Program-made: the position numbers and the translations under genes
Origin: Planctomycetota bacterium
GTDB taxonomy: Bacteria > Planctomycetota > Planctomycetia > Pirellulales > UBA7805
Assembly: GCA_036153155.1 (NCBI GenBank)
Contig: JAYZMM010000080.1
Span: 1 to 44,782 of the forward strand
DNA length: 44,782 nt
Reading direction: 5' to 3'
Part shown: positions 1 through 44,782 of the stretch, piece by piece
Layout: every line of letters begins with the position of its first letter
Position numbering within the stretch: the first letter of the stretch is position 1
The notes under the pieces: generated by a model
What the model was told of the DNA's origin: nothing
What the model saw: only the letters and a program-made list of their open reading frames with translations
Databases searched by the model: none

Positions 1-414
1 GCGAACAGAAAAAGAGAACATATGCCACACAGCATATACGCTGCGTCAGAAACAGCCTTTGGACAAGTCGGCGGACGAAAAAACAAATCAACATCATCCA
101 GGAGCCGAAGCGTCGGGCAGTTGCGGGGGATCCACGTGCCAAGGGACCCCGAAGGAAGGTTGTAACGGAGTCAACCGCAACCACAGTTTCCAACTAGTAT
201 AGTCCGTTATTGCAGACTGGTCAACGAAGACTACGCCTTGAGGCAAGCGATAAAGCTCTCTATACGCATTCGAGATTCTCTTTAACAACCCCGTGCGCGC
301 GGGATTCAATCAATCGCTTCGGCATACTACAATTCGGGCTGCGCCTGCCTTCCATGCGTGATCGAGATTTCACTCGTTGTCGATCTTTGCGGCCCCACCA
401 AGTCGCCCGTTATC

Positions 415-3400
415 ATGCCTTCTTCAGATCTTCAAGTTAAAGGTGCTCGCGAACACAACCTTCGCTCGATTGACGTAACCCTTCCGCGCAATCAATTGAT
501 CTGTCTGACGGGTGTCAGCGGGAGCGGAAAAAGTTCGCTTGCCTTCGATACCGTGTTTGCCGAAGGACAACGACGGTACGTGGAAAGCCTCTCGAGTTTT
601 GCTCGCCAGTTTCTGGGCCAAATGCCCAAGCCGGAGGTAGACTCGATCGAGGGGCTGAGCCCGACTATCTCGATCTCGCAGAAAACTTCCGGTCGCAATC
701 CTCGCTCGACCGTCGGAACGATTACTGAAATTTACGATTACCTCCGCGTGCTTTACGCCAGGGTCGGGCAGGGTCATTGTCCCCAGTGCAATCGGCCCGT
801 TACAGCACAAACTCGGGAACAGATCATCGCCCAAATCCTCAGCTTTGAGGAGGGTACGCCGATCGTCGTGCTTGCACCGCTCATCCGAGGGCAAAAGGGT
901 GAGTTTCGTGACCTGTTTGATGATCTGCTGCGGCAAGGTTTCTCCCGCGCTCGCATCGATGGACGAATCGCCAGCCTGAGTGAGAATCAGAGTCTTGATC
1001 GACAGATGCGACATAACATTGAAGTCGTGATCGATCGCGTGAAGATTGACAAGCGGCAACGCGGACGGCTGGCCGAAGCAGTGGAACTGGCACTCTCGGT
1101 CGGCAAGGGCAACCTGGTGGTGGTTGCCGATCCGAAGGCATCGGCAAACGAGCAAACGGAAGCTAAAGCAGGGCGTAACAAAAAATCGTCTGTTCCTACA
1201 GAAATCTCGGGAGCAGAATTACAACTCTCTTCCGAATTTGCCTGCACGCATTGTCAGGTGAGCTTTGAGCCGCTATCGCCGCAACTCTTCAGCTTCAACA
1301 GTCCACAAGGCATGTGTGAGGCATGTGACGGGTTGGGTGAATTTTTCAGTTTTGATCCACAATTACTCGTTCCCAAGCCTGATCGCTCGATTCAACAAGG
1401 AGGCGTGGAACTGATCGGGCGACTCAAGGATTTGGGTCGCTGGAAACGACACATATACAAAGGAGTTGCAGAAACTGTTGAGCGTTTGCGTGATCTTCCG
1501 CCCGGAACCATGCTGGAAACCGCTTGGGAAGAACTCGATGAAGAGTTACAGAATCTTTGGCTTTGGGGCACCGGTGACCAGCACATCACTTATACCTGGC
1601 GCGGCGGACAGCGGGGAATGAAACACGGGGGAACCTTTGAGGGAATCATCCCCGAACTTCTCTCGAAGTATCGCAGTAGTCGCAGCACGCCACAGATCCG
1701 TAAGCTTGAAAAATACATGAATACGATCCGCTGCCCCGACTGTCAGGGGCAGCGACTCAACCCGCAAGCCCGGTCCGTAAGGATCCCAAGTGCCGATCCT
1801 CTGTTTGCGGAAAATCCATCGCGGACCCTACCGGAACTCTGCCAGTTACCGATCGCAGACGCCGTTCAATTTTTCAGTAAACTACTCCTGACCGAGACCC
1901 ATCAAACGATTGCCGACGAACTGGTCAAGGAGATCCGAGGACGACTTGGCTTTCTTGAAAATGTGGGGCTCGACTATCTGAGCCTCGATCGAACGGCGCC
2001 CACTCTATCCGGAGGAGAATCGCAGCGGATTCGACTTGCCGGTCAGATCGGTTGCGGTCTGGTAGGGGTTCTTTACATCTTGGACGAGCCATCGATCGGA
2101 CTCCATACGCGTGACAACAATCGTTTACTCGACACGCTCAACCAACTCCGCGACCTAGGTAATACGGTAGTGGTAGTGGAACATGATGAAGATACGATGC
2201 GGGCCTCTGACCATGTGATCGACTTCGGGCCAGGGCCGGGTGTCCGTGGTGGCGAACTGGTCGCGCAAGGAGACTGGAAGGCAATCGCGCGTGAGAAACG
2301 AAGTGTGACCGGACAATATTTGGCCGGAACAGAGCAGATCGAAATTCCTCAGCAGCGACGTGAGCGAGACGAGAGAGCGATTCAGGTTTTAGGCGCAACC
2401 CATAACAATTTGAAAAATATCGATGTTGAGATTCCGCTCGGTATGCTCGTGTGCGTCACAGGCGTTTCCGGCTCTGGAAAAAGTTCGTTGGTAAGCGATA
2501 TTCTCGTCGAATCATTGCGGCGCGATCTGAATGCCGGAAAAGGTGACCCCGGCGCACACGCTTCGATCGAGGGCCTTGCGCATCTCGATAAACTGATTGC
2601 GATCGATCAATCACCCATCGGTCGCACACCTCGTTCCAATCCGGCAACCTACATCAAGGTGTTTGACGAGATCCGTAAGTTATATGCGCAACTGCCCGAT
2701 GCAAAACGCCGCGGTTACTCGGCAGGTCGATTCAGTTTCAATGTGCGTGGCGGGCGGTGCGAAGCTTGCGAGGGATGTGGTGCCAACAAACTCGAAATGG
2801 ATTTTCTCGCTGCCATCTGGGTGCCGTGTCCCATCTGCAATGCAAAACGATTTAACCGGGAAACACTGGAAATTCTCTACAAGGGAAAATCGATCGCCGA
2901 TGTACTTGAAATGGATATCCAGCAAGCGCTGCTCCACTTTGAAAACATTCCAAAAATTTATGACAAGCTGAAAACGTTGCATGACGTGGGGCTTGATTAC
3001 ATGAAACTCGGCCAACCGTCGCCCACGTTGTCCGGTGGTGAAGCACAGAGAATCAAACTTGCACGGGAGTTGGTCAAGAGAAGCACCGGTAAAACACTCT
3101 ATCTACTCGATGAACCGACGACTGGGTTGCACTTTGCCGATATCAAGATGCTGCTTTCGGTGCTGCAGAATTTTGTCGAGGCCGGCAACACGGTTTTGGT
3201 GGTCGAACACAATCTTGATGTGATCAAAACTGCTGATTGGGTAATTGATCTCGGACCCGAAGGGGGTGCTGCGGGAGGACGGCTTGTGGCGGAGGGGACG
3301 CCCGAATCGATCGCACGGGTGAGTGCTTCCCATACGGGCCGTTCACTGAAACGTTATTTCAATGAAAGCGAGAAGTCTGCAACCAAGCGGGCGCCGAAAA

Positions 3401-6400
3401 AATCAAAACCAGCGTCAACTGAAATTCGTGTTCGCGGAGCAAGGCAACACAATCTCAAGGGAGTCGACGTCAAAATTCCACGTGATGCCATGACCGTCTG
3501 CTGCGGCGTGAGTGGCAGTGGAAAAACCTCGCTGGCGATGGATACGATCTATGCCGAGGGACAGCGACGCTATGTTGAAAGTCTCAGCAGTTATGCGCGC
3601 CAATTTGTCGCTCAGATGCAAAAGCCCCCTCTCGACCAAATCGAGGGACTCTCTCCTTCGGTTGCCATTGAGCAGCGGCATATGGGGCACACTCCTCGCT
3701 CCACGGTTGGCACGGTCACCGAAATTTATGATTATCTGCGGATCCTGATCTCAAGAGTTGGCACGCCTCATTGTCCGGCATGCATGTCGGTGATCGGAAC
3801 ACAAACGGTTGACGAAATTATCGAGCGAATTGTCACAAAACCTCAAGGAACACAACTCTACCTGCTTGCACCGTTGACGATTTCGGTCGGCGAAAGATAT
3901 GAAGCACTTTGGGACCAGATTCGAGCACGTGGTTATATCCGGGTACGGATTGATGGGCAGACCTATTCGATTGATGAGACGCCCGAAATTGACCGTCGCC
4001 GAAAACACACCGTCGAAGTCGTTGTCGACCGGGTTACGATTCGAGCCAACACGCGAGGTCGTGTGGCGGAAAGTGTGGAAACCGCATTGGGGATCGGCGA
4101 AGGTACCATTCGGATTGCGGTGGTTGATAAAGAAAAGTCAGAAAATCGTTGGAAGTTGGAAACCCATAGCCAGCACTTCGCCTGCGATCAATGTGGTCGT
4201 AGTTTCGAGCCGCTCGGACCACATCACTTCTCTTTTAACAGTCCTTTGGGTTGGTGTGAATCGTGTGAAGGGCTGGGAACCGAAACTGGTACCAATCTGA
4301 CGGCACTGCTGCGGGATGGAAAACGTTCGCTGCGGGAAGGTGCCGTCGCCATCTGGCCGAATGTCGATCAGCAAATTTCACAGTGGATGCTCGACGCACT
4401 GGCGGCACAGCTAGATTTACCTGTGGATGAGCCCTTTGAGACCTTGTCGCACAGTGCGCGGCGGGCGGTGCTTTATGGAACAGGTGAAACATGGCTCGAA
4501 GTACGGCCCGACCGCAAGCAGGCAAAAAACAGTCCGCCCCTATTTCGCTTCCAATACAAGGGCCTTTACCCCGCACTCGATGAGGCGGCGCGACTCTCAG
4601 CACGCCTACGGGGACGGATGGAGCACTTGCTTAGCGAAGTGGAATGCAGCCAGTGCAGTGGAAGTCGATTGCGAGACGATGCCTCTGCGGTCCAATTCCG
4701 TGGCAAAACGATCGCCGATTTCTGTCGCCTGCCGCTAGGTGTTTTGCGTGAGGAGATCTGCGGGTGGAAACTGGATACACGGGAAAAGAAGATCGCCGGC
4801 GAGTTGGTTCGCGAAATTACCAACCGTGTCACTTTTTTGTGCGATGTGGGCCTGGAATACCTCTCGCTCGCGCGTCCCGCACCCAGCCTCTCTGGCGGTG
4901 AATCGCAGCGTATCCGGCTTGCAAGTCAGGTCGGCAGCGGCCTTTGCGGCGTGCTCTACGTACTGGACGAACCGACCATTGGATTGCACCCTCGCGACAA
5001 TCGCCGCCTGCTCGCAGCATTGCATCAACTACGCGATCTTGGCAATACGCTGCTGCTAGTGGAACACGATCGAGAGGTACTTGCTGCAGCCGATCATCTG
5101 CTTGATTTCGGACCCGGTGCAGGACGACACGGTGGAACGATTGTTGCTCAGGGCGACGAGAAGACCCTTGGACGCAAACGGGGGTCGGTCACCGGTCCTT
5201 ACCTCACCGGGAAAAAAGCGATCCCGATTCCCACCAACCGCCGAACCAATTCCACTGAGCAACCGTCAACACAGAAAAAAAAGAGTGCGAAAAAATCTTC
5301 CTCAAAACAACGTGTGATGCGCAAACCGGCCATTCCTATGGCCGAGCAAATTGAAATCATTGGCGCGCGACACAACAATCTGCAGAATCTGGATGTCGCA
5401 ATTCCGCTCGGCACGCTGACGGCGATCACCGGCGTAAGCGGTAGTGGAAAAAGCTCCTTGATTAATGACATTCTCTATAGTGCACTTGCGAGGCGACTCC
5501 ACCGAGCGCAGACAAGCCCCGCCCCGCACGATGAAATTCGCGGCATCCAGTACATCAACAAAGTTATCCGGGTCGATCAGCGACCGCTGGGGAACTCACC
5601 GACTTCGAATCCGGCAACCTACACCGGGTTGTTTGATCTGATTCGCACCCTCTTCGCGCAACTTCCCGAGGCGAAGGTGCGGGGTTACACCCCGAGACGA
5701 TTCAGTTTCAACGCTGCGGGTGGACGCTGTGACGATTGCGATGGCAATGGTCAATTGGCTGTCGAAATGCACTTTCTTCCCGACATCTGGGTTGAATGTG
5801 ATACCTGTCACGGAAAACGATACAACCCCGAAACGCTGAGCGTAGAATATCACGGTCGTAATATTGCCGATGTATTGGAAATGCCATGCGAAGATGCGCT
5901 GCAGTTATTCGACAAAATTCCCAAGATCCGACGTATTCTTAACACCCTGTGCGATGTGGGTCTCGGATACCTTCAACTCGGACAGGCGGCACCGACGCTC
6001 TCGGGTGGTGAGGCCCAACGGGTAAAGTTAGCTGCCGAACTCTCCCGCCCAGACACGGGTCAAACACTCTATCTCCTCGATGAACCAACAACTGGTCTCC
6101 ATTTTGAAGACTTGCGCAAACTATTGGATGTGCTACATCGTCTGGTCGACCTGGGCAATTCGGTGGTGGTGATTGAGCATAACCTTGATGTCATCAAATC
6201 GGCTGACTGGGTGATTGACCTGGGTCCGGAAGCAGGTAGTGACGGAGGCGAGGTGGTGACCTGGGGCACGCCGGAACAGGTTGCACTTTATGGGAAGAAG
6301 GCGTTGAGCAGCAAACGACTCCCGCGGAGCCATACCGGTGAAGTCCTTGCTGAGGTGCTTGATGCGGGACCTTACAAAAAACGGAAGGTGCATAATTTTG

Positions 6401-7413
6401 CAGCCGACACCAAAGAAAAATTCGGTGATATCGACATCACAGACATTGGGAATAGCCAGAAGATGCCCTGGGAAATCGATGGCCATCGTTGGCATACCAA
6501 AACCCGTGTCTCTCGAAGTGGAGAAACATGCAATTGGGATGGTGCCGTTGTCGAGCGGATTGTGGAATACATTGAAAGGGCAGGGGGCTTTCGTGATACG
6601 GACTGGAATAACCGAAGCGTGGTGGAAATTGCGGCAACCAAAAAAACGCATGGCTGGTTTTTTCATGCACTCACAGGAGAACCTTGGTTGGTCAAACTCA
6701 AATTCCGGACTGCTTCGCGGACGTTTCAGCACGCCACTCTCGTCGAGCGGGTCGGCATGACACCCCTTAATGATATGCACGATCTGCCGATATACGGGAC
6801 CGATCCCCGCGTGCGATGCAAAAATCTTCGCGGACCATGGCAGGAGATTGAACTCCAAGTTTCAACAATGCGGGAGATCGACCATCCGGCGTTTTGGGAA
6901 ATGCTCGATCAGGCTATCGCCGGATTTAAAAAGATCACCGATAAAAAAGAACAGCATCCCGAGGATGTGATGCCCTGGAAGGTGCTGGGTGAAAAATGGC
7001 ATTATGCCTCCAAAGGCTTTCCTCTGGGAAAAAAGCGCGAGTGGCCCGCCTCGCTTTTGGAAAAACTGCATCGCTTGCTCGAAAAGGTCGCCCCAGAGGG
7101 AGATTTCATCTGGACCAATCAGCAGGTGGTGCATCTGGTTGTGCCGGGACAAAAAGAGCCCTGGGCTACGCTGCATACCAAGCGATCGCAAGCCCTCGAG
7201 TTGTCAATTTCCGGACCGCACGGCCAATTCACCCTGGGCCGCATTGCGCGACTGGGCAACAGTCGCTCGCTGAGTGCGGGTTCGCTGGACACCTTCAAAT
7301 TCGCGTTCCGTGATCTCAAAGGCTTCCAGAATAGCGATCCGGAACATGGTGATTTGGAGGCTTTTCTCAAGGAACATCTAGCTCGGATCGCTCCCTCCGT
7401 AGTACCTGCCTAG
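415..7413 (+). CDS. uvrA: Tandem-duplicated UvrA-like protein (two complete excinuclease ABC subunit A units fused in one chain) with a duplicated C-terminal extension; 2332 aa from ATG 415
   Basis: The ORF is uninterrupted from 358 to 7413. ATG 415 gives MPSSDLQVKGAREHNL, the usual UvrA N-terminus, whereas the GTG at 358 adds 19 non-conserved residues. Four Walker A motifs GVSGSGK(S/T)S lie at nt 511, 2461, 3505 and 5431. There are four ABC signatures: LSGGESQRIRLA twice, LSGGEAQRIKLA and LSGGEAQRVKLA. Cys-x2-Cys zinc modules are present in both halves. Unit 1 spans ~415-3417, unit 2 ~3418-6370 and the extension ~6371-7410. The stop TAG 7411-7413 shares the palindrome CTAG with the stop of the convergent gene. 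Confidence 0.92.
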   Translation: MPSSDLQVKGAREHNLRSIDVTLPRNQLICLTGVSGSGKSSLAFDTVFAEGQRRYVESLSSFARQFLGQMPKPEVDSIEGLSPTISISQKTSGRNPRSTVGTITEIYDYLRVLYARVGQGHCPQCNRPVTAQTREQIIAQILSFEEGTPIVVLAPLIRGQKGEFRDLFDDLLRQGFSRARIDGRIASLSENQSLDRQMRHNIEVVIDRVKIDKRQRGRLAEAVELALSVGKGNLVVVADPKASANEQTEAKAGRNKKSSVPTEISGAELQLSSEFACTHCQVSFEPLSPQLFSFNSPQGMCEACDGLGEFFSFDPQLLVPKPDRSIQQGGVELIGRLKDLGRWKRHIYKGVAETVERLRDLPPGTMLETAWEELDEELQNLWLWGTGDQHITYTWRGGQRGMKHGGTFEGIIPELLSKYRSSRSTPQIRKLEKYMNTIRCPDCQGQRLNPQARSVRIPSADPLFAENPSRTLPELCQLPIADAVQFFSKLLLTETHQTIADELVKEIRGRLGFLENVGLDYLSLDRTAPTLSGGESQRIRLAGQIGCGLVGVLYILDEPSIGLHTRDNNRLLDTLNQLRDLGNTVVVVEHDEDTMRASDHVIDFGPGPGVRGGELVAQGDWKAIAREKRSVTGQYLAGTEQIEIPQQRRERDERAIQVLGATHNNLKNIDVEIPLGMLVCVTGVSGSGKSSLVSDILVESLRRDLNAGKGDPGAHASIEGLAHLDKLIAIDQSPIGRTPRSNPATYIKVFDEIRKLYAQLPDAKRRGYSAGRFSFNVRGGRCEACEGCGANKLEMDFLAAIWVPCPICNAKRFNRETLEILYKGKSIADVLEMDIQQALLHFENIPKIYDKLKTLHDVGLDYMKLGQPSPTLSGGEAQRIKLARELVKRSTGKTLYLLDEPTTGLHFADIKMLLSVLQNFVEAGNTVLVVEHNLDVIKTADWVIDLGPEGGAAGGRLVAEGTPESIARVSASHTGRSLKRYFNESEKSATKRAPKKSKPASTEIRVRGARQHNLKGVDVKIPRDAMTVCCGVSGSGKTSLAMDTIYAEGQRRYVESLSSYARQFVAQMQKPPLDQIEGLSPSVAIEQRHMGHTPRSTVGTVTEIYDYLRILISRVGTPHCPACMSVIGTQTVDEIIERIVTKPQGTQLYLLAPLTISVGERYEALWDQIRARGYIRVRIDGQTYSIDETPEIDRRRKHTVEVVVDRVTIRANTRGRVAESVETALGIGEGTIRIAVVDKEKSENRWKLETHSQHFACDQCGRSFEPLGPHHFSFNSPLGWCESCEGLGTETGTNLTALLRDGKRSLREGAVAIWPNVDQQISQWMLDALAAQLDLPVDEPFETLSHSARRAVLYGTGETWLEVRPDRKQAKNSPPLFRFQYKGLYPALDEAARLSARLRGRMEHLLSEVECSQCSGSRLRDDASAVQFRGKTIADFCRLPLGVLREEICGWKLDTREKKIAGELVREITNRVTFLCDVGLEYLSLARPAPSLSGGESQRIRLASQVGSGLCGVLYVLDEPTIGLHPRDNRRLLAALHQLRDLGNTLLLVEHDREVLAAADHLLDFGPGAGRHGGTIVAQGDEKTLGRKRGSVTGPYLTGKKAIPIPTNRRTNSTEQPSTQKKKSAKKSSSKQRVMRKPAIPMAEQIEIIGARHNNLQNLDVAIPLGTLTAITGVSGSGKSSLINDILYSALARRLHRAQTSPAPHDEIRGIQYINKVIRVDQRPLGNSPTSNPATYTGLFDLIRTLFAQLPEAKVRGYTPRRFSFNAAGGRCDDCDGNGQLAVEMHFLPDIWVECDTCHGKRYNPETLSVEYHGRNIADVLEMPCEDALQLFDKIPKIRRILNTLCDVGLGYLQLGQAAPTLSGGEAQRVKLAAELSRPDTGQTLYLLDEPTTGLHFEDLRKLLDVLHRLVDLGNSVVVIEHNLDVIKSADWVIDLGPEAGSDGGEVVTWGTPEQVALYGKKALSSKRLPRSHTGEVLAEVLDAGPYKKRKVHNFAADTKEKFGDIDITDIGNSQKMPWEIDGHRWHTKTRVSRSGETCNWDGAVVERIVEYIERAGGFRDTDWNNRSVVEIAATKKTHGWFFHALTGEPWLVKLKFRTASRTFQHATLVERVGMTPLNDMHDLPIYGTDPRVRCKNLRGPWQEIELQVSTMREIDHPAFWEMLDQAIAGFKKITDKKEQHPEDVMPWKVLGEKWHYASKGFPLGKKREWPASLLEKLHRLLEKVAPEGDFIWTNQQVVHLVVPGQKEPWATLHTKRSQALELSISGPHGQFTLGRIARLGNSRSLSAGSLDTFKFAFRDLKGFQNSDPEHGDLEAFLKEHLARIAPSVVPA

Positions 7414-8528
7414 GGCTTATCTGGTTGCAGGCTGGCCAAGGTGGAAACCCACAGAAAAGGTTGCGCTGCATCATCCAACCGCACCGCAAAAGTGAGTTGA
7501 TGTTGCCGCAAAAGCTGTCGCAGGACTGCCGAGTGTATAAATCGTCCTGCTCGCATTGTGACGTTTGCATTGGCTTTCACGCCTGCCCTCGCCAATTCCC
7601 GATCATCGAGCAGGATAGGGACCCCCATGCGGGCCGCAAGTTGGAGCATCGCATCGCGGAGTGGCAACGTGACTTTCTGTGTCTCAACTTGCTTACCGAG
7701 CACCGGCATAGTCCGGGCAGCCGATTGATCAGAATCCCAGCCTACGGGCCAGACTTGGCTCTTATTTGTTTTTTCGATCACCCGCCAACGATCAGCCCCA
7801 TCTAATGGATAAAGTCCCAAGCCAAGGGGTCGCAATAACGCGGCCAGTGCCGTACCTGTGGCCAGCCCCTCGAGATTCTCGGAAGAGGTGACAGATCGCA
7901 CGATTTTCTCCCGCTGACGTTTATCAATCGCTAGAGGCAGACGCTGTTCAGCAAGTAATCGATCGATTAATTCGGCTCGTTCCATTCCGTCCGTCGCAAT
8001 ATTTACCTGGGCGGACATCTGCTGGCGAGCGCGATCCAATTGTGCTGCGGACAAACCGAAGGGACCCTGCGTATTGTCACCGGTACCATCGCCCCCCTGT
8101 TGCAGATTACGCAACCATTCCTTGATCTTTCGAAATTCACGTTGATTGAATTGATCGCCGGACGGAAAGACGATCCGGTCGTTGCGTAAAAATGCGATCA
8201 CGCGATAGCGCGGAAATTTAGCAGTTCCGATATTTTCTACGCCGGGCGCATCGCCCAACCGCTTACTGCGAATAGAAACACGACTGAACCCTGCTTTGCC
8301 CAGAACCTCGGCCCATTCCTGAGGCGCAAGAATAGAGCGGTTCCCTTCGTTGATCACTTCAATGTCCACCGCCGGAGCGGCTGCATCTGCAGCCGCCGGA
8401 CCATAGAAGCTCAGGCAAAACCATAAACTGAACAAGGTAATCCAAAGCCATCGCATGCAAAGTTCAATCCGCTTGCGACCGATGACCCATGAAGCGCGCA
8501 TGCTGATTCGCAATCTGAGAGTATTCAT
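7410..8528 (-). CDS. Hypothetical exported protein (N-terminal hydrophobic signal-like segment), no recognisable family
   Basis: A 372-codon ORF convergent with uvrA. The segment MRWLWITLFSLWFCLSFYGPAAADAAA looks like a signal peptide, so the true start may be ATG 8456 rather than 8528. I recognise no catalytic motifs. Confidence 0.6.
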   Translation of the reverse strand: MNTLRLRISMRASWVIGRKRIELCMRWLWITLFSLWFCLSFYGPAAADAAAPAVDIEVINEGNRSILAPQEWAEVLGKAGFSRVSIRSKRLGDAPGVENIGTAKFPRYRVIAFLRNDRIVFPSGDQFNQREFRKIKEWLRNLQQGGDGTGDNTQGPFGLSAAQLDRARQQMSAQVNIATDGMERAELIDRLLAEQRLPLAIDKRQREKIVRSVTSSENLEGLATGTALAALLRPLGLGLYPLDGADRWRVIEKTNKSQVWPVGWDSDQSAARTMPVLGKQVETQKVTLPLRDAMLQLAARMGVPILLDDRELARAGVKANANVTMRAGRFIHSAVLRQLLRQHQLTFAVRLDDAAQPFLWVSTLASLQPDKP

Positions 8529-8756
8529 GATTGATTTTTGATGGATCTTTAAAGGATCGATTGGTAAACGACCGATCAGACTCGTCCGATTATATCGCTT
8601 TCATATTTTTCTGGGGGCACGAGCGATCGGCAATTCGTTGTAACACGTTCCATCTGCAGTACCGCGAATCGCTTTTCCTCGCGACCGATATGTTTTACAC
8701 TACGCGTACTCAAAGCGTACTCAGATTAAGGTCGGCAAACCCAGCCAGGTGTACTC

Positions 8757-9425
8757 ATGGCCCCATTATTGGCAGACATCCAGGATATACTCGGTGCGAT
8801 CGTTCCGGTGCTGTTTGTGATCTTCTGGGTGATCAGCCAGGTCATCGCGGGCATCAATAAGGCCCGCAGGGGGCAGGCCGCACCGCCGCAGCAGTTTCCT
8901 CCGCAGAAAATTCCGCCTTCACCTGAAGAGGATGCATTGGCAAAGGAAATCGAACGATTTTTGGGACAAAAACGAGAGCCGGCACGTCCGCGGGAACAAC
9001 TTCCCCGCCCTGCCGATTCTGTCGTCACGGCCGAGGTAACCCGGCCCACTCCCGAGAGCACAACCAAGGCACCGCCGAGGGAACCGCTAACGCGTACCGG
9101 CGGTAACCGATCAGACCGCAGTGTGCAGCGTCAAGAAAGCTCGAGGAAAAAGAAAGTTACTCCTGCGGGGCAATCGATCGGTTCCACGATTGCAAAACAG
9201 AAACGCCAAACTGACGGTCCACAACCGTTGACAACCTTGCCTGGAAATATCCCTGCACCTCCACCGATGAATACCGGTGGAGTGCAAGACGTCGGTATTA
9301 TTGATCTTCCCGACAGTGGAGCGACCGATGTGAATCCATGGCAGGCCATGATCAGTGACCCGACGACGTTACGACAGGCGTTTCTTCTGAGTCAGATTTT
9401 TTCCCGTCCGGAAGATCGTTGGTAA
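8757..9425 (+). CDS. Hypothetical membrane-anchored protein with a proline/basic-rich low-complexity tail
   Basis: ATG 8757. The N-terminal hydrophobic helix is GAIVPVLFVIFWVISQVIAGI, followed by a P/Q/R/K-rich sequence. The stop TAA 9423-9425 directly abuts ATG 9426 of the next gene, which suggests translational coupling. Confidence 0.6.
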   Translation: MAPLLADIQDILGAIVPVLFVIFWVISQVIAGINKARRGQAAPPQQFPPQKIPPSPEEDALAKEIERFLGQKREPARPREQLPRPADSVVTAEVTRPTPESTTKAPPREPLTRTGGNRSDRSVQRQESSRKKKVTPAGQSIGSTIAKQKRQTDGPQPLTTLPGNIPAPPPMNTGGVQDVGIIDLPDSGATDVNPWQAMISDPTTLRQAFLLSQIFSRPEDRW

Positions 9426-10337
9426 ATGAAAATCTCCCCCGCGGATACCCGCATCGGATGGATTGGCCTCGGCGTGATGGGGCGGAGCATGTGCCAGCAC
9501 CTCTGTGCAGCCGGCTATCGCATGACTGTCTTTACCCGCACGGCAACGAAGGCAAAGGACATATGCAACCAGGGGGCGAATTGGGCTGATAGTCCGGTTG
9601 ATGTGGTCGCTGCCTCAGATGTGGTTTTCACGATGCTTGGATACCCCGAGGATGTACGGTCGGTTTACCTAGGAAAGAATGGTTTAATTGCGTCGGCAAA
9701 ATCGGGCACTATTTTAATTGACATGACTACCAGTGAACCCTCGCTGGCCATGCAGATTGCCCGCGAGGGAGAGCAGCGAGGATTATCTTGTGTCGATGCA
9801 CCTGTCTCGGGTGGCGATGTGGGTGCGCGGGAAGGCACACTCTCCATCATGCTTGGGGGCGAACCAAAGGTATGTGAAGATTTAGATTCGCTCCTGCGAA
9901 TCCTGGGCTCAACCATTGTTCATCAGGGAAGTCCGGGAATGGGCCAGCACACGAAAATGGTCAATCAGACGCTGATCGCCAGTGGAATGGTGGGCGTTTG
10001 CGAAGCATTATTATATGCCTATCGCGCGGGCCTTGATTTGCAAACGGTACTCGAATCGGTTGCCTCCGGTGCGGCAGGTAGCTGGTCACTCACACATCTT
10101 GCACCTCGGATTTTGCAGAGCGATTTTGAACCCGGATTTTTTGTCGAGCACTTTGTGAAAGATATGGGAATTGCTCTCCAGGAAGCACGCCGCATGAAGC
10201 TATCACTTCCCGGACTGGCGTTAGCAGAGCAACTCTACTTGGCGTTGGTCGCACAGGGGCACGGCCGAAGCGGCACTCAAGCCCTACAGTTGGCCCTAGC
10301 GTCCGCTTCGGGAATCGACTGGAAATCGGGTGCGTAG
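9426..10337 (+). CDS. NAD(P)-dependent oxidoreductase, beta-hydroxyacid (3-hydroxyisobutyrate / 2-hydroxy-3-oxopropionate) dehydrogenase family
   Basis: The N-terminal Rossmann motif is [17 protein letters not shown]. The length (303 aa) and the motifs DAPVSGG and GxGQxxKxxNQ are typical of the MmsB/GarR family. Confidence 0.85.
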
Positions 10338-10426
10338 CGGCCCCGGCGTTGAATCAACCGTAATCGAGCCGCGTAAAATAGCAATCACCGGCTGGAATCG
10401 ATTCCGCAGAGTCCGCCGCTGGCTCC

Positions 10427-10456
10427 TTGATTGTGCGATCTGCGGCATGGTAGGAT
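10427..10456 (+). promoter_or_regulatory. Candidate sigma70-type promoter (TTGATT - 18 nt - TAGGAT) upstream of the basic micro-ORF
   Basis: Hexamers TTGATT (10427-10432) and TAGGAT (10451-10456) are separated by 18 nt. This is a pattern match only, and promoter consensus in this lineage is not known to me. Confidence 0.2.
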
Positions 10457-10513
10457 GATGAAAGTGGAAGTAATTTCTCTGAGTATGATAAATCTGTTCT
10501 GGGGACGAATATT

Positions 10514-10603
10514 TTGGGTACAAAAAAGTCGGGAAAAGGACGACGAAAAATTGGTCGCAAAAAGCGGCGGATGCGAGCAAAAATAAGGCATCGCAAGAAG
10601 TAA
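10514..10603 (+). CDS. 29-codon highly basic micro-protein, candidate ribosomal protein bS22-like (AURKAIP1/COX24-type peptide)
   Basis: I translated this by hand because it is below the ORF-track cutoff. TTG 10514 through TAA 10601-10603 gives (M)GTKKSGKGRRKIGRKKRRMRAKIRHRKK. GGGGA lies 9-13 nt upstream. An in-frame stop at 10451 bounds the ORF, and the alternative starts are CTG 10499 and ATT 10511. The pattern KKRR..M..K..HRK resembles mycobacterial bS22 (MGSVIKKRRKRMSKKKHRK...). Confidence 0.55.
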   Translation: MGTKKSGKGRRKIGRKKRRMRAKIRHRKK

Positions 10604-10671
10604 TTTCGCCTTTTCCACAGTAGGGTCATCAGCGTTCTATCGCCCCTGACCGTCTCGACGATTTCTTCGAT

Positions 10672-10715
10672 CTGTTTTTTGGCAGGGGGTTTGTGTTACG
10701 ACCTGTCAAAAACAG
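10672..10715 (+). other. Imperfect long hairpin (about 14 bp stem with one bulge and one G-U, 15-nt loop) between the micro-ORF and scpB
   Basis: CTGTTTTTTGGCAGG ... CCTGTCAAAAACAG. There is no 3' U-tract, so it is not a canonical intrinsic terminator. Confidence 0.5.
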
Positions 10716-10859
10716 AAACCGCAGTGAATTTCGAGCTATTTTCGCATGGACTTCAGCCTGCGCATCTCATTACATTGAGCGTGCTGCAAAGTGGTGCATC
10801 TGTGGTTCGTAAATCGATGCATCGGAAATCGTTTTTCCGGAAAAATATTGTTGGGCTGC

Positions 10860-11906
10860 ATGGTGCTTTCTCGTACGTTTAACAATCTGGGTGTTCGCCT
10901 CGGTAGCGCCTCCTTACGCTTTACCGGCACACTCACACAGCGAACATGCAAGCAGGGGAACCCTCGGCGACCAATCGCCTTGAATCCGGCCCAGACGACA
11001 GGCGAAGCGACCGCGACGCATCCTGACGATTTATCTCACCTGGAGGCTGTTCTTTTTCTTGCTTCTCAACCGCTTCCGAGTCGAAAGTTAGCGCAGCTTG
11101 TACGTTTAAGCGATGGAACAGCAGCACGCACTCTTATTAAAGAACTCAACGCAAATTACGAACAACGCGATCGAGCTTTCCGGGTTGAAGAGGTCGCCGG
11201 AGGATATCAACTTCGCACACAGAAAATCTTTGCGCCTTGGATTCGAAAAATGGTTTCGGTGCCCCGAGAGATTCGGCTATCAGGGCCGGCTATGGAAACT
11301 CTTGCAGTGGTCGCATATCGTCAGCCTGTCATGCGGACCGAGATCGAAAAAGTTCGCGGAGTGCAGTGCGGAGAGATTCTTCGGCAACTGATGGAACGTG
11401 GGATGGTCCGAATTTCTGGTCGCGCTGATGAACTGGGACGTCCCTTCCTATACGGCACCACTAAGAACTTTTTAGAAGTCTTCGGGCTTCGCAGTCTTGA
11501 CGAACTTCCGCGGGCGTCTATGCTGCGAACAACTGGGGAAACGGCAGATGATGAACTACTGATCGAGGAGGATAAATCGGTGAGCGTGTGTGATGCGACA
11601 GACGTGTCGAAACAAGAAGATGAGGGGCAACCAAGCGAGCAGATTCCGGTAGCGAACATGGAAGAAGAATTCGACGACGAACTCGAAAACGATGATGAAG
11701 AGTACGAGGACGATGACTACGACGACGATGACTACGATGATGAAGAAGATGATGAGGATGAGTCGGACGACGATGACGGATTCAATGATGATGAGTGGGA
11801 AGAAGTTGAAGACGATGAAGAACTAGAAGAAGAGGATGAGGATTGGGAAGAAGACGAAGATACCTGGGATGATGATGACGATGAGGACTGGGACGACGAT
11901 GATTGA
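10860..11906 (+). CDS. scpB: SMC-Scp complex subunit ScpB (segregation and condensation protein B) with an ~80-aa polyacidic C-terminal tail
   Basis: The core LEAVLFLASQPL...GGYQLRT...METLAVVAYRQPVMRTEIEKVRGV...GRPFLYGTTKNFLEVFGL is a textbook ScpB tandem winged-helix. The start is uncertain: the ORF opens at GTG 10791 and the first ATG is 10860. The tail at 11658-11903 is almost pure D/E with interspersed W/Y/F. Confidence 0.88.
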   Translation: MVLSRTFNNLGVRLGSASLRFTGTLTQRTCKQGNPRRPIALNPAQTTGEATATHPDDLSHLEAVLFLASQPLPSRKLAQLVRLSDGTAARTLIKELNANYEQRDRAFRVEEVAGGYQLRTQKIFAPWIRKMVSVPREIRLSGPAMETLAVVAYRQPVMRTEIEKVRGVQCGEILRQLMERGMVRISGRADELGRPFLYGTTKNFLEVFGLRSLDELPRASMLRTTGETADDELLIEEDKSVSVCDATDVSKQEDEGQPSEQIPVANMEEEFDDELENDDEEYEDDDYDDDDYDDEEDDEDESDDDDGFNDDEWEEVEDDEELEEEDEDWEEDEDTWDDDDDEDWDDDD

Positions 11907-11943
11907 CCGACAAATGAAATCCGTCAGGTAGGGAGTGCTTGCG

Positions 11944-12960
11944 ATGCTCGTGGTTATGCAACATCAGGCAACCGATGAAGAGGTTGCGCAAGTCGTTGCC
12001 ACTGTTGAAAAAATGGGGCTTACCGCGCATCCGATGCCGGGTCCAACGCGTACAGCAATCGGTATTACGGGTAATTCCTCATCGGTCGACCCACGCAGCC
12101 TGGAGGTTCTACCGGGCGTGCGAGAGCTTATTCGTGTGACGCGGCCTTACAAATTGGCTAGCCGGGAAATGCATCCTGAGGACACGATTGTGGAGGTCGG
12201 AACCGCGCGTTTCGGCGATCCCTCCTTTACGGTAATTGCCGGTCCTTGCAGTGTGGAAAGCGAAGCGAACGTGCTGCAGGTGGCTGAATATCTCATGAGC
12301 CGAGGCGTGACCTTGCTGCGTGCAGGAGCATTCAAGCCAAGAACGAGCCCCTATAGTTTTCAAGGCATGGAGCAAGAAGGCTTAGCGATTCTGGAACGGG
12401 CCCGAGAAAAAACGGGCATCCGCATCGTGACCGAAGTCATGGATACCGAGCAGGTAGAAGCCGTTGCAGCATCGGCAGACATCATTCAAATCGGCACACG
12501 AAACATGCAAAATTTCTCCCTGCTCAAAAAGGTTGCAAGCTGCAAACGACCAGTACTACTGAAGCGAGGCATGTCAGCCACGCTAGATGAATGGCTGATG
12601 GCGGCCGAATATTTACTTGCTGGCGGGAATAAGAATGTCATCCTATGCGAGCGCGGAGTAAGAACATTTACAGACCACACACGCAATACGTTGGACTTGT
12701 CCGTTGTGCCTCCCGCAAAGGAAAATTCGCATCTGCCGATCTTGGTTGATCCGAGTCATGGAACGGGACATCGGAATTACGTGCCGGCCATGGCGCTTGC
12801 CGGACTGGCCGCCGGGGCCGATGGATTAATGGTTGAGGTCCACCCCGATCCCTCGACCGCGATGAGTGATGGGGCGCAAACGCTCGACTTTGAGGAGTTC
12901 GATCGCTTACTGGAATCGTTGCGGGCTCTGGCGGAACCGCTGGAACGAAACATCGGTTAG
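11944..12960 (+). CDS. aroF: 3-deoxy-7-phosphoheptulonate (DAHP) synthase, type I-beta with N-terminal ferredoxin-like regulatory domain
   Basis: The protein has an N-terminal ~70-aa ACT/FL-like domain followed by IAGPCSVES...LRAGAFKPRTSPYSFQG...KRG...DPSH. ATG 11944 sits 8-10 nt after GGGAG. GTG 11935 overlaps that SD-like element. Confidence 0.88.
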   Translation: MLVVMQHQATDEEVAQVVATVEKMGLTAHPMPGPTRTAIGITGNSSSVDPRSLEVLPGVRELIRVTRPYKLASREMHPEDTIVEVGTARFGDPSFTVIAGPCSVESEANVLQVAEYLMSRGVTLLRAGAFKPRTSPYSFQGMEQEGLAILERAREKTGIRIVTEVMDTEQVEAVAASADIIQIGTRNMQNFSLLKKVASCKRPVLLKRGMSATLDEWLMAAEYLLAGGNKNVILCERGVRTFTDHTRNTLDLSVVPPAKENSHLPILVDPSHGTGHRNYVPAMALAGLAAGADGLMVEVHPDPSTAMSDGAQTLDFEEFDRLLESLRALAEPLERNIG

Positions 12961-13003
12961 CGCAACATCGAATGCTGATGGCATTCGGAGAAAGGACCGC
13001 GCG

Positions 13004-14725
13004 ATGTCTATTTCTGCATCGGTTGGCGCTAAGTTGGAACAGCACCTCTCGCTCTTGTATGGCGATGCGGCCGCTGAGATTGTTGTAAAAATCGAACAGT
13101 TGATTGCCACCTATCAACCGATACTCGCTAAACATCAGGCAGCAGGGAAGGATAAAGCACTTTGGGATGAATCGACCATCGTGTTGATCACCTATGGAGA
13201 TCAAATCCGTGATGAGGGGGTTCCTTCGCTACGCAGTTTGCGAAATTTTCTAGTGGAACATCAACTTGATCGTTCCATCAACACAGTTCACTTGCTTCCC
13301 ATTTTCCCCTACTCCTCGGACGATGGTTTCTCAGTCATCGATTACCGTGCAATCCGTTCACCACTGGGAGACTGGCAGGATGTAAAGCACTTGGGTCAAA
13401 AGTTTGATCTGGCTCTCGACTTCGTACTCAATCATTGTTCGCGAGAGAGCAGTTGGTTCGCCGGCTACCTCAACGGTGAGCAGCCATTTGCCGATTTTTT
13501 TATTGAGGTGGATCCGGATATCGACCTCTCGGACGTGACCCGACCGCGAACTTCACCGCTTTTGACTTCCGTCCAAACGAATCGGGGCGAGCGACATGTC
13601 TGGAGTACCTTCAGTAGCGATCAGATGGATCTCAATTTTGCCTCTCCATCCCTGCTGATAGAGATGCTAGACATCCTTCTCCTTTATGTTGAAAACGGTG
13701 CAAAAATTATTCGACTTGATGCTATTGGTTTTCTCTGGAAAGAGATTGGTACAACCTGCATGCATCTCCCGCAAACCCATGAAGTCGTCAAGTTGATGCG
13801 GACGATCCTTGATGCCATCGCGCCAGAAACTATCCTCCTCACCGAAACCAATGTGCCACATCAAGAAAACATTAGTTACTTCGGTCGGGGCGATGAGGCT
13901 AGAGCCGTTTATCAGTTCAGTCTAGCGCCACTGCTCCTTGATGCCTATTTAAGAAAGGATGCATCGCTTTTACAGCGGTGGCTCGAGGATCTTGAATATC
14001 CGGAAACGGGAATGACATTCTTCAACTTTACGGCGTCTCACGATGGAATCGGAGTGCGACCCCTTGAAGGTATTGTGCCGCCCGAACGGATCGACGCCTT
14101 GGCAAACCGTGTGCTCGAGTTAGGAGGCAAGGTAAATTGGCGAGAAAAACCAGACGGCAGCCAAAGTCCCTACGAATTAAACATCACCTATTTCTCGGCC
14201 CTTGCCGAAACGGACGATGATTCCGAGGAGTTGCATGTGCGCAAGTTCCTGGCATCCCAGGCCATTATGCTCTCGCTCCGCGGTATTCCCGGGGTCTATT
14301 TCCATAGTCTCATCGGCTCGGAAAATGATCTCGACGGAGTGCTTGAGACAGGTGAAAACCGTTCCATCAACCGACAAAAATTTTCTTCGTCTCAACTGCG
14401 AGAACAGCTTGCTGGGAACAATTCCAAACAGCGTCTTATCTTCGAGGGCTATCAAAAATTACTCTCTTTGCGCTGTCGTCAAAAGGCGTTTCATCCGGAA
14501 GCGGCACAGACGATGCTTTCTATCTCAGATTCACGATTGATTGCATTTGAGCGGGCAAGTTGTGATGGCGAGCAGAAAGTGACCGTACTCGCAAACTTCA
14601 GCAATCAGCAGATTGTTCTTCCACTCCCATCTGCCCCCAGTGAGCGGATTGACCTATTAACCGGTGACAGAATTCACGGATCAACTTGCACACTCAATGC
14701 CTATCAGGTCGTCTGGTTAGTGTAA
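13004..14725 (+). CDS. GH13 subfamily-18 glycoside phosphorylase (sucrose phosphorylase family; glucosylglycerate phosphorylase-like)
   Basis: Motifs are LITYGDQI, HLLPIFPYSSDDGFSVIDY, DFVLNHCS, IRLDAIGFLWKE (nucleophile Asp), LTETNVPH (acid/base Glu) and ASHDGIGV. ATG 13004 follows GGAGAAAGGA. The upstream part of ORF 12866.. overlaps aroF and has no homology-like sequence. Confidence 0.85.
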   Translation: MSISASVGAKLEQHLSLLYGDAAAEIVVKIEQLIATYQPILAKHQAAGKDKALWDESTIVLITYGDQIRDEGVPSLRSLRNFLVEHQLDRSINTVHLLPIFPYSSDDGFSVIDYRAIRSPLGDWQDVKHLGQKFDLALDFVLNHCSRESSWFAGYLNGEQPFADFFIEVDPDIDLSDVTRPRTSPLLTSVQTNRGERHVWSTFSSDQMDLNFASPSLLIEMLDILLLYVENGAKIIRLDAIGFLWKEIGTTCMHLPQTHEVVKLMRTILDAIAPETILLTETNVPHQENISYFGRGDEARAVYQFSLAPLLLDAYLRKDASLLQRWLEDLEYPETGMTFFNFTASHDGIGVRPLEGIVPPERIDALANRVLELGGKVNWREKPDGSQSPYELNITYFSALAETDDDSEELHVRKFLASQAIMLSLRGIPGVYFHSLIGSENDLDGVLETGENRSINRQKFSSSQLREQLAGNNSKQRLIFEGYQKLLSLRCRQKAFHPEAAQTMLSISDSRLIAFERASCDGEQKVTVLANFSNQQIVLPLPSAPSERIDLLTGDRIHGSTCTLNAYQVVWLV

Positions 14726-14737
14726 GGGAGCAATGCC

Positions 14738-16108
14738 TTGAATTTTGAAACGGCCGCTGCGTCCGACGCAAATACGATTTGGCATGCAGGAATCGAAGCG
14801 GTGCGTGCGGATCGTCTCGTTACAAAAGCACTCCACCGTGAGGGCAACCATCTCTCGCTGGGTGACTACTCGATCGACTTAACGCAATGCAGACAGATTG
14901 CGGTTGTGGGTGGAGGGAAAGGCGCGGCACATATGGCGACGGCCGTCGAGAAGGTCTTAGGGTCAAAGCTTGTCGAGGAAAAGGTTTCAGGGTGGATAAA
15001 CGTTCCTGCAGATTGTCTTACCGATACGCAAAAGCTTCATCTCCACGCGGCACGGCCGGCGGGAGTTAATGAGCCGACCGTCGAGGGGGTGTTCGGAAGC
15101 GAGAAAATGCTTTCTCTGGTGAGTGAACTGGAAGCAACCGACCTTTGCCTGACCCTACTCACCGGCGGTGGAAGCGCCCTTATGCCGGCCCCACGACCAC
15201 CGATCACACTTGCCGAATTGCTTGCCGTAACGCGGCTGCTGATGCAAAGTGGAGTAACAATCAGCGAGCTCAACACGGTACGCACCGCGCTTTCAGCGAT
15301 TAAAGGCGGGGGACTGGCCCATGCGTGCAGCGCGGACAACTTATGGAGCCTGATCGTATCGGATGTCGTGGGTGATCCGCTTCCGATCATCGCATCGGGC
15401 CCTACGGTCGTACCCGAAAATGCAAATTCCCTCAAAAATTCGGCGCGTGAAGCGTTGCACGTTCTCGAGCGGGTCGGCACCGATCTTGTACCGACAGCGG
15501 TGATTGAGTTTCTCAAACAGCAAACCACGATCGTCGAGAATCTCGCACGCCCGCCCAAATCGATTGTCCACCAGATTATCGGTAACAATGCTGTCGCGAT
15601 TGCTGCCGCTGCTGAAAAAGCAAGGCAATTGAATTACCAAGTCATCGCGCTAGGCAGCGACCATCAGGGAGAAGCCTCTGTGGAGGGGCGCCGGTTTGTG
15701 GAGCGATGCCGCCAAATTCGGCAAACGAAGACGGGAACCGGCGATCGATATTGCGTCCTAAGCGGCGGTGAACCGGTCGTCGACCTCGGACCCAATCCGG
15801 GCAAGGGGGGACGCAACCAACAATTTGTGCTGGCGGCCATTGTAGAAATGGCGGCAAACGGAAGTGATGGCATGACCATTCTCTCCGGGGGCACCGATGG
15901 CGAAGATGGGCCGACCGACGCTGCAGGTGCCGTTGCCGACGCAGCACTGTTGGTAAGATCGCAACTTAACAATTTGGATCCCGAGCAATTCCTGCAGCGG
16001 TATGACGCCTATTCTTTTTTTGATGCCTGCGATGGCCTACTCCGGACCGGGCCGACGCATACCAACGTGATGGATCTTCGAGTGGGGATCGTCGAGATGC
16101 ACGACTAG
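14738..16108 (+). CDS. Glycerate 2-kinase (DUF4147/MOFRL family, TtuD/GckA-like)
   Basis: TTG 14738 lies 8 nt after AAGGGAG. The motifs VGGGKGAAHMA, LLTGGGSALMP, SGGEPVV and GGTDGEDGPTDAAGA are typical of the MOFRL-type glycerate kinase. The gene starts 12 nt after the phosphorylase stop. Confidence 0.82.
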   Translation: MNFETAAASDANTIWHAGIEAVRADRLVTKALHREGNHLSLGDYSIDLTQCRQIAVVGGGKGAAHMATAVEKVLGSKLVEEKVSGWINVPADCLTDTQKLHLHAARPAGVNEPTVEGVFGSEKMLSLVSELEATDLCLTLLTGGGSALMPAPRPPITLAELLAVTRLLMQSGVTISELNTVRTALSAIKGGGLAHACSADNLWSLIVSDVVGDPLPIIASGPTVVPENANSLKNSAREALHVLERVGTDLVPTAVIEFLKQQTTIVENLARPPKSIVHQIIGNNAVAIAAAAEKARQLNYQVIALGSDHQGEASVEGRRFVERCRQIRQTKTGTGDRYCVLSGGEPVVDLGPNPGKGGRNQQFVLAAIVEMAANGSDGMTILSGGTDGEDGPTDAAGAVADAALLVRSQLNNLDPEQFLQRYDAYSFFDACDGLLRTGPTHTNVMDLRVGIVEMHD

Positions 16109-16128
16109 CAATTCAGGCTATCTTGGGC

Positions 16129-17592
16129 TCAAAGTAGTGGCCCCAGAAGCCTCGCCGCATTCTCTGTAAAACGGATCAACTTTGAGCGCGACTCCCAACT
16201 TTTTCGGTGCAACGGATGCGCGTGCTGCAAATAGCCATGCTGAAGCGTTCGTAGTTTCTCGGTAAATACCGGATCATAGACGGCAAGTGTGATCTCAAAG
16301 TTTAAGTGCAAGCTTCTGGGGTCGAGATTTAGCGAACCGAATAGGCTGACATTGCGATCAATCGAAATCGACTTGGTGTGCAGCAGGCCGCCTTCAAACT
16401 CCATGACTCGGATTCCCGCATCCGAGAGATCTCCTTTAAATGCTTGGCTTGCAAAACGGACCAATACACTGTCGACCCTTGATGGAACAATGAGCGTCAC
16501 CTCAACACCTCGTCGGGCGGCCGAGATCAACGCGGTCAACAGTAATTCATCCGGAACAAAATAAGGAGTTGTCAGGATCAACTCCCGACGTGCCGCATAG
16601 ATGGCCATCAATAAAATATCCTGAATCGCATCGCTTCGGATCGCGGGCCCGGAGGGTATGACCTGGGTAATCCAATCCCCCGCTGGCGGAACGTGGTGCA
16701 CATCCCCCTGTTCCTGAAGCACCTCCACTCCCTCAGCAGCGTCCAACTCCCAGTCCTCCAGAAACGTGATTGCCAGACCCTCTACGACAGGGCCGCGGAC
16801 ACGAACCATCGCATCAATCCACTGCCCAACACCAGCATCTTGTTTGAAATATCGCGGATCGATCATATTTAAACTTCCGGTGTAGGCGATCTTCCCGTCA
16901 ATCACCACGATTTTGCGGTGCATTCTCAGATCAAATCGCACGAATAACATCCGCACGATGCCCGCTGGCAACGCGGCCTGTAACATGACACCCGCCTCGC
17001 GGAGTCGCTTCACCTGATCGCTTTTCAGAAATTTTTTACTCCCCACTGCATCCACTAGAACGCGGGAGATCACACCCCGCGCTTTTGCGCGCAGAAGAGC
17101 CTCCACCACCTCATCGGCCCGGCCACCGTTACTCCAAATATAAAAGCACAGATGAACGGTTCGCTCCGCCGCATCGATATCTGCGATCAGGGAATCAAAA
17201 ACGGCATTCCAATTATCAATTAGCTGGAGATCATTATCAGGAACCGCGGGAATCTGGACGGCAGTTTCGGCGAGTCGCGATAAGGGTTCGCTGATAGCAG
17301 CCTGGTCGTTCCAATCCACTTTGTAGTGATCATGCTGATCTTTGATCCAGTCAACAAACGGCCCGTGGATTCGTGTCGCCCATTCGGCCCGACGATTTCC
17401 TAGTCGAAGCTCCCCGAAAAGCAGATAGAGAATGGCACCGAGAAAGGGAAATACCAAGACGACCGAGAGCCAAGCCATCGTGACGCCTACCGGACGACGA
17501 CGCATGATGACGCGAATGGAAAGTCCGCCACGAATCACCAAGTCGATGACCAGAACCAGTGCCGTAATCCAAGAGTAATGCTGGTCGGTCAT
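16129..17592 (-). CDS. cls: Cardiolipin synthase (phospholipase D superfamily, two HKD motifs)
   Basis: HKD motifs are HRKIVVIDGKIAYTGSLN and HTKSISIDRNVSLFGSLN, and there are two N-terminal TM helices. ATG 17592 (MTDQHYSW...) is preceded by AGGAAA and avoids overlap with the upstream gene, whose stop is at 17621. Confidence 0.9.
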   Translation of the reverse strand: MTDQHYSWITALVLVIDLVIRGGLSIRVIMRRRPVGVTMAWLSVVLVFPFLGAILYLLFGELRLGNRRAEWATRIHGPFVDWIKDQHDHYKVDWNDQAAISEPLSRLAETAVQIPAVPDNDLQLIDNWNAVFDSLIADIDAAERTVHLCFYIWSNGGRADEVVEALLRAKARGVISRVLVDAVGSKKFLKSDQVKRLREAGVMLQAALPAGIVRMLFVRFDLRMHRKIVVIDGKIAYTGSLNMIDPRYFKQDAGVGQWIDAMVRVRGPVVEGLAITFLEDWELDAAEGVEVLQEQGDVHHVPPAGDWITQVIPSGPAIRSDAIQDILLMAIYAARRELILTTPYFVPDELLLTALISAARRGVEVTLIVPSRVDSVLVRFASQAFKGDLSDAGIRVMEFEGGLLHTKSISIDRNVSLFGSLNLDPRSLHLNFEITLAVYDPVFTEKLRTLQHGYLQHAHPLHRKSWESRSKLIRFTENAARLLGPLL

Positions 17593-17620
17593 GCGTCGAT
17601 TTTCCTGCTCACCAACAAAC

Positions 17621-19285
17621 CTACCAGGGCTTGCCACTTTTGCGTGTACCGCAAAGTGCCACCTCAAGTCCCAGGCCGGCGGCCATTGATGCCTTTGCAA
17701 ACATCGCCTTATCGGCATCGGCAGCGGTGCGAGCGTAGGCCACTTGAATATGATTGCTTTTATGCCTGGCCATCATCTGGTCACGCGTCACTCCATAGGT
17801 GACCGCGTGCATAATCGGCCATTGTGATGTCGTGGCGTTCCACCGTCGCTCTGTCTCTTCCAGTGGCAATTTCACAACTTTCGCTCGTCCCAAGTCCATC
17901 TTGAGACGATCATTCTCCACGAAGACACGCGACCAGACGATCTCGCCCGGCTTGGAAATTCCTTTGATCGTGCCCCCACCACTCGGGAAAAACATCGCCG
18001 GCTGTCTTTCACTCGTGGCGCCCTTCCATCCCCCCGTGAAGTGGGCAGGAGGTACACTGCCACTGATTTCAAACACCCAAACATAATCATCCACCGTACC
18101 ACTCTGATCCCAATCGCCCCATCGCAGGTCGTGCAACGTATTTTCGACTGGCTGACCGAGTGCCGTATGGACGCGATAGGTCATCAGAGCGTCGAGCCCG
18201 GCGCATTCATCAACCTCATTGAAATGGGGCAACGGTTCCCCGGCATAGAGTACCCGCTTGCCATCGCGACTTTTTACGGGAGGTCGGTCCCGATTATTGA
18301 GAGTACCCTCGACCAGGTCACTTGCCGGCATTAAGTCCTTCAGTCCTTGCTGATACTGAATACCGATGGTGTGGCAGCCGAAATCGTCAGCAATCCGTAC
18401 TGCAGCAATATACATCCGACATTGATCAAGAATCTGCTGGTCGGTTAGATGATCTTTGTGTCGCGGTCCGGTAAGAAATCGTATGCCCTTACGATCCATC
18501 CAGCGACGTACGGCCAGGGCCTCGCTTTGCCGTACCTGGGTCGACTCATAATAGAGGGCCGATTGACTCAAACGCTCTTTGTATACTCCGGTTCTATTGA
18601 GCAGATGGTCAGGAATGATTGCGTTGAACATTCCCATGCAACCTTCATCAAAAACTCCCATGATCGCTTTATTGCGAAGAAGATCTGCTGCCAGTTTTTC
18701 ACCAACTTTCTTGGGACTGGAAGGTACTTTGACTCGACTTAAGGACCGGACATGCGTCGTGCGATGGCGTAACGAACCCTGCTCGAGCCACTTCTGCAGC
18801 ATCGCACAAAATCGTTTTTCCGAAAAATCCTCAGCCCACAGAGTAGAGTATGCAACTCCGGCCTTGGTCAGGGATCCATTGAGATTAAGCATTCCGACCA
18901 GACCCGGCCATGTGCCCGACCAATTTGCGACCGTCAAAACCGGCCCGCGATGCGATATGAGTCCGTGTAGCAGATGGTGAGAATATTGCCATACCGCTTC
19001 TGCCACAACCAGTTTGACATCGGGATCAATTTTTGAAAAAACTTCCATCCCTTCCTTCTGTGACTCGATAAATCCATGCTTTTCTTTTTTCTTATAGGGA
19101 TGCGCTCGAACCAATTCATAGCCCGCGGCTCCAACACTTTCAGCCAGTGCATGTTCCATCGCTTCTTGCGCGGCCCAGCAATTCTGATTGGCTGAGAGTC
19201 GTAAATCACCGTTAGCAACTAACCAGACCCGTTTCCGTTTGGCTGCAATCGGAATCCGTTTCGTTGGATCACTGTAAGGAATCAT
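17621..19285 (-). CDS. Sugar isomerase of the L-fucose isomerase-like superfamily (specificity unknown)
   Basis: The C-terminal third aligns by eye with E. coli FucI: GGG(T/Y)...SRV...LP...[10 protein letters not shown]...ARHKSNH...GLGLEV versus GGGYSS...TRV...LP...RTNSTWPTTW...ANHGV...MLRIPV. ATG 19285 lies 8 nt after GGAGAA, and the ORF opens at TTG 19303. Confidence 0.55.
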
Positions 19286-19835
19286 CGATATTCTCCGCCT
19301 CAATTCAGCTTGTTTTCAATTTAAATTCGGGAGCAGGGTGTCCGGATCGAAGAGTTTTACGGCGCCGCCCAAAATCCAGTTACAAGACCGTCATCGGTCA
19401 CGCCACCACCGTTGATTTGATTGATGTGACGCAGCGGTTGCACGTGCACAATTGTCAAAGCAGGAACCGTAGAGAATAGCACAATTCATACGTCTTTAGC
19501 AGGGAGAGCCGATGGGACGGGGGGTGCTCAAAGGCATCCAGCATGCAAAGTATCGGGTGTTATCCTAGCTGCCTCGCGCGCCGCCCTCGCCGCCATTGTG
19601 ATCTGAGATCTGATGCGGAAGTATGAAAAATTTCAACACCGCGGTAGAATCGTGTTCTGCACGTAGATTCAACTTGAACAACAAGCGGATCTTGCGGCAA
19701 TTGGCACCGAACCAATCCCGTTGGTGCGGCACGGGCTTCCGGTGGTTGCAATCGTTGGTGAGACCGGGAAAATAATATGTTCCGGGGTAGCTCCGCAGAA
19801 ATATAAACTTGGCAGATGAAAAGGAATTACGTTTG

Positions 19836-21263
19836 ATGCATTCACAATTGGTCGTACTCGGTGGTGGTCCCGGTGGTTACGCCGCTGCCTTCATGGCAGC
19901 GGATCTTGGCTTTGAAGTCACCATAGTGGACCGGGAAGGAAAACGGGGTGGCGTCTGTCTGTTGCGAGGATGTATCCCTTCCAAGGCCTTGCTTCACGTC
20001 GCTAAGGTGATTAGCGAAAGTCGCGAAATGACCGAGTGGGGTGTATCCATGGGGGCGGCTGAGATTGATGTTGAAAAAATGCGGGCCCGCAAAGAAAAAG
20101 TCATCCAGACACTGACTGGTGGCCTGGCACAATTGGCAAAAAAACGGAAAGTGCGCGTCATACAGGCAGAGGGAGTATTTGAAAATTCTGACTCGCTACG
20201 TCTCAGTGGTGGTGACCCTGAGACTTATAAAGAAGGTGATTTACTCTCGTTCGATCGCGTCATCTTGGCAACCGGTTCTTCCCCCGCAATGCCGTCTGTC
20301 TTTCGAATCGACAATCCTCGGGTCATGGATTCAACTGCCGCCTTGGCGTTGACCGATATCCCTGAAAAATTATTGGTCGTCGGCGGTGGTTACATCGGCC
20401 TGGAACTGGGCACTGTCTATGCCGAACTCGGTACGAAGGTGTCGGTCGTTGAATTGACCGACCAATTGTTGATGGGTGCTGACCGAGATCTCGTAAAACC
20501 GCTGCAGAAACGTCTAGAAAATTCGTTTGAAAATATTCATCTTCGCACTGAGGTGACCGCCCTGATCGACCTTGGAGATCAGATTGAAGTCGTGATGGCG
20601 GGTGAGTTGGCAGCGACGGAAAAATTTGATCGCGTCTTGGTATCGGTTGGCCGAAGACCAAACAGCAATAACCTGGGATTAGAAAACACTGGCGTACAAA
20701 TCGATGCGCGAGGTTTTGTGCTTACTGATCTTCGGCAACAAACTGCGGATCCGAAAATTATGGCGATCGGTGACGTTGCAGGAGAACCAATGCTAGCCCA
20801 CAAGGCGGCCCATCAAGGAAAGATCGCTGTTGAAGCGATGGCCGGTGAACCGGCCGAATTCGATAAATTGGCCAGTCCAGCCGTTGTGTTCACGGACCCG
20901 GAGATTGCGTGGGCCGGATTGACTGAAGAGCAGGCAAAGCAAGAGGGAATCACTTACGAAGTTGCTCAGTATCCATGGGCAGCAAGCGGAAGAGCACAAG
21001 CGGTCGGGGCGACCTCGGGCATGACTAAACTCTTATTCGAACCAGAATCTGAGCGATTGCTCGGTGTCGGTTTGGTTGGCAGTGGCGCCGGTGAGTTGAT
21101 TGCCGAAGGTGTCGTGGCGATCGAAATGGGAGTGACCGCTCGCGATTTGGCCGAGTCGATTCACCCTCACCCCACACTCAGTGAAACCTTGGCCTTCGCT
21201 GCCGAGGTTCACCTAGGATTGGCAACCGAAGTCTATCGACCCAAGAGAAAACCTGTCGGTTAA
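19836..21263 (+). CDS. lpdA: Dihydrolipoyl dehydrogenase (E3 component)
   Basis: The FAD motif is VVLGGGPGGYAAAF, the redox disulfide is GGVCLLRGCIPSK, the NAD motif is VVGGGYIGLELG and the C-terminal dyad is HPHPTLSE. ATG 19836 gives the usual N-terminus, and the ORF opens at TTG 19809. Confidence 0.93.
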   Translation: MHSQLVVLGGGPGGYAAAFMAADLGFEVTIVDREGKRGGVCLLRGCIPSKALLHVAKVISESREMTEWGVSMGAAEIDVEKMRARKEKVIQTLTGGLAQLAKKRKVRVIQAEGVFENSDSLRLSGGDPETYKEGDLLSFDRVILATGSSPAMPSVFRIDNPRVMDSTAALALTDIPEKLLVVGGGYIGLELGTVYAELGTKVSVVELTDQLLMGADRDLVKPLQKRLENSFENIHLRTEVTALIDLGDQIEVVMAGELAATEKFDRVLVSVGRRPNSNNLGLENTGVQIDARGFVLTDLRQQTADPKIMAIGDVAGEPMLAHKAAHQGKIAVEAMAGEPAEFDKLASPAVVFTDPEIAWAGLTEEQAKQEGITYEVAQYPWAASGRAQAVGATSGMTKLLFEPESERLLGVGLVGSGAGELIAEGVVAIEMGVTARDLAESIHPHPTLSETLAFAAEVHLGLATEVYRPKRKPVG

Positions 21264-21589
21264 AGGGATTCGACGGGCGTGAAACCCTTCTGGAGGGGGC
21301 GAAAACTGCCTCCAGATGCGGCAAACCTCTCTTTACGTTTAGCCGTAACTTGGGGAAAATAAGATAGCTAACGGTTTTTTGCTTGGCGAGATTAGGCCCC
21401 ACTTCAACGTAAGATGGGAAGCACGTTTTGGCTCGCCTGAGAGACAGATGATGTGGATAGCTGAAGCCGTTTGGCATGGGAAACCAAGGTGCGGGTTGGC
21501 TTATCCGAGAACCCTGCAATCCACCGGTAAAGACAACCGGTAAAGATGACTCCTTGTTTGCGGCATCATGACACCCGGGATTTAGAGCA

Positions 21590-24280
21590 ATGGCCACGGA
21601 TGTGAAAACTTCGAATAGCGGACAAGACGTTGATCCTTCGGAAACGGCCGAATGGCTCGAATCACTGCGATACGTGCTTGAGCAGAAAGGTCCGGAACGG
21701 GTCCGCTATTTGCTCAGTAAGCTTGAAGACCAGGCTCATCGGGAAGGGGTCGACTTACCGTTTACGGCCAACACGCCATACGTGAATTCGATTCCGATCG
21801 ACAAGCAGCCCGTCTATCCGGGGAACCGCGAAATCGAGCGCCGCATCAAGAGCATCATTCGTTGGAACGCAATGGCAATGGTCACGCGTGCCAACCAGGT
21901 ATCGCCCGGGATCGGTGGACATATTTCGACGTTCGCATCGAGTGCCACACTCTATGAGGTTGCCTTAAATCATTTCTTAAGAGGTGATTATGGCGATTTT
22001 CGTGGCGACCGGGTCTACTTTCAAGGGCACGCCTCTCCGGGCATTTACGCGAGGGCTTTTCTTGAAGGTAGGCTGACGGAGGAAAATCTCGTTAATTTTC
22101 GTCGCGAACTCCGCGATGTGCCCGGACTGTCCTCATATCCTCATCCATGGTTGATGCCCGACTTCTGGGAGTACCCGACCGTGTCGATGGGCCTTGCGCC
22201 GATCATGGCGATTTATCAGGAACGATTCAATCAATACCTACGCGATCGAGGGATCAAGGATACGACGGAAAATCGTGTCTGGGCGTTCCTGGGGGATGGT
22301 GAATGTGATGAACCGGAGACGCTCGGTGCGATTGGGCTTGCAGCGCGAGAGAAGCTCGACAATCTCACTTTCGTGATTAACTGCAACCTGCAACGACTTG
22401 ATGGCCCGGTGCGCGGCAATGGCAAGATTATTCAAGAACTCGAGGCGGTTTTTCGGGGCGCGGGTTGGAACGTTATCAAAGTTTTGTGGGGAGATGACTG
22501 GGATCTGCTTTTTGAAAAAGATCACCAGGGCCTACTGGCAAAGCGGATGATGGAAGTTGTGGACGGAGAATATCAGAAATATAAAGTTGCCGGCGGCGCG
22601 TATATTCGAGAACACTTTTTCGGCAAGTATCCTGAATTGCTCGAAATGGTCAAGAATTATTCGGACGAGCGTCTGGTCAAACTTCGACGCGGCGGACACG
22701 ATCCAGAAAAAGTATATGCAGCTTACAAGGCGGCAGTCGAGTTTCGCGGAAAGCCGACCGTTATCCTGGCAAAAACGATCAAAGGCTACGGCTTAGGCGA
22801 GGCGGGGGAAGGTCGTAACATTTCGCACAATCAGAAAAAACTTAACGAAGAAGAATTGCGAGAGTTCCGGAGTCGCTTCGGTATCCCGATATCGGACGAT
22901 GAAGTTTCCAGCGCGCCTTTTTATAAACCGGCCGAGGATAGCCCGGAATTACAATATCTGCGCGAGCGGCGCGAGGCTTTGGGTGGATCCCTGCCCGCCC
23001 GAAGCCAGAAGCGGATGAAGCTGGAAACGCCAACTCTGGCAGGCTACGAAGAATTCCTGGGGGGCAGCAAAGGGAAGCCGATGTCAACCACCATGGCATT
23101 TGTTCGGCTTCTGAGCAAACTGCTTCGAGAGGAACATGTCGGTAAGCGCATTGTTCCAATTGTTCCCGACGAGTCGCGGACCTTTGGAATGGAAGGACTC
23201 TTTCGGCAATGTGGTATCTACGCCCATACGGGGCAACTTTACGAGCCGGTCGATTCCGAGCAACTCCTTTATTACAAAGAGGCAAAGGACGGACAAATCC
23301 TCGAGGAGGGAATCACTGAAGCGGGCAGCATGGCTTCCTTCATTGCGGCGGGAACCTCCTATTCCGCACTTGGTGAGCCGATGATCCCTTTCTTCATCTA
23401 TTATTCGATGTTCGGGTTCCAGCGGATTGGTGATCTCATCTGGTGTGCTGCGGACGCGCGAGCTCGCGGCTTTATGATCGGCGGAACGGCGGGTCGAACA
23501 ACGCTTAATGGAGAAGGTCTTCAGCACCAGGATGGACACAGCTTGCTCAATGCAATCGCATTTCCGACGGTACGCTCCTACGACCCCGCATACGCATATG
23601 AGATTGCAGTCATTGTGATGGATGGCATGAAGAGGATGTATCAAGATAACGAAGATGTGATCTACTATGTCACGTGTGAGAACGACAACTACGTCATGCC
23701 TGCGATGGAAGATCCCGATCGGGTCACCGAGGGAATCATCCGGGGAATGTATAAACTTAAAACAGAAGAAGTAGATAGTGCCGAGCATCATGTCCAGTTA
23801 CTTGGTAGCGGTGCGATTCTCAACAGCAGTTTAGCTGCACAGCAATTGCTGGCAGAGAATTACGGAATTTCTAGCACTGTCTGGAGCGTTACTAGTTACA
23901 CAGAACTCGCGCGTGAAGCCCAAGCGACCGAGCGTTTCAATCGACTCCATCCCACCAAAAAGGCGAAAACTTCTTATCTAGAAGACCTGGTTTCAGGTCT
24001 GGAGGGTCCGTTTATCTCGTCCTCCGACTACGTACGTGCTGTGAGCGAGCAAATCAGCCCCTGGATTCCTGGTGGACTCTACGCCTTGGGAACCGACGGT
24101 ATGGGCAGAAGCGAGACGCGAGAGTCGCTGCGGAGACATTTTGAGGTGGATGCCGAAAGCATTGTCATTGCGACTCTATATAAATTATCGCTTCAGGGCA
24201 AAATACCTCGTAAAACCGTGGATGATGCGATCAAAAGCTTTGCTTACGACCGCGACAAGATTGATCCATATTTTGCCTGA
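21590..24280 (+). CDS. aceE: Pyruvate dehydrogenase E1 component, homodimeric type
   Basis: At 896 aa this matches AceE length. Motifs include ETAEWLESL, GGHISTFAS, the TPP-binding GDGECDEPE...NCNLQRLDG, and the C-terminal GTDGMGRSETRE. Confidence 0.95.
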   Translation: MATDVKTSNSGQDVDPSETAEWLESLRYVLEQKGPERVRYLLSKLEDQAHREGVDLPFTANTPYVNSIPIDKQPVYPGNREIERRIKSIIRWNAMAMVTRANQVSPGIGGHISTFASSATLYEVALNHFLRGDYGDFRGDRVYFQGHASPGIYARAFLEGRLTEENLVNFRRELRDVPGLSSYPHPWLMPDFWEYPTVSMGLAPIMAIYQERFNQYLRDRGIKDTTENRVWAFLGDGECDEPETLGAIGLAAREKLDNLTFVINCNLQRLDGPVRGNGKIIQELEAVFRGAGWNVIKVLWGDDWDLLFEKDHQGLLAKRMMEVVDGEYQKYKVAGGAYIREHFFGKYPELLEMVKNYSDERLVKLRRGGHDPEKVYAAYKAAVEFRGKPTVILAKTIKGYGLGEAGEGRNISHNQKKLNEEELREFRSRFGIPISDDEVSSAPFYKPAEDSPELQYLRERREALGGSLPARSQKRMKLETPTLAGYEEFLGGSKGKPMSTTMAFVRLLSKLLREEHVGKRIVPIVPDESRTFGMEGLFRQCGIYAHTGQLYEPVDSEQLLYYKEAKDGQILEEGITEAGSMASFIAAGTSYSALGEPMIPFFIYYSMFGFQRIGDLIWCAADARARGFMIGGTAGRTTLNGEGLQHQDGHSLLNAIAFPTVRSYDPAYAYEIAVIVMDGMKRMYQDNEDVIYYVTCENDNYVMPAMEDPDRVTEGIIRGMYKLKTEEVDSAEHHVQLLGSGAILNSSLAAQQLLAENYGISSTVWSVTSYTELAREAQATERFNRLHPTKKAKTSYLEDLVSGLEGPFISSSDYVRAVSEQISPWIPGGLYALGTDGMGRSETRESLRRHFEVDAESIVIATLYKLSLQGKIPRKTVDDAIKSFAYDRDKIDPYFA

Positions 24281-24350
24281 TCGATGCGGATTATACTGGA
24301 AATCAAACAGACACCATTTCAATCACATCAAAATCTATAATGATTAACCT

Positions 24351-25814
24351 CTGTCTATTGAAGTAAAAGTTCATGATCTTGGCGACGGCATCGATTCCGG
24401 AGACGTGCTTAATGTGCTGGTAGCCGTCGGTGATGTCGTCACGGCAGAGCAGGATATTGTCGAACTGGAAACGGAAAAGGCCGTCGCACCGGTGCCATCA
24501 ACTCAGGCTGGGCGGGTGGCGGCGGTGCATGTGCAAGTCGGAGAAACTGTGGCGATCGGTGCCTCGCTTATCACGCTTGACCCCGAGGCAGGGAGTTCGC
24601 CAACTCAAGCACCCGAAGTCGAGCAAGCGATCCGGAGCGATGCTGATGCCGAGCAGACTGAAACTGCGACTGCGACGGATCAGGCACCTGCCCCAGCAGT
24701 CACACCCGAACCGGTGTCACCGCCGACAGAGACCATAGTTGCAACTGAGGAAGCCTCGGCAGTCACCCCGGTCGCCAAGGAACCCGCGCCGCCTATCGCA
24801 CCGGCAATGCCGATGGCTCCGACACCTGCAGCCGAGGCAATTCAAACGGCCGCGACGACATTGTCCGGCAATGAGGATGCCCAGCACCATTCGGCGGCGA
24901 GTCCGGCAATTCGTCGTTATGCGCGGGAACTCGGGGTCGACCTGGCGGTCATCCGAGGCACAGGACCCGATGGCCGTATCACGCAGGAAGATATTCGAGG
25001 CGCTGTCCGAACAACGACTGTTTCGACACATGCCGCGCCCTCCAGTACAAGCTCCGGGGCGCATCCTGCCACTGTCGCCGGACCGGAAGGTGAGGCGAGC
25101 GAAGACGCCTATGGACCCACTCTCCGAAGCGGGATTCCAAAAATTCGTGCGACCATCGGTAAAAACATGGTTCACTCCAAGGCAACCGCACCGCATGTCA
25201 CCAACTTCGACGATGCAGACATCACAGAACTGGAGCAGATCCGTCAGTCTAGCAAAAAGGATTATGCGGCTGCCGGAATTAAGTTGACCACGATGCCATT
25301 TGTTGTCCGCAGTGTTGCCCAAGCACTTCGCCATCACCCGGCAATCAATGCCTCACTCGACATGGACGTTAACGAGATTATTTACAAACAGTATGTCAAT
25401 GTAGGGGTCGCGGTTGATACCGAACGTGGACTCGTCGTGCCGGTAATCCGTGGTGCAGATGCCCTGGGTATTCCGCAGTTGTCACGGGAAATCACACACT
25501 TCGCTGAAAAAGCGAGGGACGGCAAACTGAGTATGGACGACATGCGTGGAGGCACGTTCACAATCAGTAATTTGGGTGCGATCGGCGGTACCTATTCGAC
25601 CCCTGTGATTAATGTTCCAGAGGTTGCAATTCTCTTGATCGGACGATCACGTGAAATGCCAGTCGTCAAAGATGGGGAAGTTAAGATTCGTTTAATGATG
25701 CCGCTCAGCCTCTCCTACGACCATCGATTGGTCGATGGGGCAGCTGCAGCGCGGTTTCTCAATGATGTGAAGGGATATTTAGAAACGCCGAGTCGCCTAC
25801 TCATCGCTCCGTAA
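24351..25814 (+). CDS. aceF: Dihydrolipoamide acetyltransferase (E2) with one lipoyl domain, Ala/Pro linker, E3-binding domain and catalytic domain
   Basis: The lipoyl-Lys motif is ELETEKA, the PSBD is SPAIRRYARELGVDLAVIRGTGPDGRITQEDI and the catalytic motif is SYDHRLVDG. The lipoyl fold needs the residues SIEVKVHDLGDGIDSGD, which are encoded upstream of the first canonical start (GTG 24405). The frame is bounded by TAA 24345-24347, so the start must be CTG 24351 or ATT 24357. Confidence 0.85.
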   Translation: MSIEVKVHDLGDGIDSGDVLNVLVAVGDVVTAEQDIVELETEKAVAPVPSTQAGRVAAVHVQVGETVAIGASLITLDPEAGSSPTQAPEVEQAIRSDADAEQTETATATDQAPAPAVTPEPVSPPTETIVATEEASAVTPVAKEPAPPIAPAMPMAPTPAAEAIQTAATTLSGNEDAQHHSAASPAIRRYARELGVDLAVIRGTGPDGRITQEDIRGAVRTTTVSTHAAPSSTSSGAHPATVAGPEGEASEDAYGPTLRSGIPKIRATIGKNMVHSKATAPHVTNFDDADITELEQIRQSSKKDYAAAGIKLTTMPFVVRSVAQALRHHPAINASLDMDVNEIIYKQYVNVGVAVDTERGLVVPVIRGADALGIPQLSREITHFAEKARDGKLSMDDMRGGTFTISNLGAIGGTYSTPVINVPEVAILLIGRSREMPVVKDGEVKIRLMMPLSLSYDHRLVDGAAAARFLNDVKGYLETPSRLLIAP

Positions 25815-25917
25815 AGAGGAAGTGCGACGATTAAACAGGAAGCGTTAACAATCAACCAATTTCTCAGTGTGCGGTCCTGAATCGGCCCCTTTCCGGTGAG
25901 AAAAAAGTTGTGACAGT

Positions 25918-27276
25918 TTGAAAAAATCTATGCATCGCACCATTTTTTATTTGCTCCTCATCAGCCTTCTGGCAACAAGTGGTTGCGATACCCCACCTGC
26001 CACATCAGAAGACGCAGTGGCCGTCCAGGTTGCCCAAGTCGACAAGGAGTCGAATCCCCAACTGAAGGCGAAGGTGCCATCTCCTGCAGGCATTGATTCG
26101 GAGGCCTTGTTGCCTGTCATCCAATGGGAGGATGCCCCGCATCATATGGGTGAAGAGGTATTTTTGGTGGGGCAGGTCGCGAATACAGGAAAGAGTAGCG
26201 GCGGGCATCGGTTCTTAAATTTCGGCAGGCAGCGATCTGACCTGACTGGTTTCATCGATCGTCATATTGTCGAGCAATTTCCTAAGCCTCCCGAAACGCT
26301 CTACAAGGGAAAGAAAATCAAGGTTCGGGGGATGCTCTATAAATATCGCGGTAACCCCAATATTCGGATCCTAGGTCCCGAGTTTATCGAAGTGCTTGGT
26401 GATGAGGCGGCACTTTCTGAAATGGTAACCGCAGGGGCACCGGTTGATCGAACCCTGGGTGATACGCTTACTGTCGCATCGTTAAATGTGTTGAATTTGT
26501 TTGACGACCAGGATGATCCTTACCACGGTGATGAAAAAACGGGAACCAAATTACGTAAAGATTTGATTTTACTTGCGGAAAGTATTCGCCAAGTTGATGC
26601 AGACATCCTTGTACTCCAGGAGGTTGAAAACCGAGGATACTTGGAATTGTTCAACCGGGCATTGCTAGCGGATCTTGGTTATCAGCATGTCGTATTAACC
26701 GAGGGCAACGATCGACGCGGGATCGATGTCGCAATCTTATCTCGCCTACCGGTCGGCCCGGTCATCAGTTACCGCCATTTGCGTTTTCCTGATACCAATG
26801 GCAAAGAGATGTCTTTCAGCCGAGATCTTTTGCATGCTCATATTTTTCCTGGAAAGGGTCCCCCGCTGCACGTCTTGGCCGTGCATTTCAAGAGTCAGTA
26901 TGGTGGAAAGAAGGCGGATGCCATTCGAACCGGAGAAGCTCGAGCAGTTAGAGGTGTGCTCGATGATATCTTGAAATCTGATCCTCAGGCACACGTATTA
27001 CTATGCGGCGATTTTAATGACACGATCGACAGCGTGCCATTACAAACGATTCTCGGTAGTGGAAAAAAGGAAATGACTTCTTTCTTTTCTGATGTGCCGG
27101 AGAAAGAACGGGTCACTTACAACAAGGAACCGTATCGCTCGATGATCGATTTCATTTTCGCATCGCCAGCAATGGCCAAATTGTATGAAAAAGGGTCTTA
27201 TGAAATTCTGCCTGGTGGCCCGTCACAGACCGGTTCGGACCATAATGCGGTGATCGCCCGATTCCGACTGCAGTAG
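25918..27276 (+). CDS. Lipoprotein of the endonuclease/exonuclease/phosphatase (EEP) family, probable secreted nuclease/phosphatase
   Basis: The signal peptide carries the lipobox LLATSGC. EEP motifs are VASLNVLNLFD, ILVLQEVEN, GDFND and SDHNAVIARF. The start is TTG 25918 or ATG 25930. Confidence 0.8.
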   Translation: MKKSMHRTIFYLLLISLLATSGCDTPPATSEDAVAVQVAQVDKESNPQLKAKVPSPAGIDSEALLPVIQWEDAPHHMGEEVFLVGQVANTGKSSGGHRFLNFGRQRSDLTGFIDRHIVEQFPKPPETLYKGKKIKVRGMLYKYRGNPNIRILGPEFIEVLGDEAALSEMVTAGAPVDRTLGDTLTVASLNVLNLFDDQDDPYHGDEKTGTKLRKDLILLAESIRQVDADILVLQEVENRGYLELFNRALLADLGYQHVVLTEGNDRRGIDVAILSRLPVGPVISYRHLRFPDTNGKEMSFSRDLLHAHIFPGKGPPLHVLAVHFKSQYGGKKADAIRTGEARAVRGVLDDILKSDPQAHVLLCGDFNDTIDSVPLQTILGSGKKEMTSFFSDVPEKERVTYNKEPYRSMIDFIFASPAMAKLYEKGSYEILPGGPSQTGSDHNAVIARFRLQ

Positions 27277-27447
27277 ATAATTTCCTGATCTCATCACAGC
27301 CTGCCATGCGCGACAGGCCTGCTTAACCAGCCACAAGGCGTGTTTCGGCTTAAGCATATTCTATTCAGAGTTCATTGGTTATTTGCTTTTAACAAACAAG
27401 TAACCCAATGCACATCGTTCCTTAACGAGTGTCGACTAGCATATTGC

Positions 27448-27494
27448 GTTCAAGGATGAATGGTCCGGCGCATTATTTCCAGCAAGGATGCATT
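27448..27494 (+). promoter_or_regulatory. Two candidate CsrA-binding sites (CAAGGATG twice) in the csrA leader
   Basis: Identical 8-mers lie at 27451-27458 and 27483-27490. Each can place AGGA in the loop of a short hairpin (UUCA-AGGA-UGAA and GCA-AGGA-UGC). A third GGA lies in the SD-like CTGGAG at 27518-27523. Confidence 0.4.
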
Positions 27495-27530
27495 TCCTTG
27501 CCTACAACTAAACAATCCTGGAGTCAAATC

Positions 27531-27755
27531 ATGTTGGTTCTCAGTCGACGGGTCAGTGAGGAAATCGTCATCGACGACACGACGCGAATTGTTATCCTTG
27601 GTGTTCAAGGCAGCAGAATTCGCTTGGGTGTTTCTGCACCCCCACACATTTCAATCCAACGGAGTGAAGTGCGAGATCGCATTGCAACAGAACGCTCGTC
27701 GAGCGGCATGGATTATCTGGAAATCGATTACAGCAAACGATCGGCGGTGATCTGA
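27531..27755 (+). CDS. csrA: Carbon storage regulator CsrA (74 aa)
   Basis: MLVLSRRVSEEIVIDDTTRIVILGVQGSRIRLGVSAPPHISIQRSEV matches the CsrA fold motif by motif. ATG 27531 lies 8 nt after GGAG. The 108-aa ORF-track version (27429) adds non-homologous sequence. Confidence 0.92.
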   Translation: MLVLSRRVSEEIVIDDTTRIVILGVQGSRIRLGVSAPPHISIQRSEVRDRIATERSSSGMDYLEIDYSKRSAVI

Positions 27756-27834
27756 ACTATTAAGTCCACCCATATTTCTTCTGGCCACCCTGACGTGGCG
27801 GCAGCAAGAGCACACACATTGGCGAATCCGCCCC

Positions 27835-28431
27835 TCAGTCGGAATGCTTTGTCCGCAATCTTGGTGACGTTCTCAAGATAAGTTGGATCCGCTCAAACTC
27901 GTCAAGCCAATCTTGAACAACTTCCGCGTGTTGATTGTTTACACCCAGAATTCCCGTACTGCAGGCAGCCCCTTCGAGTGAGGCCGCCATCCGACGATAC
28001 TTCGCAAGGGTTCGATCTCCATAACGACCTACTTGTTGCATATCCTCACTAAAAAAGACGACTTGAGGCACCCGCGCGCCTCCACAGATTGTAAGTGTTT
28101 CCTTCAGTTCTGCATGGGCATCCCGATCCACATAACGTACATGAATCACCTCCGTCGCTGCTTCAAATACGCCGAAGATCGGACATTGTTCAGCGCAATC
28201 GCCACACCAAGCCCCGGCCAGGCACAGCACATGCATTTCACGAACAAAACTGCCGAGCAATCCTGCTTGCTCGGGACTAAGCTTTGTCTGTTCATAAACT
28301 TGTTGCCATCGGTCGCGGTCACCTTCCGAGGCATACTGATTCAAAAAATCGTTATATTTAAATCCGGATTCGTAATAGTCGGCTATATTCATAAGATGGC
28401 TTGATGCAACGATCGACCGGTTCGGATTCAT
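27835..28431 (-). CDS. Thioredoxin-fold protein (WCGDC active-site motif)
   Basis: It has the CxxC motif AGAWCGDCAEQCP and a cis-Pro-like RVPQVVFF segment. The start is 28431 or the internal ATG 28392 (MNIADYY). Confidence 0.7.
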   Translation of the reverse strand: MNPNRSIVASSHLMNIADYYESGFKYNDFLNQYASEGDRDRWQQVYEQTKLSPEQAGLLGSFVREMHVLCLAGAWCGDCAEQCPIFGVFEAATEVIHVRYVDRDAHAELKETLTICGGARVPQVVFFSEDMQQVGRYGDRTLAKYRRMAASLEGAACSTGILGVNNQHAEVVQDWLDEFERIQLILRTSPRLRTKHSD

Positions 28432-28446
28432 TATTTCCCAACCGGT

Positions 28447-29514
28447 TCAGCGCTCCTGATCCTCCATTAAAAATTCGTCAAGTGATTCTGCGATTATCTG
28501 ATGCTGCTTTGGATTCGCGTGAGGATCATACCCCAGCGTTAATTCCCTTTCAAAAACTCTTTTCTTTTCTCTCTCGCTAAGATTGTCCAAACCGAATCGC
28601 TCGGAACCCAAATCTAAGACCGTGCCATAGTTTAGAATCTTGCAGAGTTCGCTTAGCCGATCTGCGAGATACGTCTCTCCTGCCGAATCCGTGGGATTGA
28701 TCACAAGGAATATTATATTTGCCCGTTTTCGCCTTGCAGCCTCAACAGATCGCATCCAGTAAGATTCATTTTCCGACCACATTTTTTCTGCCATTTGCAG
28801 CGTGCGTGTGTGTGCCGTATTTACTTTTTCGCGAACCGGAAAAGGAATTAGGGCTCGCTTGATCAGGCGAAACTGTGCATTTAATTTGTTAATTAAATAT
28901 CGCACGAAAACAGTCTGGTCGCGAAGAAATTTACGTAGGCTGCTCTTACGGGCTACGTTCTTTGGCGGACCAAAATAACAATCGCCTACACTCGCCCGAA
29001 TAATGACAGTATCAACTTCGTGTACTTTTAGAATCCGATCGAGAGTCACAAGGTGGTGAAAAGGGCCATATCCTCCGGTCCCCGCGTTAACAACCTCAAT
29101 CGCGTCATTAGCAGTATTCCCGCGAAGTTTATGTTCAAGATTAGCTGCCCAGGTTTGATCATCTTCAATCCCAGGCCCCAGAACTTCTGAACTACCAATA
29201 GCAAGCATGATCTTTTTTGACCAATCGGTTTCGGGCCCGCGGTTACCTTCCGAATTGATTCTGATCGGTGGACTCGGAACTGAGTAATTTCCCTGCCACA
29301 CAATTGATTTTTGATCCGCACCAAATTTAAATCCCAGTTCTGAATCAAATTCATAAAAAACACTGGGAAGAAAATTTATCTGCATGTAAATCTCACCCAC
29401 AACCAGTGCAAATACGAAAGTGACCAAGAGCATAGGCAGGCAAGTCCACACCCATACCATAAAGGTTTTGGCTTGATCAAAACGCGATTCAGAACTGGAA
29501 GTAAATGAATTCAT
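28447..29514 (-). CDS. Membrane-anchored SGNH/GDSL-type hydrolase/acyltransferase, partner of the adjacent MBOAT (AlgJ/AlgX/PatB/DltD-like role)
   Basis: One N-terminal TM helix. Block I is AIGSSEV, block II is NAGTGGYGP and block V is YDPHANPKQHQIIAE. The start is ambiguous (29532, 29514 or 29460), and the first two overlap the MBOAT stop at 29489. Confidence 0.7.
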   Translation of the reverse strand: MNSFTSSSESRFDQAKTFMVWVWTCLPMLLVTFVFALVVGEIYMQINFLPSVFYEFDSELGFKFGADQKSIVWQGNYSVPSPPIRINSEGNRGPETDWSKKIMLAIGSSEVLGPGIEDDQTWAANLEHKLRGNTANDAIEVVNAGTGGYGPFHHLVTLDRILKVHEVDTVIIRASVGDCYFGPPKNVARKSSLRKFLRDQTVFVRYLINKLNAQFRLIKRALIPFPVREKVNTAHTRTLQMAEKMWSENESYWMRSVEAARRKRANIIFLVINPTDSAGETYLADRLSELCKILNYGTVLDLGSERFGLDNLSEREKKRVFERELTLGYDPHANPKQHQIIAESLDEFLMEDQER

Positions 29515-30931
29515 TGCCACCTTGTCTACCATAAATTATCCAAAACGAAACCAATACAGCATAGGCAAAGGACCTAATAAGCAGTGTTTTTTTCTGAAGA
29601 AAGAAGTGGTTTTCAGTTTTGTATTCGAAGCAATCTATCACAAGCAGAGGAGAAGTGTAAAAGAGAATGCTCCACAATAGGTCGAGTGATGATTGATTCA
29701 GACCGAGACCATTCTGGAATGAGAAAAGAAGTTGGTACATTTGCTCAAAACTGGTCAACGTTTTGACGCCATCGATCGTCTGGAATCCAGTACTACGGAA
29801 CAATAGCCACCCGAAGAGGGTTAACTGAAACATCACGAACCAATTTCGAAAACCCCGCATACTAAGTAGAGATTGACTGCTTTCTTCTCTTGCACCGTGA
29901 TAGAGCATGAGAATGCAACCGTGAAAAACACCCCACCAGACAAAGTTCCAGGATGCACCATGCCAGAGTCCGCCCAAGAACATGGTAATCGCTAGATTAA
30001 TATAGGTGCGAGTCGTTCCCCGTCTGTTTCCACCGAGAGGGATGTATAAATAGTCACGCAACCAGGTAGAAAGGCTGATATGCCACCGTCGCCAGAAATC
30101 ACTTGGATTCAATGCAAAATAAGGTTGATTGAAATTAAGCATCAAATCAAAACCCATGAGCTTAGCCAAACCTCTTGCAACATCGGAATATCCACTGAAA
30201 TCGCAATAAATTTGGAATGCGAAGGCCAGCGTACCTAAATAAACCTCTGCAACCATCGCATGGGCAGAATTCGCATAGATGCTGTCAACAATAGGCGCAA
30301 GATTATCTGCAACTGCAATTTTTTTGAATAAGCCCCAAAAAATCAGCCAGGAACCTTGCGATAATTGTTCCGCATTGAGTTTGCGAGGACGTTCTATCTG
30401 CGGGAGAAAATGTTTTGCGCGCTCGATGGGTCCCGCAACTAACTGCGGAAAAAAAGAAACAAACAGAGCAAAATTCAAAAGGTTTCGTGTCGGTTTCAGA
30501 TGACCGCGGTAAATATCGATCGTATACGACATCGTTTGAAACGTATAAAACGAAATCCCGACCGGTAAGACAATATTCAGCCAGAGGTTGCTCGGCATAA
30601 AACCAATTGCAATCAACAACTCTCTGAGATTTTCTGCAAAAAAGTCGTAATACTTGAAGAATCCCAAGAAGCCAAGATTGAATGTGAGGCTTGTAATCAA
30701 ATACGCTCGACGAACGCCAGTGCGATTGGCGTTGACGATTCCCTGTCCGCAGATGTAATCCACGATCGTTGAAATGACAATTAGCGACAGAAAACGCCAG
30801 TCCCATGCAGCGTAGAAATAGTAACTAGCAACAAGGAGAAGCGCATTCTGAAATCGCAGAAAGGGAAGCAGTAGATAGAGAGAATAGATTAGGGCGAAAA
30901 AGACCCAGAAGTCCCACGAGTTAAAAAGCAT
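29489..30931 (-). CDS. MBOAT family O-acyltransferase (AlgI/DltB/PatA-like)
   Basis: Polytopic membrane protein with the signature FWRRWHISLSTWLRDYLYIPLGGNR. The usual N-terminus MLFNSWDFW is at ATG 30931, and the ORF opens at 30946. Confidence 0.9.
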   Translation of the reverse strand: MLFNSWDFWVFFALIYSLYLLLPFLRFQNALLLVASYYFYAAWDWRFLSLIVISTIVDYICGQGIVNANRTGVRRAYLITSLTFNLGFLGFFKYYDFFAENLRELLIAIGFMPSNLWLNIVLPVGISFYTFQTMSYTIDIYRGHLKPTRNLLNFALFVSFFPQLVAGPIERAKHFLPQIERPRKLNAEQLSQGSWLIFWGLFKKIAVADNLAPIVDSIYANSAHAMVAEVYLGTLAFAFQIYCDFSGYSDVARGLAKLMGFDLMLNFNQPYFALNPSDFWRRWHISLSTWLRDYLYIPLGGNRRGTTRTYINLAITMFLGGLWHGASWNFVWWGVFHGCILMLYHGAREESSQSLLSMRGFRNWFVMFQLTLFGWLLFRSTGFQTIDGVKTLTSFEQMYQLLFSFQNGLGLNQSSLDLLWSILFYTSPLLVIDCFEYKTENHFFLQKKTLLIRSFAYAVLVSFWIIYGRQGGNEFIYFQF

Positions 30932-31035
30932 ATTTGCCCCATTCACATATGCAAAATACCCATTACCACTAGTGAGGGTACTCGGCTACTCGTCGTGAAA
31001 TGCCCTAAAACGCGTTAACCCAAGACTAACAACAG

Positions 31036-31120
<85 letters not shown>

Positions 31121-31190
31121 TCCTCCCGATCAACGAGGAAAATGTTTTGGAGATACATGAGTCTAGGTCGGCAGCCATAGAGTCGTCAAG

Positions 31191-32093
31191 TCAGCCAGAA
31201 ATCGGCTCTGCAATCTTCCATGCGGCCGACTCCAATTCCATTGCCAATCGACCCGTGAGAACCTCGATCAAATTCACTTCCGGATCTGAAAAAGGACGTG
31301 GATGTGTGTGGAAGATCCACACCGTACCCAGCACGGTTGTCGCTGTTGCCAGAGGGACACACACCGCAGCTTCAAAATCTATTTCCGGAACCTGCCAGAG
31401 TTCAAACATTTGCTTATTCGAAAGCACCACTGCATGGCCCAGCATTGCTTCCAGATCAGCCCTGGCTGTTTCCAGGTTTCTGGGCTCAGCGATGAGAGAG
31501 TCAATCGGGAGTCCCCACATTGTACGCAGTTGCAGAACGCTGGTTGCGTCATCAAGCACATACATTCCAGCCGCCGTGCAAGCGAGTGTTTCAACCATCG
31601 TTTGCAATACATGCTGCAAGTCCTGCTCCAAGTTTCCAATTCGCTTCCGAGAGGGTTGCAGCTGTTTTACCCCAATCTCTGACGCAAGCTGTTCTGCCGT
31701 GATTCTTGCTTTAAAATATTCGTCGAGCACCTCGCTCAGCTTTTCCGCAAGTTCCACATGGGCAGCACATTGTTCAGCGTTGCATGTGGTTTCCTTCGCG
31801 AGCAACTGCATGCGTACTGCATCTTGCGAGGAACCGACTGTTGCAGACCAAAGTGAGCTGGCATCAACGGGAGACGATTGCGCCGTCGAGGGTTCAAACG
31901 TAAGAACACTTCCAGTGGCCCGCGAAAACGCTTTGCAAAGCGATTCGCATACAGCAAAATGCGAGAATGCTGTTGGAATCAAGTCGCGCTGCGGTTCGTC
32001 ATAGACCGTCAAGCGAGGAGAGTTCAAGCTGCGCACGGCAATACCAGACAGGGGTGAGGGTAAATGGAAACGCCCATCATCCGTGACTGGCAC
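31191..32093 (-). CDS. GAF domain-containing protein
   Basis: The C-terminal ~160 aa (LQHVLQTMVETLACTAAGMYVLDD...AVCVPLATATTVLGTVWIFHTHPRPFSDPEVNLIEVLTGRLAMELE) has the GAF sequence pattern. The long plus-strand ORF 31147..32004 is a Ser/Ala/Cys-rich antisense shadow. Confidence 0.65.
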   Translation of the reverse strand: MPVTDDGRFHLPSPLSGIAVRSLNSPRLTVYDEPQRDLIPTAFSHFAVCESLCKAFSRATGSVLTFEPSTAQSSPVDASSLWSATVGSSQDAVRMQLLAKETTCNAEQCAAHVELAEKLSEVLDEYFKARITAEQLASEIGVKQLQPSRKRIGNLEQDLQHVLQTMVETLACTAAGMYVLDDATSVLQLRTMWGLPIDSLIAEPRNLETARADLEAMLGHAVVLSNKQMFELWQVPEIDFEAAVCVPLATATTVLGTVWIFHTHPRPFSDPEVNLIEVLTGRLAMELESAAWKIAEPISG

Positions 32094-32148
32094 CCTTTAC
32101 CATCGTCCGCAAAAGCAGCAATCCTCAATGAATTCCCAAAAAAAGAAG

Positions 32149-32430
32149 CTACTCAAGATGACTTTGCGGGGCCGGTGGCTCGAGGATTACACCTCTGAGA
32201 GTGACAGTTTTGGCCATCGGAATTTTGGGATCCTCTTCGAACTCAACCTCCTGGCCAACCTGCAAATCATCGAATGAATAGCCAGAAACTGCCTTTGCCG
32301 CAAAATAAAGATCCTCGCCCCCTTCTTCTGTTTGAACAAACCCATACCCTTTCGGCTGGCCGCTGCTATCGTTTGAAAAGCTGGACTGGAGGCTCAAGTG
32401 AACGATTTTTGTGATTTTACCGTTTGGCAT
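32149..32430 (-). CDS. Divergent cold-shock-domain-like (OB-fold) protein
   Basis: KGYGFV corresponds to RNP1 (KGFGFI), DLYFAA corresponds to RNP2 (DVFVHF), and LQVGQEVEFEE is CSD-like. A ~13-aa insertion lies between strand 1 and RNP1, and the protein has a Pro-rich tail. Confidence 0.5.
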   Translation of the reverse strand: MPNGKITKIVHLSLQSSFSNDSSGQPKGYGFVQTEEGGEDLYFAAKAVSGYSFDDLQVGQEVEFEEDPKIPMAKTVTLRGVILEPPAPQSHLE

Positions 32431-32530
32431 AATCAGTCCGTTTCTGTCGTTGGTTAACCGGAGAACGGCCGGCGATCGTGGGGGATTGTGCGCGATTGGA
32501 GCAGGGGCAAGAAAAATGCTGGCACCAGAG

Positions 32531-33220
32531 TCAACTGGCAGCGTACCGGACTTCGCGTTTCAGTCGTCGGACGAAGCCTCTTGCGGTTGCATAGTCGTTA
32601 GTGCCCATCTCGTTCATTTGCACCCGAAGTTCTTTTTCAATCCCATCGCAATCCCGATTCACTTGCTGATACGTTTGATAACTCAATCGACTTTTAGTTT
32701 CCGCCCGTTTGACGAATGCTTCATCGATCGGTTTTGTAAATTGAGCAAAAGCCGGAGCTTCTAACGCAATCGGCCAGGTGATTTGCCCGGTTACCGGATC
32801 GAGTTCGCTGCTGGTAAGTCTAGTGGGACGGCCCTCGGATCCGTATTGGAACAGGGCATCCTTTTCGTGCTGTTTTTTCTTTTCCGCGTAGTCACCAAAG
32901 CGGTTCTGCTTATTGATATTTTGAGTTTCAAAATAATCGGTCGCGAGCTGCTTGCGATTCTGCATGTCCATCGCGTTGGCCTGGGCGTTGTTGATTCTTG
33001 CCTGCGACACATCAAGCTGATACTGGCCCCTCGAGCGAGTCACCGCGGAGATCGCGTTGCCTTCGCCCTCGGCGACGGTAGAGGCGTGATAGCCCATGTT
33101 TCCGAAACCACCAAACCACTGTGCGGAAGCGTCGATTGGCAGAAGCATCCATGCGGTGCCTGCCAAGGTGAATAACACCGGTCTATGCATCATCATTGTC
33201 CCCGTTCTCACATAGCTCAC
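32531..33220 (-). CDS. Hypothetical secreted protein
   Basis: It has a signal-like N-terminus, HRPVLFTLAGTAWMLLPIDASAQ. I recognise no family. Several Met codons make the start uncertain. Confidence 0.55.
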   Translation of the reverse strand: MSYVRTGTMMMHRPVLFTLAGTAWMLLPIDASAQWFGGFGNMGYHASTVAEGEGNAISAVTRSRGQYQLDVSQARINNAQANAMDMQNRKQLATDYFETQNINKQNRFGDYAEKKKQHEKDALFQYGSEGRPTRLTSSELDPVTGQITWPIALEAPAFAQFTKPIDEAFVKRAETKSRLSYQTYQQVNRDCDGIEKELRVQMNEMGTNDYATARGFVRRLKREVRYAAS

Positions 33221-33399
33221 CGTAACGTAATCCCAAAAAACGAGCAGTTCGCGGGATGGAAACTCTCGTGTCGAGACACCAACTGGCTGACGCTGCCGGG
33301 TCTCATTTGCAAACCAATCGCTTTCTCTCTAGATTAAAGGGATTCCGACCTAGATGCAACTGTCAAATCACTGAAAACCTCAAGTAGCGGGTCCACACT

Positions 33400-35058
33400 A
33401 TGACGTCGAAATCGGCTTTTGCGGCTATTTTGTTTGCCATCACTTGCCTTCCTCTCTCCACATCCGCAGCCACCGATATTAGTGATCTGATCACGGCACT
33501 CGGTTCGGATAATGATGACACGGTGGAAAACGCGATTGAGGAAATTAGCCACTTGGGACCAAAAGGGGCCCCTGCTGTGCCAGCGCTCGTACGTTTGCTG
33601 AGGAATTCGAACCCGCACATCCGCGCACATGCGGCAATTGCACTCGGTCGGATGCGTAAGGCGGCCATTCCAGCAGTTTTGGTGCTGGCCCGAATGGTGA
33701 CCGATCCCGATGCAGACGTTCGCCATGCCGCACTCGACGCTTTAGCCGAGATCGAACCGGGTAAAAAAATGGTGGTGCCACTGCTGCTTAAAGCATTGAG
33801 GGATAAGGACAATACGGTTGTCAAACGGGCAGTGCATGCCCTGGCCGAACGGGGTAAAGAAATTGTCCCTGCGATGATTGAAGCACTCAAAGATGATCGG
33901 ACGGAGTTTTATGCGTTATTGGTCCTCCATGAGATAGGCCCTGATGCAAAAGATGCCGTACCTGCGATCTGTGATGTGCTACACGAAGCAAACGAGCCGT
34001 ATCAACGACAGGAAGCAGCTATGACCCTAGGGATGATCGGCCCCGGTGCGGCATCGGCCGTTCCTGATCTGATCACGCTGCTCGATGACCCCGAAATAGG
34101 CGTGCAACATGCCGCGGTTTTTGCCCTCGGCATGATTGGCCCTCCTGCAGCCCCCGCAGCTGAATCTATTCGTGAGCATCTCGATAGCGATGATCCCTTC
34201 TTCTGGGTCGCCGGAGCATGGGCCCTCGCGAAGATTTTTCCCGAGAACAAAAATATCAAAAAGACAACCGGACGATTTCTCGCCCAAATGCTTACCAGTC
34301 CTGATCACCACGTGCGGCGGATGGCCGCCCAGGCACTCCTGGATCTTAAACCCGGGGGGCAGATCACACTTCCCGCGTTAGAAGCTGCACTGGCAAACAG
34401 TGACCAAGGGGTTGTTAACGATACGCTGATCGCACTCAACGGTCTGGGAGAAAATGCGATTCCTGTTTTAATTAAAGGGCTCGACTACCCCGCAGCGCGA
34501 CCGCATGTTGCAGAAATTATTCAGCAGCTAGGGCCGGCCGCAGTCGCAACTGTGCCAGCTTTGCTCCGCGCCTATCAAAATGAAACTGACGTTGATACTC
34601 GGACCGGATTGCTGTTTGCCTTGGCTGAGGTCGGCCCGAAAGGCAAAGAAGTGATCGACGTGGCGATCAAAGGATCTGATGACGAAGATGAAGGAATTCG
34701 CTATGCGTCATTCTATGTTCTGGGCCAGATTGGTCCCGATGCCAAGGCGGCCACCGATGTCCTTAAATCGCATCTGGACGATGAAGACCAATATTATGCA
34801 GCGACTGCAGCCTGGGCATTGGCGCGGATTGACGAAGATGATCCAGAAGTGGTGGCGAAGGGAATTCCCCTGTTTATCGCTGCTCTAAAAAGCCCGAAGC
34901 CATTCGTTCGGCATGAAGCAGCCGACTCACTGGCTGAACTGGGTCCCCTGGCAAAATCAGCACTGCCCGCACTGCACGAGGCAGCAAAAGATCACGACCC
35001 GAGCGTTGCGGAGGCTGCACAACAGGCGATTCAGAGAATCAGTGGCATTGTCAGATAA
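33400..35058 (+). CDS. Exported HEAT-repeat protein (PBS-lyase HEAT-like repeats)
   Basis: A signal peptide (AAILFAITCLPLSTSAA) is followed by more than 10 repeats of the pattern A.PALi.lL.D.d..VR..Aa.ALg.iGP.A. Confidence 0.8.
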   Translation: MTSKSAFAAILFAITCLPLSTSAATDISDLITALGSDNDDTVENAIEEISHLGPKGAPAVPALVRLLRNSNPHIRAHAAIALGRMRKAAIPAVLVLARMVTDPDADVRHAALDALAEIEPGKKMVVPLLLKALRDKDNTVVKRAVHALAERGKEIVPAMIEALKDDRTEFYALLVLHEIGPDAKDAVPAICDVLHEANEPYQRQEAAMTLGMIGPGAASAVPDLITLLDDPEIGVQHAAVFALGMIGPPAAPAAESIREHLDSDDPFFWVAGAWALAKIFPENKNIKKTTGRFLAQMLTSPDHHVRRMAAQALLDLKPGGQITLPALEAALANSDQGVVNDTLIALNGLGENAIPVLIKGLDYPAARPHVAEIIQQLGPAAVATVPALLRAYQNETDVDTRTGLLFALAEVGPKGKEVIDVAIKGSDDEDEGIRYASFYVLGQIGPDAKAATDVLKSHLDDEDQYYAATAAWALARIDEDDPEVVAKGIPLFIAALKSPKPFVRHEAADSLAELGPLAKSALPALHEAAKDHDPSVAEAAQQAIQRISGIVR

Positions 35059-35108
35059 GCCTGAATCCAGCCCATTGATGTTCTCAATTATTTGCCGGCA
35101 TTTATTTG

Positions 35109-35426
35109 CTATTTGCCTGCATCGTCGCCGAGATGTTCATCCACCGCCTTTTTAACCGCGTCACGGAGATCTAGCGTCTCTTGACCGATGTTCTTGGAAG
35201 CCTGATTCAGCTGATTTTTAAAATCATCGGCAGCTTGCTTCGTATTTTCCTGGAGATCAGACGCTGCCTGCCCCGTCGCGTTAATCGTTTGGTCGATGGC
35301 GTTTCCGACCTGTTCCCCGACTGTCGGCTTTGGTTTCTCACAACCGGTAACCGCAAGGAACCCAAACGCGAGTCCTAATATGAAACCAGATTGCCAGTTG
35401 CGAAAACCATGGGTATTGCACTCCAT
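35109..35426 (-). CDS. Small lipoprotein with helical, polar repeat-like sequence
   Basis: The lipobox is FLAVTGC. The mature part is rich in Q/A/D/K with no family assignable. Confidence 0.55.
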   Translation of the reverse strand: MECNTHGFRNWQSGFILGLAFGFLAVTGCEKPKPTVGEQVGNAIDQTINATGQAASDLQENTKQAADDFKNQLNQASKNIGQETLDLRDAVKKAVDEHLGDDAGK

Positions 35427-35608
35427 CTCAGAAACTCCTTCATGCCTTACAGATTGGGTGTCAGGGCCGTAAACCGATCAAGCAGCGACTCTACGCTTCC
35501 AATAGTTAACCTAAAAAAGGGCAAGGAAACAATGGGCTCTTCATCCGAAATTGGCTGTGATGCGTTGCCACATTGCAAAGCGCCAGATACGATATGAGGC
35601 ATCTCATG

Positions 35609-35694
35609 GGCCGAGTGGCGGAATTGGCAGACGCACGGGACTTAAAATCCCGTGGGGGGTAACCCCCGTGAGGGTTCGATCCCCTCCTCGGCCA
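35609..35694 (+). tRNA. tRNA-Leu (anticodon TAA), type II with long variable arm
   Basis: GGCCGAG TG GCGGAATTGGCAGACGC A CGGGA CTTAAAA TCCCG TGGGGGGTAACCCCCGT GAGGG TTCGATC CCCTC CTCGGCC A. The acceptor stem is a perfect 7 bp. Confidence 0.9.
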
Positions 35695-35726
35695 TTTGTA
35701 GCCAAATCTTTTTGTTAAAATTCCGC

Positions 35727-37148
35727 ATGTCATATGATGCTGTCGTAGTAGGCTCTGGACCTAACGGACTCGCTGCCGGAATCACTCTGGCACAATCGGG
35801 CAAGAAGGTTTTGTTGCTCGAGGCCCGAAATCAAATCGGTGGGGGTATGCGTTCTGCCGAGTTGACACTTCCGGGATACGTTCACGATGTCTGCTCCGCG
35901 ATCCATCCGCTGGCAATGGCTTCACCTTTTTTTGCAAACTTACGTTTGGAAAATTTTGGTTTGGAGTGGATTGAACCAAGTGTACCACTTGTCCATCCCA
36001 TGCTCGATGGTTCATCAGCCGTCATGGAGCGTGACCTGATGCAATCAATCCTGGCGTTCGGGGAAGATGGGCCACGGTATCAGCGACTTATCGAACCGTT
36101 TGTGCAACGCGCCGACATCTTACTTCCTCAACTACTGAATCCTCCCTGGCCGATCGGTAACATTCGAGCGCTGACACGCTTTGCCATGAAAGGCTTTTCG
36201 TCTGCGGTATCGCTGCTCCAGAGAAACTTTACATCGCCTGCGATGCGCGGAATGTTTGCCGGAATGGCTGCCCATAGTGTCAGACCGCTTGAGAGTCCGC
36301 TTACCGGTGCGGTCGGTTTGTTGTTCTGCATCACAGCGCATGCCAGCGGTTGGCCCCTTCCGCGCGGCGGGTCGCATTCGATTGCTTCTGCGATGCGAGC
36401 GCTATTTGAAAGTCTCGGTGGTGAGGTTCAGATCGATACACCCATCGCGACTTTCGGCGACCTTCCACCATGTCAAGCAGTGTTATTTGACCTGGCACCA
36501 AGTGCGGTGAGTCGAATAGCCGGAGAGCAGCTACCTCCACGTTACAGAAAAACACTCGACCAGTTCCGTCATGGACCGGGCGTATTCAAGATTGATTGGG
36601 CACTCGATGGTGCGATCCCCTGGACCGATGAAAATGCGGCAAAGGCAGGTACCGTTCATGTGGGGGGCGACTGGGAGGAGATCGCAGAGTCGGAATCAGC
36701 GGTCTGGAAAGGCCAGATTCCAGAGCGACCCTTTGTGCTTCTAGCACAACAGAGCCTATTTGATCAAACGCGGGCCCCCGAAGGTAAACAGACCGGTTGG
36801 GCTTATTGCCATGTACCGCCGCGGTGCGACGAGGACATGACCGAACGCATCGAAGCACAGATCGAACGCTTCGCCCCAGGATTCCGCGACTTGATTTTAG
36901 CGCGGCACGTTTTTTCGCCAGCCGATTTCGAGGCCTACAATGCCAACTATATCGGCGGCGATATTACCGGAGGTGTTTTTGATTTAAAACAGTTCCTGGC
37001 TCGACCCGCATTGCGCCGATCCCCGTATACCACGCCCAATGAAAAAATTTATATCTGCTCGGCGTCTACCCCGCCGGGTGGAGGTGTGCATGGAATGTGT
37101 GGTTATCATGCTGCCCGAGCGGCTCTGGATCGGGTCCTCCTTGATTAA
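35727..37148 (+). CDS. NAD(P)/FAD-dependent oxidoreductase, phytoene desaturase (CrtI)-like family
   Basis: ATG 35727 gives MSYDAVVVGSGPNGLAAGITLAQSGKKVLLLEARNQIGGG, a dinucleotide-binding fold. The C-terminal motif is PPGGGVHG. The ORF-track start at 35652 overlaps the tRNA and is rejected. Confidence 0.8.
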   Translation: MSYDAVVVGSGPNGLAAGITLAQSGKKVLLLEARNQIGGGMRSAELTLPGYVHDVCSAIHPLAMASPFFANLRLENFGLEWIEPSVPLVHPMLDGSSAVMERDLMQSILAFGEDGPRYQRLIEPFVQRADILLPQLLNPPWPIGNIRALTRFAMKGFSSAVSLLQRNFTSPAMRGMFAGMAAHSVRPLESPLTGAVGLLFCITAHASGWPLPRGGSHSIASAMRALFESLGGEVQIDTPIATFGDLPPCQAVLFDLAPSAVSRIAGEQLPPRYRKTLDQFRHGPGVFKIDWALDGAIPWTDENAAKAGTVHVGGDWEEIAESESAVWKGQIPERPFVLLAQQSLFDQTRAPEGKQTGWAYCHVPPRCDEDMTERIEAQIERFAPGFRDLILARHVFSPADFEAYNANYIGGDITGGVFDLKQFLARPALRRSPYTTPNEKIYICSASTPPGGGVHGMCGYHAARAALDRVLLD

Positions 37149-37166
37149 ACCAATCATCACCTAGGG

Positions 37167-37188
37167 ACGCGGACTGCACGCGGACTGC
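37167..37188. repeat. Perfect tandem direct repeat, 2 x 11 nt (ACGCGGACTGC)
   Basis: Read directly from the sequence, in the 44-nt gap between the convergent genes ending at 37148 and 37193. Confidence 0.9.
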
Positions 37189-37192
37189 CACA

Positions 37193-38419
37193 CTAGCGAC
37201 AGCGAACGAGCGTCATGATCGCAAATGCGGTACCGTAGGGCTGATGATAGTCATAGAGCGGAAAGTCCCACCAGCAACCATCGCTTTCCTGCAGATCAAG
37301 TAGCAAATGAGCAAACTGGGCCTTGTAGAAATCTTGCTTCTCTTCTGGTAGCTCCAGCATGCACCCGGAGCCATAGTAGTAGGCGTAATACACGAAGTAA
37401 CCAGCCACCGCAAAGTATGATTCATGGGGAATAGGTCGTTTGCGGGCGAGGTCCAACCAGAGTTTACGAGCAAACAGTCGATCCAGCCAATCGATAAAAA
37501 CCTGATCTGTGACTGCCCGATCTCCGTCCCGATAGAGCGCGAGGTTGCATACCTGGCTCCGACCAAGACTTCCGCCCGGACGATTAATCGAATACATCGG
37601 CTTGTGCCAATGATGCGCACCGTACAGGTAGCTGAAGTCTGGTTTCCGCTGCCGCTTGATCGAACCGATTGCTTTGTCAGTGACCAAAGCAGGAACTTCA
37701 AATCCCGCCTTCCGCACTCGCTGAAGTTCGATTACACAGGTCGCTGCACTAAAACTGGTCACGATGCTCGACGGTCGCTTGGCACCCACCGTGAAGTCAT
37801 AATAGCCCCACCCACCGTTGACCGATTCATAGCGGGAAAGCAATTCAATCTGATCCCGCGTGTATTGTGCAAGTTGCTCTACCTTTTCCTTGTCTGCACC
37901 CGCTCGCTCCTGCAATAGAACCAGCGTTTGCAGGCTATAAGCGTGGGCCCAGATGTTATACAAGGCGGTCACATTGGCTCTGCGTACTCGCGGTAGCTCC
38001 TTGAGAATCCACGCTTCCCCACGATCGATCGCTTGCTGTACTTTCGGTCGCTGGTCGCCTGACTGAATCAGTGCAGTTACTGCCATGCAGGTTACGGCAG
38101 CACGAAAACCGTGATGCGCACCAGGAACCGGTGCATAAATATCAAGCGCTTTGGTACGCTTCGGGGACCCCCAAGAACCATTCTTGTTTTGTTTCTTGCA
38201 GAGATAATCGACACCACGCCGGATACTCTCCTCAACTTGCTCTACACCTGGATATTCCACGGCCGCCGGTCGTGGAATTTCGATATGCTTAGGAGGTCGG
38301 TAGGTGTCGATGGGCGCGAGCGGAGGCAGATCCGCGTCGGCAGCGTGGCTATCGGCTGCAACGGCCACACACAGTCCGAGCAGCATCGCAACACCCAGCA
38401 GCTTTCGTCTCGTGGGCAT
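37193..38419 (-). CDS. Exported prenyltransferase/squalene-oxidase-repeat (alpha/alpha-toroid, terpene-cyclase-fold) protein with Tat-like signal
   Basis: ATG 38419 gives MPTRRKLLGVAMLLGL, which has a twin-arginine-like motif. The repeats KQNKNGSWG, VNGGWGYYDF and QESDGCWWDF are typical of this fold. The gene starts 7 nt after the stop of the upstream MFP gene. Confidence 0.7.
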   Translation of the reverse strand: MPTRRKLLGVAMLLGLCVAVAADSHAADADLPPLAPIDTYRPPKHIEIPRPAAVEYPGVEQVEESIRRGVDYLCKKQNKNGSWGSPKRTKALDIYAPVPGAHHGFRAAVTCMAVTALIQSGDQRPKVQQAIDRGEAWILKELPRVRRANVTALYNIWAHAYSLQTLVLLQERAGADKEKVEQLAQYTRDQIELLSRYESVNGGWGYYDFTVGAKRPSSIVTSFSAATCVIELQRVRKAGFEVPALVTDKAIGSIKRQRKPDFSYLYGAHHWHKPMYSINRPGGSLGRSQVCNLALYRDGDRAVTDQVFIDWLDRLFARKLWLDLARKRPIPHESYFAVAGYFVYYAYYYGSGCMLELPEEKQDFYKAQFAHLLLDLQESDGCWWDFPLYDYHQPYGTAFAIMTLVRCR

Positions 38420-38426
38420 GGCAAGC

Positions 38427-39887
38427 TCAGTCAGAGTTTTTGGCAAGAATCTTGTCACCTGGATTCAATCCTCGAAGAATTTCCAAACGATCACCGACAG
38501 TCCGCCCCACACGCACGCGCTGCTTCTTATTTTCTTTACCATCGATGAGATAGACATATTGCTCTGCATCATCCCCCCCCTCGGCGACCGCTGCCTTCGG
38601 AACCAGAATGGCACTCGGGTGCTGATAAACTTCGATGACTGCCGAACAACCCATACCGGCGACAATCCGATTTGCCTGTTCGTCCAACTCCACATCGATC
38701 TGTACATCGAATTTCCCTGGGGATACCGGGATCGCGGACACGCTTTTAATACTCCCAGTCAGTTTTTCTCCCGGGATTGCTGCCGGAGAGACGGCGACCG
38801 CGTCACCCGGATGTAGATCCACCAGCTGCTTCTCTTCGGCAGTTGCACGAACAAAAAGATTTTCATTACGGACCACTGTCATCAAGACGGCACCCGGTTG
38901 TACGTTCGCACCTTGAACCAGTGTTTTCCCTTTAGCAGTCGCGTCAGGCCATTGGCCTCGCACCGCCTGGCCATAATAAACCGTGCCGGCGTGCGGGGCA
39001 CGCACGATCATTAATTTGCGATCGTCCTTCATCCGCACCAGTTTCTTCTCCAACTTCTGAAGATCGATCTGCTGCTTCTGGAAGCCGATTTCTTTTTCTT
39101 TGATTGATGCCGGCAAAGCCGCCTCTGCCCTTTCGAGCGTCAGGGCGGCAGACTGCTGAGCCTCTCGAAGATCCGTCGTCTGCCGCGGCAACAAAACATT
39201 CATTGCGTGATCCTGTCCCGAAATCGCTTTTTCCAACCGATACTTGGCAGCTTTCACACCGTGGCGAGCGCGGGTAAGAATGATTTCCTCGGTCTCTTCG
39301 GTCAGGTCATCCGCCTTATACATCTTCTCCAATTGATCCAGCTCTTCTTGCTGATAAAGCAATCCGTGACGGGCACCCTCTACTTGTTGCTCAATATCTT
39401 TGATGGTTTCGGGGCGGTCAATTTCCAAATACCGCTGCATATTTTCGTCAGCCTCGTCCGCCGCCCGTTTTGCCGATTCCAGGTCCCGTGGAACAGACTT
39501 CCGTAATGTTTCCAGGCTTGCCTCGGTCTGGGCCAGGGCCAATTTCGCACTCACGATCTGCAGTTCAAGATCTTCAATTGCGACATCCAGCTTACGTTTA
39601 TCAATGTCCAACAGCACGTCATCTGCGGCCACTTGATCACCATGGGCTGCGGCTTTGGTAAGAGACATTCCGCTCCACGCCTCAGGACGGATCGAAATCT
39701 CACTAGTCTCGACTGCTTCAAAAAAACCTTTGAGCTTGACCTCTACTTTGAGAGGCTCGCTTTTGACCGTAAATGAACCCTCGGGTTTTGTATCTTCTTT
39801 CTTTTTATCCTCGGCATAGACAGAACCCAATAAAAGCAGCGGAATGAGAGTTAAGGCTAGCCGCTTGGTGAAAGAATCTAAAATCAT
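38427..39887 (-). CDS. Periplasmic adaptor / membrane-fusion protein (HlyD family)
   Basis: An N-terminal anchor or signal is followed by a long coiled-coil hairpin (LELQIVSAKLALAQTEASL...), then beta-barrel segments (IVRAPHAGTVYY, GAVLMTVV, VQIDVELD) and the C-terminal LRGLNPGDKI. The start is ATG 39887 or 39899. Confidence 0.8.
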   Translation of the reverse strand: MILDSFTKRLALTLIPLLLLGSVYAEDKKKEDTKPEGSFTVKSEPLKVEVKLKGFFEAVETSEISIRPEAWSGMSLTKAAAHGDQVAADDVLLDIDKRKLDVAIEDLELQIVSAKLALAQTEASLETLRKSVPRDLESAKRAADEADENMQRYLEIDRPETIKDIEQQVEGARHGLLYQQEELDQLEKMYKADDLTEETEEIILTRARHGVKAAKYRLEKAISGQDHAMNVLLPRQTTDLREAQQSAALTLERAEAALPASIKEKEIGFQKQQIDLQKLEKKLVRMKDDRKLMIVRAPHAGTVYYGQAVRGQWPDATAKGKTLVQGANVQPGAVLMTVVRNENLFVRATAEEKQLVDLHPGDAVAVSPAAIPGEKLTGSIKSVSAIPVSPGKFDVQIDVELDEQANRIVAGMGCSAVIEVYQHPSAILVPKAAVAEGGDDAEQYVYLIDGKENKKQRVRVGRTVGDRLEILRGLNPGDKILAKNSD

Positions 39888-40031
39888 TTTTATTTCCAAT
39901 TCGAAGGGAACAACAAGAAATCCGACAGCTCGTAATTGTAAATCCCGAAGAAGTTAATGTGCAGGGTGTCGAACCGCACTTTTTATGGTTCTCAACATAT
40001 TTACCCCACACTCTAGGGAGGGATTTGCTAT

Positions 40032-42263
40032 TCAACTAACAATCCACCGGGCAACGGCAGCAGCTGCACCGGCCTCAGATCCGATAAAGAGTTGGGGCGG
40101 ACGGGCCTCTGCCGCGGCATAACATCGCTCGACAAGTTCTGGCAATCGATTGCCTTCACCCCCCAGCCACATCACGCGAGGCGCGTTCAGCGCGAGCAGG
40201 AAGGGAACATCTCCATAGCGAACTGCTCCGGGCAACATCATCGGGTCGTCAAAACGTGTGACCTGGGTAAACCGAAAACCGGCTGTATATACGGCAACAC
40301 GTCGAATCAATGCAGAATCGTCACCATTCGTACTCGCGGCGGACGCCGCAGCAACAATCGGTCCCGATTCCCGACCGATACCTACCAAATGCACTCCCTG
40401 ACCCTGATCAAAGGCCCTGCAAAGCGAAAGCACATCATGAACACGCTGAATGAATAGGGGATGGTTGTAGCCGAACGTATATCCGAGCGCATAACGAACG
40501 TGCGGAACAACCGGAGCTTTGGTTAACGGCTTGCCTCCTTTGAGAAAATCACCTTGGTACAGAAGATCGGCTGCGACGATGGGGAAGCCACGCTTCAACA
40601 ATGGCGCAACAAATGGCTGTGGCACTCCCTCCGGTGATTCAATTCCTACCCTGCCTGCATCGTTGATCCAGATAATCGGTTGCGGGGCGAATCGCTGCGT
40701 GTGCGTTGGAACGAAACGCGTGGCCGGGATCTCTTCTCCATATTCCGGAGAACTGACCAGCAACGATTCTCGCAAAAAATCTCCTTGATCCATCTTCGAA
40801 AGCGGCAGACGCTCTATCGCTTGTCGTCCCGGTACCGCGCGGCCGATCATCGTGTCCAGTGCGCCTCCGACAATCTCTCGATAGCGGGCAAGAGACTTGC
40901 TGTCGTTCGGTGTGAGTGACTCGATCTGCTCCTGCCGAGCGGTATTAAAAGCAGCAATCGCCTCGACCTCTGCTGCTTCACCGCAAGGAGGCTTCGGGTG
41001 GTCCGGGCCCCAAACCGTCATCTCCGATCGAGTGAGCGGCTCATATTCCTGTTCGACCATTTCTGCATGGCCAAGCTGAAAATGCTTATCGAAAAAGGCA
41101 TACATCATCGCGCGGCTGAGCGCGTTGTAGTTATGCTCGAAGTCGAAGTATTTACCTTCCACCTTTTCGTCCGCGCCGTAGAGCGCATAAAGCTTTTTAA
41201 GTTCGGGCAGCCCCTGACTTTCCAGGTGAACAGTCCAGTCGTTGGCCGCCGAGAGACCCAGTGGACGGGGCGCGGCCAAGGCGGTGATATCAATATTTCC
41301 GGAATCTATCCTCAGATAACACGCATTTTCGCACGGACACCCTCCCTGCATCGAGGTCGATGCCATTACAGCCGGAAAGGCTGCCGCAATGCGATCGTCA
41401 ATGGCGGTGAGCATGAAGGTCTGCGTGCCACCACCTGAGGCCCCCGTCACACCAATCCGTGAGGCGTCGACTTCGGGTAACGAGGTTATCCAGTCCATCG
41501 TCCGGAGGGAATTGAAGGTCTGTAAGCCCAGGGCACTGATCAATCGCAACTCGGCTTGCGGGCTGAACAATCCCCAATGGTCAGCTTGTTCCATCTGAGG
41601 GCGACGTCGGGTGCCATGCGCAATCATCTCAATCGGTGCGCTGTCAGCGTAACCGAGCATATCGTAATGAAAGACCAGACAGCCCATCCGGCACAACGTC
41701 ACGCACCGCGATTGCAACGGATAGCGACCGCTCGGGCGATCCTCTTCTGAGCCCCAAGTCAATTCCTTAGCGAACTGCTCTTCACTGTGTGTGTGAAACC
41801 GCCCTTCTTTCCAATGCCCATGCGGGCAGAGAATCGCTGGAATTTTTCCTTGAATCTTTGCCGGTTTATAGAGACTGCCGGTCACCCAGAGGCCGGGGCT
41901 GCTTTGAAAGTAGACGCGCCAGACAGTATACCCTTCGCGCTCAACTGGTCCCCAAACCGTTGCATTGACCGGCTTCGATTCAGGGGGAGGCCACAGTCCG
42001 GCTGCCAGAAGCACGCGGCGTCGTAATTCTTGCGACCGAATCGCCCACGCTTCAAGCGATTCAGGCGGATTGAAGGGGAAGGAACCGGTTAAATTTTTGA
42101 GCGGCCCCAGGCGACGATCATCCGGGATAGTCGCCGTTTGATCGACCCCGTGCTCATTCTCACCTGCAAGCACCCTATCAAGGGGCACCAATCCCGCCGT
42201 TGTCATCGAACCGGCAAGAAACGTCAGGGCAGTGCGACGGTTGAAATTATCGGGAACTGTCAT
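40032..42263 (-). CDS. Tat-signal exported alpha/beta hydrolase (acetylxylan-esterase/dienelactone-hydrolase-like)
   Basis: NRRTALTFLAGSMTTAG is a Tat-type signal. The nucleophile elbow is GVTGASGGGTQTF. At 743 aa it has a large C-terminal extension. The substrate is unknown. Confidence 0.6.
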   Translation of the reverse strand: MTVPDNFNRRTALTFLAGSMTTAGLVPLDRVLAGENEHGVDQTATIPDDRRLGPLKNLTGSFPFNPPESLEAWAIRSQELRRRVLLAAGLWPPPESKPVNATVWGPVEREGYTVWRVYFQSSPGLWVTGSLYKPAKIQGKIPAILCPHGHWKEGRFHTHSEEQFAKELTWGSEEDRPSGRYPLQSRCVTLCRMGCLVFHYDMLGYADSAPIEMIAHGTRRRPQMEQADHWGLFSPQAELRLISALGLQTFNSLRTMDWITSLPEVDASRIGVTGASGGGTQTFMLTAIDDRIAAAFPAVMASTSMQGGCPCENACYLRIDSGNIDITALAAPRPLGLSAANDWTVHLESQGLPELKKLYALYGADEKVEGKYFDFEHNYNALSRAMMYAFFDKHFQLGHAEMVEQEYEPLTRSEMTVWGPDHPKPPCGEAAEVEAIAAFNTARQEQIESLTPNDSKSLARYREIVGGALDTMIGRAVPGRQAIERLPLSKMDQGDFLRESLLVSSPEYGEEIPATRFVPTHTQRFAPQPIIWINDAGRVGIESPEGVPQPFVAPLLKRGFPIVAADLLYQGDFLKGGKPLTKAPVVPHVRYALGYTFGYNHPLFIQRVHDVLSLCRAFDQGQGVHLVGIGRESGPIVAAASAASTNGDDSALIRRVAVYTAGFRFTQVTRFDDPMMLPGAVRYGDVPFLLALNAPRVMWLGGEGNRLPELVERCYAAAEARPPQLFIGSEAGAAAAVARWIVS

Positions 42264-42274
42264 CGTTGGACCTT

Positions 42275-42294
42275 ATTTCACAAGATTTCACAAG
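42275..42294. repeat. Perfect tandem direct repeat, 2 x 10 nt (ATTTCACAAG)
   Basis: Read directly from the sequence. It lies 12-31 nt upstream of the hydrolase start codon at 42263 on the minus strand. Confidence 0.9.
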
Positions 42295-42333
42295 CCTAGG
42301 AATCGCAAAAATTACTCCGACATAAAGGATCAC

Positions 42334-44782
42334 TCAGTCGTCTACCTGCGATGAGATCGGCTTAGCCTTTTTCGGCATGAATCCGACCGATGTTTCCATC
42401 CATGTTCCACAGCTGCATCCGCCACCCGCTTCAGGCGCCAGAAGCATGCCACCAGCGGGAATCGCACTTAACCAACATCCTGGACGCAACCGAGCCCATT
42501 GGGAAGGAATTTCATAACGGTGATCCCAGAGGGTGATATTTCCGGAGCGGAAGATCACAAAATTGCCTGCACAAGCATACGTTCCACAACCACCGCCGGG
42601 CATCACCTTCGCCAAGGTCCGACCGCTCGCGAGATCAAAAACACGAGGTCGAACAAAGAGATTTCCATTGATCATGGCCGGTCGTGACATGGCCTTCCCG
42701 TGATCGTGGGCACCACCGGGCCAATCGAAACGGTCTTCCCAAGCAAGTTTGCCACTCTCCTGATCGTAGACCGACACATGATATTTACCCGCTCCTGAGG
42801 CGACGATCACTAACTTGCCTCGTTGATTCGCGAGGTAAAAGACCGCTTCACCGTCATCCGTATCCAACGGACGCTCCCACAGCAGCTTACCCGTCTTGGC
42901 ATCGAGCGCCACGAGAAACTGATTTTCCCAAAGCCGGGGATCTTCGATCCGCCGCGTCTGTGACGCCATAAGTTCCGGTTGCCGTGACTCCACAAAATAG
43001 ACTCTCTCCGGAATGGCCGTAATGGTGGGATTGAGAATCAGGCCCTGCTTATATTCCCACATTGCCGCACCACTGTCTTTGGATAGGGCAAACAGAGAAT
43101 CACTGCATACCTTGGCACTCTGCGGACCCTTCGGTTGATCGTACCACGCCGCATGCCCACGGAATTCTTCAAACGGCGCGTTTACCCTTGTCCGGCTGCC
43201 GAGCAGAATTGGGCCAAGGCTTCCCACATAACTCCACTGCGACTCTTCTGAAGACCCTGCCGTCCCAGGTAAAGAAAACTGCTGCCTAAGATGGCCATCC
43301 CGAGCATCCAACTGCCAACATCGATCATCCACTACCGCGTACAGGGAATCTTCGTCCGCACACCAATTACTCGAATCGCGCGGAATGTTAAAACGCCGCA
43401 TCGCAGGAATTTCGGCCGACCAGAGGACCGTTCCGTTATAGGCATCCAGAGCGACGATCCGCTCCAGCCCCTGCGCGAAAAGCCGCCCACCGGTGGAGAG
43501 CGGACCCGGCTTGCGGCCGTTGCGATCGGGTTGATAGCGGGGACCGGGACGTCCGACCCATTGGGTCTCCATTTCGTTGGCAACGGACGTATAGCCCAAA
43601 ACCTCACCACCAAAGGCCGAATTGTCCGCCCGACCGTATTGATGGGACCATTCGCCTGCACCCTTTAAGGCCGGTTTTACAAACCGGGCCCATACCCCGT
43701 CATCGTCAGCGGTAAAGTGAGCCACAACCGCATCGCGGAGAAAGTAGTCTTCTAATTGTTTCACGGCTCCCTCGGCATCGGTCGCCTGGAGTTGGCCAAA
43801 CATGCCAATTCCCTCCAGCGGACGCAAGAGCCGGAACGCTTCCCCTGCTCCCGCTTCCGGCGGTTGTCCATCAAGGGCAGCCTGCGACACGACGAGATTT
43901 GCAAAATGGCTCGGCAGCGGAAGCGCATCGAAGGAATCAACCGGCAGTAGGGCCACACGGTGCCCATAAAGACCCTCATGAAGTAATTCTTCGCGGGTCG
44001 ATGCAATTTTTTTCTGATCTGTCTCAAGGCAAAGCACGGTCCAATCACTGGCTTTAGCAATCGAGCCGGCCAGGGGACCGGCTCCCAGAACAACGCACAG
44101 GCCAGGACCGCTACCGGCCTCATCAATCAGACGCTCTGCCGCCTCTTGATCCTTCCCCGTAGATACATTTTGTGGAGACCAAGTCGAATAATTAAAAAAT
44201 GTATCGCATTCGAAGATCGATCGCCGTTCATTTCCCGTGGAATCATTTTGCACAATGGTATAGGGGTGATTCCGGCGGTGCCCCAGGTCTTCCATCCGTA
44301 CTATGTGCGTTTCCTTTGGCGAATCATCAACAAAGGTTCGTTTGCCGTCTTCAGAAATATACTGAAGTTGGGTGGGCATCGCTTCTGCAGTACCCCACCG
44401 GACGATCGCAGAGGTGGGGCTATCGAATTGCAACAGTGGTCCCCAAGCGAGGGCTGCCGGTGTCGCATCCTCGTCGGCCTGAGCCACCACGTTCTGACGC
44501 ACAGGGTGCGGGGTTTGCTCTCCTTGCGGACGGAAACAGGTGAGCTGTCCTTCATCGGTGCTGACAAACAGGCCGCCCCCGGACACTGCCAAGCCAAACG
44601 CTCTACCGTGTACGCTGGCCTGCCAGAGTAGCGACCCGTCGCGGGCCGAGAGCGCTGCCACGCCATCGACCAAACCGGCGTAAAGCGTGTCGCCCGCCAG
44701 GATGACTGAAACAACCGACAGACCGGTCACGCGAAATTGAATTTTTTTTGTTTCACGATCAAAGGCCGTGATCACCGGGCGA
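42334..44782 (-). CDS. PQQ-like beta-propeller repeat protein with FN3-like and Rossmann (methyltransferase-like) insert; 5' end outside the window
   Basis: The reading frame is open to the window edge. Propeller blades (DGSLLWQ, TGKLLWE, SGKLAWE, GAAMWEY) flank an insert with CVVLGAGPLAG...VLCLETD...FANLVVS. The C-terminal region is Cys-rich (GGGCSCG). Confidence 0.7.
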   Translation of the reverse strand, partial: RPVITAFDRETKKIQFRVTGLSVVSVILAGDTLYAGLVDGVAALSARDGSLLWQASVHGRAFGLAVSGGGLFVSTDEGQLTCFRPQGEQTPHPVRQNVVAQADEDATPAALAWGPLLQFDSPTSAIVRWGTAEAMPTQLQYISEDGKRTFVDDSPKETHIVRMEDLGHRRNHPYTIVQNDSTGNERRSIFECDTFFNYSTWSPQNVSTGKDQEAAERLIDEAGSGPGLCVVLGAGPLAGSIAKASDWTVLCLETDQKKIASTREELLHEGLYGHRVALLPVDSFDALPLPSHFANLVVSQAALDGQPPEAGAGEAFRLLRPLEGIGMFGQLQATDAEGAVKQLEDYFLRDAVVAHFTADDDGVWARFVKPALKGAGEWSHQYGRADNSAFGGEVLGYTSVANEMETQWVGRPGPRYQPDRNGRKPGPLSTGGRLFAQGLERIVALDAYNGTVLWSAEIPAMRRFNIPRDSSNWCADEDSLYAVVDDRCWQLDARDGHLRQQFSLPGTAGSSEESQWSYVGSLGPILLGSRTRVNAPFEEFRGHAAWYDQPKGPQSAKVCSDSLFALSKDSGAAMWEYKQGLILNPTITAIPERVYFVESRQPELMASQTRRIEDPRLWENQFLVALDAKTGKLLWERPLDTDDGEAVFYLANQRGKLVIVASGAGKYHVSVYDQESGKLAWEDRFDWPGGAHDHGKAMSRPAMINGNLFVRPRVFDLASGRTLAKVMPGGGCGTYACAGNFVIFRSGNITLWDHRYEIPSQWARLRPGCWLSAIPAGGMLLAPEAGGGCSCGTWMETSVGFMPKKAKPISSQVDD

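Follow-up and report, generated by a model that had tools for sequence, protein, structure and literature searches.

A tandem UvrA-UvrA gene of Pirellulales with a family-specific C-terminal tail

UvrA normally acts as a symmetric homodimer; as a result, the roles of its individual ATPase sites or UvrB-binding domains are hard to assign. The window analysed here (the whole 44,782-nt stretch of planctomycete DNA) contains a gene in which two UvrA units and a C-terminal tail share a single reading frame. Three questions arise at this locus: what such a protein does, whether the fusion is genuine, and which part of it is new.

An earlier note, made from the sequence alone, described one uninterrupted 2332-aa ORF at 415-7413. 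This is correct; positions 358..7413 (+) form a single open frame without internal stop. The ATG at 415 gives the 2332-aa product, and the resulting N-terminus (MPSSDLQVKG) agrees with database relatives. The gene is built as follows.

415..7413, + strand: whole gene, tandem uvrA-uvrA plus tail, 2332 codons and a stop (ORF, Pfam, NCBIfam, homologues)
415..3315, + strand: UvrA unit 1 (aa 1-967), complete class I, with Walker A motifs at nt 511 and 2461 and three Cys4 zinc modules (NF001503, 1358.7 bits, profile positions 4-941 of 943)
808..1125, + strand: UvrB-binding domain of unit 1 (aa 132-237; Pfam UvrA_inter, 123.8 bits)
1354..1710, + strand: insertion domain of unit 1 (aa 314-432; Pfam UvrA_DNA-bind, 65 bits)
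3316..3420, + strand: linker 1 (aa 968-1002), rich in Lys, Ser and Pro, pI 11.1, poorly conserved
3421..6294, + strand: UvrA unit 2 (aa 1003-1960), complete class I, with Walker A motifs at nt 3505 and 5431 and three Cys4 zinc modules (NF001503, 1268.7 bits)
3802..4125, + strand: UvrB-binding domain of unit 2 (aa 1130-1237; Pfam UvrA_inter, 122.9 bits)
4309..4587, + strand: insertion domain of unit 2 (aa 1299-1391; Pfam UvrA_DNA-bind, 51.5 bits)
5215..5340, + strand: Lys-rich insertion of unit 2 in the connector between NBD-I and NBD-II (aa 1601-1642), pI 12
6295..6459, + strand: linker 2 (aa 1961-2015), the canonical UvrA C-terminal SHTG motif followed by a basic, variable stretch
6460..6969, + strand: tail module 1 (aa 2016-2185), Trp-rich alpha/beta, with the motif MPWEIDGHRWH
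6970..7410, + strand: tail module 2 (aa 2186-2332), which repeats module 1 in diverged form; motif MPWKVLGEKWH

Both units carry the complete UvrA motif set. The Walker A motifs at aa 33, 683, 1031 and 1673 fall exactly on the nucleotide positions reported earlier, and the four ABC signatures reported with them (LSGGE(S/A)QR) are present, together with four Walker B motifs and four H-loops. The full Cys4 set described for each half is also there; twelve CxxC pairs make up six Cys4 modules. An alignment of 120 homologues (62-90% identity) shows little or no variation at the 24 zinc cysteines or in the Walker A, Walker B, signature and H-loop motifs. On the whole protein, Pfam finds two UvrA_inter and two UvrA_DNA-bind domains plus ABC_tran, which bears out the claim that both halves keep the UvrB-binding and insertion domains. 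The UvrB-binding domain is flanked by CPQC (aa 122) and CTHC (aa 277) in unit 1 and by CPAC (aa 1120) and CDQC (aa 1257) in unit 2. The insertion domain of unit 2 is rather more diverged than its counterpart in unit 1.

The two units were scanned separately (aa 1-990 and aa 991-1962) against the NCBIfam UvrA equivalog NF001503, which has a cut-off of 1147 bits. Each unit alone scores above this cut-off, and both also pass TIGR00630. Unit 1 matches NF001503 end to end in a single stretch, while unit 2 matches in two stretches; the whole protein reaches 2622.6 bits against the UvrA model.

Three flexible basic segments can be counted per chain: the two linkers and the Lys-rich insertion of unit 2. 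Linker 1 is 35 aa long in the window protein, and its Lys-rich core lies at aa 986-1001 (nt 3370-3417), just where the earlier note placed a Lys-rich linker. Across the family, the window bracketing linker 1 (aa 966-1004) ranges from 39 to 83 aa with a median of 45. A basic, poorly conserved segment of variable length is what is expected of a flexible tether. The Lys-rich insertion (~42 aa) is found only in unit 2 and is absent from unit 1; in the family, the segment that brackets it is 19 to 82 aa long. At aa 246 (nt 1150-1152) the window protein has Glu (KASANEQ), whereas the database representative P0001, listed as 100% identical, has Gly (KASANGQ); the window sequence thus belongs to the P0001 cluster as a near-identical member and not as its representative.

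Units 1 and 2 are 47% identical over ~1000 aa. Identity in the first 120 residues is 63%, within the 60-65% estimated previously by hand. Mean identity to the window type across the family is 72% for unit 1, 69% for unit 2 and 53% for the tail, and unit 2 is slightly more diverged than unit 1 in every domain. Motifs, domains and family-wide identity give no sign that either unit is disabled. Both units keep all domains and are under similar constraint, almost equally; the proposal that the two halves have specialised asymmetrically is consequently unsupported for the Pirellulales lineage.

The tandem gene lies in an ordinary chromosomal housekeeping context. Its neighbours include ScpB (10791-11906) and DAHP synthase (11935-12960), and genes of the pyruvate dehydrogenase complex follow in a row at 19809-25814 (E3-like dihydrolipoyl dehydrogenase, E1 and E2). 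Neither uvrB nor uvrC is present within the 44,782 nt. Two ORFs immediately downstream have no Pfam match: a 372-aa ORF at 7410-8528 (-), convergent with uvrA and with a 4-nt overlap at the uvrA stop codon, and a 222-aa ORF at 8757-9425 (+). Further along, positions 28001-31120 have a GC content of 0.449, compared with 0.52-0.56 elsewhere in the window. This stretch carries an MBOAT-family ORF (29489-30946, -) and an ORF without Pfam match (28447-29532, -), adjoins a tRNA-Leu(gag) at 31035-31120, and may be an acquired island.

The best explanation, to which we give a probability of about 0.65, is that in this Pirellulales planctomycete the gene encodes UvrA, the damage sensor of nucleotide excision repair (NER), in the form of a covalent pseudo-dimer. 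Domain content, conservation and the housekeeping context all point to this reading. Through the flexible basic linker between them, the two class I units would fold onto one another and form the equivalent of the UvrA2 homodimer. Judged by its domain content (four ATPase sites, six zinc modules and two copies each of the insertion and UvrB-binding domains), a single chain could scan DNA and, as in a UvrA2B2 complex, take on as many as two UvrB molecules. The pair of Trp-rich alpha/beta modules in the tail may serve as an accessory module for binding a partner or nucleic acid. From these features we infer the intramolecular dimer, UvrB loading, a housekeeping role and status as the sole UvrA.

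The protein could instead be a specialised paralogue in a genome that has an ordinary uvrA at another locus, with the tail conferring a special function such as handling of a particular lesion class, or drug tolerance as in class II UvrAs. This is unlikely. UvrA paralogues with roles outside NER do exist, such as class II UvrA and Ecm16 (PMC9328131), and the tail is lineage-specific, as a specialised paralogue would allow. However, class II UvrAs lack the UvrB-binding domain (PMC3167621, PMC9328131), whereas the Pirellulales protein keeps it in both units, and both units score above the UvrA equivalog threshold. The gene is also widespread: in a scan with the tail alignment (one genome per GTDB species), 459 species genomes encode the tail-bearing form, and the gene sits in a housekeeping context. 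Finally, unit 1 was used as query in an exhaustive HMMER search of 1.84 billion 50%-identity representatives; among the 150 best matches (P0241-P0390), only P0352 and P0377 are complete single-size UvrAs, and these are ~54% identical to unit 1.

Alternatively, the units could pair between two chains (1 with 1', 2 with 2', or crosswise), which would bring four units and eight ATPase sites together in one assembly. Both units show high conservation of the dimer-interface regions in the NBD-I signature area; pairing within a chain and pairing between chains are therefore both possible on this evidence. Two points make the interchain arrangement improbable, and somewhat more so than a specialised paralogue. 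Firstly, a tether of 39-83 aa (measured across the family over the segment bracketing linker 1, aa 966-1004) should make intramolecular pairing entropically favoured. Secondly, one unit is without a domain in many other tandem lineages, a state that would be tolerated most easily in a fixed 1:1 heterodimer within one chain. A covalent pseudo-dimer acting in NER thus remains the preferred reading.

The fusion itself is genuine and old and is no assembly artefact, as the earlier note had concluded. A whole-protein search returns at least 120 clusters at the 90% identity level (2299-2446 aa, 62-90% identity), which with few exceptions cover the whole query; those that carry a name are annotated 'excinuclease ABC subunit UvrA' from Pirellulales or Planctomycetia. 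The best 80 of the 459 genomes with the tail-bearing form all belong to Pirellulales or Planctomycetota, and the nearest is the MAG DS_MAG18 (96%). The frame closes within the locus in 51 cases, and 39 of these combine all four Walker A motifs in a single frame 2300-2550 codons long. The broken loci that were noted come from nanopore 'MFD' assemblies with frameshifts; in one, pieces of 1665, 350 and 350 aa follow directly on one another, as frameshift errors typically leave them. An assembly or gene-calling artefact that joins two adjacent uvrA genes might be suspected from the two or three ORFs into which the gene is split in some related genomes, but it is refuted for practical purposes by the continuous frame in at least 120 independent protein clusters and 39 loci, by the frameshift character of the split genes, and by the 47% identity of the halves, which shows that they are no collapsed repeat.

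The ~2300-aa 'UvrA' genes annotated in Pirellulales are therefore genuine and are not errors, whereas the split versions in long-read MAGs are frameshift artefacts. Among MFD MAGs, frameshifts break the gene into adjoining ORFs in L001 (2956-10053), L013, L017, L023, L034, L043 and L051, and also in L053, L055, L069 and L074. Such splitting places spurious 'stand-alone tail' proteins and truncated UvrA proteins in the databases. Stand-alone tail proteins were considered as a separate class and rejected; the short database matches are contig-end or frameshift fragments of the tandem gene.

One genome carries two tandem-UvrA-plus-tail genes. In JAIOQB01 (LakeFargette MAG_62_14) they are found on different contigs and are 76% identical over ~2250 aa (L009, match at 10001-11086; L016, match at 5599-6696). 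The pair reflects either a mixed bin or true paralogues.

Covalent UvrA-UvrA tandems are not restricted to planctomycetes. Complete tandems make up 115 of the 150 best representatives; they are 1567-2343 aa long and come from several phyla. Examples are found in Chlamydiales (1885 aa, P0246), Chloroflexota (1915 aa, P0248), Spirochaetota (2166 aa, P0304) and the betaproteobacterial endosymbiont Candidatus Kinetoplastibacterium (1809 aa, P0328). NCBIfam also holds an equivalog for double-size UvrA, NF001885 (PRK00635; 1809 positions). The earlier note had rated the tandem architecture, combined with the tail, as the most unusual object in the window; for the architecture this does not hold. The UvrA-UvrA architecture is common and already annotated, and what is new is the tail.

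Domain content varies among these tandems. In the 123 examined, both units are full in 44, as in the Pirellulales protein; the insertion domain is missing from unit 2 in 38; the UvrB-binding domain is missing from both units in 28 (class II twice over, ~1600 aa); and a few show other asymmetric losses. Asymmetric specialisation is thus clearly visible in other tandem lineages. A neighbour-joining tree of all units contains about five groups. In each, the C units form a clade that mirrors, with nearly the same membership, a clade made up of N units only; across the whole tree, N units and C units do not separate. In Pirellulales, too, the N clade and its mirrored C clade stand by themselves, apart from the P0246 group; each has 100% bootstrap, and a sister relation between the two has 2%. 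A sister relation to the tail-less P0244 has weak bootstrap (56% and 12%) and is not claimed. Identities to the other tandems are not reciprocal. Taken together, and with deep nodes at low bootstrap, the tree fits several old, independently inherited tandems that may stem from independent duplications.

The tail distinguishes the Pirellulales family from all these tandems. Among the 115 tandems of the best 150 representatives, a long C-terminal extension (343-371 aa) is found only in the Pirellulales family; all 112 non-Pirellulales tandems end no more than 37 aa past unit 2. The extra C-terminal module pair described earlier is real: the tail has an internal repeat, MPWxxxGxxWH, with a BLASTP E value of 7e-10. 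It contains 13 Trp in 317 aa, most of which are invariant or nearly so in 93 aligned sequences, and many conserved Arg and Lys. AlphaFold2 with the 93-sequence alignment predicts the module pair with a mean pLDDT of 93.5 and module 1 alone with a pLDDT of 90.7 and a pTM of 0.86. In the predicted structure each module has the topology a-b-b-b-a-b-b-a.

Neither Pfam nor NCBIfam gives a match for the tail, and a Foldseek search of the tail model against the PDB and a viral library returns nothing significant; the tail is accordingly a family-specific domain without assigned function. Consistent weak Foldseek matches (E 0.012-0.2, TM <=0.53) are to three folds. The matches to T3SS class I chaperones (SycH, 1TTW; SycE; SycN/YscB) and to YbjN-family proteins (YbjN, 6VU7; Deinococcus radiodurans DR_1245, 4H5B) are the best of these but weak (TM 0.31-0.44, E 0.012-0.2, where assignment to this fold would call for a significant score and TM >0.5) and agree in topology; the third is to the DNA-binding C-terminal domain of phage T4 MotA (1KAF). 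The fold resemblance and the conserved aromatic and basic residues suggest that the tail is most likely an accessory module that binds a partner protein or nucleic acid, a tentative assignment. A bolder proposal, that the tail is a new recruitment or lesion-handling domain which couples the single-chain UvrA to a non-canonical NER partner, is doubtful; if true, the damage-recognition step would be modified in Pirellulales.

Two other routes to the identity of the tail were tried and rejected. A link to YjbR is suggested by the resemblance to the MotA C-terminal domain and by the position of yjbR next to uvrA in E. coli; at sequence level it was rejected, since hhalign gives profile similarity to E. 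coli YjbR a probability of 0.03, and the tail has no Pfam match to the YjbR/MmcQ double-wing family. In a PDB profile search with the tail alignment, all matches were to the ABC portion that some fragments include.

With a natural single-chain UvrA2, mutants could be made asymmetric, so that the four ATPase sites and two UvrB-binding domains are altered one at a time. The many tandem lineages are ready-made material for such work, including those in which a domain has been lost in one unit only. Full-text searches find descriptions of class I and class II UvrA (including PMC3167621, PMC9328131, PMC5128194 and PMC518961) but nothing on tandem UvrA, neither biochemical work nor a paper on the diversity of asymmetric tandem forms. 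The locus retains moderate interest because of this gap in the literature and because of the uncharacterised tail, ~340 aa long and conserved in 459 species genomes, for which there is neither a family model nor an assigned function.

Compared with known systems, each unit of the Pirellulales protein has the same domain and motif set as class I UvrA (E. coli UvrA; Geobacillus 2R6F; Thermotoga 3PIH; M. tuberculosis 3ZQJ), and class I UvrAs are its closest solved structures (1048-1113 bits for the closest, 990-1113 bits for the solved class I structures overall). Class I UvrA is a ~950-aa protomer that homodimerises, whereas here two units are joined in one chain of 2332 aa, far beyond the ~940-1000 aa of a class I protomer; a ~370-aa tail and the Lys-rich insertion in the connector of unit 2 are additional. 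Class II UvrAs (D. radiodurans UvrA2, 2VF7; Ecm16, 7SH1; DrrC) share the ABC ATPase core and zinc modules. Their structures score much lower (633 and 444 bits), and the UvrB-binding domain that defines class II by its absence is present in both units of the Pirellulales protein.

The double-size UvrAs are closest in plan. Swiss-Prot lists double-size UvrAs, and Goosen and Moolenaar (2008) reportedly list them too. The Chlamydiales protein likewise has two complete units in tandem and is annotated as excinuclease ABC subunit A, but unlike the Pirellulales protein it has no tail. The Pirellulales protein scores 1387.7 bits against NF001885, far below the cut-off of 3054, and therefore falls outside that family. 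The tandems of Chloroflexota, Candidatus Kinetoplastibacterium and Spirochaetota are also covalent UvrA-UvrA proteins, but none has the tail. For the tail, T3SS class I chaperones, YbjN and the MotA C-terminal domain have the same a-b-b-b-a-b-b-a order with only 8-14% identity, and no relation is found at the sequence level. Unlike these folds, the tail consists of two modules fused in tandem to a repair ATPase.
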